Source of the DNA: Alphaproteobacteria bacterium
Lineage (GTDB): Bacteria > Pseudomonadota > Alphaproteobacteria > MPNO01
Reading direction: 5' to 3'
DNA length: 64,000 nt
NCBI GenBank assembly: GCA_965248835.1
Contig: CBDFLJ010000002.1
Span: 480,001-544,000 of the forward strand
Part shown: piece by piece, positions 1 through 64,000 of the stretch
Layout of the letters: the number at the start of each line of letters is the position of its first letter
Position numbering within the stretch: the stretch's first letter is position 1
Translations under genes and position numbers: made by a program
Notes under the pieces: generated by a model
The model's input: only the letters and a program-made list of their open reading frames with translations
Told to the model about the DNA's origin: nothing
Database searches by the model: none

Positions 1-529
1 CGACACGGTACAGGTAAAGCGCTGGGTGAAGGACGTCCCGCCGTCGCGCACCTTCGCCGAATTCGGCGAGTACCGGGACAATATCGACGTGTGGTCGATA
101 TCCCAGTTTCGACCGCCGTCATACGTTCGGGTGAGCTATGGCTCCTTGGATGCCAGGCACGGATTGGCCGACGACGGCCTCGCCGGTGACGCGATATGGC
201 AGCCCGGGCATTGGGGCTTTCAGGTGTTTCATGGCATTACGCCGGAGACAGATGTCACGACGCACCAGTTCCGCTACATTCTGCACGAAAAAGGCGCGGC
301 GGATGCGGAAAAGACAGCCGAGTTCTATCGTCAAAACGATCAAATCATCAACGAAGACCGAGTGATCTTCGAAGCCCAGCAAAAAGCCCTGTCGTTCGAC
401 CCACGAGGCGCTTCCGCACATGACCTCCAGTCCGAAGCGACCATCATCGCCGATGGCGGTTTGGACCTGGCTCGGGCGATCAACAACTCGATCGGCAAGA
501 GGTTCGATGCACAGGTCGAGCGAAGCTGA
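1..529 (+). CDS. Rieske non-heme iron oxygenase alpha subunit (VanA/TsaM-like), 3' part, truncated by window edge
   Basis: Frame open from nt 2; WGFQVFHGITPET and ED..IFEAQQ motifs shared with the two full paralogs downstream. Confidence 0.85.
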   Translation, partial: DTVQVKRWVKDVPPSRTFAEFGEYRDNIDVWSISQFRPPSYVRVSYGSLDARHGLADDGLAGDAIWQPGHWGFQVFHGITPETDVTTHQFRYILHEKGAADAEKTAEFYRQNDQIINEDRVIFEAQQKALSFDPRGASAHDLQSEATIIADGGLDLARAINNSIGKRFDAQVERS

Positions 530-626
530 AGAAGGGATTGATGCAACCGAACAAGTTTCGAGCGGTCCAGAGAGTCGACGTCTGTCGCAAGGCCGGAATA
601 TCGCGAAGTCCGACGGAGAGCCATGG

Positions 627-1700
627 ATGTTCATGGAGGACAACTGGTACGTTGCGGCTTGGTCTGATGAAATAGACGCGTCCCTGTTTCCCCGGACTCT
701 GCTCAATCAGCCCGTCGTCATGTACAGGAAACGCGACGGTACCGTGGTCGCACTCGAAGACCGTTGCGCGCACCGCAAGCTGCCGCTGTCGTTGGGACGG
801 CTCGTCGACGACCGGATTCAGTGCGGATATCACGGCCTGGTCTACGACTGTTCGGGCAAGTGTATCCACGTACCCGGTCAGGCACGGGTTCCACGCCGCG
901 CACGGACGCGCGCCTACCCCGTGGTCGAACGCGATCAATTCATTCTGATCTGGATGGGCGATCCCGAACGTGCGGACCCTGCCAGGATTGTCAGTTTTCC
1001 ACGCCTGAGCGATCCGACATGGGGATGCAGCAAAGTCCGGCTATACGTGAAGGCGAACTATTTGCTGATCTTCGACAACCTGCTCGATCTCTCACATGTC
1101 GCCTATGTCCACAACACGACGATCGGCAACGCTCCCGTTGCCGAGGAAGCCACGATCAATATCGTGCAGGACGGAAACAATGTCAGCGTGTCCAGGGAAA
1201 TGGTCGATGTCCCCGCCGCCCCCAACTACGCGCAATTCGGACCATACCAGGGGAATTTCGATCGTTGGCAGGTAGGAAAATATATCTACCCTTCGTACTT
1301 TTACATCAATAACGGATGCGCCGCAGCAAATAGCGGTAACGGTGATGACTCAAGGGTAGAAACCTCCGGAGAATGGGGATTTCAGGTCTACCACGGCATA
1401 ACTCCGGAAACGGAAAGAACAACACATCAGTTTTGGGTCATCGCTCACGATCTGGAAATGACTGGCGAACGAGATCGACCCGAGTTCTACCAGCAGCATC
1501 ACCAAGTCATCGGCGAGGATGTTGTCATGTACGAAGCCCAACAAAAGTCGCTCGATACGGACCTCGCCGGCGCGACGGCTTACAACTTGCAGAGCAGAGC
1601 GGTCATTGAGGCAGATACCGGTCTAAGCATAGCACGGAACATCATCAAGCAGTTGCACGAGGATATCGCAGCAAGAACGCAACCGGCGAATCCGAAATAG
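627..1700 (+). CDS. Rieske non-heme iron oxygenase alpha subunit (VanA/TsaM-like)
   Basis: Rieske CAH...CGYH motif, mononuclear-iron DNLLDLSHVAYVH motif; ATG at 627 after GGAGAG RBS. Confidence 0.92.
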   Translation: MFMEDNWYVAAWSDEIDASLFPRTLLNQPVVMYRKRDGTVVALEDRCAHRKLPLSLGRLVDDRIQCGYHGLVYDCSGKCIHVPGQARVPRRARTRAYPVVERDQFILIWMGDPERADPARIVSFPRLSDPTWGCSKVRLYVKANYLLIFDNLLDLSHVAYVHNTTIGNAPVAEEATINIVQDGNNVSVSREMVDVPAAPNYAQFGPYQGNFDRWQVGKYIYPSYFYINNGCAAANSGNGDDSRVETSGEWGFQVYHGITPETERTTHQFWVIAHDLEMTGERDRPEFYQQHHQVIGEDVVMYEAQQKSLDTDLAGATAYNLQSRAVIEADTGLSIARNIIKQLHEDIAARTQPANPK

Positions 1701-1728
1701 GGAATTCGCCGCGACAGGAGGACGACAA

Positions 1729-2853
1729 ATGGCGAAATACTCGAACAAGAGCACTTCGCGCAGGGATGTCATAAAGGGCGCCGGCGCGGGCGCCGTGACG
1801 GCTGTATTGGGCGGTTCAATGGCGTTTCCGGCTCCGGCCATCGCCAAGAACAGGACGCTCGATTTTACGCTATCGTGGCTTCCGACCGGCCAATACGCCT
1901 ATGTTACACTGGCCAAGCAGTTGTTCTGGAAGAAGCGCGGCCTCGATGTCAGCGTCAAGCGCGGGTACGGTTCGCTAACCACCATCCAGGCGATGAACAC
2001 CGGCAAGTTCGATGTCGGCGGGGCAGCGACCTCGACCAGCCTGCTGGGAATGTTCCGGGGCCTCGATCTCAAGTTCGTCGCTACCCACGCTTACGATTCG
2101 ACCATGGGTCTCATCGTGCCCGCCGATGGGCCGATCAAGACACCGAAGGACTTCGAGGGCAGGAAGCTCGGTCTCGTGCAGTCCAGCGGCGAAACGCCGT
2201 TTCTGCCGACCTATTTCAAGCTGGCCGGCGTCGATCGGAGCAAGATCCAGACGGTCGCTCTCGATTCACAACTCATTGAACAGGCGCTCCTGTCTGGGCG
2301 TGTCGATTTCATCGTTGGGTTTGGGATGAGCTCGATGCCCAACTTCATCATGAAGGACTTCAAGGTGAAGCTCTTCCCGTTTTCCGGCGTCGGGCTGAAG
2401 TTCTATTGGGTCAATGCACTGATTCGACCCGAGTTCCTGCGTAAGGAGCCGCAAGTTTCTGCTGACATCGTCGCCGGCTTGCTGGAGGGGCAGAAGCACG
2501 CGTTGCTCAATCCCGAAGAGGCGGTCGAACGCCATCTCAAGGAATATCCCGAGATTGCCGCCACCACGAAGGGCAAGCTTTATACGGAACTCGGTGTCGG
2601 GATGATCAACGCCAATCTGGTAACCGAGGAGACGATGAAACACTCAATCGGCTATACCGACCTCGACAAGATCCGCGAGCAGGTCAAGCTCGTGCGCAAG
2701 TTCGTCGCCAAGAAAGAGGACCCGAGCCCGCCTCCCGTCGAGTCCTTTTGCACCAACGACCTCATCGGGAAGGTCACATTGACGCCCGATGAGTGGAAAA
2801 CGGCGAGGGACAAGGCCACGAGTTACGGTGAGATCCTGGGTCTCAAGGTCTAG
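1729..2853 (+). CDS. ABC transporter substrate-binding protein, NMT1/THI5/SsuA-like, Tat signal
   Basis: SRRDVIKG twin-arginine signal; LSWLP...GLDVSVKRGYGS and IKTPKDFEGRKLG motifs. Confidence 0.88.
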   Translation: MAKYSNKSTSRRDVIKGAGAGAVTAVLGGSMAFPAPAIAKNRTLDFTLSWLPTGQYAYVTLAKQLFWKKRGLDVSVKRGYGSLTTIQAMNTGKFDVGGAATSTSLLGMFRGLDLKFVATHAYDSTMGLIVPADGPIKTPKDFEGRKLGLVQSSGETPFLPTYFKLAGVDRSKIQTVALDSQLIEQALLSGRVDFIVGFGMSSMPNFIMKDFKVKLFPFSGVGLKFYWVNALIRPEFLRKEPQVSADIVAGLLEGQKHALLNPEEAVERHLKEYPEIAATTKGKLYTELGVGMINANLVTEETMKHSIGYTDLDKIREQVKLVRKFVAKKEDPSPPPVESFCTNDLIGKVTLTPDEWKTARDKATSYGEILGLKV

Positions 2854-2881
2854 CATAGCGACATTCGACTCCGAGACCGGA

Positions 2882-3757
2882 ATGGAACAAGATCCGAAAT
2901 TTGACAATCGTTCCGGTCTTGGGGTCAACCGCGACGCCGATATCGTATGTCGGCAGGTGCGCAAGGTTTACAACGCGAACGGAAAGCCGCTGGAAGCCGT
3001 CCGACGCGTGGATTTCTCAGTTGCCGATGGCGAATTCGTTTCGCTGCTGGGGCCGAGCGGCTGCGGCAAAAGCACGCTCCTGATGATGATCGGAGGGATC
3101 GAGAGCATAACCAGCGGCGAAATTTTCGCCGGCGGAGAGCCGGTAACAGGGCCGCGGCGGGAGTTCGGGATTATGCTCCAGGAACCCACCTTGCTTCCGT
3201 GGAAGTCTGCCATGGACAACGTGATGTTCCCGATCGACATGATGCGGTTGTCCCGCAGACGGTCCCGCAGACGGTATATGGACCGCGCCCTCGAACTGCT
3301 CCAGACCATCGGGCTCGCCGGATTCGAAAGAAGCAAACCGAGGGAACTGTCGGGCGGGATGCGTCAGCGTGTCGCGATCTGTCGGGCCTTGATCAGCGAT
3401 CCCCGCGTTTTGCTGATGGATGAACCGTTCAGCGCGCTCGACGCAATGACTCGCGACGAGATGAATATCCTCATGCTGGATCTCTGGGAGACCTACAGGA
3501 AGACGGCGATCTTCGTAACCCATTCCATACGCGAGGCGGTCCTGCTCTCGGACCGCGTCCTGGTCATGCGCGACCGCCCCTCAACCATCATCAGCGACAC
3601 GAGCATCCCTTTTCAGCGTCCGCGCAGCATCAGCCTCGGAGAAACCCAGGAGTTCAATGAAATCTGCGCGATGCTGCGCGATCAGATCGAGGTCGCGCGG
3701 ACCGATGGCGATGGCCGAACGCCCGGCGCGCTCGCCGAAGGCGAGGCAGGGTCATGA
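2882..3757 (+). CDS. ABC transporter ATP-binding protein (TauB/SsuB-like)
   Basis: Walker A GPSGCGKST, LSGGMRQR signature, LLMDEPF Walker B; start approximate. Confidence 0.93.
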   Translation: MEQDPKFDNRSGLGVNRDADIVCRQVRKVYNANGKPLEAVRRVDFSVADGEFVSLLGPSGCGKSTLLMMIGGIESITSGEIFAGGEPVTGPRREFGIMLQEPTLLPWKSAMDNVMFPIDMMRLSRRRSRRRYMDRALELLQTIGLAGFERSKPRELSGGMRQRVAICRALISDPRVLLMDEPFSALDAMTRDEMNILMLDLWETYRKTAIFVTHSIREAVLLSDRVLVMRDRPSTIISDTSIPFQRPRSISLGETQEFNEICAMLRDQIEVARTDGDGRTPGALAEGEAGS

Positions 3758-4593
3758 AGGACCAGCCTTACGTCGTGCCGGCTGACGGCTCCGTGATCGA
3801 GGGGCCGGCGCGGCACCGCGGCAGACTGGCCTCCGTTTCCAGGCAGGCGCTTCTTTCCGCAATTCTGCCGATCACGACTGCGGCGGCGGCTCTCGTCGCC
3901 TGGGAAGTTCTGGTGACGAGAAGCGGGATTGCGGAGTCGATCCTGCCGCCACCGACCGCCGTGATGAGCAAATTGTTCGATTTTCTGGGGTTGCTCATGT
4001 CCCATAGCGTGCCAACCACTTTGGAAACGCTGGTGGCTTTCGGGATCTCCATCCCGCTCGGGATCGCGTTGGCGGCCGTCATGATCTATTCGCCACTGAT
4101 AAACCGGGCGCTATACGCAAATCTTGTTTTCTTTCAGCTGATTCCGAAGATAGCGCTCGCCCCGCTGTTCATCGTATGGTTGGGAATCGGGGCGGAATCA
4201 CGCGTTGCTTTTTCCGTGTTCATTTGTTTTTTCCCAATTCTAATTTCGACCGTTACCGGTCTGCAGGCGGTCGATCGCGATATGCTTCGCCTTTGTAAAT
4301 CGGTCGGGGCAAGTGACTGGCAGGTACTCATCCACGTTCGATTTCCGTATTCGTTTCCATTCATATTCGCCGGTATGAAAGTTGCGGTAACCCTTGCGAT
4401 CATCGGTGTCGTCGTCGGCGAGTTCATCGCTTCGACCGAGGGGCTCGGGTATCTCATACTGTTCGCGTCGTCGCGCCAGCAAACCGATCTCGGACTCGCC
4501 GCCATAACCCTATTGTGCATCGTCGGGCTCATGTTCTACGGACTCGTCGTCCTCGGCGAGATCGTCTTCGAGAAATTCTACGGCAGCCGTTGA
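3754..4593 (+). CDS. ABC transporter permease (TauC/SsuC-like)
   Basis: LPPP motif, about 6 TM segments, VVGEF...GLGYLI. Confidence 0.92.
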   Translation: MKDQPYVVPADGSVIEGPARHRGRLASVSRQALLSAILPITTAAAALVAWEVLVTRSGIAESILPPPTAVMSKLFDFLGLLMSHSVPTTLETLVAFGISIPLGIALAAVMIYSPLINRALYANLVFFQLIPKIALAPLFIVWLGIGAESRVAFSVFICFFPILISTVTGLQAVDRDMLRLCKSVGASDWQVLIHVRFPYSFPFIFAGMKVAVTLAIIGVVVGEFIASTEGLGYLILFASSRQQTDLGLAAITLLCIVGLMFYGLVVLGEIVFEKFYGSR

Positions 4594-4677
4594 CGCGTTC
4601 GATGCGCGTGAGGGTGGCCGGAGATTGGATTGACGGATTGAGAAACCGGATCTTGAAATTCTGGAAGGTTTGAACCC

Positions 4678-5703
4678 ATGTTCGTCAGGAATTCCTGGTA
4701 CTTGGCGGCGTGGTCGGATGAGCTTCGCGAGATGCCGTTGGGCCTCGTACTACTATGCGACCCGATCGTCCTGTTTAGAAGCTCCGACGGTGCCCCAATC
4801 GCGCTGGAAGACCGGTGCGTGCACCGGCGCGTTCCGCTTTCCATGGGAACTATCTGCGACGATCGCATCCAGTGTACCTATCACGGTTTCGTCTACGATC
4901 GCACGGGCGCGTGCGTCAAGATCCCCGGGCAATCGTCGATCCCGGCGGAAGCGAGGATAAGAAGCTATCCGATCGTCGAGCGCCATGGCTGTATCTTCGT
5001 TTGGATGGGAAACCCGCAAAAGGCGGATGACGCCCTGGTACCCAAATTCGAGACACTCCGGAAGCCCGGCTATGGCGTGACCAAAAAGCATGTCCGGCTA
5101 GAGACCCACTATCAACTCATCATCGACAACCTGTTGGACCTGTCGCACCTTGCCTATCTTCATGCCTCGAGTGTAGGCCAGGCGGAGCTCGCCGAGCTGG
5201 CAAACGTAAATACCGAGATCGAGGGCGATATCGTCAGGGTTTCACGATGGACGCTCGATGTCCCGGCGGTTCGCACGTACCAGCAGTTCGGCCGGTACGA
5301 AACCAACATCGACCGTTGGCAAATCTCGGAGTTTACGCCGCCGTGCTTCTTCATCATCGACAATGGCGCCGCATCGACGGGAACCGGTGCTCCTGAAGGG
5401 AAGACCGGCGAGAACAGGTGGGGCTTCAACGTGTGCCACGGTATCACCCCGGAAACCGACAGGACGACGCATTACTTCTGGGCCCTGTCGCATGAATTCA
5501 GTGATACCGAGGACCGATTGCAGGAGTTCTACCGTCAGAACCATGAGGTTGTAGGGGAAGACATTTCCATCTTTGAGGCGCAACAGAAATACATCGACCT
5601 GGACCCGACGGCCAAGACCGTCGATTTCAAGTACGACGCCGGACCGCTCAAGGCCCGGATGATCATGGACCGTCTGATATCCGAGGAAATGGCCGGGGCG
5701 TGA
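4678..5703 (+). CDS. Rieske non-heme iron oxygenase alpha subunit (VanA/TsaM-like)
   Basis: CVH...CTYH Rieske motif, DNLLDLSHLAYLH iron motif. Confidence 0.92.
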   Translation: MFVRNSWYLAAWSDELREMPLGLVLLCDPIVLFRSSDGAPIALEDRCVHRRVPLSMGTICDDRIQCTYHGFVYDRTGACVKIPGQSSIPAEARIRSYPIVERHGCIFVWMGNPQKADDALVPKFETLRKPGYGVTKKHVRLETHYQLIIDNLLDLSHLAYLHASSVGQAELAELANVNTEIEGDIVRVSRWTLDVPAVRTYQQFGRYETNIDRWQISEFTPPCFFIIDNGAASTGTGAPEGKTGENRWGFNVCHGITPETDRTTHYFWALSHEFSDTEDRLQEFYRQNHEVVGEDISIFEAQQKYIDLDPTAKTVDFKYDAGPLKARMIMDRLISEEMAGA

Positions 5704-5705
5704 GC

Positions 5706-6762
5706 TAGAGCACTTTCAGATCAGACAGAATCATAGGGGATTCCCTTGAGTCGGGGTTTGTGATTCAAGATGCGTGCTGGAGAAGGAGGCCAGCGTGCAT
5801 GACGAAACCTCTTTCGATTGATTTACGGGAACGGCTGATATCGGCAGTTGAAGACGGGATGTCGCGGCGCTGTGCGGCGGAACGCTTTGGGGTCGCGGCG
5901 TCGACAGCGATCAAATGGGTGGATCAATGGCGACGAACGGGCAATGTCCGACCCCAGCCGCAGGGCGGGGATTATCGCTCGCAGCGGATCGAAGCCCATG
6001 CCGAGGAAGTCCTGGCTCTGATCGAGGAAACGCCGGACATCACCCTGGGCGAGATCGCCGTGCATCTGGATGAGACGCATGAGCTGAAGGTCGCTCCAAG
6101 CACCGTCTGGCGTCTGCTTGATCGCCACGGTATGACGTTCAAAAAAAACCGCGCACGCCAGCGAACAACAGCGGCCTGACGTTCTGCGGCGTCGTCGAGC
6201 CTGGTTCGAATCCCAGCCCGATCTGGAGCCGGAGCGGCTTGTTTTCATCGACGAGACCGGAGCATCGACCAAGATGGCTCGGCGTTATGGTCGATCGCCG
6301 CGCGGCGAACGCTGCCGGGCGCCGGTGCCCCATGGGCATTGGAAGACGACCACCTTCGTCGGCGCGCTCAGGCTGGAAGGCATGACCGCGCCCATGATCC
6401 TCGACGGCGCCATGCACGGTGCCGCCTTCCTGGAATACGTGGAACAGGTGCTGGCGCCAACGCTCTCGCCCGGCGATATCGTCATCATGGACAATCTGCC
6501 TGCGCACAAACCTGTCACGGTACGCCTCGCCATCGAAGCCGTGGGCGCTGAACTGCGTTTTCTTCCGCCGTACTCCCCCGACTTCAATCCCATTGAGATG
6601 GCTTTCTCCAAGCTCAAGGCCTTCCTCGAAAAGACTGCGGCCCGAACGGTCGACGATCTTTGGGACGCGATTGCATACGGCATCAAGATATTCACCCCAA
6701 CGGAATGTGAAAACTACTTCGCTGCTGCAGGATATGACCGTGTCTGATCGGAAATTGCTCTA
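5706..6762 (+). mobile_element. IS630-family element 1 (two-ORF type, transposase 5799-6747 joined by -1 slippage)
   Basis: TIRs tagagcactttcagatcagac / gtctgatcggaaattgctcta; [14 protein letters not shown] and [12 protein letters not shown] motifs; A8 run at 6141-6148. Confidence 0.93.
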
Positions 6763-7540
6763 GGCTCTGGACCCATAACCAACAAATGACGATCCGGCGA
6801 TGGTGACGGCGGCGGTGAGGTCAGGGCGAGTTTGTCCGGCTGGCGATCCGGCGCCAGTCAACTTGAGTCGGGCGCAACGTTCGATGTTGCGCAGACGGTC
6901 GCACTGACTTGCCGATCTTGATGCCGTTTGCGGGTGATAGGCCAGGGGATCGCCGGGATGGTGCTGGCGGTCGAGAAGCCGGTCGAGGAGCGATCGCGTC
7001 GTAGGCGGTATCGGCGATGGACACAGATGCCCGGCGGCGCACGTCCGCAGGCGCGCCGCCGGTGCGTCGCCGCATGGACCGCCCCGGCGATCAGCGGAGT
7101 TCGCGCGGCCGTGCTCGTCGGCGGCATCGACAATCGTGCGCCCGCATCGCGGGCGGCCGATGCGCCTGGAAGGGAAGACCGGCTGAGAACAGGTGTGCCT
7201 TGACATTCGAAAGCATCACCGCCGCTGGCGGTCATCAGCCCCGCCAACCGCACGGACGACGCCATGCCATACACCCTTGCGGCCCTGCGGACATGAGCGG
7301 TTGTACAGTGATCCGAGGGCCGATTCCGCAGGCGCATCCCTACCGGCAGAACCCGAGGTTGTAGGGGAAGACATTCCCCGATATCACCCGGCGTCAACAG
7401 AAATACATCGACGCTGGTGTCCGACGGCCAAGACGGCGTCGACTTCCAAGTACGACGCCACCGCTCAAGGCTCTCCGATCCTCAATCCCATGGTTTGGAA
7501 GCTGAATCCGACAGAAATGCGCTTTTATGGGTCCAGATGG
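6763..7540 (-). mobile_element. IS5-family element, inverted and garbled copy of the IS at 9670-10634 (pseudogene or consensus artefact)
   Basis: Reverse complement follows 9670-10634 with many small indels; ends ggctctggacccata and tatgggtccaga. Confidence 0.8.
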
Positions 7541-7541
7541 C

Positions 7542-8613
7542 TAGAGCGTCCTTGGATTGAGTGGAATCAATTGGTGGATACCCATTCATGATGATGTGTG
7601 ATTCCCTCTCACGACATCGATATGTTGTGGGAGGCGGACATGGCATGGCGACGCGGGCAGGCTTATTCGCAGGATCTGCGCGATCGTGTTCTCTCAGCGG
7701 TGGATGGTGGGCTGGGCGTCTATCGGGCAGCCGAGCTGTTCGATGTGAGCGTGTCCTACATCTACAAGGCGCTGGATCGTCGGCGCCGAACGGGCGAGAG
7801 CGGCGCGAACCCGAACCGGGGCCACCGCCGGCGCAAACTGTCGGCGGCGCAGGCGGTGGCACTGGCGGCGCATATCGCCGCACACCCGGACATCACCCTG
7901 GCGCGGTTGCAGGACTGGCTGGCGGCCGAGCACGCGGTGCGGCTGAGTGACGGCGCGATCTGGCAGGCGGTCGACCGGCTCGGCCTGTCGTTCAAAAAAA
8001 ACCCTGCGCGCCGCCGAGCACGATCGGCCCGACATGGCCGCCCGGCGCCGGGCCTGGCGGGCGGCGCAGGGCTGGATCGACCCACGACGCCTGGTGTTCA
8101 TTGATGAAAGCGGGGTGAACACCAAGATGACCCGGCGCTACGGCCGCGCGCCGGTCGGCCGTCGTCTGCACGCCGCGGCCCCCTTCGGTCACTGGAAGAC
8201 CATGACCTTCGTCGCCGCGCTGCGACAGCGCGGGCTGAGCGCGCCCTGGGTGCTTGACGGCGCCATGGACGGCGACGCCTTCAGAACCTACACCGCCGAG
8301 ATCCTCGCCCCGACGCTCACGCCAGGCGACATCGTGGTCATGGACAACCTGCCGGCCCACAAGGTCGCCGGCATCGCCGAGACCATCGCCGGACAACAGG
8401 CCCAGCTCTTCTATCTGCCGCCGTACTCGCCCGACATGAACCCGATCGAACTCGCCTTCTCAAAGCTCAAGACCGCACTCAGGGCCGAGCCGGCACGCAC
8501 CATCGACACGCTCTGGCGGCGCATCGGCACCATCCTTGATACCTTCACCCAAAGCGAATGCGCCAACTACTTCAATGCAACTGGTTATCAACACTCAATA
8601 TGAGAATGCACTA
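7542..8613 (+). mobile_element. IS630-family element 2 (transposase 7640-8603, frameshift at A8)
   Basis: YSQDLRDRV N-terminus, FIDESG, MDNLPAH, LPPYSPDMNPIE; CTAG at both ends. Confidence 0.92.
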
Positions 8614-9668
8614 GAGCATTTTCTGAGCTTTGGGAATCGAGGGGGATTCCCCGGAGGGTGGATATGTGATTCAAGATGCGTGCTGGAGAAGGAGGCCAGC
8701 GTGCATGGCGAAATCTCTTTCCAAGGATCTTCGGGAGCGGCTTGTCGCGGCGGTTGAAGGCGGGATGACACGGCGCTCGGCGGCGCAACGCTTCGGGGTG
8801 GCGGCTTCGACGGCGATCAAATGGGTCGATCGGTGGCGACGGACCGGCGATGTCGGGCCGCGGCCGCGGGGCGGCGATCACCGCTCGCACCGGATCGAGG
8901 CCCATGGCGAGGAGATCCTGGCCCTGATCGAGGAGACGCCGGACATCACCTTGGCGGAGCTGGCCGAGCATCTCGCCGCGGCCCATGGTGTGGTGTTCGC
9001 GCAGAGCACGATCTGGCGCCTGCTCGAGCGTCGCGGGATGACGTTCAAAAAAAACCGCGCACGCCAGCGAGCAGCAGCGCCCTGAGGTTGTGCGACGGCG
9101 CCACGCCTGGTTCGAGACCCAGCCTGATCTGGATCCCGAGCGACTGGTCTTCATCGACGAAACCGGCGCCTCGACCAAAATGGCGCGGCGCTATGGCCGG
9201 GCACGGCGCGGCGAGCGGTGCCGTGCCCCGGTGCCCCATGGTCATTGGAAGACCACCACCTTCGTCGGCGCGCTTCGGCTGCACGGCATGACCGCGCCCA
9301 TGGTGCTCGACGGCGCCATGAACGGCGCGGCCTTCCTGGCCTATGTGCAGCACGTGCTGGTGCCAACACTGGCCCCCGGTGACATCGTCGTGATGGACAA
9401 CTTGCCCGCGCATAAGCCCGTCGCCGTGCGGCATGCCATCGAGGGCGCCGGCGCGGAGATGCGTTTCCTGCCGCCCTACAGCCCCGACTTCAATCCGATC
9501 GAGATGGCTTTCTCCAAGCTCAAGGCCTTCCTCGAAAAGGTCGCCGCAAGAACCGTCGACGACCTCTGGGATGCTATCGCCAATGGCATCGATAGCTTCA
9601 CGCCAACCGAATGCCAAAACGACTTCGCTGCAGCCGGATATGACCGCGAATGATCGAAATATGCTCTA
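8612..9668 (+). mobile_element. IS630-family element 3 (transposase 8705-9653, frameshift at A8), relative of element 1
   Basis: TIRs tagagcattttc / gaaatatgctcta; DDE motifs as in element 1. Confidence 0.93.
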
Positions 9669-9669
9669 G

Positions 9670-10634
9670 GCTCTGGACCCATAAAAGCGCTTTATGATTC
9701 TGTTTGGATCTGATTCAAGCTTCCAAACCGTGAGGATGTCGGAGAGCTTTTGGCTGAGCGATGAGCAGTTTGGACGTCTGGCGCCGTTGTTGCCGACGGA
9801 CACGCGGGGCGTGCCGCGGGTTGACGACCGGCGGGTGATATCTGGGATCATCCATGTTCTTCAATCGGGCTGCCGGTGGAGCTTGAGGATGTCGGAGAGC
9901 CGGCGATGAAGTTTGGACTGGCCCGTTGTTGCCGACGGACACGCGCGGCGTGCCGCGGGTTGACGACCGGCGGGTGTATCGGGGATCATCCATGTTCTTC
10001 AATCGGGCTGCCGGTGGAGGGATGCGCCGGCGGAATACGGCCCTCACAAGACGCTGTACAACCGCTTTGTCCGCTGGGCGCGCAAGGGTGTATGGCAGGG
10101 CGTCTTCGTGCGGTTGGCGGATTCTGGCGGACCGCCGGCGGCGGTGATGCTGGATTCGACCCATGTCAAGGCGCACCGTTCGGCGGCGGGCGGAAAAGGG
10201 GGGCCGAGATCCAGGCGATCGGCCGCTCGCGGGGCGGGCGCACGACCAAGATCCATGCCGCCGTCGACGAGCACGGCCGGGCGCGACGGCTGATCGTCGG
10301 GGCGGGCCATCGCGGCGACGCACCGATGGCGGCGCGCCTGATCGGGGCGATGGCGCCCGGCTTGTGTATCGCCGATACCGCCTACGACAGCGACGCGCTC
10401 CGCGACCTGCTTCTCGACCGGGGCACCATCCCGGTCATCCCCAACAATCCGACCCGCAAACGGCATCACCCGTTCGATCGTCAGGCCTACCGCCTGCGCA
10501 ACGTCATCGAACGTGCCTTCGCCCGGCTCAAGGACTGGCGCCGGATCGCCACCCGATACGACAAACTCGCCCTGACCTACACCGCCGCCGTCACCATCGC
10601 CGCCATCGTCATTTGCTGGTTATGAGTCTGGAGC
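9670..10634 (+). mobile_element. IS5-family element (IS427-like, frameshifted transposase about 9736-10625)
   Basis: TIRs ggctctggacccata / tatgagtctggagcc; DSTHVKAHR, GRSRGG.TTKIH, IADTAYDS, R..IATRYDK motifs; GGAAAAGGGGGG shift site; internal duplication of about 150 bp (9731-9880 / 9884-10019). Confidence 0.88.
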
Positions 10635-10635
10635 C

Positions 10636-11822
10636 TAGTCACCTGGAACTGAAGTAAATTGCACTATATGATGGCCATCGTCGTTGGGCTTTGGAGGTGT
10701 TTGCGATGGTGCGTGGCGTTGGCCGGCCGGTTGCGGCTTTGGTTCTGAGCGATGCAGAACGGTCGTATCTCGAGCGTCAGCTCCGCCGTCGCCAGATCGC
10801 GCGCGCGGTGTCGGACCGCTGCCGCATGATCCTGCGTTGCGCGGCTGGTCTGACCAACAAGGCGGTCGCTGCCGAGCTCGGCGTGCACGAGCACACGGTC
10901 GGCAAGTGGCGCCGCCGCTTCCTGAAGGACCGCATCGACGGACTGTCGGATGAGCCTCGGCCGGGGCGGCCGCGGACCATCGAGGATGATCAAGTGGCAC
11001 AGGTCATTGAACGGACGCTCAACGCGACGCCGGCGGATGCGACCCATTGGTCGCTCCGCTCGATGGCCCGGGAGACCGGGCTGTCGCACACGACGATCCG
11101 GCGCATCTGGACGGCCTTCGGGTTGCAGCCGCACCGCTCGCAGACCTTCAAACTGTCGAGCGATCCGCTGTTCGTCGACAAGGTCCGCGACATCGTCGGG
11201 CTCTATCTGTCGCCGCCGGACCGCGCGCTGGTGCTCTGTGTCGATGAAAAGAGCCAGATCCAGGCCCTCGACCGCGAACAGCCGGTGTTGCCGATGATGC
11301 CGGGCATGGCCGAGCGGCGGACGTACAATTACGTCCGGCACGGGACGACCTCGCTGTTCGCCGCCCTCGATGTCGCCACGGGCTTCGTCATCGGCAAGTG
11401 CTACAGGCGCCACCGGGCCAGGGAGTTCCTCGACTTTCTGAAGCAGATCGACGCCCGCGTCCCCGAGGATCTCGACATCCACATCGTCATGGACAACTAC
11501 GCCACCCACAAGACCGCCGCGATCAGAGCCTGGCTGGCGCGGCGGCCGCACTATCATGTCCACTTCACGCCGACCTCGGCCTCCTGGATCAACCAGGTCG
11601 AGCGCTGGTTCGCCGAATTGACGCGCAAGCAACTGCGACGCGGCGTTCATACCTCGACGAAGCAGCTCGAAGCCGACATCCGCGCCTTCATCGAAAAACA
11701 CAACGAAGACCCCAAGCCCTTCAAATGGACCAAATCAGCCGACGACATCCTCGCCGCCGTCAAACGCTTCTGCCTCCGCGTCGATCAAAACTTATGCCAC
11801 CAACTTTAGATTCGGGTGACTA
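10636..11822 (+). mobile_element. IS630-family element 4 (single-ORF transposase 10706-11809)
   Basis: TIRs tagtcacctggaactgaagt / actttagattcgggtgacta; CVDEKSQIQ, MDNYATHK, PTSASWINQVE motifs. Confidence 0.94.
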
Positions 11823-11893
11823 GTTCGGTTGTAGTCGGCGGAGCAAGAGTGCTCCGCACGAGGCGGCCGGGTAGTCCGGCGGCTACACCATCC

Positions 11894-13555
11894 AGACCGT
11901 GTGAAAACTCTGGGTGGCGGGGGATTCCGTGTGTCTCATGGCGATGTTAGGGTCCGCCATGAGACACATTCCTGGCATTGACCGCTCTCAGGTTCTGCTT
12001 CTGCCGGAAGCAGTGGACGATTACGTGGGCCGGGATAACCCGGTCCGTTTCATCGATGCCTTCGTGGATGGTTTGGACCTGGCGGCCGCTGGTTTCGAGC
12101 GCGCCGCGCCGAAGGCGACAGGTCGTCCCGGCTACGATCCGGCGGACCTGCTGAAGCTCTACATATACGGCTATCTCAATCGGGTACGTTCGAGCCGCCG
12201 GCTGGAGGCTGAGAGCAAGCGTAATCTCGAAGTGATCTGGCTGTTGCGGCGTTTGTCGCCGGACTTCAAGACGATCGCCGATTTCCGGAGGATCAATCGG
12301 GCGGCCTTCCGACAGGTGTTTCGGGAGTTCGTGAGGCTATGCCGCGAACTGGAGCTGTTCGGTCGCGAGCTGGTGGCGGTTGACGGTACACGGATCAAGG
12401 CAGTGAACAGCCGGAAGCGGAACTTCACCAAAGCGAAGCTGGAGAAGGCGTTGGCCGAGAGCGACGAGAGGTTGTCGCGTTATCTCGACCGGCTCGACGA
12501 GGCCGACGGGCAAGACGAGGGCGGCGCCGGCGGCGGCGAGGTGGAGAATATCCAGGAGAAGATCGCTGCGATCCAAGGGCGGCGTGAGCGGTTTGAGGAA
12601 CATCGAGACGCACTGGCTGCGAGTGGCGAGGGCCAGCTCTCTTTGACGGATCCGGACAGCCGGGCGATGTACGCCGAGACCCGGGTCGGTGTCGGCTACA
12701 ACATTCAGATCGCCGTGGACGCCAAGCACAAACTGATCGCCGAGCAGCAGGTCCATAACAAGGTCAGCGATCTCGGTCTATTGGCCGAGACGGCGGTGGT
12801 GGCCCGTCGGAACCTGGCCGTCGATCGGATCGACGCGGTCGCCGACGCGGGCTACTTCAAGATCGAGGATATCGAGGCCTGCGAGAATGCCGGCGTCGTG
12901 CCGCATGTGCCCAAGCCCCAGCGCGGATCCACGGTGAGCCAGGGGCTCTTTCCCAAGGAACGCTTCCGCTATGACGGCGGCGAGGACATTTACATCTGCC
13001 CCGACGGCCAACGCCTGGCGCTACACAGCAAGCGCAAGCGCCGCGATCTCATCTTCGCCAGTTACGCCAATCGCGCCGCGTGCAAGGAGTGCCAACTCAA
13101 GTCGAAGTGTACGAAAAGCGCCTTCCGTCGGGTCCTGCGCTATGTCGACGAAGCGATCCTGGAGCGCATGGCAGAACGATTGGCGGCCCGCCCGGAGCTG
13201 CTCGATGCGCGCCGTGAAAGCGTCGAGCATCCCTTCGGCTCAATCAAACAATGGATGGGCCAGGGTGCCTTCCTGACCCGGCGGCTGGAGAACGTGCGCG
13301 GCGAGTTCAGCATCACGGCGCTGGCTTACAACATCCGCCGCGCGATCTCTCTGGTAGGTGTTCCCGCCTTGATCGCCGCCGCGAGGGCATGAGACAGGAA
13401 TCAGGCCAAAATCGAGCGCCGCACATCGATCCATGGAGGCCTGGAGCCCCTTCCACAGGGCTACCGGCGCCAAACCGCCAGATTACGTGGGATCGCCGCA
13501 AATCATGGTTACCTAAACCTCCATCCCCGCCCCCGCCCGAGTTTTCACACGGTCT
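11894..13555 (+). mobile_element. IS1182-family element (transposase 11959-13392)
   Basis: TIR agaccgtgtgaaaactc; GRPGYDP, SSRRLE, PDFKTIADFR, VDGTRIKA, ADAGY, RRESVEHPFG motifs. Confidence 0.93.
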
Positions 13556-13759
13556 GGATGGTGTAGCCGCCGGTGAACCCGTGCATGTCCCCAAGGCGTT
13601 CGAAGATAAGCTGCGCCGATCCATCCCGGCGCCGTGAAGTCCTGCCGCGAGATCGGAATCGAGGTGCCGGAGCGCTTGCCGCGCAGGCGGCCGTTTCCGA
13701 ATGGGTGCAACAGTGGACCGGGGGAGAGGGCATCATTCCCCCGGCGATGAGGAGTCGCC

Positions 13760-14842
13760 ATGGGCGATCGCCGGATCGAAGACGCGCGCCGGGCCACCAA
13801 CCCGGTGTTCAACGACCGCAAGCTCAAGCTCGGGACGTTCGGCACCAATGTCTCCAACGCATGCTCGATGACCACCATCGAAGGGCGCTATGAGCCGACC
13901 TGGCCCAACACCCTTGCGATCGCCCGACTGGCCGATGCGATGGAGTTCGAGGCCATGGTGCCGGTCGCCCGCTGGAAGGGCTTCGGCGGCGCGACCGACT
14001 TCAACGGCCGCAACTTCGAGGTCTACACCTGGGCGGCCGGGCTCGGCGCCTCGACCCGGCACGCCAGCATCATGGCGACGTCCCACGTGCCGACCGTCCA
14101 TCCCATCATGGCGGCCAAGCAGGCGACGACGATCGATCACATCACCGGCGGGCGGTTCTCGCTGAACATCGTCTGCGGCTGGTACCGGGACGAGCTCGAC
14201 ATGTTCGGTGCCCGCGCGCTCGAGCACGACGAGGCTTACGACTACGCCGCCGAGTGGCTCGATGTGATGCTGCGGCTGTGGACCGAAGGCGGCGCGTTCG
14301 ACCACGCCGGCAAGTATTTCACCATCGACCGAGCCGCGCATGCACCCAAGCCGATCCAGGCGCCGTGGCCCGCGCTGATGAACGCCGGCAAGTCGGTCAA
14401 GGGCCAGCACTTCGCGGCCAAGTACTGCGACCTCGCTTTCGTGGTCTATCAGAGCTACGACCTCGACGACATCGCCCGCATGGTGGAGGACTACCGCAGC
14501 CTTGCGCGCAACGAGTACGGCCGCGAGATCCAGGTCTGGAGCTACGCCTACGTGGTCCAGCGCGAGACCGAGGCCGAGGCGCGGGACTACCTGAACCACT
14601 ACGTCCTGGAGAAGGGCGATCGCGAGGCGTGCACGAACCTCCTGACCAGCGTCGGCGTGCCGATGGACAAGATGCCGGGCGACACGTTGGAAGAAGCGAT
14701 GTTTCACTTCATGGCGGGATGGCGCGGCTATACCGCGCAGCCGGCGGACTATCAGTCCTATGCCGATTTCGGGCGCGATGGCCGCGAACGGTGCGAATCC
14801 TACCGCGCCCCGCCCCGACCGATGCCGACGGTCCAGCCATGA
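13760..14842 (+). pseudogene. LLM-class flavin-dependent monooxygenase, C-terminus replaced by phage sequence from about 14727
   Basis: PVARWKGFG and HPIMAAKQATTIDHITGGRFSLNIVCGW motifs; from 14727 the DNA matches the phage gene at 37463 onward. Confidence 0.85.
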
Positions 14843-15111
14843 TCGATCCGGCACGCGGCTACTGGATCGCCGTCCACGACCGCGGCGGCCTGGTGTCCTG
14901 CTTCCATGCGACCTACGGCGCCTTGATGGGATCGCTCGCGGCGGCCGGCGCCTGCCGGGCGCGCTCCGACCTGATCGAGGTGATCGAGCGCCGCGCCGAT
15001 GGCGGCACGACGCGCCACGGGATCGGCGATGTGGACGCCTGGTGCCGCGAGCACGCGCCCGGCGAAGGCCGGCGCCCGGCGCCCGGCGCAGGGCAGGGGG
15101 CGGTGAGGTGA
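14839..15111 (+). CDS. Phage hypothetical protein, paralog of 37581-37865
   Basis: MIDPARGYWIAVHDRG start identical in both elements. Confidence 0.7.
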   Translation: MIDPARGYWIAVHDRGGLVSCFHATYGALMGSLAAAGACRARSDLIEVIERRADGGTTRHGIGDVDAWCREHAPGEGRRPAPGAGQGAVR

Positions 15112-15620
15112 CCGTCATCCACCCTCTGAAATTCCGCTGGGACGGGGCGGCGATGATCCCCCTGGTCGAGTCGGTCGCCGCGCGCCAATACGCGCTCGGT
15201 GCGACCTACCGCCTGGCGCCGTGGGAAGACCGCGCGCCGGCCGCTCACAACCACTACTTCGCCGCGATCCACGAGGGCTGGCGCAATCTCCCGGAGCGCT
15301 TCGTCGGACGTTGGCCGACTGCGGAGCACCTGCGGAGGGATCTGCTGATCCAGGTCGGCTATCGCGACGAGCGGTCGATCGTCTGCGCGTCGAAAGCCGA
15401 AGCGGTGCGGCTCGCCGGCTTCATCGCGCCGATGGACCGCTACGCGGTTATCGAGGCGCGCAATGCCGTCGTCACCGTCTACACCGCCAAGAGCCAGTCC
15501 ATGCGGGCGATGGGCAAGCAGGAATTCGCGGACAGCAAGCGCGAGGTGCTTGAACTTCTGTCCGAGATCATCGGCGTGTCGCAAGACGACCTGGAAGCAG
15601 ATGCAAGGATCTCGGCATGA
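15108..15620 (+). CDS. Phage protein, NinB/DUF1367-like (tentative), paralog of 37867-38379
   Basis: HNHYFAAI...W.NLPE and TAKSQS.RAMGK.EF..SKR.VL; GTG start overlapping upstream stop. Confidence 0.7.
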   Translation: MTVIHPLKFRWDGAAMIPLVESVAARQYALGATYRLAPWEDRAPAAHNHYFAAIHEGWRNLPERFVGRWPTAEHLRRDLLIQVGYRDERSIVCASKAEAVRLAGFIAPMDRYAVIEARNAVVTVYTAKSQSMRAMGKQEFADSKREVLELLSEIIGVSQDDLEADARISA

Positions 15621-15681
15621 ACCACCGCCCGTGGTAGAATGAAAGGGATTCGGTGACACCGATCGAACGAGGAGAATGATC

Positions 15682-16008
15682 ATGAGATTTGCCATGGTTT
15701 TCGCCGTGCTTGTGTTCATCGCTCAAGGCGCGCAAGCGCAACAAGCGTGCGACGTCTGGAACCAGGACACCTGCGATGACGATCTCCCCACCGCGAGCAA
15801 GTGCCTGAGTGCATTCGAGGACAGTTCGGCACGGCCAACATGCGTCGCGCCGTCCGCCAAGGTCGAGAGCGACTACAGGTGCACGGTCAGGGCCGGCTGT
15901 CGGAAAAGGAATTTCCAGGACTGGAAATGGTCCAAGATCACCGTCCGACACACGCGCGTCCCCGCCCTGCACAACTGTGACGGCACTCTCAAACTGGGAC
16001 TTTGCTGA
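15682..16008 (+). CDS. Secreted 8-Cys small protein 1, cyanovirin-N/CVNH-repeat-like (tentative)
   Basis: GAGGAG RBS, 19-aa Sec signal ending AQA, 8 Cys, C-terminal NCDGTLK. Confidence 0.85.
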   Translation: MRFAMVFAVLVFIAQGAQAQQACDVWNQDTCDDDLPTASKCLSAFEDSSARPTCVAPSAKVESDYRCTVRAGCRKRNFQDWKWSKITVRHTRVPALHNCDGTLKLGLC

Positions 16009-16013
16009 TCAAC

Positions 16014-16128
16014 CGCGGGCGCCAAGGCGAGGAAACCCGGCATGATGAACGACGGCGGACCGGCTTTTCCCAGCCCCGGATCGATGAGTCCCGACGGCAT
16101 CGGCCCTGATTGACCCGAAGACGGCATG
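16014..16128 (+). repeat. 115-bp inter-cassette direct repeat, copy 1
   Basis: Matches 16923-17037 with 3 mismatches; 16009-16061 is identical to 16518-16570. Confidence 0.95.
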
Positions 16129-16190
16129 AACGACCGCCCATGGTAGAATGGAAGGGATTCGGTGATACCGATCGAACGAGGAGAATCATC

Positions 16191-16517
16191 ATGAGATTTG
16201 CCTTGGTTTTCGCCGCGCTTGTGTTCATCGCTCAAGGCGCGCCAGCGCAAGGAGCGTGCGACCTCCCGGGCGTGGGCTCCTGCAATGAGGGAGCCCTCAC
16301 CTGGAGCAGATGCATGCGTTCGTTTGCGGATAGCCACGCAGCGCGAACATGCCTCGGGCCCTCCGTCGAGATCGTTAACAACTGGAACTGCAAATTCCGG
16401 GCTAGCTGTCCGAGAGATAATTTGGACGTCTGGAAATGGTCCGAGGTCACCGTGCGTCACCAGCGCGTCCGCACTATAAGAAATTGCGACGGCACTCTCA
16501 AAGAGTGGTCTTGCTGA
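16191..16517 (+). CDS. Secreted 8-Cys small protein 2, CVNH-repeat-like (tentative)
   Basis: Same RBS, signal peptide and Cys spacing as protein 1. Confidence 0.85.
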   Translation: MRFALVFAALVFIAQGAPAQGACDLPGVGSCNEGALTWSRCMRSFADSHAARTCLGPSVEIVNNWNCKFRASCPRDNLDVWKWSEVTVRHQRVRTIRNCDGTLKEWSC

Positions 16518-16570
16518 TCAACCGCGGGCGCCAAGGCGAGGAAACCCGGCATGATGAACGACGGCGGACC
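16518..16570 (+). repeat. Truncated 53-bp copy of the inter-cassette repeat
   Basis: Identical to 16009-16061. Confidence 0.95.
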
Positions 16571-16587
16571 AACCCAGGAGAATCGAA

Positions 16588-16917
16588 ATGAGATTTGCCA
16601 TCATCCTTGCGGCCCTTCTGTTCGTCGCTCAAGGCGCGCAAGCGGAAAACCCGTGTGATGTCCCGCGCCCAAGCAGCCTTTGCGACGGTGACAAGATCGG
16701 CGTCGTCATGTGCCTCATGGCTTTCGAAGACAGTCCGGCTCGGCACGACTGTTCCAGCCACACTGCCCGGGTCATCGGCAAGGACAAATGCAAGGTGAGG
16801 GCCACTTGCCAGAAAAGTGACGGGTATGCGTGGAATACGTCAGCAATCACTGTTCACCTCCAGCGCGTCGGCCATTTGAGGAACTGCGACGGCACGCTGA
16901 AAGACGGGGCCTGCTAA
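16588..16917 (+). CDS. Secreted 8-Cys small protein 3, CVNH-repeat-like (tentative)
   Basis: AGGAG RBS, signal ending AQA, VRATCQKSDGYAWNTSAI...NCDGTLK. Confidence 0.85.
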   Translation: MRFAIILAALLFVAQGAQAENPCDVPRPSSLCDGDKIGVVMCLMAFEDSPARHDCSSHTARVIGKDKCKVRATCQKSDGYAWNTSAITVHLQRVGHLRNCDGTLKDGAC

Positions 16918-16922
16918 TGAGG

Positions 16923-17037
16923 CGCGGGCGCCAAGGCGAGGAAACGCGGCATGATAAACGACGGCGGACCGGCTTTTCCCAGCCCCGGATCGATGAGTCC
17001 CGACGGCATCGGCCGTGATTGACCCGAAGACGGCATG
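16923..17037 (+). repeat. 115-bp inter-cassette direct repeat, copy 3
   Basis: Matches 16014-16128 with 3 mismatches. Confidence 0.95.
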
Positions 17038-17184
17038 CGCTTGCGCGGCTGGCTCGCGGGGCGGGTGTTGAGCGCCATCGTGTCCGGCGGCGCAAAACTG
17101 GATGAATGTCTTGTCTTTGCCCGCACCGCCTGCAGGGCGGCCGATGCGATGGTGGCGGCGTGGGACGAGGAACCGTCCGAATGA
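16951..17184 (+). pseudogene. Small phage protein relic (NDGGPAFP...GMxLRDxFA...ADAM family) with internal TGA
   Basis: Translates MINDGGPAFPSPGSMSPDGIGRD*PEDGMRLRGWLAG...AADAMVAAW. Confidence 0.65.
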
Positions 17185-17513
17185 CCCGCCGCATCCGGTT
17201 CCATCCCCGCGTCCATGCCGCGAGCGTGCGGCGTCAAGCCGGGTCCTGCGCCCGCGGCTGCGGCGAGGCGCCGGGCGACGACCCGCGCGAGATCCGGTAC
17301 GACCGTTTGATCCCGCTCCAGCCGGGCGGGGAGGACATTCCGGAGAACCTGCCGGCGCTGCGCCTCGAGCATCGCTTCCGGAACAACGCCCGCGAGGCGA
17401 AGGCCCGCGCCAGGGTGAAGCGCATCCGGCAACGCGAAGGGCTCATGAAGCGGCCCCTGCCGCGGCACGACAAGGCGCCGGCGGCGATTTTGCAAGGGCC
17501 GAGCGATGGATGA
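17181..17513 (+). pseudogene. Degenerate HNH endonuclease-like phage protein
   Basis: C..GC...YDRLIPLQPGGEDIPENL resembles DHxxPxxxGGxDxxxNL with the His replaced. Confidence 0.55.
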
Positions 17514-17685
17514 CGCGCCCGCACCCCTTATCGCCGCCGACACCCCGCTGCGCGATCTCCGCGCGCAGCAAGCCCAGCTCGCGTTACGCGCCGAAATATT
17601 CCCCGACGCGCGGACGGCCTGGGAAGCCGTCACGGCGCTGATCGCGGTCCGGCAAGCGCTGGCGGCGAGGGGAGGGGAGTCGTGA
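17506..17685 (+). CDS. Phage hypothetical protein, paralog of 38376-38594
   Basis: AADTPLRDLR...AVTALI shared with element B. Confidence 0.65.
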   Translation: MDDAPAPLIAADTPLRDLRAQQAQLALRAEIFPDARTAWEAVTALIAVRQALAARGGES

Positions 17686-17737
17686 TGCGTGGGGCCGTCA
17701 TCCCGGCTCCGGTCACCTCGCGGCGAGAGCCGGAGCG

Positions 17738-18016
17738 GTGACCGCGACCGCAGCCGTTCGGGAAAACCTGCCGCACTGGCCGCGGCTGTTGAGCCGCGAC
17801 CTGGCGGCGGCCTATGTCGGGCTGTCGGTGAACGCGCTCGAACAGCGGATCGGCGCGCCGTGGCCGGCGCCGATCCGCGTCGGCCGGCGCAAGCTCTACG
17901 ACCGCGACGCGCTCGACCGGGCGGTCGACGCCTTGACCCGCGCCGAGGCAAGCGCACCGGCGGAAAAGATCCGCCGCGAGCGCCGCCATGCAGGGGGTCG
18001 CGCTGCGCCACGTTAA
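17738..18016 (+). CDS. Excisionase-like HTH protein
   Basis: WPRLLSRDLAAAYVGLS...GRRKLYDR..LD; overlaps integrase start. Confidence 0.8.
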   Translation: MTATAAVRENLPHWPRLLSRDLAAAYVGLSVNALEQRIGAPWPAPIRVGRRKLYDRDALDRAVDALTRAEASAPAEKIRRERRHAGGRAAPR

Positions 18017-19007
18017 GCGGTACTGCGTCGCCGGCAAGGTCTACTGGTATCACCGGGAGACCGGGGAGCGGCTGTCCGAGGACGCGGACGACCGCGCCGC
18101 CCGCGTGCTGCACATCAACGCCACGCTCGACGGCTGGCGCGGCGCCGCGGTCCCCGGCTCGATCGGCGAGCTGATCGGCCGCTACAAGGCGAGCCCGGAT
18201 TTCACGCGCCTGGCGCCGTCGACCCGGCGCGGCTATGGAACCTATCTCGGCCTGCTCGAACGGTGTTTCGCCGACGATCCGGTCAGCGGCATCGACCGGG
18301 CCTGGCTCTACAAGGTGCGCGACAGCATGGCCGATGCGCCGCGCGCCGCCGATCTGCTGCTGTCGATCCTGTCGATCCTGCTCGGCTTCGCGGTCGATCG
18401 CGGCTGGCGTGCGGACAACCCGGCGGTGCGGATCAGGAAGCTGCGCGGCGGCAAGAGCTACGAGCCCTGGCCGGAGGCCGCGATCGCGCGGTTCCGCGCC
18501 GGCGCCGACAAGCGCATGGTGTGGGCGATGGAGCTGGCGCTCTATACCGGTCAGCGCCAATCGGACGTGCTGGCGATGCAATGGCATCACATCGAGGACG
18601 GGCTGATCTCGGTCGCCCAGCAAAAGACCGGCGAGCGGCTGGCGATCCCGATCCACCGCGACCTGGCATCGGTCCTCGATGCGATCCCGCGCGGCCACCT
18701 GTCGATCGTCCACACCGCGCGCGGCGCGCCCTACACGCCGTCGGGCTTCCGGGCCAGTTTTCGCAAGACGCTCGCCAGGCTCGGCCTCGCCGGGCTCCAG
18801 TTCCACGGGCTGCGCCACACCGCCGGTCAACTGCTCGCCGAGGCCGGCGCGACCGACCGGGAGCTGATGGCGATCCTCGGCCACCGGACGGCCGCGATGG
18901 TGACCAGATACACCCGCAAGGCCGACCAGGAACGGCTCGCCCGGTCGGCGATCGTCAAGCTCGAGACCAGAACGGGCGTGTCCAAGGCGCCCGATCGTGC
19001 GGTCTGA
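17988..19007 (+). CDS. int: Tyrosine recombinase / phage integrase (element A)
   Basis: TGQR, QKTG, HGLRH, LGH, TRY catalytic residues present. Confidence 0.93.
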   Translation: MQGVALRHVKRYCVAGKVYWYHRETGERLSEDADDRAARVLHINATLDGWRGAAVPGSIGELIGRYKASPDFTRLAPSTRRGYGTYLGLLERCFADDPVSGIDRAWLYKVRDSMADAPRAADLLLSILSILLGFAVDRGWRADNPAVRIRKLRGGKSYEPWPEAAIARFRAGADKRMVWAMELALYTGQRQSDVLAMQWHHIEDGLISVAQQKTGERLAIPIHRDLASVLDAIPRGHLSIVHTARGAPYTPSGFRASFRKTLARLGLAGLQFHGLRHTAGQLLAEAGATDRELMAILGHRTAAMVTRYTRKADQERLARSAIVKLETRTGVSKAPDRAV

Positions 19008-19054
19008 GCCGGTATTCGGCCGGCTGCTGCGCGAAAGGGACGGCTCGCGGCCGA

Positions 19055-19489
19055 CTACCGGTCGTGAGGCGGGTTTCGGGATGCCTGTATCTTGCGGATG
19101 CGTTCCGGCCATGTGGACCGGATATAGGCCAGGATGTCCCAGATCTCGTCGTCGGTCAGGACATCGCCGAGGCCCGGCATGCCGCTCTTGAACCGCGTGA
19201 TGCCCCGCGCCTCCATCAGGGCCTTGCCGCCGAGCTCGGTGTAGTCGAACAGAAGCCGGTTGTCGTGATGCCAGGTGTGGCCGGTTGCATCGTGCGGCGG
19301 CGCCGGCAGAACCCCGTCCTTTCCGATCTGCCGCCAGCTGGGCTGTCCTTCGAGCTTGTCGCCGTGACACGAGGCGCAGTGTTCCTTGTAGAGCACCTGC
19401 CCGTTCGCGAGGTCGCGGTCGTCGAGCTCGTCGCCCGCCAGCGCGGCGCCCGGTGACAGTAATGCGAGGGCCAGCAGCAAACGCTTCAT
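19055..19489 (-). CDS. Cytochrome c, copper-cluster associated type
   Basis: Signal peptide, CASCH haem motif, PAPPHDATGHTWHH, distal GMP. Confidence 0.88.
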   Translation of the reverse strand: MKRLLLALALLSPGAALAGDELDDRDLANGQVLYKEHCASCHGDKLEGQPSWRQIGKDGVLPAPPHDATGHTWHHDNRLLFDYTELGGKALMEARGITRFKSGMPGLGDVLTDDEIWDILAYIRSTWPERIRKIQASRNPPHDR

Positions 19490-19953
19490 GCGACCTCGAC
19501 CCATGTCTTCATGCCCGACGCCTGGTGGGCGAGGGTATGGCAGTGCAGCAGCCATTTGCCGGGGTTGTCGAACCCGCCGCGCATCTCTCCCGTCCTGGAC
19601 AGGCGCCAATCGTCCAGAACGACCGTGATGTCGCGGTCGATTCGGGGCGGGTTGCGTTCCTCGACGATCAACGGGCCGTACAGCCCCTTGGCCACCTGCT
19701 CCCAGGACCGGTGGTGGGCGTGGTACCAGTCGGTTCCGGCGTGGGGCACGACGAAGGCGTAGTCGAAGGTCTCGCCGGGTTCGACGGCCGCCTGCGTAAG
19801 GCCCGGCACACCGTCCATCGCGTTGTCGAGGTGGATGCCGTGCCAGTGGATGGCGGAGCCCTGGTCGATTCCGTTCTCGAACGCAACCGATATCCGGCCG
19901 CCCTGGCGGACGCGGATTTCGGGGCCTGGAGTCGACCCGTTGAACCCCAGCAT
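19486..19953 (-). pseudogene. Multicopper oxidase remnant with large internal deletion
   Basis: HWHG and WYHAH of domain 1 joined directly to C-terminal NPGKWLLHCH..AHQ..GM. Confidence 0.8.
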
Positions 19954-20005
19954 GCGTATAGGCCGTCGCCCTCGGGCAGTAAGCGCGCGGTGACGAGCTG
20001 CTCAC

Positions 20006-20222
20006 ATGCCGGAATATCGAACCATCGATGAACGCAAGGCCGTCAGAACCACAAACGCCATCGAACGACGCTTCCGCGAAGTCCGACGCAGAACAAGGCC
20101 CATGGACGTCTTCCAGGATCGCACATCCATGGACCGTATCTTCTTCGCCGTCTTCACAGACGAAAATTCAAACCAGGGAGTCTCAAGCCTCTTCTCCCTG
20201 ACACACAACTCTTGATGTTACC
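20006..20222 (+). mobile_element. IS256-family 3'-end remnant
   Basis: RTTNAIERRFREVRRRTR motif; end acacacaactcttgatgttacc. Confidence 0.75.
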
Positions 20223-20295
20223 ATTGGTCGTCTGGGAAATGCGGTCTAAGGGGCCTTCAAGCTATACCCCCGACCGCCACAACCTTTTGATTTAA

Positions 20296-20341
20296 TTGGT
20301 GGGCGCACACGGACTCGAACCGTGGACCCGCTGATTAAGAG
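20296..20341 (-). repeat. att core repeat, 46-bp copy of the tRNA-Lys 3' end
   Basis: Identical to 39910-39955; diverges just past the anticodon loop. Confidence 0.95.
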
Positions 20342-20446
20342 GCGGTGATTTCCCCCGCGTTTTCAATACCGTTAGACAGTTTTGGCCTGATCGCCGCCAT
20401 CGAGAAATCAATGGGTTACGGCAGAATTGTCTAACGGAGAAAGCAC

Positions 20447-20776
20447 ATGCCAGACACCCAAAACGAGCGGTTCGCCGAGTGGGCGATCCTCGAGCTTATG
20501 GGACATCGGCGGCTCGCCGGTTTCGTGTCTGAGGTTGAGCTTGGGGGAGCGTCGTTCTTCCGCCTCGACGTGCATACCGAGCTGGAGCCGATCACCACGC
20601 AGTTCTACTCGCCGGCGGCAGTGTACTGCATCACGCCGGCGACCGAGGCGATCGCCCGCGCGATGGGAGAACGGACCAGGCCCGAGCCCGTTCATCGCTA
20701 TGAACTGGAGCCGCCAAAGAGCCTGCCGGCTCGTGACGATTTCCACGAATGCGATGTCGACGAACTGGAACTTTGA
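20447..20776 (+). CDS. Phage hypothetical protein
   Basis: WAILELMGHRRLAG.V.E...TQFYSPAAVYCITP; RBS GGAGA. Confidence 0.75.
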   Translation: MPDTQNERFAEWAILELMGHRRLAGFVSEVELGGASFFRLDVHTELEPITTQFYSPAAVYCITPATEAIARAMGERTRPEPVHRYELEPPKSLPARDDFHECDVDELEL

Positions 20777-20778
20777 TC

Positions 20779-21831
20779 ATGGCTGACAACACCTTGATAT
20801 CCTGGGCAGACGCGACTTGGAATCCGATCACCGGGTGCTCTCTCGTGAGCCCTGGCTGTACTCATTGCTATGCGATGGGGCTGGCCGGCGGTCGGCTTAG
20901 GGATCACCCGAGCCGCGCCGGCCTCACGGTGCCGAGCAAGGCCGGTCCGGTTTGGAACGGCCAGGTCCGGTTCAACGAGGAATGGCTTGATCAGCCGTTG
21001 CGCTGGCGCCGGCCGCGCCGGATCTTCGTCTGCGCTCACGGGGATCTTTTCCATCCTGCTGTTCCGCTCGAATGGATCAAATCCATTTGGGAGGTCATGC
21101 ACCATGCGCACCGCCAGCGTGGGCATATTTTCCAAATCCTGACGAAGCGCCCCGAGTGGATCGCGCGGGCACTCGGACCGGACGGGATCGGATGGTACGC
21201 CGTCGAAGGGCCGGTGCCCTGCCCAGAGCCAGGGATATGGCTCGGGACATCGATCGAGAACCAAGAATGGGCCGATATCCGTGTGCCGTTTCTGCTCAAT
21301 GCGCCGGCCGCGGTGCGGTTCGTGAGTTGTGAGCCTTTAATTTCTCATATTGATTTGACCGATGTGACGGCGGCCACGGCGACCGGCCCAGAGCAATGGG
21401 ACTGCTTGGACCGCGTAGACGCCGCTGATGCGGAGCCAGGTTCTCCCGGAACGGTTATCGACTGGGTGATCGTCGGCGGCGAGTCCGGCCCCGGCGCGCG
21501 GCCCATGCATCCGGCCTGGGCGCGGTCGCTCAGGGAGCAATTTCTAGCGGCGGGCGTCGCGTTCCACTTCAAGCAGTGGGGCGAGTGGGCCCCCTATAGC
21601 GCGGTCGGCGGCGCGGGGTGGTACACCGCGTCGCGCTTCGACGAACGCGGGACCCTCAAGGGTAAGTGGCTCGGAAAGGTCCATGCACCGACCAGCACAG
21701 GCGTGGACTTCCTGTTCGACGGTGCTGCCTTCGAGACTAGCGAGATTAAGGGCGACCTCCTGCTGAAGTTCGGCAAGAAGCGTGCCGGTCGCGCCCTCGA
21801 CGGCCGCACATGGGATGAATACCCGGCATGA
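20779..21831 (+). CDS. DUF5131 / phage Gp37Gp68 family protein
   Basis: TWNPITGC...SPGC..CYA, FQILTKRP, RFVSCEPL, WVIVGGESG, FKQWGEW. Confidence 0.9.
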   Translation: MADNTLISWADATWNPITGCSLVSPGCTHCYAMGLAGGRLRDHPSRAGLTVPSKAGPVWNGQVRFNEEWLDQPLRWRRPRRIFVCAHGDLFHPAVPLEWIKSIWEVMHHAHRQRGHIFQILTKRPEWIARALGPDGIGWYAVEGPVPCPEPGIWLGTSIENQEWADIRVPFLLNAPAAVRFVSCEPLISHIDLTDVTAATATGPEQWDCLDRVDAADAEPGSPGTVIDWVIVGGESGPGARPMHPAWARSLREQFLAAGVAFHFKQWGEWAPYSAVGGAGWYTASRFDERGTLKGKWLGKVHAPTSTGVDFLFDGAAFETSEIKGDLLLKFGKKRAGRALDGRTWDEYPA

Positions 21832-22055
21832 GCCAGCACCTGTGCCATTGGCCGGGCTGCGGGCGCGTGGTGCCGCCGAAACTGTGGGGCTGCAAATTCC
21901 ACTGGATGAAGCTGCCCAAGCGCATCCGCGACCGGATCTGGGCAGCTTATCGACCCGGCCAGGAGGTCACCAAGACCCCGAGCCGGGAATATCTGGATGC
22001 CGCCAGGGCGGCCCTGGATTGGATACGCGAGCACACAGGAGCGAGAACCGCATGA
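21828..22055 (+). CDS. Small phage Cys/His (putative Zn-binding) protein
   Basis: H.C.WPGC...WGCKFHW; translationally coupled to neighbours. Confidence 0.7.
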   Translation: MSQHLCHWPGCGRVVPPKLWGCKFHWMKLPKRIRDRIWAAYRPGQEVTKTPSREYLDAARAALDWIREHTGARTA

Positions 22056-22630
22056 CCGAAGCCTACCCCCTGCATTGGCCGGCCGGCTGGCCGCGCACGG
22101 CACACCGGGCGGCATCACGGTTTGAGCCGCGCGGCCTTGCCGGCGAGGCCCAATTCATCCGATGGGAACTCGAACGGCTTGGCGCGACCGGCATGGTCGT
22201 ATCGACCAACATTCCCCTGCGTCGTGACGGCTTGCCCTTTTCAGGGCGCCCAAAGATCGACGACCCCGGCGTGGCCGTCTACTTCGTGCTCGCCGGCCGC
22301 CAACAGTGCATCCCCTGCGACCGATGGCGCACGGTCGAGGAAAACTGCCGCGCCATCTGGAAATCGATCGAGGCTCTGCGCGGTCTCGACCGCTGGGGCG
22401 CCAAGAGCTTCGTCGATGCGGCCTTCCGAGGCTTCGAGGCCCTGCCGGCGCCGGGTGCGGCACGCCATTGGACGGAAGTTCTCGGTGTTCCGGACAGCGC
22501 GTCCGGCGAGCAGGTCGACTGCGCCTATCGGGACCGGGCTCGGAAACTCCATCCCGATAACGGCGGATCGAACGAAGCTATGGCCGAACTCAACCGCGCA
22601 CGGGACGAAGCGCGGAACGTCGTCGGATGA
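22052..22630 (+). CDS. Phage J-domain-containing protein
   Basis: YPLHWPAGWPRT N-terminus; C-terminal W..VLG...AYR..ARKLHPD.GG...MAELN. Confidence 0.85.
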   Translation: MTEAYPLHWPAGWPRTAHRAASRFEPRGLAGEAQFIRWELERLGATGMVVSTNIPLRRDGLPFSGRPKIDDPGVAVYFVLAGRQQCIPCDRWRTVEENCRAIWKSIEALRGLDRWGAKSFVDAAFRGFEALPAPGAARHWTEVLGVPDSASGEQVDCAYRDRARKLHPDNGGSNEAMAELNRARDEARNVVG

Positions 22631-22838
22631 AGTCGGCGACCTGTCCCTGGTGTCACCGGTGGCCATCGACTCCGACGAATTCTAGGCGATCCGATCCTCA
22701 AGGGTTTCTTTTCAAAGAAACTTTTGATGGCCATTGACTCGCCGGTTGAGTTTCTTACCGCGACCGGCATTCCGGCGGCTCGCACGAGGCGATGGCAGAA
22801 CTGAACGAAGCCGTTGCCCAAGCAAGAAAGGCCGCGGC

Positions 22839-23081
22839 GTGAGCGTCTGCCCCTGGTGCGGCGAGGCGTTCGAGACGGTGAGGCGCGGCGGCTCCCCGAA
22901 GCGCTTCTGCTCGGCCGCGTGCAAGAACCAATGGAACGCGGCCGCCCGGGCATTCGGCTGCGCGATGGAGACCCAAGGGGTGCTCAATCTGCGGGCGTGG
23001 ATCGAAGGCCGTCAGAATGCCCCTAAATCCACCGTGCACGCTGCTACAGCGCCCAAGTCGGCCTCGGGGGTAGCGAGGTAG
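22839..23081 (+). CDS. Small Zn-finger phage protein
   Basis: CPWCG...RFCSAAC; GTG start uncertain. Confidence 0.55.
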   Translation: MSVCPWCGEAFETVRRGGSPKRFCSAACKNQWNAAARAFGCAMETQGVLNLRAWIEGRQNAPKSTVHAATAPKSASGVAR

Positions 23082-23086
23082 CGGGA

Positions 23087-23605
23087 ATGCTCGAAGTGAT
23101 CTCCCTGGGCGCGGGCGTGCAATCTACGACGATGGCCTTCATGGCGGCGCACGGCGAGATCGCGCCGATGCCGGATTACGCGATCTTCGCCGACACCGGC
23201 GCCGAGCCGGCTGCCGTCTATGAGCACCTGGAATGGCTGCGGTCGCCGAACGTACTGCCCTTCCCGGTTGAGGTCGTGCGGTTTTCGGATCTCGGCGAGG
23301 ATATCCGCCTGACCGCCGCCGGCGTCAAGGACGTGGCCGGCCGCGACAACGGCTATCTCGCCCCACCCTTCTTCACATTGAACGAGGACGGATCACAGGG
23401 GATGTTGAGGCGCGGGTGCACGTCCAACTACAAGATCCGGCCGATCCAGAGGCACTTGAAGGTGCTGCTCGGGCGCACCCAGGCCGAGACATACCGCGGC
23501 GAGACGCCTGTGGATATGATGGACAAGCCGCTTCGCGCCTTGCCCACATCCCCACAGGCGCAGCAACAACAGGAAGATCGTTTGAAAGGGATTCTGGCGG
23601 CCTGA
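23087..23605 (+). pseudogene. PAPS-reductase-like (PP-loop) phage protein, truncated by an IS remnant at about 23505
   Basis: VISLGAGVQST and IFADTG.EP motifs; tail reads through foreign hairpin sequence. Confidence 0.7.
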
Positions 23606-23667
23606 GAAACAACCGGAATACACCTTAACTCAGCCGCCAGGCTGTCCGAATAGGCGAGGCTACCTCA
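23505..23667 (+). mobile_element. IS right-end remnant (IS3-family-like)
   Basis: Hairpin gcctgtgg...ccacaggc followed by a ctgtccgaataggcgaggctacctca terminus. Confidence 0.55.
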
Positions 23668-23746
23668 CCGCCGGCGCAAAGCGTGGTAACATTTTTGTGT
23701 CGGCAAACCGTCAGCAAGTCCGCCGAAGACGAAGAAGGAGGTCATA

Positions 23747-25975
23747 ATGAATTCGAACAATTGCGTCGTGGCGTTGGCTTCGATCCTCGGAATGTTGTTC
23801 TTGTCCGCGTGCGGTGGCGGTGGTAGCGGACCGGTTTCAGCGCTTGCCCAATGCGTTGACCCCGTTATAACAATCGAAGATCCCGAAAACATGTCCAGCG
23901 ATGACGAGCAGGTATTCAAGCAAACTCTCCGTGCGGCGATAAGCAATGTTTGTAAGTGGTGGGGGCCGACCTATACCGGGCCTTTCACAATTAATATCGA
24001 GGACAGCACGGGACCAGCGATGGCTTTGATACCCGCTTGGCAAGGCAATCGCGGGACCATGCTGTTTCGGACGGCAACGACGGTGGCAGGCCGATCGGCA
24101 ATCACCCACGAAGTTATTCATGTGTTCGCCCCAAACGCGAACCGGTTTCTGGCGGAGGGGTTTGCCACTTACGGACATCAGCATTTGGGGGGGCAAGCGG
24201 CGTTTCCCAACGATGGCCAGGACCTGCATGATGCCGCATCGGAATTTGTGGATCAGACGAATCTCCACCTTCTCGATGCAATTGCAACGCCCAGCCGCTT
24301 GGAATCCACCCTTTTGACTGAGCGACAGAACTATATTGCGGCCGGTTCTTTCATGCGGTTTCTCATTGAAACCCACGGCATGGAGAAATTTCGCGAACTC
24401 TACGCACTGACCCCGTTGGTACCCCATGTAAGAAACAGCGGGGCGGATGATCGGTGGGTCGGCATCTATGGCGTCAGTCGCAGCACGTTGGTCGTTGCTT
24501 GGCAGGCGAAATTAGCGAGTATCGGGCAGGGGCAGGCGAAAAGCGTCAGCCGGGTCATCGAGACGGTGGTTCCGGACCGGGTCATCGAGACGGTGGTTCC
24601 GGAGTTGACGCGGGCGATGATGGCGAGCACGTCGGGCGCGGTGACCGGGCGCATCGAGGCTGTCGCCTCGGGCAACGTGCCGGCCGTGACGGTCAACATT
24701 GCCGGTCAATCGACGCTTTATCATGCCCTGAAATCTAACGCCCAGGGAATGCAGGACGGCACGCTCGATCCGGCCCAGCTGCTGGGTGGCTCGTCGTTCG
24801 CGCTTTCGCTCAATGCGGTGGAAGGCGGCAAGGCCGGCGGTGTCAGCGACATCGGGGTTTGGGGCAGCGGTGACTACCGCAATCTCTCGGGCGGCGATAG
24901 CGGCGCGGTGGCATGGGACGGCGACCTGTGGAGCGCCCATCTCGGCATCGATACTCGGTTGCGCGAGAACCTGTTGGCCGGGCTATCGGCGTCGTTCTTC
25001 AAGGGTTCGTTCGACTATACCGACAGGACCACCGGCACCGCGGCCAGCGGCGCGCTTGAGAGCCGGATGACAAGCCTCAACCCTTATGTGAGGTGGTCCG
25101 CGCGGAAGGCCCTGGATCTGTGGGCGACGCTCGGCTACGGCCGGGGTGAGCTTGAGATCAACGACAATGCGGCGGCCCCGGTGTCGAGCGATCTGAGCCA
25201 GTGGTCGGCAGCGGTTGGCGCGAGCGGCACGCTGCTCACCAGTGACGATTGGATCGCCGGCGGCACGACGAGACTCAAGCTCAAGGGCGAAGGCTCGCTG
25301 GCAGGGGTGAACGTCGAGGGCAACGGTGCCGAGATCAGCGAGCTGACAGTGGATGCGCGGCAGCTGCGGCTAAGCCTCGAGGGCAGCCACGCACATAAAC
25401 TCGCCGCGGGCGGCGCGCTGACGCCGGCGATCGAGCTTGGGCTACGCCATGACGGCGGCGACGGCGAGACCGGCGCGGGCATCGAACTCGGTGGCAGCCT
25501 ACGATACAACGACCCGGCGAGCGGTCTGACCGTCGAGAGCCACGGCCGTACCTTGCTTGCCCATGGCGGCAACTACGAGGAATGGGGCATCGGTGGGCTG
25601 ATCCGGCTCGATCCGGGCGCCAAGGGCCGCGGCATGTCCCTGAGCCTGGTTCCGACCTGGGGTGAGACGCAAAGCGGTGTTCAGCGGTTGTGGAACGACG
25701 GCATGACCGACAGGGCTGCCGCCAATGACAACAAGGCGCAAGGTCGCCTCGAGACGCACCTTGGCTATGGCTTCGGCGTGTTCGGCGGCCGGGGCTTGCT
25801 GACACCGTACAGCGGTCTTTCGCTGGCTGGCGAGGGCGCACGGCGGTACAGCCTCGGCAGCCGTCTGGAGGTCGGGTCGTCGCTCAACCTCGGCCTGGAG
25901 GGCGAGCGTCGTGAGCCGGCCAACGACACCGCGGCCGACCACGGCGTCATGCTGCGGGGACAGCTGCGGTTCTGA
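23747..25975 (+). CDS. Lipoprotein with HExxH metallopeptidase-like passenger and autotransporter-type beta-barrel
   Basis: Lipobox LSAC, THEVIH...AEGFA, barrel strands (GLRHDGGDGETGAGIELGG), terminal QLRF. Confidence 0.8.
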   Translation: MNSNNCVVALASILGMLFLSACGGGGSGPVSALAQCVDPVITIEDPENMSSDDEQVFKQTLRAAISNVCKWWGPTYTGPFTINIEDSTGPAMALIPAWQGNRGTMLFRTATTVAGRSAITHEVIHVFAPNANRFLAEGFATYGHQHLGGQAAFPNDGQDLHDAASEFVDQTNLHLLDAIATPSRLESTLLTERQNYIAAGSFMRFLIETHGMEKFRELYALTPLVPHVRNSGADDRWVGIYGVSRSTLVVAWQAKLASIGQGQAKSVSRVIETVVPDRVIETVVPELTRAMMASTSGAVTGRIEAVASGNVPAVTVNIAGQSTLYHALKSNAQGMQDGTLDPAQLLGGSSFALSLNAVEGGKAGGVSDIGVWGSGDYRNLSGGDSGAVAWDGDLWSAHLGIDTRLRENLLAGLSASFFKGSFDYTDRTTGTAASGALESRMTSLNPYVRWSARKALDLWATLGYGRGELEINDNAAAPVSSDLSQWSAAVGASGTLLTSDDWIAGGTTRLKLKGEGSLAGVNVEGNGAEISELTVDARQLRLSLEGSHAHKLAAGGALTPAIELGLRHDGGDGETGAGIELGGSLRYNDPASGLTVESHGRTLLAHGGNYEEWGIGGLIRLDPGAKGRGMSLSLVPTWGETQSGVQRLWNDGMTDRAAANDNKAQGRLETHLGYGFGVFGGRGLLTPYSGLSLAGEGARRYSLGSRLEVGSSLNLGLEGERREPANDTAADHGVMLRGQLRF

Positions 25976-26310
25976 TGGCCGCAGGGTCCTGTCGGTCGCG
26001 TGGAGCGTCAGTCACCGTGACCGCGGGGATGCCACGCTGGACGCGTCGCAGATGCGTGCGGTATGAGGGCGTGCCCGCCCGTGAGCTGTTGAGCGTGCCC
26101 GCGAACTCCTCAACCTACCTTCGGTCGCCGTTCCAGATCGTTGACAATTCCGTTATCGATCAGGCGGGTGAATGAACTCGAGCGCTCTCCCGGACCTTAT
26201 CGCCGATCACGTCCCGGCATAGGGGGCCGCCGCCGAGCCGCGAAGCGTCGCGATGAGGAGCGTGATCGCTGCCCGGGGCGCGCCTTCCGGGACTGCGGGG
26301 CTGCGGCGCG

Positions 26311-26574
26311 GTGCGGTTGTGCGATCTCGATGGGGAGACAACGCTGCCCGTGGCGTGCGAGCCGTGCGGCCGGCGAGGCCGCTACCGGGTCGAGAGCTTG
26401 ATTAAGGCCTATGGCCCGCGCGCCGGCCTGCCGGACGTGCGCTGGGCGCTGGCCCAGCAGGGCGAGTGCCGGGGATCAATGCAGCCGCTTCGGCCGTGCT
26501 TGGCCGTGTTCGGCCGTGTTCGAGAACCGATCGAAGGCGGTCGGCACCGATACTGTCGGGGCGGGCTCGGTTAG
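26311..26574 (+). CDS. Small Cys-containing phage-associated hypothetical protein (possibly degenerate)
   Basis: VAC..CGRRGRY.V..LI..YG...LPD motif. Confidence 0.5.
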   Translation: MRLCDLDGETTLPVACEPCGRRGRYRVESLIKAYGPRAGLPDVRWALAQQGECRGSMQPLRPCLAVFGRVREPIEGGRHRYCRGGLG

Positions 26575-26686
26575 GCCGAGCCGATCCGGTGCGATCCATG
26601 TTCGCATGACCGACAAGCCGAAGTCCCGTACGAAGGTCCCGGCCCATATCCCGGGAGGTCGCCTCGATATCCGGGCCTCGCAGCCG

Positions 26687-27151
26687 TCACGGGCATTCCG
26701 CGTGCCAGCGCAGTATGCCGACATTCCGCGGCAGGCCGACGAGATAGGCGGACTTTACGAACGCAGCCGTTGCGGGACCCCGTGGAGGCACCAGGCATGT
26801 GTCCGCATTCTCGTTGTCCAGCGTGACCCCCAGCCTGTAGCCTCCCGAGGGTTGGGCCGGCGGGACGACAAGCCACCACTGAATATGCAAGGAAGGATGC
26901 TCGACAAGGCGCCTCGTATTCGTTTGATCTAGCCTATAGGTCCGCAGAATCGCCGACAGGTCGGCACCGGCCGCGATCCGTTCGACGGCGGCTTCGCGCT
27001 CGTAATCGGGCGCGTGGCCTCGAAGGACAATGGGATATTCGATCGGGATCGGGGGTGCGCCATTGGAGGCCGAGGTGCAGGCGGCGGCGCCCATGACCAA
27101 CGCGAGCGCGATCGAGGCGGCCCATAGAGACCTCCGGGGCGCCGCGATCAT
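26687..27151 (-). CDS. Lipoprotein with PrcB C-terminal-like motif (tentative)
   Basis: AGAGAGG RBS, AAAC lipobox, QPSGGYRLGV...PPRGPATAAF...YLV. Confidence 0.6.
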   Translation of the reverse strand: MIAAPRRSLWAASIALALVMGAAACTSASNGAPPIPIEYPIVLRGHAPDYEREAAVERIAAGADLSAILRTYRLDQTNTRRLVEHPSLHIQWWLVVPPAQPSGGYRLGVTLDNENADTCLVPPRGPATAAFVKSAYLVGLPRNVGILRWHAECP

Positions 27152-27300
27152 CGGCCATACCTCTCTCAACATGCCCACGCGCCTAGGGACGGCGCGCCTC
27201 CTCGCGTGCCGAGTATTGCGTTCTCCGCGTCCACCTTTCAACCGGCCCTCGCCTCCCCGGTGTTCGGTCCCGTGCGGAGACGACCAGACGGGATCTTCCC

Positions 27301-29463
27301 CTAGAAACGAATCTCCGCCCGCGCGCCAGCGAGGGCTTCCGTCTCTCCGAAACCGTCCCGAACCGCTGCGACGCTCACCCCCAAGTTCGTGTTCGGCCCC
27401 CAAGCGTGGCCGACACTCACGCCAACCTTGTCGAACGCGAGGAGCTTCGAGCCGTCGATCGAGATGTCGTCATACGCGATCCGGCCATTCTCATCGATGC
27501 TGGTCGCGGCTCGAATGGACCCGTTGCTCGACGTCACCGGCCGTTCGATGCCCAGGCGGGCGTTGAGCGTCGTGCCGCGCCCAAGCCGAAGCGAAAGGTT
27601 GAGCTCCGTCGTCACCAGCAGCGCATCGTCGAAGTGGACGAGCGGGCTCGTCTCGGTCGCGAGGTAGGCAAGCCGGCTCGCCACTCCGAGCCGGTAGGTC
27701 TCACCGGCGACGAGGTTCCGGCTGTAAGCCAATTCCAGGCTTTCGCCGGACAGTTCGAGGGCGCCGGCGCCCGCCCAGCCCATCGGCGTTTTCAATTCGG
27801 ACGCCACCGACGCGCCAAACGATTCAACGGCCCCACTCGGAACGAAGGACGCCGCCAAGACGGTTTCAGGACTCCAGCCGACGATACCGAAGCCGGCCGC
27901 GGTTGTCCGGTCCGCCGCGCCGCCCGTCGCCGCGCTCATGTAGGCCTCTCCGATTTCGGAGACAAAACCCAGAGTGACGCCGAGCGCGTCATCGGCCATC
28001 CGATAGTCGCCGTGCGGCTGGGGAACGCCGACCAGATGCGCCATGCCCTCCATCACCCGCGAGCCATGGCCCATGCCGGAGAACCAAGCCCCGTTCGACG
28101 CACCGTGCACCCGGAAACCGTCCCCGGCAATTGCGAGCGTCACATCTTCGCCCTGGTCGTCCCAATTCCTTTCCGGCGTTTCGAGACCGAGATCACTCAT
28201 CGACAGGTAGCCGCCTCTTGCGCCAGCGAAGGCGTTGAGCGGGACCAGGAAGGGCGCCCGCTGATAGTTGTCGAGAATGAGAACGTTCCGGCCCGCGAGA
28301 TATCTCGATATCGCGCCCGACGGCAGATTGACCGAGGCGCCGGCGGTGCTGACGACGGCGCCTGCGTCGTATGTGCCCAACGCGAAGCCGGTGCCGCCGA
28401 CCGGCCGGGAGGCTTCATCCAGATCGAGGAGCCCCTGACCGTAGATCGTTGAGTCGTAGCCGTCGAAGCTGTCGTCCGCGGTGACGAGGATTCTGTCGCG
28501 CAACTGCTGATAGGTCACGTTCGGGAACCGGCTCTTCAGCGCGGCCAGGGCGCCGGTCACATGGGGCGCGGCCATCGAGGTCCCCGCAAGGCGCTCGTAA
28601 CCGTCCGCGTCGATATAGGTCGAATACACGCCCTCCGATCCAGGCGCTCCTCCCAGACTTGGCGAGTCCCCACCTGGAGCGGCCAGGCACCAAGCGGCCG
28701 CTTCACCGCATCGGTTCGTGTAGGAGGCTTCGTTCCCATCCAGATCGACCGCCGCCACGGCGAGCCAGCCCTTTTCCAGTTCAGAAATGAGATAGGGCGC
28801 TCCCGCCTCGACGGAAATCTCGGCCCTGGAATCATTTCCTGCGGCCCAGATTTGAACGCCGCCGTCTGCAACATGTGTCTTGTATGCGGCGATGCTTAGG
28901 GGGCTCTGAGACTCAAGCTGGGAGAGGGTCACGTCGAGAACCGACCTATCCGACCCCCAGCTATTGTTCGTAAGGTAAACACCCCTCGCGCTCATTTCGT
29001 CAATTCCGACCGCGAGTTGAGCATCGAAGGCCGTATGGTCGTAATCCAGCTCATAGGATGCGATATTGGCCTCATAGGCCACGCCGTGCATTTCCGAGCC
29101 GTCTCTCTTCGCGGCGATGATACCCGTCACGTGGGTGCCATGCCCATACTCGTCGGGTCGACCGCCTGTTCCGTCTACGCCGTCTGTTCCGGACATGCCG
29201 CCCGTGTAGACGTACTTCCCGGCTAAGGCCGGATGGTTCGAGCTCGCGCCGGAGTCGAATACGGCGACCGTGATACCCTTCCCGATACCGCCTCTCGCGT
29301 AGATGGAGGAGGCGTTGATGAGGCGGAGCCCCGCTTGCTGGTTGTATTCCGGGGTCTCGAAATCGGCCGGTGTGAGGGCGGGGCCGCCGCCACAGCCGGA
29401 CAAGGCAACCGCGAAGAGTGCCATTCCGGCCAACGAACATAGCTTGTCAACCCTGAGAAACAT
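27301..29463 (-). CDS. S8 subtilisin-like serine protease lipoprotein with C-terminal beta-rich domain
   Basis: LSGC lipobox; FDSG, HGTHV, AAGN, GTSMAAP catalytic motifs; ends AEIRF. Confidence 0.9.
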   Translation of the reverse strand: MFLRVDKLCSLAGMALFAVALSGCGGGPALTPADFETPEYNQQAGLRLINASSIYARGGIGKGITVAVFDSGASSNHPALAGKYVYTGGMSGTDGVDGTGGRPDEYGHGTHVTGIIAAKRDGSEMHGVAYEANIASYELDYDHTAFDAQLAVGIDEMSARGVYLTNNSWGSDRSVLDVTLSQLESQSPLSIAAYKTHVADGGVQIWAAGNDSRAEISVEAGAPYLISELEKGWLAVAAVDLDGNEASYTNRCGEAAAWCLAAPGGDSPSLGGAPGSEGVYSTYIDADGYERLAGTSMAAPHVTGALAALKSRFPNVTYQQLRDRILVTADDSFDGYDSTIYGQGLLDLDEASRPVGGTGFALGTYDAGAVVSTAGASVNLPSGAISRYLAGRNVLILDNYQRAPFLVPLNAFAGARGGYLSMSDLGLETPERNWDDQGEDVTLAIAGDGFRVHGASNGAWFSGMGHGSRVMEGMAHLVGVPQPHGDYRMADDALGVTLGFVSEIGEAYMSAATGGAADRTTAAGFGIVGWSPETVLAASFVPSGAVESFGASVASELKTPMGWAGAGALELSGESLELAYSRNLVAGETYRLGVASRLAYLATETSPLVHFDDALLVTTELNLSLRLGRGTTLNARLGIERPVTSSNGSIRAATSIDENGRIAYDDISIDGSKLLAFDKVGVSVGHAWGPNTNLGVSVAAVRDGFGETEALAGARAEIRF

Positions 29464-29654
29464 CGGACGGACCTCCCTCTGCTTGAGAGCTGCAAAAAGC
29501 CAACGCTAGCGTAGCACCTCTCCGAGGCGAAAGCCAAGGTTCGACCGAAGCCGCGATCCGCCCACACAGCAGCCTGGGATACAGCCGCCGGCGCCGGAAA
29601 GGATCGTCACGCCAATGCACTAACATTCAAACTGGACCAGTCGCCGGGGGCAGG

Positions 29655-29837
29655 TCACCGCCGCCGGACCAGCCCTTTCCGCTTGCGCCCGCCGGCCCAG
29701 ACCCAGCGCCGAAACTCGGTCGGCACGAGATTGTGCTCCTCCCGGTCGACCTTGCGCCGGAGCGTGGAGCGCCGCGGCGCGCCGGCGCCGAGGTTGAAGG
29801 CGAACGAACGGAGCGCGTCGAACCGGCCGTCCTCCAC
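29655..29837 (-). pseudogene. Phage lysozyme (GH24) C-terminal remnant
   Basis: FDAL.SFAFNLG...STLRRK...EFRRWVWAGG...GLVRRR then stop; N-terminus missing. Confidence 0.75.
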
Positions 29838-29946
29838 CGTGCACGGCGCATGGATAGCGATCTACGGATTGAGGGCGGCCACCCTACTCGAAACGCGTCC
29901 TCGCGCCTCCTGGGGCGGCTGAGGGGCCCTTCCGGAGAGGCTCGGG

Positions 29947-30504
29947 TCAGCGGTTCAGGATCGCGCTCAAGAGCCCGCGTGGCGGCGGATGTCCTGCATC
30001 CGTCGCCTTCTCTCGGCTTCGTTGATGGACGTATACGCCCAGCACTGCCAACCCGGCCCCGAGCGGCAGGTTGAGAACGCCGACGAGCTGGGCATAGGAC
30101 GGTAGAGCCTGCGGCGCGGCGATGACTGCGTAGCCCCCGATAGCGGCAAGACCGAAGATCACCGCCGCCATCACATAACCGAATGTCGGCCGCATCCGGC
30201 GCACATAGGGGTCACTCGAAGCGATCTCCCGACGGAACGTCTCGTTGACCTCCCGCACGTTCGCGATCGCGCCTTCGAGGGAGAGCCGTTCGAGCATGTA
30301 TTGGTTCCGCGTCTCCAGCTCCGCCAGTCTGTCCTTCATCGCCTGGGTCGGTGAGAGGGCCTTGAGAACCTCGGGCTTCGGCTCCACGCCGAGCGCCTTT
30401 GCGATCATCCCACCGACGGCCCCGCCAGCGGGACCGCCCAACGCCGTGCCCAAGAGCGGCAGACCCCAGCCCGCCACGTCTTCTGCGAGATCCGACCAGG
30501 TCAT
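29947..30504 (-). CDS. Holin (3TM-type)
   Basis: LGTALGGPAGG N-terminus, RRMRPTFGY, TM segments, LGVYV..RS.EK. Confidence 0.8.
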   Translation of the reverse strand: MTWSDLAEDVAGWGLPLLGTALGGPAGGAVGGMIAKALGVEPKPEVLKALSPTQAMKDRLAELETRNQYMLERLSLEGAIANVREVNETFRREIASSDPYVRRMRPTFGYVMAAVIFGLAAIGGYAVIAAPQALPSYAQLVGVLNLPLGAGLAVLGVYVHQRSREKATDAGHPPPRGLLSAILNR

Positions 30505-30974
30505 GCTGCGCCTCCGTTCACGCCGGCATTCCACGCTGCCAGGTAGTGCTCCACCTCGCCCTTGCCGGCCGGTGTGTTGTAGTGCTGCTTCCAATAACTG
30601 GCCTGTGCCTTGACGGTATCGGGGATCGGGGCGGGCACACGCCAATAGTGGACGCGGGCCAGAGCGCATGCGTACCGCAGGTTGAACGCGAGCGCTTCTG
30701 CACCCCGGCCGTCGATCAGCGCCGCGTCGAGAACATCGTGCGCCATGTCGGGGCGGTGGGTCAGGAAGTTGTCCCAAATGTCATCGTGGGTCGCGGGCTC
30801 CATTTGCCAGAAACCGAGCGCTGGCCCGCCGCCGCGCTGACGCAGGGCGCCGCCCCCAGATTCTGCGAGCGCGGTTCCGAGCATGAGCCGTTCAGCGTTC
30901 TCGCCTTCCATTCTGAGCGTTTCCAGCGTCGGTCGAATGATCAGTTCGAGCAGGTCGGCGGCGTGTTGTTTCAT
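30501..30974 (-). CDS. Putative phage endolysin (lysozyme-like fold)
   Basis: LGT.LAES...RQ.GGGPALGFWQMEPAT...YWK.HYNT; adjacent to holin. Confidence 0.7.
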   Translation of the reverse strand: MKQHAADLLELIIRPTLETLRMEGENAERLMLGTALAESGGGALRQRGGGPALGFWQMEPATHDDIWDNFLTHRPDMAHDVLDAALIDGRGAEALAFNLRYACALARVHYWRVPAPIPDTVKAQASYWKQHYNTPAGKGEVEHYLAAWNAGVNGGAA

Positions 30975-31149
30975 AGCTTCCTCGCTTCCTCGAAGCGGCC
31001 TTCCAACCGCGCCATGTCCTCGCTTATTCCGCTGATCCGGTCGTGCAGCTTCGCGTGATCGGCCTTGGCCTCCGCACCCACAGCGTCGACAGCCCGACCA
31101 GGATGCCGATCAGCCCGGCGATGGAGATATGGCCGAGGGTGATTTCCAT
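30971..31149 (-). pseudogene. Small membrane/coiled-coil lysis-region protein, frameshifted
   Basis: MEITLGHISIAGLIGILVGLSTLW TM segment is out of frame with ...DMARLEGRFEEARKL. Confidence 0.45.
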
Positions 31150-31183
31150 CGATCAAGCTCCCGCGAGAGAGGTCAAGGCTATG

Positions 31184-31248
31184 AAAAGGTGTAAATATGT
31201 GCACAAAAAAGGTTGACTTAATCAGGAAAAGGTGCATATATATACACA
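31184..31248 (+). promoter_or_regulatory. hicAB promoter with two palindromic operator-like repeats
   Basis: TTGACT (31213)-18 bp-TATATA; aaaaggtgtaaatatgtgcaca and aaaaggtgcatatatatacaca. Confidence 0.65.
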
Positions 31249-31264
31249 TAGAAAGGGACCGGCG

Positions 31265-31456
31265 ATGGAAACCAACACCAACCGGATCAAGCGCAGACTG
31301 GAGCGAGACGGTTGGTATTTGGCGCGCCACGGCGCGGAGCACGACATCTACCGGCATCCCCGCATCAAAGGGATCATCACACTTCCGAGGCACCGGACAT
31401 TGTCACCGGGTGTCGTCCGCTCGATAGCAAGCAAGGCGGGCTGGCCGGATGCCTAA
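31265..31456 (+). CDS. hicA: HicA family toxin
   Basis: LERDGW...HGAEHDIYRHP...LPRHRTL..GVVRSI...AGW. Confidence 0.9.
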   Translation: METNTNRIKRRLERDGWYLARHGAEHDIYRHPRIKGIITLPRHRTLSPGVVRSIASKAGWPDA

Positions 31457-31480
31457 GCAACCAACGGGGAGAGACTGAGC

Positions 31481-31867
31481 ATGACCCGATATCCTGCGCT
31501 GATCGACGGCAAGAAGGGTGCTTACGGGGTGACGTTCCCGGACCTTCCCGGAGTTGTCGCGATGGGCAAGACGGTCGAGGCTGCGATGATCAACGCCGAG
31601 GAGGCGCTTCGCGATTGTGCGGCCGAGGCGGATAAGGACGGCGAAACCATGCCGGAGCCCAGACCCATCGAAGATATCAAGACTCCTGAGGGACACGCGC
31701 TCATTTCCATTCCGCTGATCCATTTGTCGGGCCGCAGCGTGCGCGCGCATCTGAATCTCGATGAGGATGTGGCCGCGTTCATCGATGCCGAAGCGCGACG
31801 GCGCGGCATGACCCGCACGGCCTATGTCACCTGGATGGCGCGAAGGATCGCGCAGATGGGCGGATAG
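31481..31867 (+). CDS. hicB: HicB family antitoxin
   Basis: YGVTFPDLPG...G.TVE.A..NAEEAL plus C-terminal RHH-like domain. Confidence 0.92.
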   Translation: MTRYPALIDGKKGAYGVTFPDLPGVVAMGKTVEAAMINAEEALRDCAAEADKDGETMPEPRPIEDIKTPEGHALISIPLIHLSGRSVRAHLNLDEDVAAFIDAEARRRGMTRTAYVTWMARRIAQMGG

Positions 31868-31885
31868 GCACTTTTCAGCGTGACG

Positions 31886-32125
31886 TCAGCCGCCGAACAG
31901 TGCCGGCCAGAACGCGCGGGTGGCGACGGCGAGCATGCCGCCCAGCACGATGTAGAGCAGGCTCGTGTTTCGGTTGTGCAGCGCCTCGATTTTGGTGAGC
32001 TGCGTTTGGAGCTCGCCATAGCGTCGCTCGCAGGCGATCTCGTGGGTCGCAAGATGGGCCGCCGCCTCCGCGCGCACCCGCTCGATCTCGATCAGATGGG
32101 ATGCGTTTGCGGGTGACTGGTTCAT
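31886..32125 (-). CDS. Small phage coiled-coil/TM protein
   Basis: HE..CERRY motif and C-terminal TM helix. Confidence 0.65.
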   Translation of the reverse strand: MNQSPANASHLIEIERVRAEAAAHLATHEIACERRYGELQTQLTKIEALHNRNTSLLYIVLGGMLAVATRAFWPALFGG

Positions 32126-32152
32126 GGCAGCTACTCTTTCCTGGGTGTTGGC

Positions 32153-34453
32153 TCAGGCGGCCAAGTCGGCCTCGTGCACGCGGGCGTCCTCGCCGACGGC
32201 GGTGATCTCGACCTGCTCGCCGCGCGGCCTGACGGCCAGTACCCGGGCCCGCAGGCCCCATGCCTCGCCCGCGCCGAAGGCGAAGTGGGTGCGTTCCTCG
32301 TCCGCTCCTGTGTAAGGCGTGATGTCGAGGTCCTCGCCCAGCTCCACGGTTCGCTCGTCGGCGCCGGGTGTCGCTGGCCAGGGCCCGCTTAGCGAGCCGT
32401 CACGCCGGCGAAGGGCGATGTAATGAGTGGGCGGCTCGGCCGTCTCCTCTTCCGCCTCCCATTCCAGCGGCTCGCTCAGGGTCAGCGCGCGGCCATCGAC
32501 GGCAACCACCTCGCCGCCTTGACCCCAACGCGGCAGGTCGTGGGTGATGGCGATGAGATCGCCGTAGGTCGGGATCAGGCCTTCGAGCTCGGTGCGGAAG
32601 GTTATGATGCGCCGGCGATAGCGGTTGGCGGCGGCCATGTAGAGGCCCTCGCGCTCGCCATGCGCGGCGCCGGTGCAGCCGAACAGCCCGACCGTGGCGG
32701 GTTTGTCGACGGCGCTGTCCGGCAGGCTTGCGGTGACCTCGGCGGGCGCCCAGGTGCGTTCCGAGAAATAGGTCACGGTCACCGCATCGGCGGTGTCCTC
32801 GCCCGGCATGACGTATTGGACCCGGAAGCTGCCCTTGACGATGTTGCGGGGCCCGAACAGCGCCACCGGCAATGTGCGCGGCGCGTCGCGGACGATCCGC
32901 AGGATGCCGCCCTGCAGAAACGGCAATGCCCGGCCGCAGCGGGCGATCCGGGTAAGCGCCTCCCAGACCGTCACGCCCTGGTCGAACACGGCATCGAAGC
33001 GGTCTCCGCGTGATTGCCAGACTTGATCCAGAGCATGGAGGGCGTCGAGATCGATACGGGCGTCCGCGAGGTCGGCGCCGTAGCGCGCCCGGGCGGCATC
33101 GGCAAAGGCCCAGGCGAGCGAGCGCGTGGCCCGAGGCTCGGCCCAGCCGGTCGCGGGGTCCCAGACCGGCAGTTTGCGGGTGACGATGACGTTGATCAGG
33201 CGCGCCGAGCGCGGCGAGAGATTGTCGGTCGCGCGCATCCTGACGGCGAACAGCGTGACCTCGCCGAACGCCGGCGTGTCCTGGAGGAAAGTCTTGAGCC
33301 CGCCCCAGCGGATCTCGTGGCCGTCGCCGATCTCGCCGCTCTTGTCGTTGGTGCGCCTGAGCCTTACCTCGTAGCGCCCGGCGGCGAGCGAATAACGATA
33401 ACTCTTGCGTTGCGGTGTATTCTCGGCCGCGGTCATGCTTTCCGAGGCAACCACGACCCAATCGCCGGTCGCCGTGCCTTCGACATCGACGGCGCGGGCC
33501 TCGACCTCCCAGTCGATGGTGAGGGCTTCGAGGCTGCCGTCGTCGGCCGCGTGATAGAGCCCGCGCGCCATGATCACATCGATACCGATCCCGATGGCAA
33601 CGGTGCCGGCCGGGTTGGCCGTGAAAGGACCGATCCAGCCCTCCTCGCCCGCTTCGCGGTCGTTGGCACCGATGAGTTCCTGGCCGGCGACCTCCGGTGC
33701 GTTGACCACATCCGTCTCGAACAGGCTGACGCTGCCGCCGGGCGGGACGATCTCGGTCTCGACCTCCTCGAAGGAAGCAATCGGCGTGTCCTCGATGCGG
33801 ACCTGCTCGAGGTCATATTCGCCCTGGCCGATGCAGTGCAGCTGATGCAGGTACTGCTCGTTGTCGCGGTACTCCACCCACGGCGTCGCGGCGAAATCGG
33901 GAAAGACCCGGTGGCGGCCGTAGATCACCGGGATAGGCTGAGCGAGCCGGGCATGGTTTCCTCGAGCCTGCAGCGAATAGGTCGGGCTCGGCGCCGGCGC
34001 GCTGCCAAATCCGCTCAGCGACGGCTTGGGCGGCGGGATAAGGACATTGACCAGGGTGGCGCCGACAATGGCGATGCCCGCCTGGGCCAGCCCGAGGGCG
34101 ACGGTCGAGGAGACGCCCAAGGAGCTGACGAGGGAGGGAGCCAGCATCGGTGCGAAATAGATCGCGGCGACCACGACGGCGAGCAAGAGGATGGTGCGAA
34201 GCGGATTCTTGCCGCCCCCGCCCTGGGGCAGCGGCACGAACACGACCAGATCGTTCTCGGCAATCTCCGTGTCGTGCCAGCGCTCGCGCAGAACCGGCTC
34301 GGCGTTGCGGAGACAGATCGTCGGGCACTCGAACTCCTCGATCTCCTGCCCGCAAAGCCACGCGCGGATCGAAACCGGCTCGGCGACGGCGACCACCTCC
34401 CGGTCCCGATCCGGGCGGAACGGGTTGCGCAGCATGACGACGGTGCCAGGCAT
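32153..34453 (-). CDS. Phage tail tip / host-specificity protein (TipJ-like)
   Basis: PQGGGGKNPLR, PIPVIYGRHR..PD, FDAVFD...VWEAL; follows NlpC/P60. Confidence 0.88.
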   Translation of the reverse strand: MPGTVVMLRNPFRPDRDREVVAVAEPVSIRAWLCGQEIEEFECPTICLRNAEPVLRERWHDTEIAENDLVVFVPLPQGGGGKNPLRTILLLAVVVAAIYFAPMLAPSLVSSLGVSSTVALGLAQAGIAIVGATLVNVLIPPPKPSLSGFGSAPAPSPTYSLQARGNHARLAQPIPVIYGRHRVFPDFAATPWVEYRDNEQYLHQLHCIGQGEYDLEQVRIEDTPIASFEEVETEIVPPGGSVSLFETDVVNAPEVAGQELIGANDREAGEEGWIGPFTANPAGTVAIGIGIDVIMARGLYHAADDGSLEALTIDWEVEARAVDVEGTATGDWVVVASESMTAAENTPQRKSYRYSLAAGRYEVRLRRTNDKSGEIGDGHEIRWGGLKTFLQDTPAFGEVTLFAVRMRATDNLSPRSARLINVIVTRKLPVWDPATGWAEPRATRSLAWAFADAARARYGADLADARIDLDALHALDQVWQSRGDRFDAVFDQGVTVWEALTRIARCGRALPFLQGGILRIVRDAPRTLPVALFGPRNIVKGSFRVQYVMPGEDTADAVTVTYFSERTWAPAEVTASLPDSAVDKPATVGLFGCTGAAHGEREGLYMAAANRYRRRIITFRTELEGLIPTYGDLIAITHDLPRWGQGGEVVAVDGRALTLSEPLEWEAEEETAEPPTHYIALRRRDGSLSGPWPATPGADERTVELGEDLDITPYTGADEERTHFAFGAGEAWGLRARVLAVRPRGEQVEITAVGEDARVHEADLAA

Positions 34454-34857
34454 CAGGCGTCTCCGATGAAGCGATAGGTGCCCTCGATCCGCCAGCCGTG
34501 GGCCGAGAGATCGACGGGAATCTGGAACACGACGCCAATATCGCGGCCGGCATGGAGCACGCCGCCGCCGTCGACGGCGAGCCACAGGCCGACATGGACC
34601 GGATGGCGGGACTGGCGCATCAACACGGCGTCGCCCTCGCGAGCGTGTTCCACCGCCTGCCAACGTCGCCGTTCCGGATGATCGCGGAAGCCCGCGAGCA
34701 CGGCACGGAGGTCCGCGGCATCGACCGGGATCTCCGGGACCTCGATGGCGAAGTGTTCGCGCCAGCACCAGCGCGCGAGACCCCAGCAGTCGAACGCGTC
34801 CGGTCCGCGTCCGCCGGCAACCCAGGGGCGGCCGATCAGGTGTTCGGCCCAGTGCAT
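34453..34857 (-). CDS. NlpC/P60 tail assembly protein
   Basis: GRGPDAFDCWGL, HVGLW, VLHA. Confidence 0.9.
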   Translation of the reverse strand: MHWAEHLIGRPWVAGGRGPDAFDCWGLARWCWREHFAIEVPEIPVDAADLRAVLAGFRDHPERRRWQAVEHAREGDAVLMRQSRHPVHVGLWLAVDGGGVLHAGRDIGVVFQIPVDLSAHGWRIEGTYRFIGDA

Positions 34858-35484
34858 CTAGCGGGTGAGCCCCGGAAACCGCGTGGCGGTATAGAGATCG
34901 GCCGGGAAGGCCTTGTTGCCGATATCGAGCATGCGGGCCCGCCCGGTGACGCGGAATACGTCGACCTCGACTTCCGTGAGGGTCAACGTGATCGGCGGGT
35001 CCATCTGGGGGCCCTCGAGGTCGGTCGAGAGATAGGGCCGGTAGGTGACCTCGATCTTGTCGAGACTGGTTGCCGCGGCATCGAGGTGGCGGACGATCTC
35101 GCGGCTCACATTGTCCAGCGTCACCGCGATCTCGGGCACCGGCGCAGTGTCGACCGGCGGCAATTCGAGATCGAAGGCGAGGGCGATGAAGGGCACCATC
35201 CGCCCGGCGTCCGTCGGCGCGTCGGCCTCCAGGCGAGCCACCAGGCCGACCAGATCGCGGCCCTCCGCCGGCATGGCGTCCAGCACCGCCTGCACCTCCG
35301 CACCGCCCAGGTTCGACCAGGTTGCCTCGTCGGCGAAGTTCCGCACCACCCGGACCGCGGTCGGCTCGCCGTCGTCGTCGACGAAGGCGGGATGGCGCAG
35401 CTCGAGGGTGTGCAGAATGACGGTGTCCGAGGGCGCGGAGGCGTAGGCCTCGCGGATCGCCTGCTCGAGGGCCGGGTCCGGCAT
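34858..35484 (-). CDS. DUF1833-like minor tail protein
   Basis: EAYASAP...LHTLELRHP, TLDNVSR, YRPYLSTDL, FPGL. Confidence 0.82.
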   Translation of the reverse strand: MPDPALEQAIREAYASAPSDTVILHTLELRHPAFVDDDGEPTAVRVVRNFADEATWSNLGGAEVQAVLDAMPAEGRDLVGLVARLEADAPTDAGRMVPFIALAFDLELPPVDTAPVPEIAVTLDNVSREIVRHLDAAATSLDKIEVTYRPYLSTDLEGPQMDPPITLTLTEVEVDVFRVTGRARMLDIGNKAFPADLYTATRFPGLTR

Positions 35485-35491
35485 CCCCGGC

Positions 35492-35923
35492 TTACTCCGA
35501 TACCGCCGGCAGCAGGTCGGGCTTGGGATGGGCGCGCTTGATTGCGAGCCAGGCGCCGATCAGCCGGTCCATCTCGGCGGGCAGCCCGGTGCCATCGAGA
35601 CGCAGCTGGTTGAGCGCTTTAAGAATGGCGTCGAGCTGATCGGTGACCGGCATCTCGCGGGCATAGCGCTCGGCGCGGCGCGCCCGCGCCTCGACGCGGT
35701 CGACGGCCAGGACATCGAGCCGGAGGGCGAGATCGGTCTCGACGCTGAGATCGTGGATTGTGAGATCGACGCCCGGATCCTGATCGCCGTAATCGAGGGA
35801 GGCGACACGGGCGTAGTGGCGGCCGTCGATCCGGCAGAGCCAGGTGAACGCCCCGTCGGGCCAGTCGGTCGGCGGCAGGAAGTGCGCGCCAACTTCCGAT
35901 TCCACATAGCTGATCAGATGCAT
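35492..35923 (-). CDS. Phage tail-associated hypothetical protein
   Basis: Y...PVTDQLDAI...IKRAHPKP; position after fibre gene. Confidence 0.65.
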   Translation of the reverse strand: MHLISYVESEVGAHFLPPTDWPDGAFTWLCRIDGRHYARVASLDYGDQDPGVDLTIHDLSVETDLALRLDVLAVDRVEARARRAERYAREMPVTDQLDAILKALNQLRLDGTGLPAEMDRLIGAWLAIKRAHPKPDLLPAVSE

Positions 35924-35935
35924 GGCTCACCTCCG

Positions 35936-36722
35936 CTAGTAGAGCTCGACCCGGGCCATTACCGAGGGGTATAGAGCGGCGCCCTCGACCCCGAGCTTGT
36001 TGTGGGCATTGCGGCCGGCGGCCCAGACGGTGCCGTCGGCGCACCGCACGAAGAAGCCGGGCTCCGAGCCATAGCCGTGCGCTACCACCTCGACCGCGTC
36101 CCATTCGTCCGGCGGGACCGGCAGCGGCCATTGCCGCGGGATTGACGTCCTACCCGTACCCCAGTCACCGTGCCGGCCGTAGTCGCCGCAGCTGTAGACC
36201 CGGCCGTCGGAGCCGAGCATGACCGTGGACTGGGTGCCGCCGGTCGAGATCATCCGCGCGGTGACGCCGTCAGGAAACCGAACCCGCGCCGGTGTGCTGA
36301 TGGTCCCCGTGATGTTGCCGATGCCCAGCTGGCCGGCCGCGTTGTAGCCGCAAGCGTAGGTGTTGCCGTCGTCGCCGTTGAACCACAGTTGCGCGTGTTC
36401 GCCGCCGGCCCAGAGATCGAGGGCCGCGCCGACCCCGGCCGGCAACGACAGCTGTTCGAAGAGATGACGATCCGTGGTGGCGCCGGTCCCATGGAAACCG
36501 TGGCCGCCGAAGCCCGCGGTCCAGATGGTGCCGTCCTTCAAGAGCACCGCGGTGGCCGCGCCGCCCGAGGAACCGCAGGGCGCCACCTTCCTGATCCGTG
36601 CCTTGCCCGGAAGGCCCGCCACCTCGGTGAAGAGGTGCTTGTCGGCGGTGCCGTCGTCGACGCCGAGCTTGCCCCAGCTGTTGTCGCCCACCGCCCACAG
36701 GGTGCCGTCGCGGGTGGCCAGG
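35936..36722 (-). pseudogene. RCC1-like repeat tail fibre, 5' end deleted
   Basis: Repeated DGTLWAVGDN.WGKLG / DGNTYACGYN..GQLG units; no native start. Confidence 0.8.
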
Positions 36723-37408
36723 TGGCATCGGCGGTCGCCGCGGCGCTGGCCGATCACGGCATGTCACACGGCTGGAGCGTCGATCAGCACAATGGCGAGG
36801 TCACCGTCACCTGCACGCTGACCCACGAACGCGGGCACCGGGAAAGCGTATCTATAACCGCGCCGCCCGACGACAGCGGCAAGAAGAACGCGATCCAGCG
36901 CATCGGATCGACCGTGACGTATCTGGAGCGCTATACCCTGTTGGCGATCACCGGGCTTGCCGCCCACGAACAGGAAGACGACGGGGACTCTGCCGGCGCC
37001 CGCCGGCGCGTCGCGCGGCCGCCGAAGCGTGAAGCACCGAAAGCCGAGCCCGTTGGCCCGCCGGTCGACCCGGAGACCGGGGAACTGCTGTCACCCTCGC
37101 TGATCGCGGTGAAGCCGCTGGAGAACGGCAACGGGTCCGACTGGATGGGTTGGGGCGCCGCCCTGGCGGCCGCGCTCAAGTTCGCGACATCCGCGGCCGA
37201 TCTCGAAGCGTGGATCACCGCGAACGAACAGCCGCTCGGCAATTGCGGCCGGGACGCGCCGAAAATCGCCGAGCGCTTGCAAACCATCATCGCGAGCCAG
37301 CGAGACACGTTGTTCCAACGCGGCGACGAAAAGCCCGATGATGAACCGGAGGCCGCAGGCGAAGACGAACCGGAGTCCGCGGATGCGGAAGCCGGGGAGG
37401 CCGCATGA
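36716..37408 (+). pseudogene. ERF-family ssDNA-annealing protein, 5' end deleted
   Basis: VTCTLTH..GH.ES, IQ.IGSTVTYL.RYTL.AI.GLA...EDDG. Confidence 0.82.
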
Positions 37409-37584
37409 TCGATATCAGCCTGTGCGCGGATCACGACTGTCCGAGCCGGGAGTCGTGCATCCGCTATACCGCGCAGCCGGCGGACTATCAGTCCTATGCC
37501 GATTTCGGGCTCGGGCGCGACGGCCGCGAACGGTGCGACTCCTATCTCGCCCCGCCCCGCCCGATGCCGACAGTCCAGCCATGA
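37405..37584 (+). CDS. Small Cys-containing phage protein (59 aa)
   Basis: MIDISLCADHDCPSRESCIRYTAQPADYQSY...; coupled start/stop overlaps. Confidence 0.65.
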   Translation: MIDISLCADHDCPSRESCIRYTAQPADYQSYADFGLGRDGRERCDSYLAPPRPMPTVQP

Positions 37585-37865
37585 TCGATCCGGCACGCGG
37601 CTACTGGATCGCCGTCCACGACCGTGGCGAGCTGGTGTCGCGTTTCCATGCCACCTACGGCGCCTTGCTGGCCTCGGTCGCGGCGGCCGGCGCCTGCCGG
37701 GCGCAGTCCGACCTGATCGAGGTCATCGAGCGCCGTGCCGACGGCCGCACGACGCGCCACGGGCTCGGGACACTCGACGCGTGGTGCTGCGAGCGCCGGC
37801 ACGAGCGCGATGCCGAGCGCGGGCACAGCGAAGGCCGGCGCACGGCGCAGGCCAGGGGTCGGTGA
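37581..37865 (+). CDS. Phage hypothetical protein
   Basis: Paralog of 14839-15111. Confidence 0.7.
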   Translation: MIDPARGYWIAVHDRGELVSRFHATYGALLASVAAAGACRAQSDLIEVIERRADGRTTRHGLGTLDAWCCERRHERDAERGHSEGRRTAQARGR

Positions 37866-37866
37866 A

Positions 37867-38379
37867 ATGACCGTCATCCACCCGATCAAGTTCCGCTGGA
37901 CCGGCGAGGCGATGATCCCCCTGGTCAAGTCGGTGGCCGAGCGCCAGTACGAGGTCGGCGAGACCTACCGGCTGGAGCCGTGGGAAGAACGCTCGCCGGC
38001 CTCACACCGGCATTTCTTCGCGGCGCTGCGGTCCGCATGGGACAACCTACCCGAACATTGGGCCGAGCGATTTTCCACCCCGGAGCATCTGCGCAAATAC
38101 GCGCTCATCAAGACCGGCTATCACGACGTGCGCACCATCGCCGCCCGAAGCAACGCTCAGGCGGCCGATATCGCCGCGTTCGTCAAGCCGTTGGATGACT
38201 GCGCGGTCGTCGTGGTCCGAGAGGCGACCGTGACCGTGTACACCGCCAAGAGCCAAAGCGCCCGTGCAATGGGCAAGGGCGAATTCCAGCAGAGCAAGCG
38301 GGACGTGCTGGAATGGCTGGCAACGATCGTCGGGGTCACGACGCAACAGCTTCACGACAACGCGGGGCAGGCGGCATGA
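37867..38379 (+). CDS. Phage protein, NinB/DUF1367-like (tentative)
   Basis: Paralog of 15108-15620. Confidence 0.7.
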   Translation: MTVIHPIKFRWTGEAMIPLVKSVAERQYEVGETYRLEPWEERSPASHRHFFAALRSAWDNLPEHWAERFSTPEHLRKYALIKTGYHDVRTIAARSNAQAADIAAFVKPLDDCAVVVVREATVTVYTAKSQSARAMGKGEFQQSKRDVLEWLATIVGVTTQQLHDNAGQAA

Positions 38380-38594
38380 CCAAGCCGCGCATGTCGAAGC
38401 ACGATCGGGCGATGGCTGACCCGCCCCGGCCCCTTGTCGCCGCCGACACACCGCTCCGCGATCTCCGCGAGTTGCAACGCCAGCTCGCCATCCGCGCCGA
38501 GGCTTTCCCCGACGCCAAGACCGCTCTTGAGGCGGTCACGGCGCTGATCGAGATACGGGAAGCGCGGCGAGGGCAGGGGAGGCGTCAGCGGTGA
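38376..38594 (+). CDS. Phage hypothetical protein
   Basis: Paralog of 17506-17685. Confidence 0.65.
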   Translation: MTKPRMSKHDRAMADPPRPLVAADTPLRDLRELQRQLAIRAEAFPDAKTALEAVTALIEIREARRGQGRRQR

Positions 38595-38869
38595 CAGCGC
38601 GGCGGTCCGATCTGAGTGATCTGCCGAACTGGCCGCGTCTTCTGTCCCGCGAGCAGGCCGCGGCGTATGTGGGGATCAGTGTGCCCACGCTCGAAAGCCG
38701 GGTCGGTGACCTGTTCCCCAAACCGGTCAGGATCGGCCGGAGAAAGCTCTACGACCGCGACAGTCTCGACCGCGCGGTTGACCTTCTGACGGGCGCCCAG
38801 CCACACTCCCCTGCGCATGAAATGCGGCAGGGGCTGATCAATGCAGGTCGTAAGGTTGCGGCACGTTAA
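38591..38869 (+). CDS. Excisionase-like HTH protein
   Basis: WPRLLSREQAAAYVGIS...GRRKLYDR. Confidence 0.8.
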   Translation: MTARRSDLSDLPNWPRLLSREQAAAYVGISVPTLESRVGDLFPKPVRIGRRKLYDRDSLDRAVDLLTGAQPHSPAHEMRQGLINAGRKVAAR

Positions 38870-39863
38870 GCGATACAAGGGTCGCGGCAAGACCTTCTGG
38901 TATCACCGCCGGACCGGGGAACGCTTGCCCGATGATGAGGTCGCAAGGACCGCGCGCGTCCTCGATATCAACCGGAGCCTGGATGAGGGCTGGGCCGACG
39001 AGACGGTCCCGCGCTCGTTGCGCGACTTGATAAGCCAATACCGGGCGAGCCCGGATTTCTTGGAGTTGGCTCCATCGACCCGGCGCGGCTACATGACCTA
39101 TCTCGACATGCTGGCTCGTGCATACCCGACGACGCCCGCCGCGAGCATAGACCGCGCGTGCCTGTACGAGATCCGCGATGCGCTGGCCGACACTCCACGC
39201 GCCGCCAATCTGACCCTCTCGCTCATGTCGATTCTGCTACGATTTGCCGTCGATCGGGGCTGGCGCGCGGACAATCCGGCGGTGCGGGTCAAGAAGCTGC
39301 GCGGCGGTAAGAGCTACGAACCCTGGCCGGAGACGGCGATCGAGCGGTTCCGCGCCGGCGCGAACCTGCGGATGGTTTGGGCCGTCGAGATCGCGCTCTA
39401 CACCGGCCAGCGCCAAGGCGACGTGCTGGGGATGCAGTGGAGACATATCCGCGACGGCCTGATTTCTGTCGCCCAGGCCAAGACCGGCGAACGGCTGTCG
39501 ATCCCGATCCACCGCGACCTTGCGGTCGTGCTCGATCAGATCCCACGCGACCATTTGGCGATCGTCCATACCGAACGCGGCAGTCCCTACACGTCCTCGG
39601 GATTCCGGTCAACCTTCCGCAAGGAACTCTCACGGCTCGGCCTGGTCGGTCTCCAGTTCCACGGCCTTCGTCACACCGCCGGCGTGAAGCTCGCCGAGGC
39701 TGGATGCACCGACCGCGAATTGATGGCGATCCTGGGGCACCGGACTGCCTCGATGGTCACCCGATACACGCGCCAAGCCGACCAAAAACGCCTCGCCCGA
39801 TCGGCGATCGTGAAGCTCGAAACGAGAACAAAAGTGTCTAACACACCTGACGGAACTGTCTAA
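38841..39863 (+). CDS. int: Tyrosine recombinase / phage integrase (element B)
   Basis: TGQR, AKTG, HGLRH, LGH, TRY residues; ends 47 bp from tRNA 3' end. Confidence 0.95.
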   Translation: MQVVRLRHVKRYKGRGKTFWYHRRTGERLPDDEVARTARVLDINRSLDEGWADETVPRSLRDLISQYRASPDFLELAPSTRRGYMTYLDMLARAYPTTPAASIDRACLYEIRDALADTPRAANLTLSLMSILLRFAVDRGWRADNPAVRVKKLRGGKSYEPWPETAIERFRAGANLRMVWAVEIALYTGQRQGDVLGMQWRHIRDGLISVAQAKTGERLSIPIHRDLAVVLDQIPRDHLAIVHTERGSPYTSSGFRSTFRKELSRLGLVGLQFHGLRHTAGVKLAEAGCTDRELMAILGHRTASMVTRYTRQADQKRLARSAIVKLETRTKVSNTPDGTV

Positions 39864-39910
39864 CATGGCGGATTTCGACCCGCCAATGTCCCGTAACCCA
39901 TTGAAAAGGT

Positions 39911-39986
<76 letters not shown>

Positions 39987-40051
39987 GCCCTGGGGGCTGG
40001 CTTATAGCAAAACCGGACGAGGTTGGCCAGCGCGCGCGGACGAAGTCCGGC

Positions 40052-41200
40052 TCAGAAATCCTCGACGATGCCCGACTTTCCGATCATCGTGTCGCGATGG
40101 ATGCTGGCGGACAGCAACAGCCCGAAGCCGGTCATCACCGACAGCATCGCGGTGCCGCCGTATGAGATCAGCGGCAGCGGGACGCCGACCACCGGGACCA
40201 GACCCATGACCATGGCGATGTTGATGAACACGTACAGCGAGACCGTCACCGTGACGCCGACGCCGAGGATCCGGCCGAACTGGTTGCGCACCCGCACCGA
40301 GAGCGCGATTCCGTAGGCGAGCAGCACCAGGAACAGCGCCAGAAGCGCCAGCCCGCCGAGCAGGCCGAACTCCTCGGCCAGCATGGTGAAGATGAAATCG
40401 GTCTGACGCTCGGGCAGGAAGTTGAGGTGGGCCTGAGTCCCCTGCATGAACCCCTTGCCGAAGACGCCGCCCGAACCGAGGGCGATCTTGGACTGCAGGA
40501 TGTGGTAGCCCGCCCCCAGCGGGTCGGTCTGCGGATCGAGGAAGGTCAGGATGCGCTGGCGCTGGTAGGGCCTGAGCACCGACCACACGACCGGCAGGGC
40601 GGCAAGCCCGACAACGCCGACCACGGCGAACGTCCAAAGCCGGACGCCGACCACGAACAGGATCGCCGCACCGCCCGCCAGCAGCATCACCGCGGTGCCG
40701 AGATCGGGCTGGCGCAGCACCAGGACCGCGGGCAGCGACGTCATCAGGATCGGCGCGATCAGGAAGCTGGGCCGGCCGACATCCTCGATCGTCGCGCCGT
40801 GGAAATAGCGCGCGAGCCCCAGCACCAGAGCGATCTTCATCACCTCCGAGGGCTGCAGCTTGAAGAAGCCCAGGTCGATCCAGCGCCGGGCGCCCATGCC
40901 GGTCGACCCGGCGATCTCGACCACGACCAGCAGCACCAGGACGACGGCATAGACCGTGTAGGCGTGGCGCAGCCAGAACCGGATATCGACCAGGGCGACC
41001 ACCAGCATCAGCGTCAACGCGACGCCGAAGCGCGCCGTCTGGCGGATCGCCCAGGGCTCCCAGCTGCCGTTGCCCGCCGAATAGAGCATGCCGACGCCGA
41101 TGGCGGCGATCGCGCAGAGCAGGATCACCAGCAGCCAGTTGAGCTGCACGAGCTTCTGGCCCAGCGATATGCCCCGGCCGGTGGCGAGCCTGAAACCCAT
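40052..41200 (-). CDS. rodA: Rod shape-determining protein RodA
   Basis: GARRWIDLG...QPSE, QPDLGT, LPE.QTDFIF, PLPLISYGG. Confidence 0.96.
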   Translation of the reverse strand: MGFRLATGRGISLGQKLVQLNWLLVILLCAIAAIGVGMLYSAGNGSWEPWAIRQTARFGVALTLMLVVALVDIRFWLRHAYTVYAVVLVLLVVVEIAGSTGMGARRWIDLGFFKLQPSEVMKIALVLGLARYFHGATIEDVGRPSFLIAPILMTSLPAVLVLRQPDLGTAVMLLAGGAAILFVVGVRLWTFAVVGVVGLAALPVVWSVLRPYQRQRILTFLDPQTDPLGAGYHILQSKIALGSGGVFGKGFMQGTQAHLNFLPERQTDFIFTMLAEEFGLLGGLALLALFLVLLAYGIALSVRVRNQFGRILGVGVTVTVSLYVFINIAMVMGLVPVVGVPLPLISYGGTAMLSVMTGFGLLLSASIHRDTMIGKSGIVEDF

Positions 41201-41219
41201 GCGCGCCCGCCGCCCCGGC

Positions 41220-43097
41220 TCAGCCGCTTACCGGGTCGGGCTTGGCCGCCGCCAGCCGGCGGGCGGCATCCTTGCCCAGAGGATCGCGCCGCTGCGTCTC
41301 CAGCAGGATGTCGCTGGCCATCGGGGCCGCGGTCGCGGAGCCGGACCCGCCGTGCTCGACCACCACCGAGATCGCATAGCGCGGCGTCTCGACCGGGGCG
41401 TAGGCGACGAACAACGCATGGTCGCGCTCATGCCAGGGCCGCTCGTGGTTCTTGAGCACCCGCAATTCGCGCTCGCGCTTGGAGATCCCCCGCACCTGGG
41501 AGGTGCCGGTCTTGCCGGCAAGCTCGAACCCGTTCTCGCGGATGGCGTAGCGGTAGGCGGTGCCGCGCTCGTCGTTGGCGACCGCGTCCATCCCCCGGCG
41601 CACCAGGCTGAGCGCACGCTCGGGGATCTCGAGCGAGGGGAAATCCGGCGCGGCCGGCCTCCCGGCGCCGTCGGGCGCTTCCTGGACCAGCCGCGGCAGC
41701 ACCTTCCGGCCCGAGGCCACGCGCGCGGTCATCACGGCGAGCTGCAACGGGGTGGCCAGCAGAAAGCCCTGGCCGATGCCGGTGATCAGGGTCTCGCCCT
41801 GCTGCCATTTCTCGCCGAGGGTGGCGAGCTTCCATTCCGGCGTCGGCACCAGGCCCGCGCGCTCGCCCGGCAGCGCGTTGAGCAGCTTGGAGCCCAGACC
41901 CAGCCGCACCGCCATCTCGGAAACCTTGTCGATGCCGACCTTCATGGCGAGGTCGTAGAAATAGATGTCGCAGGACTGTCTGATCGCGCCGACCATGTCG
42001 AGCCAGCCGTGGCCGTGCTTATGCCAGCAGTGGAAACGCGCCTGGCCGAGCTCTATGACGCCCGGGCAGAACACCCGGTAACCGGGCGGTGCGACCCCGG
42101 CCGCGAGCGCGGCCAGGGTGACGGTCATCTTGAAGGTCGAGCCGGGCGCGTAGCTGCCCGAGATCGTCTTGTTGATCAGTGGGTTCATCGGGTTGGAGGC
42201 CACCGACTTCCAAGTCTCGGCGCTCAGCCCCTTGGCGAACTGGTTGGGCTCGAAGCTCGGGGTCGATGCCATCGCCAGGATGTCGCCGGTCTGGACCCCG
42301 ATCAGCACCGCGGCCGCGGATTGCGCGTAGGCCAGCCGGTCCTGGGTGAAGGCCTGCAGCTTCAGGTCAAGGGTCAGCCCGATGTCGTTGCCCGGCACGC
42401 CGTCGTTGCGGTCGAGCTCGCGGATCACCCGACCGACCGCGTTGACCTCGACCTGACTCGATCCCGCCTTGCCGCGCAGCGCCAGGTCGTGGGTCTTCTC
42501 GATTCCGTCCTTGCCGATCCTGAAGCCCGGCTGCTCGAGCAGCGGATCGCCCGTCAGCTCGGGCTCGCTGACCGCAGCGACGTAGCCCAGGATGTGCGCC
42601 GCCTTGACCGAATAGGGGTAATCGCGGACCTGGCCGACATCGATCGTCACACCCGGCAAGTCCGGCGCATTGACCTCGATGGCGGCGACCTCGCGCCAAT
42701 CCAGATCCTCGCGCACGGTCACCGGCACAAAGGACCGCCGCTTCCCGACCTCGCGCAGGACCCGGTCGCGCTCGGCCGCGGTCAGGTCGATCAGCCGGTC
42801 GAGCACCTCCAGCGTGCGTTCGATGTCGTCGGTCTTCTCGGCGATCAGGAGCACGCGGTAGTTCTCGCGGTTGACCGCCAGCGGCGCTCCGAACCGGTCG
42901 AAGATGCGCCCGCGCAGCGGGGCGAGCAGGCGCAGGCTGATCCGGTTGTCCTCGGCCAGCATCTTGTAGCGGTCGGATTCCACGACCTGAAGCTGGTACA
43001 TCCGCCCGGCCAGGATCGACATGATGACCAGCTTGCCGCCGGCCAGCATCATGGTCCGGCGGGTGAGCAGCCTCTGCTTCTCGTTGTCCCGATACAT
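41220..43097 (-). CDS. mrdA: Penicillin-binding protein 2
   Basis: GSTFK, SCD, KTG motifs; context between mreD and rodA. Confidence 0.96.
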   Translation of the reverse strand: MYRDNEKQRLLTRRTMMLAGGKLVIMSILAGRMYQLQVVESDRYKMLAEDNRISLRLLAPLRGRIFDRFGAPLAVNRENYRVLLIAEKTDDIERTLEVLDRLIDLTAAERDRVLREVGKRRSFVPVTVREDLDWREVAAIEVNAPDLPGVTIDVGQVRDYPYSVKAAHILGYVAAVSEPELTGDPLLEQPGFRIGKDGIEKTHDLALRGKAGSSQVEVNAVGRVIRELDRNDGVPGNDIGLTLDLKLQAFTQDRLAYAQSAAAVLIGVQTGDILAMASTPSFEPNQFAKGLSAETWKSVASNPMNPLINKTISGSYAPGSTFKMTVTLAALAAGVAPPGYRVFCPGVIELGQARFHCWHKHGHGWLDMVGAIRQSCDIYFYDLAMKVGIDKVSEMAVRLGLGSKLLNALPGERAGLVPTPEWKLATLGEKWQQGETLITGIGQGFLLATPLQLAVMTARVASGRKVLPRLVQEAPDGAGRPAAPDFPSLEIPERALSLVRRGMDAVANDERGTAYRYAIRENGFELAGKTGTSQVRGISKRERELRVLKNHERPWHERDHALFVAYAPVETPRYAISVVVEHGGSGSATAAPMASDILLETQRRDPLGKDAARRLAAAKPDPVSG

Positions 43098-43105
43098 CGC
43101 CCGCC

Positions 43106-43618
43106 TCAGGCCTGGCGCAGGATCGCGTGATGGATTTTGGCGAACAGCCAGGTAAGGAAGGGATAGGCCGCAAGAGTGAGTGCGAACTGGAAGACCAGTG
43201 GCGCCGGGTCGATGGCGACGATGTGGTAGCCCATCGTGATCAGCCAGAAGACGAGCGCGGCAATGGCGGCGGTAAGCCCGAACGCCCACCAGACTATGGC
43301 GAAGGACTTGCCCTGGAAGAACGTCCGCTGATAGACGATCGCGCCGTGGACCAACAGCAGAGTGATTGCGTTGATGCCGAACGGAGAGCCGATCAGGAGA
43401 TCCTGCCACAGCCCGAGCACCAGCACCGCAATCGCCGGCATCAGGTCGGGGCGGTAGATCGTCCAATAGAAGACTGCGATCAGGGCGAGGTTCGGCGCCG
43501 CGGGGCCGTAGGTCGGCAGATAGATCGGCGTTGCCGAGAACATCACCAGCAGCGCCGAGAGCACGAACGGCGTCAGGTTTGTGGCGAGCTTGTCGAGGCG
43601 CGCGAAGATCCCGCTCAT
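43106..43618 (-). CDS. mreD: Rod shape-determining protein MreD
   Basis: VFYW.IYRPD, GLWQDLL.G.PFG; operon context. Confidence 0.92.
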   Translation of the reverse strand: MSGIFARLDKLATNLTPFVLSALLVMFSATPIYLPTYGPAAPNLALIAVFYWTIYRPDLMPAIAVLVLGLWQDLLIGSPFGINAITLLLVHGAIVYQRTFFQGKSFAIVWWAFGLTAAIAALVFWLITMGYHIVAIDPAPLVFQFALTLAAYPFLTWLFAKIHHAILRQA

Positions 43619-44502
43619 CGCCCGGGACCGCGCGATGACGCGCGTGCGGGGACCGCCCGCCTGAAGGCGACCTCCGGATAGTCGAGGATCCGCACGAATG
43701 CGAGCCTGACCGGATCGACGAAAAGGCGGATGCGGATGCCGCCGCCCTCGCCGATGCCGGAGACGATCCCGACGGGCAGGCCGGGCGGCAGGACCCCGCC
43801 GTGGCCGGACGTGACCACCCGTTCCCCGGTATTGACGCTGGCGTCGTGGCGCAGGAACTGGATCTGCGGGTGGGGCGCGTTGTCGCCGGCCAGGATCGCC
43901 CGTTCGCGCGATTCCTCGAGCATCACCGGGACGCGCGAGTTCAAATCGGTCAACAGCAGCACCCGCGCCGAACGGTCGCCCACGGCCTGTACGCGGCCGA
44001 CCAGCCCGCCGCCTGCGACCACGGCCTGCCCCTTGGCGATCCCCTCGCGCGCGCCGGCGGTGACGATGATCGAGCGGACGAACACCCCGCCGGCATCGGC
44101 GACCACCCGGGCGGCGGTGAAGTGGACGTTGGGCTCGGGCACGAAGCGCAGGAGCTCGCGGAGCTGGTCGTTCTCGCCGGACAGCTTGCGGGCGGCGGCC
44201 TGCCACTGGATCAGCCGCTCGTTCTGCAGCTTGAGCCTTGCGTTCTCCGCGCGCAGCCGGCCGAGCGCGTTGATGTCGGCGATGGCATCGGTGACGGTGG
44301 CCACCGGGCGGGACATCATGCTCATGATCGGCGCCACGAAGTCGATCACGCTCGCCCGGATGCGCTCGACCAGGACCGTTTCCGCCTTGCCCAGCAGCGT
44401 CAGGCCGAAGGCGGCGATGATCACCAGCAGGAACGCGAACCGCAGGGCCAGCGCCCTGATGGGCGCCGCCAGCCTGACGACGGATCCCGGGCTGTACTTC
44501 AC
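43615..44502 (-). CDS. mreC: Rod shape-determining protein MreC
   Basis: TM plus coiled coil, GLVGRV, VVTSG.GG..PPGLPVG. Confidence 0.94.
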   Translation of the reverse strand: MKYSPGSVVRLAAPIRALALRFAFLLVIIAAFGLTLLGKAETVLVERIRASVIDFVAPIMSMMSRPVATVTDAIADINALGRLRAENARLKLQNERLIQWQAAARKLSGENDQLRELLRFVPEPNVHFTAARVVADAGGVFVRSIIVTAGAREGIAKGQAVVAGGGLVGRVQAVGDRSARVLLLTDLNSRVPVMLEESRERAILAGDNAPHPQIQFLRHDASVNTGERVVTSGHGGVLPPGLPVGIVSGIGEGGGIRIRLFVDPVRLAFVRILDYPEVAFRRAVPARASSRGPGR

Positions 44503-44576
44503 GGAATTGACGCCCCCTCACGCGGGCATTGGTGCGGCGCGGCCTCCTGTTTCAATCCTGCCGCCTCGAGACCGGG

Positions 44577-45623
<1,047 letters not shown>

Positions 45624-45691
45624 TCACTCGACACCTCGTTCACCGCACGGCGCGGCAGTCGGCCCCTCCGGGCGGAAGAGGCCATGCAACA

Positions 45692-47245
45692 TCAGGCGCT
45701 CAACGCCGAGGGCGCAGTCTTCTCCCGCTTGACCAAGAGCTTGTTGAGCGCGTTCACATATGCGCGCGCGGACGCGACCAGGGTGTCGGTATCCGCGCCC
45801 TGGCCGTTGACCGTCTTTCCGTCCTCCTCCAGCCGCACCGTCACCTCGGCCTGCGCATCGGTGCCCTCGGTGACCGCGTGGACCTGATAGAGCTTCAGCG
45901 TCGCCGTGTGCGGGAACAACTGGCCGATGGCGTTGAAGGTGGCATCGACCGGCCCGTCGCCCTCCGACTTGGTCCGGCAGCGCTGGCCGTCGATGTCGAG
46001 CTCGAGCTCGGCGGTCTGCGGGCCCGACGAGCCGCAGATCACCTGCAGCCAGACGAACCGGATCCGGTCGTTGTCGCGGATCACCTCGTCGTCGATCAGG
46101 GCGATGATGTCCTCGTCGAAGACATCCTTCTTCTTGTCGGCGAGGTCCTTGAACCGGCGGAACGCGTCCTGCATCGCGTTCTCGCCGAGGTCGTAGCCCA
46201 GCTCCCTGATCTTCTCGCGGAAGGCATGCCGGCCGGAATGCTTGCCCATCACCAGCGTGGACTGCTTCAAGCCGACCGATTCCGGGGTCATGATCTCGTA
46301 GGTCCCGGCGTGCTTGAGCACGCCGTCCTGGTGGATGCCCGCCTCATGGGCAAAGGCATTGGCGCCCACGATTGCCTTGTTGGGCTGGACCGTGAAGCCG
46401 GTGATCGTCGAGACCAGGCGCGAGATCCGGGTGATCACCCCGGTATCGACGCCGCAAGCGAACGGCATCATGTCCTGGCGCGTGCGCAGCGCCATGACGA
46501 TCTCCTCCAAGGCGGCGTTGCCGGCCCGCTCGCCCAGGCCGTTGATGGTGCATTCCACCTGGCGTGCGCCGGCGGAGATCGCCGCCAGCGAATTGGCCAC
46601 CGCGAGCCCCAGGTCGTTGTGGCAATGGGCCGAGAAAATCGCTTTGTCGCTGTTGGGCACACGCTCGCGCAGCATGCGGATCATGCCGCCGAACTCCTCG
46701 GGCAGGGCATAGCCCACGGTGTCGGGCAGGTTGATGCAACTTGCCCCCGCGCGGATCGCCGCCTCCACGCACCGGCACAGGAAATCGGGATCCGAGCGCG
46801 AGCCGTCCTCGGGCGACCAGTCGACATCGTCGGTGTATTTGCGCGCGTGGCTGACGCTGTCGATCACCGCGTCGTGGACATCCTCGGGCTCCATCTGCAG
46901 CTTGTATTTCATGTGCAACGGGCTGGTGGCCAGGAAGGTGTGGATGCGCGCCCGCTCGGCCGGTTTCAGCGCCTCGGCGGCGCGGTCGATGTCGGCTCGG
47001 CCGGAGCGGGCGAGGCCGCAGATCACCGGTCCGCGGATCGACTTCGAGATCTCGTGCACCGCCTCGAAATCGCCGTTCGAGGCGATCGGGAAGCCGGCCT
47101 CGATCACGTCCACGCCGAGCTCGGCGAGCATCTCGGCGATGCGGATCTTCTCCTCGAGGTTCATCGACGCGCCGGGCGACTGTTCACCGTCGCGCAGGGT
47201 GGTATCGAAAATGATTATCCGTTCCGGTTCGGCGCTCTGGCTCAT
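45692..47245 (-). CDS. leuA: 2-isopropylmalate synthase
   Basis: FDTTLRDGEQ, HCHNDLG, GERAGN, GIHQDG. Confidence 0.97.
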   Translation of the reverse strand: MSQSAEPERIIIFDTTLRDGEQSPGASMNLEEKIRIAEMLAELGVDVIEAGFPIASNGDFEAVHEISKSIRGPVICGLARSGRADIDRAAEALKPAERARIHTFLATSPLHMKYKLQMEPEDVHDAVIDSVSHARKYTDDVDWSPEDGSRSDPDFLCRCVEAAIRAGASCINLPDTVGYALPEEFGGMIRMLRERVPNSDKAIFSAHCHNDLGLAVANSLAAISAGARQVECTINGLGERAGNAALEEIVMALRTRQDMMPFACGVDTGVITRISRLVSTITGFTVQPNKAIVGANAFAHEAGIHQDGVLKHAGTYEIMTPESVGLKQSTLVMGKHSGRHAFREKIRELGYDLGENAMQDAFRRFKDLADKKKDVFDEDIIALIDDEVIRDNDRIRFVWLQVICGSSGPQTAELELDIDGQRCRTKSEGDGPVDATFNAIGQLFPHTATLKLYQVHAVTEGTDAQAEVTVRLEEDGKTVNGQGADTDTLVASARAYVNALNKLLVKREKTAPSALSA

Positions 47246-47284
47246 CCTGGAGCTCCTCTGACGCAGCGTTGTGGACTCAGGCGT

Positions 47285-47478
47285 GGGTCAGTCATTCCCC
47301 TGAACGGCCGGCCGCGGGCGGCAACTCCCGTTCAGGGGCTCCTAAGTCGCCGAACCTCGTGGATGGTTGAGGGAAGCCGGATGCCGGTGCTCTGCGCCAG
47401 GACACAGGGCGAGCCGGCGGCTCCCGGAACCGCTATCGGGTGCCGACCGTTTGCAGCTTGCTTCGCATTCGTCCTCAT
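47285..47478 (-). promoter_or_regulatory. Putative leuA leader (48-aa leader ORF 47478-47332 plus hairpin over its stop)
   Basis: Inverted repeat cccctgaacgg / ccgttcagggg; leader ends VRRLRSP*. Confidence 0.5.
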
Positions 47479-47663
47479 CAACCGGCGATCACACTCGTCA
47501 CAGGGCCCAGGTCGAGAACCGAAAACACAATGTTTCCGTGGGCCGCGACTCTTCCCTTGTCGCGACCGAAGTTCATCTTTACGCCAAAACCGCCTGAAAC
47601 CGCAACGAAATTTTGCCGTACAGGCCGCGCCGGAAAGCGGTTCGGGGCGGAGTCCGCCCGGCC

Positions 47664-49230
<1,567 letters not shown>

Positions 49231-49254
49231 GTTTGGGCTCCGAACGGTTGCCGA

Positions 49255-51015
49255 TCAGACCAGCACCATGCCTTCCTCGGAAACCGGCGCCTCGGCCTCG
49301 TCGCCCGGCCCCAGCAGCATCTCGTTGTGGGCCGCCCCCGAGGGGATCATCGGAAAGCAGTTCTCGGTCTGATCGACCACGATGTCGGCGATCACCGGCC
49401 CGTCGGTATCGATCATCGCATCGATCACCCCGTCGACGTCGGCCGGCCTGGTGGCCCGCAGCCCGGTCCAGTGGAAGGCCTCGGCCATTCTGACGAAATC
49501 CGGCAGCGCCGCGGTGTAGCTCTCCGAATAGCGGCCGCCGTGCATCAGTTCCTGCCATTGGCGGACCATGCCCATCCACTGGTTGTTGATCACGAACACC
49601 TTGACCGGCAATTTGTACTGCACCGCGGTCGACAGCTCCTGGATGTTCATCAGGAACGACGCCTCGCCGGCGATGTCGATGACCAGCGCGTCGGGGTGCG
49701 CGGTTTGAACGCCGATCGCGGCAGGAAGGCCGTAACCCATCGTCCCCAGGCCGCCCGAGGTCATCCAGCGGTTGGGCTCTTCGAACTTGAAGAACTGGGC
49801 GGCCCACATCTGGTGCTGGCCGACCTCTGTGGTGATGTAGATGTCGCGCCCCCTGGTCTTCTCGTAGAGCCGCTGGATGGCGTATTGCGGCTTGATGATC
49901 GTATCGGAGTCGACGTAGCGCAGGCAGTCGCGCTTGCGCCATTGCTCGATCTGCGCCCACCAGGCCTTGAGCGCCTTGGCATCGGGCGCGGCCTTGCGCG
50001 CCTTCCACGCCCGCAAAAGCTGGTCGAGCACGACCGCGGCATCGCCGATGACCGGCACGTCGACGGCAACGTTCTTGTTGATCGAGGACGGATCGATGTC
50101 GATATGGATCTTTTTCGAGCCCGGCGAGAAGTCGGCGAGCCGGCCGGTGACCCGGTCGTCGAACCGTGCCCCGACATTGATCATCACGTCGCAGTCGTGC
50201 ATCGCGAGGTTGGCCTCGTACATGCCGTGCATGCCGAGCATCCCCAGGCATTGCGGGTCCGAAGCCGGGTAGGCGCCCAGCCCCATCAGCGTCAGCGTTA
50301 CCGGATAGCCGGTCAGTCGGATCAGCCGCCGCAGCCGGCGGGAGGCCTCGGGACCTGCGTTGATCACCCCGCCGCCGACATAGAACAGCGGCCGCTTGGC
50401 ATTGGCCATCAGCGTCACCGCTTCGGCGATCCTGTCGCGGTCGGCGCGGACTTTCGGCCGGTAGGAGCGGTGCTCGCAGGCCTCCATCGCCTGGTATGTA
50501 CCCTGGCCCATCAGGATGTCCTTGGGCAGGTCGATCACCACCGGGCCGGGCCGGCCGCTGCGCGCGACATAGAATGCTTCGTGCACGATCCGCGGCAGGT
50601 CGGCCATGTCCTTGACCAGGTAGTTGTGCTTGGTGCACGGCCGGGTGATGCCGGTCGTGTCGGCCTCCTGGAAGGCATCGTTGCCGATCAGGTGGGTCGG
50701 GACCTGGCCGGTCAGGCAGACCACGGGGATGCTGTCCATCAGGGCATCGGTCAGCCCGGTGACAGCGTTGGTCGCACCGGGGCCCGAGGTGACCAGGACC
50801 ACGCCTACCTTGCCGGTCGATCGGGCATAGCCCTCGGCCATGTGCACCGCACCGCCCTCCTGGCGGACCAGCACGTGACGCACCGCGTTCTGGGTGAACA
50901 GCGCATCGTAGATCGGCAGCACCGCGCCGCCGGGATACCCGAAGACCGTATCCACACCCTGATCGACCAGAGCCTTTATGACGATCTCCGATCCCGTCAT
51001 CTGCTGGCTGGCCAT
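49255..51015 (-). CDS. ilvI: Acetolactate synthase large subunit
   Basis: FGYPGGAVL, TSGPGATN, TSGGLGTMGYG, GMVRQWQ. Confidence 0.96.
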   Translation of the reverse strand: MASQQMTGSEIVIKALVDQGVDTVFGYPGGAVLPIYDALFTQNAVRHVLVRQEGGAVHMAEGYARSTGKVGVVLVTSGPGATNAVTGLTDALMDSIPVVCLTGQVPTHLIGNDAFQEADTTGITRPCTKHNYLVKDMADLPRIVHEAFYVARSGRPGPVVIDLPKDILMGQGTYQAMEACEHRSYRPKVRADRDRIAEAVTLMANAKRPLFYVGGGVINAGPEASRRLRRLIRLTGYPVTLTLMGLGAYPASDPQCLGMLGMHGMYEANLAMHDCDVMINVGARFDDRVTGRLADFSPGSKKIHIDIDPSSINKNVAVDVPVIGDAAVVLDQLLRAWKARKAAPDAKALKAWWAQIEQWRKRDCLRYVDSDTIIKPQYAIQRLYEKTRGRDIYITTEVGQHQMWAAQFFKFEEPNRWMTSGGLGTMGYGLPAAIGVQTAHPDALVIDIAGEASFLMNIQELSTAVQYKLPVKVFVINNQWMGMVRQWQELMHGGRYSESYTAALPDFVRMAEAFHWTGLRATRPADVDGVIDAMIDTDGPVIADIVVDQTENCFPMIPSGAAHNEMLLGPGDEAEAPVSEEGMVLV

Positions 51016-51055
51016 GACGAACCCCCTTCGACCTCAACCCCGCCGGCCTCGCGGA

Positions 51056-51084
51056 CAAACGAAACCGGCCCGATGGGGCCGGTT
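51056..51084 (-). terminator. Attenuator/terminator-like hairpin upstream of ilvI
   Basis: aaccggccc catc gggccggtt followed by a T-rich tract on the minus strand. Confidence 0.5.
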
Positions 51085-51153
51085 CTGTCGCCGCTCGACC
51101 CGGTGGGCCGGGCGGCACGGCTATCCCTTCATGAAACACCGGACCCTAAACCC

Positions 51154-52110
51154 TCACACCGGTGGGGTCAACCGAAAATCGCTAATAAATGAAAAGATTT
51201 CCGGGCGTATTGTTTCCGAATATTTCTCTTCGACGACAAGGTCCGGGACCATCTGGTGGCGGAACCAGGTCATCTGCCGACGGGCGTAGCGCCTGGTGTC
51301 GCGTTTGGCCTGGCGCGTCGCCTCCGCTTCGCCGATGCGGCCTTCGGCGAGGGCGATGAGCGGGGCGAGGCCGACCGCCTTCATCGCCGGCACGGCGGGA
51401 TCGAGGCCGAGCGCCGCGATCCGCCCGGCCTCGGCCAAGGCCCCGGCGGCGAGCATGGCATCGAACCGCGCATCGCAGGCCGCATAGACCGTCGCGCGCT
51501 CGGGCAGAACCAGGATCCGGGCGAAGCGCCAGGCCGGTGCGTCCTCGCCCGACCGGCGCGCGTGCCAGGCGCGGAGCGGCCGGCCGGTCTGCTCCAGGAC
51601 CTCCAGCGCGCGAAGAATCCGCTGCGGGTCGCTGGCGCGGACGCGCCGCGCGCCTTGCGGGTCCACGCCGGCAAGCCGGTCATGGAGCGCTGCCGCTCCG
51701 TGCTCGGCGAGTTCCCGTCGAAGCCGTCCGCGCAGCGCCGGATCGATTTCCGGGACCGCCGCGATCCCCTCGCTCAGCGTCTTGAGGTAGAGCCCGGTGC
51801 CGCCGGTGACGATCGGCAACTTGCCCTGCGCGTGGGCTTGGTCGATTGCGCGCCGGGCCATCGCCTGCCAGCTTCCGGCCGAACAGGGATCGGCCGCGGC
51901 GAGGACGCCGTAGAGCCGGTGCGGCGCCCGGGCGAGCGCGTCGGCGCCCGGCCGGGCCGACAGGATCTCGAGCTCGCGGTAGAGCTGCATCGAATCGGCG
52001 TTGACGACCACGCCGTCCAAGCGCTCGGCCAGCGCCAGCGCCAGCGCCGATTTGCCGCTGGCCGTCGGCCCGGCGAGGACGACGACCGGCGAAGCGGCGG
52101 CCTGTTCCAG
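51154..52110 (-). CDS. miaA: tRNA dimethylallyltransferase (probable CTG start)
   Basis: GPTASGKS, NADSMQLY, GGTGLY, YARRQMTWFR. Confidence 0.92.
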   Translation of the reverse strand: MEQAAASPVVVLAGPTASGKSALALALAERLDGVVVNADSMQLYRELEILSARPGADALARAPHRLYGVLAAADPCSAGSWQAMARRAIDQAHAQGKLPIVTGGTGLYLKTLSEGIAAVPEIDPALRGRLRRELAEHGAAALHDRLAGVDPQGARRVRASDPQRILRALEVLEQTGRPLRAWHARRSGEDAPAWRFARILVLPERATVYAACDARFDAMLAAGALAEAGRIAALGLDPAVPAMKAVGLAPLIALAEGRIGEAEATRQAKRDTRRYARRQMTWFRHQMVPDLVVEEKYSETIRPEIFSFISDFRLTPPV

Positions 52111-52122
52111 CGCCGCGGGACC

Positions 52123-53619
52123 TCACCCCTTGGCGATCTTGATCGCCACGAAGCGCTGGCTGCCCTCGCGCTCGACAAGGACCAGGATGGTGCTCCCCGA
52201 CGATTTGCGGGCCTTTTCGACCTGCAATTTCACCTCGGACGGGTTGGTAACGCTCGATTGGGCCGGTCCGATCTTGCGGATGATGTCACCCGGCCGGATC
52301 TGCTTGTCGGCCGCCGGGCTGCCGGCTTCGACCTCGGTGACGACGACACCGCGGATGTCCTCGCCCAGGTTGAAGCGCTGGCGCAACGCCGCGGTCACCA
52401 TGGACAGTTTCAGGCCCAGCGCTTCGACCGATTCGACCGATTTCGGGCCGGCCGGCGTCCGCGCCGCGAGCTTTTGCGAGTCCTCGGGGAATTCGCCGAG
52501 CTCGATCCGCCGCGTCATTTTTGCGCCCTTGCGCCAGACCACGACGTTGACCGGCTTGCCGACGGAGGTTTCCGCGACCACCCGCGGCAGGCGGCGCATC
52601 TCGGTGATCGGCATCCCGTCGAACGACAGGATCACGTCGCCGACCTCGATCTTGCCCCTGGCCGCCGGACCGTCCTCGCTCAGGCCCGCCACCAGCGCGC
52701 CGGAGGCCTGCGGCAGGCCAAGACCCTGGGCGATCTCCTCGGTGACCGTCTGGATGCGCACGCCGAGCCAGCCGCGCCGCGCCTTTCCATATTGCTCCAA
52801 CTGCTTGACGATCGGCCTGGCGAGGTTGGCCGGGATCGCGAACCCGATGCCGATGCTGCCGCCGGTCGGCGAGAAGATGGCCGTGTTGACCCCGATCACC
52901 TCGCCCTCGATGTTGAACATCGGACCGCCGGAATTGCCGCGGTTGATCGAGGCGTCGGTCTGGATGAAGTCGTCGTAGGGGCCGGCATTGATGTTGCGCT
53001 GGCGCGCCGAGACGATGCCCGCCGTCACTGTGCCGCCGAGCCCGAACGGGTTGCCGATCGCGAGCACCCAGTCACCGACGCGGGTTTTGTCGGAGTTGCC
53101 GAACGTGACCGCGGTCAGCGCCGTCTTGGGCTCGACCCGCAGCAGCGCCAGATCGGTCTTCGCGTCGCGGCCGACAACGATCGCCGGCAGCTTGGTATCG
53201 TTGGAAAACGTGACCGTTATCTCGTCGGCCTCGGCGATCACGTGATTGTTGGTCACGATCAGCCCCTTGGCATCGATCACGAAGCCCGAGCCCAGAGAGG
53301 TCGCCTTGCGTTCCGGGCCGCCGCGGCGCTGCTGTTGTTCGAAGAACTCGCGAAAGAACTCCTCGAAAGGCGATCTGGGGGCGAGTTGTGGGCGCTCGGG
53401 CGTGGCGGGGGGCCGATCGCCGGTGTTCTTGATCATCTGGGTGGTCGAGATATTGACCACCGAGGGCAGCAGGCGCTGGGCCAGATCGGCGAACGTCGTC
53501 GGCGCCCTGGCGAAGGCGGTATGCGGGGCGCCCGCGGCTGCGAACCCGAGCAGAAGCGTCAAGGCGACCGCGGCGCCGACCGGTCGGCCTTGCCGGGCTT
53601 GCGAATCGCAAATCCTCAC
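52123..53619 (-). CDS. degP: DegP/DegQ (HtrA) serine endoprotease
   Basis: TNNHV, DLALL, GNSGGP, two PDZ domains. Confidence 0.93.
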   Translation of the reverse strand: MRICDSQARQGRPVGAAVALTLLLGFAAAGAPHTAFARAPTTFADLAQRLLPSVVNISTTQMIKNTGDRPPATPERPQLAPRSPFEEFFREFFEQQQRRGGPERKATSLGSGFVIDAKGLIVTNNHVIAEADEITVTFSNDTKLPAIVVGRDAKTDLALLRVEPKTALTAVTFGNSDKTRVGDWVLAIGNPFGLGGTVTAGIVSARQRNINAGPYDDFIQTDASINRGNSGGPMFNIEGEVIGVNTAIFSPTGGSIGIGFAIPANLARPIVKQLEQYGKARRGWLGVRIQTVTEEIAQGLGLPQASGALVAGLSEDGPAARGKIEVGDVILSFDGMPITEMRRLPRVVAETSVGKPVNVVVWRKGAKMTRRIELGEFPEDSQKLAARTPAGPKSVESVEALGLKLSMVTAALRQRFNLGEDIRGVVVTEVEAGSPAADKQIRPGDIIRKIGPAQSSVTNPSEVKLQVEKARKSSGSTILVLVEREGSQRFVAIKIAKG

Positions 53620-53761
53620 TGAGAGTCTCCCTGAGATTGGTCGCCGCCAGGCTTCCTGCCGGCGTTTCGCGGGAATTCACGCCACAGATATGGTCGTTTT
53701 ACACCCGGGCATCAACGCAGTGCCGGTTGATCGACGGTCGGCTGCGCGGCAGGCAGGCCGG

Positions 53762-53950
53762 CTATCCGCGCACCACCCAGACGATCCCCACGCCCAGCGC
53801 GGTGGCGAGCACACCGGCGGTGCGCAGCGTCGCTGCGGGCTGCTCCAGGATGCGCGCCATATACCGCTTCATCGCGTCGGGGAACAGCGCATAGAGCGCA
53901 CCCTCGATAGCAAGCGCGAGCGCCACGGCCGCGACCAGGTCGCCGCCCAT
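53762..53950 (-). CDS. DUF2065 small membrane protein
   Basis: IEGALYALFP..MK; follows hflC. Confidence 0.85.
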   Translation of the reverse strand: MGGDLVAAVALALAIEGALYALFPDAMKRYMARILEQPAATLRTAGVLATALGVGIVWVVRG

Positions 53951-53958
53951 CGACCGGG

Positions 53959-54846
53959 TCAGTTCCCGGCGGGCGGCCCGTCCCGCCCGAACGTGCCGAA
54001 GAACCGGAAGAAGTCGCTGTCCGGCGACAGCACCATCGTCGTGTCATCGCCGTGCAGCGCTTCCCGGTAGGCCTGCATCGACCGGTAGAAGTGGAAGAAC
54101 TTCGGGTCCTGGCCAAAAGCGTCGGCCCAGATCAAGGTCGCCTGCTGATCGCCGGTGCCGCGCGTGGTCTCGGAGGTGCGCTTTGCCTCCGCCAGAAGCA
54201 CCGTCCGCTCGCGGTCGGCGGCCGCGCGGATCTGCTGGCCTTTCTCGAAGCCCTGGGCGCGGGCCTCGCGCGCTTCGCGCTCGCGCTCGGAGCGCATCCG
54301 CGCATAGATCGCCTGGGCCGCCTCCTGCGGCAGATCTGCACGCCGCAACCTGACATCGATGATTTCGATGCCGAGCCGCTGGGCGGCGGTGTTCACGTCC
54401 GCCTGGATATCGGCCATGATGTCGTTGCGCTCCTCCGAGAGAACGGCCAGCAGGGTGACGTTGCCGAGCACCCGCCTGAGCGCGGAGTTCACCACCGAGG
54501 ACAGCCTCGCCCGGGCGACCTGCTCGGTCTGCACGGTCTGGAAGAATTTCAGCGAGTCGGAAATCTTGTAGCGGACATAGGCATCGGCGACGATGCGCTT
54601 CTGATCCGACAGGATGACCTGCTCGGCCGGCGGGTCGAAATCGAGCACCCGACGCTCGTATTCGATGATGTTCTGGACGAACGGCCATTTGAATCGGAGC
54701 CCGGGATCCTTAATGACTCGCTTCGGCTCGCCGAATTGAAGGACCAGGACCTGCCGGGTCTGGTGGACGGTGAACACGGAGCTGTAGACCACGACTCCCA
54801 GCACGATGACGATGATGCCGAGGATCGTCAGGCGGTTGCGGCTCAT
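53959..54846 (-). CDS. hflC: FtsH modulator HflC
   Basis: SPFH domain, RMRSEREREA, FYRSMQAY. Confidence 0.96.
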   Translation of the reverse strand: MSRNRLTILGIIVIVLGVVVYSSVFTVHQTRQVLVLQFGEPKRVIKDPGLRFKWPFVQNIIEYERRVLDFDPPAEQVILSDQKRIVADAYVRYKISDSLKFFQTVQTEQVARARLSSVVNSALRRVLGNVTLLAVLSEERNDIMADIQADVNTAAQRLGIEIIDVRLRRADLPQEAAQAIYARMRSEREREAREARAQGFEKGQQIRAAADRERTVLLAEAKRTSETTRGTGDQQATLIWADAFGQDPKFFHFYRSMQAYREALHGDDTTMVLSPDSDFFRFFGTFGRDGPPAGN

Positions 54847-55961
54847 TGCTGGACCTCCTCTTGCTGGGTCCGTTGTTGGGTCCGCTTCTGGATCTCCGGC
54901 AGCGGCAAGTAAGGCACCACGCCGCCGCCCCTGGCCGCCGAGGAATCGATGATGATCTTGTTCATGCCGCTGAACACCTCCTCCAGCGTTTCGAGGTAGA
55001 TCCTCTGGGTGGTAACTTCCTTGGCCAGGCGATAGGATTGCAGCACCTTGAGGAAGCGCTCGGCTTCGCCCTGGGACTTGTTGACGATCTGTTCGCGGTA
55101 AGCGTGGGCGTCCTGGATCTGCTTCTCGGCCTCGCCGCGAGCGCGCGGCAGGATATCGTTGCGGTAGGCCTCGGCCTCGTTGCGCAGGCGTTCAAGATCG
55201 GCGCGGGCGCGCTGGACGTCGATGAAGGCATCGATCACCGGGCCCGGTGGATCGACCTTGAGGAGCTGGACCCGACGCATCTCGATCCCGGCCTGATAGC
55301 TGTCCAGCAGTTCCTGCACCCGCTTTAAGGTGGCCTCCTCGATCTGGTTGCGCCCCTCGGTCAGGGCCGACTGGATCGGCGTCTGGCCGATCACCTCGCG
55401 CATTGCGCTTTCCGAGGACAGCTTCACCGTCGCCTCGGGGTTGCGGATGTTGAACAGGAACTGTCCGGCATCCTTGATCACCCAGAAGACCGTGAAGTCG
55501 ATGTCGACGATGTTCTCGTCGCCGGTCAGCATCAGGCTTTCTTCGGGGATATCGCGGACCGCCAGGCTTCGGTCGTTCTCACCGACGCTGCGCTGGCCGA
55601 TCTCGATCCTGTTGACCCGCGTCACCTTGGGTGTTTCCACCGACTCGATCGGGCCGGGAAGATGGTAGTTGAGGCCCGGAGGGGTGGTCTTCACCCATTC
55701 GCCGAAGCGCAGCACGACGCCCTGCTCGTCGGGTTGGACGCGGTAGAACCCGCTCAACAGCCACAGCGCGACCGCGCCGATGATGAGGAAGATGATCCCC
55801 CGGCCGCTGCCCAGGCCACCGGGCACGATCCGCTTGATCCGGTCCTGGCCGCGGCGCAGCATGTCCTCGAAGTCCGGTGGTCGCCCGCCGCCGCCGCCGC
55901 TACCCCAAGGTCCCTGGCCGCCGCCCAGGCCACCGCCGCCGCCTTGCTGTTTCCATGGCAT
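54843..55961 (-). CDS. hflK: FtsH modulator HflK
   Basis: MPW...GPWG..PPD, MLTGDENIV, YLPL. Confidence 0.96.
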   Translation of the reverse strand: MPWKQQGGGGGLGGGQGPWGSGGGGGRPPDFEDMLRRGQDRIKRIVPGGLGSGRGIIFLIIGAVALWLLSGFYRVQPDEQGVVLRFGEWVKTTPPGLNYHLPGPIESVETPKVTRVNRIEIGQRSVGENDRSLAVRDIPEESLMLTGDENIVDIDFTVFWVIKDAGQFLFNIRNPEATVKLSSESAMREVIGQTPIQSALTEGRNQIEEATLKRVQELLDSYQAGIEMRRVQLLKVDPPGPVIDAFIDVQRARADLERLRNEAEAYRNDILPRARGEAEKQIQDAHAYREQIVNKSQGEAERFLKVLQSYRLAKEVTTQRIYLETLEEVFSGMNKIIIDSSAARGGGVVPYLPLPEIQKRTQQRTQQEEVQQ

Positions 55962-56106
55962 ATCGGATCACCATCTTCCCTGTGGCAAGCACGGGCCTGT
56001 TTCCCGACGGCTCGACGCCACCGTTGGCCCCTGCTTTGCCGCTGCCCTGCGCGCCTTATATGATACGCGCAAACGCGGCGCAACGTAACGGCCTGAAAGG
56101 CAATTG

Positions 56107-57222
56107 ATGGTCCAAGTAACGGAATCGGCGATCCTGGAGGCGCTCAAGGCCGTTCGGGACCCCGACGGCGGGGGCGACATCGTCGCGCTCGGCATGATCA
56201 GCGGCCTGGTCATCAAGAACGGCAATGTCGGCTTCTCGATCGAGGTCGATCCCGGACGCGGCGCCGCGCTGGAGCCGATGCGCAAACAGGCCGAGCGCGC
56301 GGCCGCTTCGGTCGCGGGCGTGCTGTCGGTCACCGCTGTGCTGACCGCCCACAGCGAGCAGCCACAGGCCGGCCGGGGCCAGCCCCAGCCCCAGCAGCCG
56401 GCCGGCCGCGGCCAGCAGGCCCCGATGCTGCCGGAGGTCGGGGCGATCCTCGCCGTCGCCTCGGGCAAGGGCGGCGTCGGCAAGTCGACCACCGCGGTCA
56501 ACCTCGCCCTGGCGCTCGCCGGCGCCGGCCGGTCGGTCGGCATCCTCGATGCGGACATCTACGGTCCGTCGCTGCCGATGATGCTCGGCATCACCGGCCG
56601 GCCGACCTCGCCCGACGGCAAGGTGCTCGATCCGATGGAGGCCTGGGGGGTCAAGGCGATGTCGATCGGTTTCCTGGTCCCGGTCGACACCCCGACGATC
56701 TGGCGCGGCCCGATGGTGATGGGCGCTCTGGAACAGTTGATGCGCGATGTCGCCTGGGGGGCGCTCGACGTCCTGGTGGTCGACATGCCGCCGGGCACCG
56801 GCGACGTCCAACTCACCATGGCCCAGCGGGTCCCGCTGGCCGGCGCGGTCATCGTGTCCACCCCCCAGGACCTCGCGCTGATCGATGCGCGCAAGGGCCT
56901 CAACATGTTCCGCAAGGTCGAGGTGCCGGTGCTCGGCATCGTCGAGAACATGAGCTACTTCATCTGCCCGCATTGCGGCGGCCGGTCGGACGTGTTCAAC
57001 CATGGCGGGGCGGCCCGCGCGGCCGAGGCGATGGCGACCGACTTCCTCGGCGAAATCCCGCTCGAAATGGCGATCCGCGAGGGCTCCGACAGCGGCCGGC
57101 CGATCGTGGCGACCGACCCCGACGGGCCGCACGCCGCGGCCTACCGGGCGATCGCCGAGGCCGTGTGGTCCAAGCTGTCCGGCGAGCCGGCGCGGACTGC
57201 GCCGCGCATCGTCATCGAGTGA
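56107..57222 (+). CDS. mrp: Mrp/ApbC Fe-S cluster carrier ATPase
   Basis: SGKGGVGKST, DADIYGPS, DMPPGTGD, CPHC. Confidence 0.95.
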   Translation: MVQVTESAILEALKAVRDPDGGGDIVALGMISGLVIKNGNVGFSIEVDPGRGAALEPMRKQAERAAASVAGVLSVTAVLTAHSEQPQAGRGQPQPQQPAGRGQQAPMLPEVGAILAVASGKGGVGKSTTAVNLALALAGAGRSVGILDADIYGPSLPMMLGITGRPTSPDGKVLDPMEAWGVKAMSIGFLVPVDTPTIWRGPMVMGALEQLMRDVAWGALDVLVVDMPPGTGDVQLTMAQRVPLAGAVIVSTPQDLALIDARKGLNMFRKVEVPVLGIVENMSYFICPHCGGRSDVFNHGGAARAAEAMATDFLGEIPLEMAIREGSDSGRPIVATDPDGPHAAAYRAIAEAVWSKLSGEPARTAPRIVIE

Positions 57223-57242
57223 GCGCCGGCGGGGAAGCCGAC

Positions 57243-58139
57243 ATGGCCGAAGCAGAGATTCCGTTCAGCAAGGCGATGGACTTCGCCTATGGCGCGGCCC
57301 AGCCGGTGGCGCCCCGCGTCCGGCGCATCGTCGCCAACAACCCCGGCCCGTTCACCTTCCACGGCACCAACACCTATGTCGTCGGCACCGGCGAGGTCGC
57401 GGTGATCGACCCCGGCCCCGACGATCCGGCCCAGACCGCAGCCATCCTGCGCGCGGTCGAAGGCGAGAAGATCACCCATGTGGTCGTCACCCATACCCAT
57501 TTCGATCATTCGCCGGGAAGCCGCGCACTGGCGCGCGCTGCCGGCGCGCCGATCGTTGGCGCTCTGCCGAGTCCGCCCGGCGACGGCGCGCCGCCCATCG
57601 AGGCGGCGGACCCCGACTTCGAGCCCGACATCCTGCTTGGCGACGGCGACGTTCTGACCGGCCCGGACTGGACGCTTGGCGCGGTCTTCACCCCGGGCCA
57701 CATGTCCAACCACCACTGTCTGGCTCTCGCCGAGGGCGACATCCTGTTCAGCGGCGACCACGTGATGGGCTGGAACACCACCATCGTCTCCCCGCCCGAC
57801 GGCAACATGGCCGACTACCTGGCGAGCCTGGCGGTCTGCATCGCGCGCAGCGATGCGCTCTATCTGCCTGGTCACGGCCCGCCGATCGAGGACCCCGCGC
57901 CGTTCGTCCGCGCCTATCTCGGCCATCGGCGGATGCGCGAAACCCAGATCCTGGGCGCGATCGACGACGGTCTGCACACGGTGCCGGCGATGGTCGCCAA
58001 GCTGTATGCCCATCTGCCCGAGCGGATGCATTGGGCGGCCGGAAGGTCGGTCCTGGCACATCTGGAGAACATGGTCGAGACCGACCGCGTCGCCGTCGAC
58101 GGGCCCCTGACCACCGAGGCGCGCTACACCCTGGCGTAA
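57243..58139 (+). CDS. MBL-fold metallo-hydrolase
   Basis: THTHFDH, TPGH, SGDH, PGHG. Confidence 0.92.
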   Translation: MAEAEIPFSKAMDFAYGAAQPVAPRVRRIVANNPGPFTFHGTNTYVVGTGEVAVIDPGPDDPAQTAAILRAVEGEKITHVVVTHTHFDHSPGSRALARAAGAPIVGALPSPPGDGAPPIEAADPDFEPDILLGDGDVLTGPDWTLGAVFTPGHMSNHHCLALAEGDILFSGDHVMGWNTTIVSPPDGNMADYLASLAVCIARSDALYLPGHGPPIEDPAPFVRAYLGHRRMRETQILGAIDDGLHTVPAMVAKLYAHLPERMHWAAGRSVLAHLENMVETDRVAVDGPLTTEARYTLA

Positions 58140-58269
58140 GCCGTGCAGCCCGGGCAGGATCGGTTGCGCAACCACGGAATATCGTTAACCTGAACCCTGG
58201 CGAGGTAAGCCGCGACGGCGGTGTCCGGGGCGGCAGTGTCCGGAGCGGCAGATCCGAAGGGCGCTGACC

Positions 58270-58479
58270 ATGGGCGACGTCATCTACCTCAACGAGATGC
58301 GCAAGAAGCGCGCCAAGGACGCCAAGCGCAACGCAGCCGCCGTCAACCGCGCCCGCCACGGCCGCACCAAGCAGGCCAAGGAAGCCGCGCGCCGCGAGAA
58401 GGACCGCGAGGGTGCCGTGCTCAATGCCAAGCTGCTGGAAGACAAGACCGGCGCAAAAGACGAGTCGGAACGGGACTGA
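58270..58479 (+). CDS. DUF4169 family protein
   Basis: MGDVI.L...RK.RA......A.VNRARHGRTK. Confidence 0.8.
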   Translation: MGDVIYLNEMRKKRAKDAKRNAAAVNRARHGRTKQAKEAARREKDREGAVLNAKLLEDKTGAKDESERD

Positions 58480-58500
58480 GCGCCGCCGTAGCGCGCCTGC

Positions 58501-59214
58501 TCAGACCGCGAACAACCGCCCCAGGGCAGGGATCGCGGCCTTGTTGCCGATAGTGCGCAGCGCCGACCACAGCAGAGTCTGATTGGACCCCAGCACGGCA
58601 AGTCCGGTGGTCCGCTCCAGGGCCTCGATCGAGGCGAAGGTCGGAAGGTCGGTCGCCAACAGGACCACCGCCTGGGCCCCGGTCCGGTCGAGCCCTTCGA
58701 CAAGGCCCGCCAGGCGCGCCGGGTCGACACGCGGGACCTCGGCCATCGCCAAGATGTCGAGCGTCGCGTCGCCGGTCACCGCGAGGCCGCGCGCGGAGAA
58801 AAACGGCCGGGCGAGCGCGTGGATCGCCGCCGGGTAGGGCGTGCCCAACGCCAGCCGCTCGATACCGAGCGCTGCCAGAGCATCGCGCAGCGCCGTCCAG
58901 GCGGAAATGCAGGCCACGCCCGTGCGCTCGGCGATTGCCGCGGTGCGCGCATCGTTCCAGCCGGGCTCCATGATGAACGTGGTCACCATGTCGGCATAGA
59001 CGATCACGTCGATTCCGGTCGCGGCGAGCTCATCGACCGCGCGGTCGACGTTCGCCTCCATCGCGTGGACCGCCTCGGGCGTGAGGTCGCCCCGGACGAG
59101 GATCCGTGTCGCGTAGAGCGCCGTGCCTTCGGGCAGGACCGACCACATCTCCGGCTCGATCACGGCGTTGTTGGCGGGGACGATGACGCCGATCCGCCCC
59201 CGGGCGCCGAACAT
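58501..59214 (-). CDS. Asp/Glu racemase / maleate isomerase-family protein
   Basis: RIGVIVPANN...EPE, LGTPY, SNQ..LW; usual catalytic Cys positions appear substituted. Confidence 0.8.
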   Translation of the reverse strand: MFGARGRIGVIVPANNAVIEPEMWSVLPEGTALYATRILVRGDLTPEAVHAMEANVDRAVDELAATGIDVIVYADMVTTFIMEPGWNDARTAAIAERTGVACISAWTALRDALAALGIERLALGTPYPAAIHALARPFFSARGLAVTGDATLDILAMAEVPRVDPARLAGLVEGLDRTGAQAVVLLATDLPTFASIEALERTTGLAVLGSNQTLLWSALRTIGNKAAIPALGRLFAV

Positions 59215-59219
59215 CGCGC

Positions 59220-60578
59220 TCAGCCCCACACCGGGGCGCCGCGCGGCACCCACCGGCCGAGCGGCGCATTGCCGACATGGCGGCCCTGTTCGGCAATCAC
59301 GTGGCCGCGCAGGATTGTGAGCACCGGCCAGCCGGTCAGACGCTCGCCCTCGAAGGGCGAACGCCCGGCGCGCGAGTGCACCAGGCCCGCATCGACGGTG
59401 CGCGCGCGATGCGGGTCGACCAGGACGAGGTCGCCGTCCGCACCGGCGGCGAGCCGGCCCTTGCGGTCGGCGATGCCGAACAGCCGCGCCGGTGCGCCGC
59501 ACAGGACCTGCGCGACCCGGCTCCACGGGATGCGGCCGCCCGCAGCGAGGTTGAGGACCACCGGCGCGACGGTATCCAGCCCCGGCGTGCCGCCCGGGAC
59601 TTCCCACGGGCTCGCCCGATCCTTCTCCTCGATTGCGTGCGGGGCGTGATCGGAGCCGACGAAGCTGACCGTGCCGGCGGCGAGCGCTGCGCGGGCGGCC
59701 TCGCAATCGGCAGGGCTGCGCAGCGGCGGGACCATCAGGGCGAACGGGCCGTGGCGGTCGACCGCGCCGGTGTCCAGATGCAGGTGGTGCGGCGTGACCT
59801 CGACGCCCAGCGACAGGCTTGGATCGGCTGCCTGCGCGGCGGCGATCATCGCAAAGCCGCGTGCGGTGCAGACCTGGCGGGCGATGATTCGCGCGCCGGT
59901 GATCCGGGCGACTTCGATCAGGCCGGCGAGCCCGATCGCCTCGCCCGCCGGATCGCGTGCCTCGACATAGGCCATGTAGTCGCGGCGCCCGGCCAGCCGC
60001 TCGAGAGCTCCCGCGACCAGGTCCTGATTGCCGGTCAAGATTCCCAGCACCCCGCCGCAGGACGCCGTCGCCCGCGCCGCCTCGACCAGCCCGTCGAGAT
60101 CGAGCCGCATCCAATCCGGCGCATCCGACAGCAGCCCCTCGAAAGAGGTCACGCCCTCGGCCCAAAGCGCGGGCAGCGCGTCCAGGTTGCCGGGCAGGGC
60201 GGCAGCCTGGATGGTGAAGTCGACCAGGCTCGCCCCTTCGCCCGCGGCCCGCATCGCCGCGACACCGGCAACATCGGCGGCCATCGGATCGGTGTTGGGC
60301 ATGCACATCACCGTCGTCACCCCGCCGCAGGCCGCGCCTTCGGTGCCGGTGGCGAAGGTCTCCTTGTGCGGATAGCCCGGATCGCGCATGTGGACATGGG
60401 CGTCTATGAAGCCGGGGAAGAGCAGGCGGCCGCGCGCGTCGATCGTCGTGGCGGCATGGGCCCGGTCGCCGGCATCGAGGACGGCCTCGATCCGTCCGTC
60501 CTCGCCGACGAGGATCCCGCCGGGACGCGCGCCGTCCTCGCCGACGAGGACCGCGTCATGGATTGCAATCAGCGCCAT
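59220..60578 (-). CDS. Dihydroorotase/allantoinase-family amidohydrolase
   Basis: PGFIDAHVHMR, GGVTT...MPNT, EVTPHHL, GSDHAPH. Confidence 0.88.
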   Translation of the reverse strand: MALIAIHDAVLVGEDGARPGGILVGEDGRIEAVLDAGDRAHAATTIDARGRLLFPGFIDAHVHMRDPGYPHKETFATGTEGAACGGVTTVMCMPNTDPMAADVAGVAAMRAAGEGASLVDFTIQAAALPGNLDALPALWAEGVTSFEGLLSDAPDWMRLDLDGLVEAARATASCGGVLGILTGNQDLVAGALERLAGRRDYMAYVEARDPAGEAIGLAGLIEVARITGARIIARQVCTARGFAMIAAAQAADPSLSLGVEVTPHHLHLDTGAVDRHGPFALMVPPLRSPADCEAARAALAAGTVSFVGSDHAPHAIEEKDRASPWEVPGGTPGLDTVAPVVLNLAAGGRIPWSRVAQVLCGAPARLFGIADRKGRLAAGADGDLVLVDPHRARTVDAGLVHSRAGRSPFEGERLTGWPVLTILRGHVIAEQGRHVGNAPLGRWVPRGAPVWG

Positions 60579-60672
60579 CGCTCACCTCGGCTCGCGGCCG
60601 CGACTATGCCACATCGCGGGCGCGTTGACCCGTCCCGGGCCGCCCCTTATCAGTGCACCGGGAGGACCGGCG

Positions 60673-61680
60673 GTGGACTTGCGCATACTCAGCGAGGCCG
60701 ACGTGCGCGCGGTGATCGACATGGACGCCGCGATCGCCCTTCAGGCCGATGCCTTCGCGCGCCTGGCGGCGGGCGAATCGATCCAGGGACTGCGCAGCTT
60801 CGCGCTGTCGGAGGAGCCGCCCGGTGTCGCGGTCTTCAACCCGGCCTTCCTTATCGGCGGCGCGGGATACGGCATCAAGGTGGTCTCGGACTTCTACCGC
60901 AACGCGGATGCGGGGCTGGCGCGGCTGTCCTCGCTGGTGGCGCTGTTCGACGGGACCACCGGGCACCCCCGCACGGTCATGGAGGGCGGCTATCTGACCG
61001 ACGTCAGGACCGGAGCCGGCACCGGGCTCGCGGCCCGCTATCTCGCGCGCCCCGATGCCGCGGTCGTCGCGGTGATCGGCGCGGGACGGGTCGCGCGCAA
61101 CCAGCTTCAGGCGCTCGCCCGGACATGCGCCCTGGAACGGGTGGTCGTCGCCACCCGGACCGAGGCGCGCGGGCGCGCCTTCGTCGCCTGGGCGCGCGGG
61201 CACGGCGCGGGCATCCCCGCCGCCGTCGAACTCGTCGGATCGGCCGCAGAAGCGGCCGGCCAAGCCGACATCGTGGTCGCGGCCACGACCTCGCGCAGCC
61301 CGGTGGTCGCCGGCGCGGACCTGCGCCCGGGCACCTTCGTGGCCAGCGCGGGCGCGCACGATCCGGCGGCTCGAGAGGTCGATTCAGCGGTCGTCGGGCG
61401 CGCCGCCAAGCGGGTGATCGACAGCCGGGCCGACAGCCTGGCCAATGTCGGCGACCTGCTGATCCCGATCGAGGAGGGGGTGATCGCGGCGGCGGATATC
61501 GCCGAGATCTCCGAGATCATCGCGGGCACCAGGCCGGGCCGCCAGACCGCGGACGAGATCACCTATTACAAGTCGCTCGGCGTGCCGATCCAGGACCTGG
61601 TGACCGCCCAGTACATCGAGGCGCGCGCGACCGAACGCGGCGTCGGCACGATCATCGACATCGGCGGCGATCACGATTGA
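60673..61680 (+). CDS. Ornithine cyclodeaminase/mu-crystallin family protein
   Basis: LT..RTGA, IGAGRVA, YYKSLG..IQDL; GTG start after GGAGG. Confidence 0.9.
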   Translation: MDLRILSEADVRAVIDMDAAIALQADAFARLAAGESIQGLRSFALSEEPPGVAVFNPAFLIGGAGYGIKVVSDFYRNADAGLARLSSLVALFDGTTGHPRTVMEGGYLTDVRTGAGTGLAARYLARPDAAVVAVIGAGRVARNQLQALARTCALERVVVATRTEARGRAFVAWARGHGAGIPAAVELVGSAAEAAGQADIVVAATTSRSPVVAGADLRPGTFVASAGAHDPAAREVDSAVVGRAAKRVIDSRADSLANVGDLLIPIEEGVIAAADIAEISEIIAGTRPGRQTADEITYYKSLGVPIQDLVTAQYIEARATERGVGTIIDIGGDHD

Positions 61681-61705
61681 TGGTGTGGACCGCTCCCGCG
61701 CGGCG

Positions 61706-63082
61706 TCAGTCTTCGCCGCGCTGGACGGCGTGGATCATCCAGTGGGCGATGCGGGTGAGGTCGTGGTCCTCGTGCAGGTAGCCCATGAGCTGGATGCCCA
61801 GCGGCAACCCTTCGCTCGCCAGCAGCGGCGCGCTGATCGCCGGCACGCGGAGCAGCGAGGACGGCTCCCCGAAGGTCATGTCGCCGACCGGCATGCCCTC
61901 GGTCGCGACCCCGGTCGAGGCGAGCGTGACAAACCCGTCATAGGTCCCGGCAAAGGCGGCCTGGCGCGCGCGCAGCTCGTCGGCCCATTCCAACGCCTCC
62001 GCATAGGCCTGCGGCGTGATCGAAGCCGCCGTCGCGACGCGCTCCAGGGCGGCCGCGCTCATCCGCTCCGGCGCCTTCTCGGCCAGCATCAACAGCGGCC
62101 AGCGCATCTCGTAGAGCAGGATCGTCACGATCCGCTCGCGCAACGTGACCAGGTCCTGTTCGAAGGCCTCGAGCCTCGGATCGTCCCTGCGCCCGGCGAT
62201 CGCCACATCGCGCGCCCGCAGCGCATCCATCGCGGCCTCGAAGACATCCCGCGCCGACCCCGGCACCGCGTCCCAGCCCGCGGTCTCCAGCCGGGCCAGC
62301 CGTCGCGGCCGGCGGGCCTCGGGCAGCATCGGTCGGCCGCCGAGGCCTGGATGGCCGCCCTCGCTGCCGGCCGCGCGCGACAGCCAGTTGGCGGTGATCC
62401 ACATGTCGGCGATCGTGCCGGCGAGAATGCCCACGTGGTTGGTGCTTACCGGCGTCGGCAGGCTGCCGCGCCAGTCGATGGCGCCGCGGCTCGGCTTGAG
62501 CGCCCAGACCCCGCAATAGGACGCCGGGCGGAGCGTCGAGGCGCGGCCCTGGCTGCCGATGGCGACCGGCACCATCGCCGCACCCACCGCGGCCGCCGAG
62601 CCCGACGATGACCCGCCGGGCGTGCGCGCGCTATCCCATGGGTTGCGGGTCGCCCCCGGTGCGGCGAAGGCGAACTCGGTGGTCACCGTCTTGCCGATGA
62701 TCACCGCACCCGAACACCGCAGTGCGTAGGCGACCGCGCCGTCCCATTTGGGCCGCCGGCCGGCATGGACGAGGCTGCCGTGCTCGGTCGGAAGGCCCGC
62801 CGTATCGAAGATGTCCTTGACCGCGACCGGCAAGCCGTCGATGACCGAAAGCGGCTTGCCGTCGCGGTAACGCGCGTTCGCCGCGTCGGCCGCGGTGCGC
62901 GCCGCATCGGCATCGATCGCGGTGAAGGCGCGGACCGCCTCCTCGCGGTGGGAAACGGTCTCCAGGCAGCGTTCGAGATAGTTGCGCGGATTGTCGGCGC
63001 CGGACAGAAACGCCTCGCGCGCCTTGGCAAAGGAAAGCAGGCCCGGCGCCTTGGGATCATAGTCTCTGCGGCCGCTCATCAC
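61706..63082 (-). CDS. Amidase signature family protein
   Basis: VKDIFD, GKT.TTEFA, TPGGSSSGSAAAV, RPASYCG. Confidence 0.92.
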   Translation of the reverse strand: MMSGRRDYDPKAPGLLSFAKAREAFLSGADNPRNYLERCLETVSHREEAVRAFTAIDADAARTAADAANARYRDGKPLSVIDGLPVAVKDIFDTAGLPTEHGSLVHAGRRPKWDGAVAYALRCSGAVIIGKTVTTEFAFAAPGATRNPWDSARTPGGSSSGSAAAVGAAMVPVAIGSQGRASTLRPASYCGVWALKPSRGAIDWRGSLPTPVSTNHVGILAGTIADMWITANWLSRAAGSEGGHPGLGGRPMLPEARRPRRLARLETAGWDAVPGSARDVFEAAMDALRARDVAIAGRRDDPRLEAFEQDLVTLRERIVTILLYEMRWPLLMLAEKAPERMSAAALERVATAASITPQAYAEALEWADELRARQAAFAGTYDGFVTLASTGVATEGMPVGDMTFGEPSSLLRVPAISAPLLASEGLPLGIQLMGYLHEDHDLTRIAHWMIHAVQRGED

Positions 63083-63182
63083 CGACCTCCCGCGGATCCA
63101 GCCGCGACGTTACCATGGCGCGGCCCTGACACCATCGCCGCTTTGGCCTACCCTTGCAGAAGGCCGGCCGGAGACCCGATCG

Positions 63183-64000
63183 TTGGACGCCGCATCGCTC
63201 GACTGCATCCTTTGCGGGATCGCCTATCCGGTCGATCACTTCGACCGTGCCTGCTCGTCCTGCCTGGCGCGCGGCCACGCGGCCAACCTTTCGGTCGGCT
63301 ACGTTGCCGGACCGGCGCCGGATCGCGATGCCCTGCCCAGCCATCCGGCGAGCATGTGGCGCTATGCCGACATGCTGCCGCTTGCCGCCGGGGAGGCCGT
63401 CAGCCTGGGCGAGGGCGCCACGCCCCTGGTGCGGATCGAATGGACCGACGGCATGGAGGTGGAGGTCAAGGACGAGACCCGCAACCCGACCTGGTCTTTC
63501 AAGGACCGGCTGGCGAGCGTCGCGGTATCCTGGGCACGGCGATCCGGTGCTGCGGTGATCGCGACCAGCTCGTCAGGCAATGCGGGCGCGGCGGCGGCAG
63601 CTTATGCCGCGCGGGCCGGGCTCGCCTGCGTCGTGCTGACCTTTCGCGGTACCGCCGGGCCGATGATCGATCAGATCCGCGCGGCCGGCGCGATGGTTCT
63701 CGAATGCGCCGCCAAGGACGACCGCTGGATCATCCTCGAGAAAGCGGTCCGCGCGTTCGGCTGGTTCCCCACCGCGCCGTTCTTCGGCCCGACGGTCGGC
63801 AGCAACCCGATCGGTATCGAGGGCTACAAGACGCTGGCCTACGAGATCGCGGAGCAGCGCGGCTGGCAGGTGCCCGACTGGTGTGTGCTGCCGGTGTGCT
63901 ACGGCGATGCGCTGTTCGGCCTGTGGAAGGGCTTCGAGGAGATGCGCCGTTGGGGCTGGACCACCGCGGTCCCCCGCCTGGTCGCCGCCGAAATCTCCGG
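63183..64000 (+). CDS. Threonine synthase-like PLP enzyme, truncated by window edge
   Basis: N-terminal CxxC..CxxC, SLGEG.TPL, NPTWSFKDR, SSGNAG, GYKTLAYE. Confidence 0.88.
   Translation, partial: MDAASLDCILCGIAYPVDHFDRACSSCLARGHAANLSVGYVAGPAPDRDALPSHPASMWRYADMLPLAAGEAVSLGEGATPLVRIEWTDGMEVEVKDETRNPTWSFKDRLASVAVSWARRSGAAVIATSSSGNAGAAAAAYAARAGLACVVLTFRGTAGPMIDQIRAAGAMVLECAAKDDRWIILEKAVRAFGWFPTAPFFGPTVGSNPIGIEGYKTLAYEIAEQRGWQVPDWCVLPVCYGDALFGLWKGFEEMRRWGWTTAVPRLVAAEIS

Follow-up and report, generated by a model that had tools for sequence, protein, structure and literature searches.

A tandem array of three small genes was found within a decayed prophage of an alphaproteobacterium, in the 64,000-nucleotide stretch of DNA analysed here (the window). 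The reading we prefer, with confidence and doubt about evenly balanced, is that these genes form a moron-type cassette of Sec-exported, single-domain proteins with the cyanovirin-N (CV-N) fold, which serve as variable binders at the interface with an animal host and are probably lectins. Each of the three proteins would be locked by disulfides, with its C-terminal hairpin packed on its own three-stranded sheet, and would offer at most one binding site per chain; an added N-terminal helix and extra disulfides would stabilise the domain. The proteins would act outside the cell, facing an animal (probably sponge) host, with host or self glycans as the most plausible class of ligand. Recombination through flanks that are nearly identical may have lined up divergent alleles one after another, and this would widen the repertoire.

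The three genes and their products

The trio proteins each contain eight cysteines, spaced by 7/7/8, 9, 12, 12, 5, 25 and 8 residues (Table 1). Their N-termini begin with basic residues, continue into a hydrophobic stretch (mean Kyte-Doolittle value ~3.0) and carry an A-x-A motif at residues 17-19, as judged by a rule-of-thumb check; no membrane anchor or lipobox was found in them. We infer that the proteins are exported. The initial annotation had described three secreted 8-Cys proteins of 108-109 aa with this cysteine pattern, and the reading frames, the spacing and the signal-peptide-like N-termini (by the same rule of thumb) agree with it. Pairwise identity within the trio is 41-51%, with 39 invariant columns. 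In four runs of a single sample, independent contigs carry the genes with zero to five differences; the sample is possibly the one from which the genome came, and the match therefore verifies the sequence and not its distribution.

Table 1. Features of the array and its surroundings (window coordinates)
Feature	Position	Strand	Remarks
Gene 1 (P0001)	15682-16008	+	108 aa; signal peptide 1-19, short 2-Cys arm, predicted 6-Cys single-repeat CV-N-fold module
Gene 2 (P0002)	16191-16517	+	108 aa, paralogue
Gene 3 (P0003)	16588-16917	+	109 aa, paralogue; modelled as helix, three-stranded sheet and own hairpin
Spacer repeat 1	16009-16128	+	33 nt plus first 87 nt of downstream phage ORF, including in-frame TGA; 114/120 identical to 16918-17037
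Shorter spacer copy	16518-16575	+	54/58 identical to spacer 1; runs into gene 3 ribosome-binding site
509-nt repeat unit (family D6)	15614-16122	+	6-nt word shared at 15614 and 16123
Left flank, phage gene phrog_15346 (NinB-related)	15108-15620	+	prophage B counterpart 37867-38379
Right flank, small phage-type ORF	16951-17184	+	in-frame TGA at 17020 breaks ORF; array inserted at ORF start
Second phage-type ORF downstream of array	17181-17513		part of stretch absent from prophage B
Excisionase-like gene and tyrosine integrase of remnant	17738-19007	+
46-nt att core	20296-20341	.	identical to 3' part of tRNA-Lys gene (39910-39955)
Promoter-like site	15612-15640	+	weak -35, 17 nt, TG-extended -10 TAGAAT; left edge of insert; consensus match only

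Prophage setting

Prophage A, which carries the array, is a remnant of ~5.6 kb (14727-20341), and no virion genes were found among its scanned ORFs. A luciferase-like monooxygenase gene (13760-14842) is fused at ~14727 to a phage ORF of which the C-terminal part remains. Similarity to a second prophage in the window (prophage B) begins at this same fusion point, which identifies element A as a remnant; the fusion marks a deletion that took its left part. The stretch 15621-17505 is missing from the corresponding junction of prophage B (38376-38379). It was on the grounds of this junction that the initial annotation had called the three genes an accessory insert. The trio is indeed absent from prophage B, but the missing stretch holds the two ORFs at 16951-17184 and 17181-17513 as well as the array. 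The first of these ORFs is presumably of phage type; no PHROG match was found for its 3' part. A tighter empty site was seen in three of the four runs (one contig each), where the end of the phrog_15346 gene meets the beginning of the small ORF directly. The flanks are separated there by 24 different letters; as its short side is only 26 nt, the site probably belongs to a related phage and counts as modest evidence.

The GC content of the array is 59.6%, against 69-71% in its flanks. Three promoter-like sites were found where 0.5 would be expected, and a near copy of the site at the left edge precedes gene 2. The array thus has the features of a prophage moron: it is inserted between phage genes, is absent from a related phage, and has its own promoter, the last as a consensus match only. 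A search of 19 family genomes and of genomes G441-G443 found no copy of the left flanking gene, phrog_15346.

The att cores in the window reflect tandem integrations. A third identical tRNA-Lys att core is present in the source genome (G000) at C2:755174, 235 kb off, and suggests a rearrangement or another element. Between the integrase gene and the att site of prophage A (19055-20031) there are a cytochrome c gene and a shortened ORF resembling a multicopper oxidase (by eye); a similar stretch is found at G000:C2:732-734 kb. Just left of the remnant (5700-13600), insertion sequences are densely clustered, and three related copies of a transposase are among them. Prophage B has lambda-like tail genes (gpJ, NlpC/P60, DUF1833) and an RCC1-repeat protein gene at 32156-36757 (-); no head genes were found among its scanned ORFs. 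Its region also contains HicA/HicB (~31.2-31.9 kb) and two genes for secreted cargo: an autotransporter with an unannotated HExxH passenger, recognised by eye (23747-25975, +), and a subtilase S8 protein (27301-29463, -).

Predicted cyanovirin-N fold

The AlphaFold2 model of the gene 3 product (89 sequences; pLDDT 86.5) consists of a helix, a helical turn, three strands, a turn and a hairpin. A wide structure search (48,161 chains) placed four CVNH structures on top (Z 6.2-6.9; next 4.2). In a second comparison (VIA-align), the top 12 were all CVNH (Z 6.1-7.5, 14-32% identity) and the next, unrelated structure scored 4.8. The model superposes on 5k79 with Z 7.5 (rmsd 2.6 over 53 residues) and on 2rdk with Z 7.3 (rmsd 1.9 over 52). 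Porphobilinogen deaminase was considered as a structural relative and rejected (Z no higher than 4.8; 59-66 residues at ~3.6-4.0 A, or rmsd above 5 A).

Z values below 8 could by themselves reflect a common arrangement of elements; since independent sequence signals agree, the link to CV-N holds. A phmmer comparison of gene 3 with 5k79 gave E 6.8e-5. Alignment with single-repeat Pfam-CVNH matches by hhalign gave 78% (P 1.8e-5) with profile A5 and 43% with the smaller profile A3, and CVNH clusters of the ESM Atlas were matched at 0.85-0.89. The family profiles had no match among PDB sequences. The Pfam CVNH model (PF08881) matched none of the three trio proteins, none of 23 family cores and none of the 148 best family matches (E <= 0.01), nor anything in the source genome; weak Pfam matches (defensin propeptide, CLIP, SPARK) were all below the cut-off.

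The models and the weak, concordant sequence homology place the trio in the CV-N fold superfamily, with a predicted three-stranded antiparallel sheet packed on a beta-hairpin through helical turns (all Z below 8); the marks of the CVNH family itself, a Pfam score and two swapped repeats, were not found. The initial annotation had seen by eye a resemblance to one cyanovirin-N repeat, and had named HMMER against Pfam CVNH and AlphaFold with a structure search as checks. The resemblance is borne out by the CVNH structures at the top of the searches, by phmmer and by hhalign. HMMER returned no CVNH match above the cut-off. The structural check was divided: CVNH led by Z, always below 8, but Foldseek found no match for the model at E <= 0.001, its best viral rows being giant-virus CVNH proteins.

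One cluster in the ESM Atlas (70 aa, 79 members, 45% viral, Uroviricota) scored 0.85-0.89 with both queries. It is possibly a phage-borne CVNH-like family, and is given here as a lead only.

Family architectures

A profile of the 23 cores retrieved 559 clusters at 50% identity (E <= 0.001), of which 144 remained at 1e-10. Two of the matches, P0047 and P0126, were repetitive false positives and were dropped before counting and tree building, so 559 is an upper figure. The best 150 matches, less two of our own queries and these two, left 146 proteins in which repeats were counted: 116 have one module, 18 two, nine three, and one each four, five and six. Calx-beta domains were found in 16 of 148 best matches. 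In relatives, the module lies near the N-terminus of frames of ~810-830 codons which also encode Calx-beta domains and an autotransporter-like C-terminus (the barrel was recognised by eye). Such stalk-tip fusions would support display at the cell surface. The family has no name; it occurs as stand-alone modules, behind an extra domain, as tandem repeats, and at the tip of Calx-beta autotransporter-like proteins.

The source genome contains eight further loci: five intact 12-Cys genes that encode an additional N-terminal domain, two frameshifted copies and one remnant. The 12-Cys proteins P0004-P0008 end in the predicted CV-N-fold module; the window trio is without their N-terminal domain. One locus (L011:1520-10138; G000:C2:2119519-2128140) encodes TolC, a PAS-HlyD fusion, an ABC ATPase and MacB, followed by three 12-Cys genes. 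Two of these genes are near-identical in the N-domain (96%) and only 47% identical in the module, which points to module swapping.

A predicted closed domain in each chain

In CV-N, each sheet packs on the hairpin of the other repeat (PMC11952781; PMC6359319). Residues 30-89 of the model align to CV-N residues 2-102 (composite domain A), but only to 1-40 in domain-swapped crystal forms. The hinge is 12 residues long in 87 of 89 rows, four longer than in 5k79, so that a single repeat can fold back and strand exchange is not needed. A natural two-repeat relative, P0022 (pLDDT 87.7, pTM 0.64), matches CVNH through one repeat of ~55 residues and not through ~100. CVNH proteins have two tandem repeats of ~50 residues that swap hairpins to form two domains; the trio proteins have one repeat per chain, and each chain is predicted to close, as a monomer, into one complete CV-N-like domain.

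The initial annotation had proposed half-lectins that need to pair, by hairpin swap, into homo- or heterodimers with combinatorial specificities. CV-N owes its own structure to strand exchange between its repeats and is capable of domain swapping (PMC11952781), the three genes are adjacent, and the disulfide pairing proposed below leaves no bond tying hairpin to sheet. The longer hinge and the closed one-chain model, equivalent to a complete domain A, oppose this proposal, as does P0022, which was modelled unswapped even though its two repeats are covalently joined. One repeat is the rule (116 of 146), the repeat number is odd in 10 of the 12 proteins with three or more repeats (three or five in these 10), and single modules cap the autotransporter-like proteins. 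Pairing half-domains are highly improbable on this evidence, and the closed single domain is the form that we carry forward.

The disulfide pairs of the gene 3 product would be 23-32, 42-68, 55-74 and 100-109. The cysteines of the first pair are gained together and those of the last are lost together in three proteins; 55-74 corresponds to CV-N 8-22, and 42-68 follows by elimination.

Putative ligands

The CV-N sugar sites comprise residues 1-7, 22-26 and 92-95, and 41-44, 50-56 and 74-78 (PMC11952781); E41, N42 and T57, in domain B, are named as binding residues elsewhere (PMC9725752). The equivalent of T57, just before the first CV-N cysteine, is Thr or Ser in 80 of 89 rows and Asp in gene 3. 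The equivalent of N42, the hairpin Asn, is kept in 88 of 89 rows. The equivalent of E41 and the loop after C74 (the 23-26 loop) vary across rows. As the sugar-site residues are only partly kept, high-mannose binding cannot be assumed, and another glycan may be the ligand; the trio would most plausibly be lectins for host or self glycans.

The same fold and export could instead serve a protein ligand, the modules being inhibitors or decoys of host defence proteins in an arms race that involves the entire surface. Variable positions lie all over the surface and are not focused on the sugar site (entropy 1.49 vs 1.73): changes fall in helix, strands and hinge, many alter charge, and the partly conserved sugar site varies no more than other positions. 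Relatives of the trio adjoin Sel1 and MORN repeat genes, and a fungal CVNH protein is reported to bind and suppress plant peroxidases (PMC11064801). However, at the CV-N site the Thr/Ser and the Asn-x-Asp/Asn-Gly motif rank with the most conserved non-Cys positions, which may be for folding alone, and the multi-repeat and stalk-tip forms fit multivalent binding. We regard a protein ligand as unlikely, and glycan binding as the better account.

Relatives, distribution and the phage connection

The quick tree was built from 230 modules and 74 columns, and many of its forks are unresolved. It places the trio and a gene pair from genome G441 in one clade of 11 rows (support 95), apart from the 12-Cys genes of the host. 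Recent capture of the trio from those host genes was considered and rejected because of this separation, within the limits of a quick tree of 74 columns. The 12-Cys modules of cyanobacteria and alphaproteobacteria are mixed in this tree (support 87), a hint of exchange between phyla.

The G441 pair (L085:7195-15213), the nearest to the trio, lies in tandem between the small and large terminase genes, in a locus with a 12-Cys gene, two Sel1 genes, two MORN genes and Fic genes. This locus is a second prophage remnant loaded with secreted cargo. Both kinds of repeat gene in it, Sel1 and MORN, are present as duplicates interspersed with the two Cys-rich genes.

The 12-Cys form has 20 named loci: eight in Aphanocapsa feldmannii 277cV, six in four Alphaproteobacteria MAGs, four in a Rhodobacterales MAG and two in a Ca. 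Binatia MAG. Strain 277cV, with nine family matches in its genome, is a symbiont of the sponge Petrosia ficiformis (PMC6506613). Searches for the module, which differ in profile, threshold and depth (only 12 candidates per genome were scored among the 400), were positive for 8 of 40 relatives and for 1 of 400 genomes sampled phylum-wide; kin are not independent. These figures and the 277cV loci would support a link with symbionts, and from the relatives we infer a sponge host for the source genome. The family extends beyond symbionts, with one member named from Stenotrophomonas maltophilia. A single copy is present in the unrelated genome G099. In a Ca. Binatia MAG (L087; G445:C1:722000-741900) there are six family copies which form their own clade, each alone among housekeeping genes; the neighbours include radA, dinB and hemE- and hemY-like genes (by eye).

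No match to the trio was found in PHROGs, in IMG/VR or, with tblastn, in GenBank phages. Pattern scans for the trio in IMG/VR, GTDB contigs and JGI metagenomes, and a scan of IMG/VR with the 12-Cys alignment, gave no match either; like the tblastn search, they are insensitive. A word-index search with gene 3 returned only itself, and a subfamily profile returned nine proteins, none of them named. The main texts of open articles that were surveyed, including work on the cyanobacterial symbiont, do not describe the family; supplementary protein tables of sponge-symbiont papers could list it as hypothetical proteins. The earlier suggestion that the family is undescribed therefore agrees with the lack of any Pfam, PHROG or literature match, the last within the main texts of open articles. 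The array itself was called phage-borne in the initial annotation, and it does lie in phage DNA; the family as a whole is mostly chromosomal, with the eight further loci in the host genome and no match in phage collections, so this label stands for the trio but not for the family.

The same facts bear on superinfection exclusion, in which the cassette would shield the lysogen by masking surface-glycan receptors or by blocking entry in the periplasm. An early-gene moron slot with its own promoter-like site would suit this role, the closest clade occurs twice in prophage remnants, and the phage-rich 70-aa Atlas cluster (0.85-0.89) is a further lead only. Conflict with phages likewise drives dN/dS above 1. 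Against exclusion, the copies are for the most part chromosomal, joined to Calx-beta stalks or placed beside a MacB/TolC/HlyD exporter; the trio proteins have neither anchor nor lipobox, and the phage collections named above hold no match. Exclusion is improbable, and we retain a role at the animal-host interface as the preferred reading.

Assembly of the array

The flanks of the genes are far more alike than the genes. Genes 1 and 2 share 59 of 64 positions in their upstream regions, and the silent sites of the mature coding regions have diverged much further (dS 0.37, 1.08 and 1.42). Old alleles in young flanks suggest either that recombination stacked cassettes of related phages or that the flanks were homogenised later. 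The shared 6-nt words bounding the 509-nt unit are likely to be the crossover points, a mechanism read from the repeats. Mutagenesis by a diversity-generating retroelement was considered and rejected, as changes fall on all four bases in all three pairs, with no adenine bias.

Selection

Nei-Gojobori counts were made for seven pairs; p values are uncorrected for multiple tests, and GC3 bias can lower dS. Two of the seven pairs are significant; neither lies in the window, and one of the two involves a frameshifted copy. The G441 pair has a dN/dS of 3.63 (CI 1.5-17; Fisher p 0.0012). The host pair at C2:850-851 kb differs by 37.5 non-synonymous vs 0.5 synonymous changes, which divide into 22.5 vs 0.5 in the N-domain (p 0.0016) and 15 vs 0 in the module (p 0.021). 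Values for the G441 vs G000 12-Cys module and for the host pair at C2:2125-2126 kb are 4.6 (p 0.08) and 0.71, respectively. Within the window, gene 1 vs gene 2 gives 1.19 (CI 0.64-2.35, p 0.34), compatible with 1; the pairs with gene 3 give 0.50 and 0.41, with CI below 1, as expected under purifying selection. Neighbouring phage genes, used as a control, range from 0.29 to 0.76. By these counts, recent duplicates elsewhere are under diversifying selection and the window trio stays below significance.

The trio might also be a decaying relic, its genes having drifted into loss of function after the prophage broke. The prophage is truncated, the downstream ORF holds a stop, three host copies are frameshifted or partial, and the ratio for genes 1 and 2 is compatible with 1. 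Yet the three frames, all 24 cysteines, the signal peptides and the ribosome-binding sites are intact at ~50% divergence, and the gene 3 pairs are under purifying selection. A relic is most improbable, and a functional cassette remains our preferred account.

Comparison with known systems

The CVNH lectins (PF08881; PDB 5k79, 2rdk, 2z21, 5c8o, 2jzj, 2l2f) share with the trio model the helical turn, three-stranded sheet, turn and hairpin, and the model superposes on CV-N domain A at ~1.8-2.8 A over ~50 residues. The equivalent of the CV-N Cys8-Cys22 bridge (C55, C74) is kept in the trio family, and the hairpin Asn and the pre-Cys Thr/Ser are conserved. The trio differs in having one repeat where the lectins have two, a hinge longer by four residues, at most one predicted site per chain, an extra 14-residue helix and 6-8 cysteines vs four, and in lying below Pfam detection. 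Alphaproteobacterial single-repeat CVNH-like domains (L030-L034) have the same 12-residue hinge and align gap-free across it (hhalign 78%); they differ in that their four cysteines are placed elsewhere, the N-terminal helix is missing and the C-terminal domain resembles beta/gamma-crystallin by eye. At E <= 1e-5, the family profile missed them. Since such single-repeat entries are already in databases, the one-repeat state itself is not unique.

Two other systems resemble the proposed role. ANKp of Ankyphages (10.1101/608950) is likewise a phage-carried gene of sponge-associated bacteria with a proposed action on the animal host; it differs in being made of ankyrin repeats and tested in cell assays, whereas the trio is a multi-allele array of disulfide-rich proteins of predicted CV-N fold. 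The fungal effector SsCVNH (PMC11064801; compared by description) is also a secreted CVNH-fold protein acting on a eukaryotic host; it differs in being fungal and annotated as CVNH, and in binding plant peroxidases. By analogy, the trio likely works like a small secreted CV-N-type binder, in a setting like that of ANKp.

Biological significance

A wider reading, possible but offered tentatively, is that sponge symbionts hold a hypervariable host-recognition repertoire of single-domain cyanovirin-fold lectins from an undescribed family that crosses phyla, shuttled by phages as flank-stacked cassettes and mounted on autotransporters, in an unswapped form from which two-repeat CV-N could derive. 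If true, this repertoire would be a large natural library of small glycan binders.

Few symbiont proteins without repeats are candidates for host recognition in sponges. The family is invisible to Pfam, is multicopy in symbionts of three phyla and shows the signs of an arms race in recent duplicates, and thus supplies small, easily made proteins for tests. A natural monomeric CV-N domain, as predicted here, would bear on the origin of the two-repeat swapped lectin, and the several hundred variants may hold new glycan specificities.
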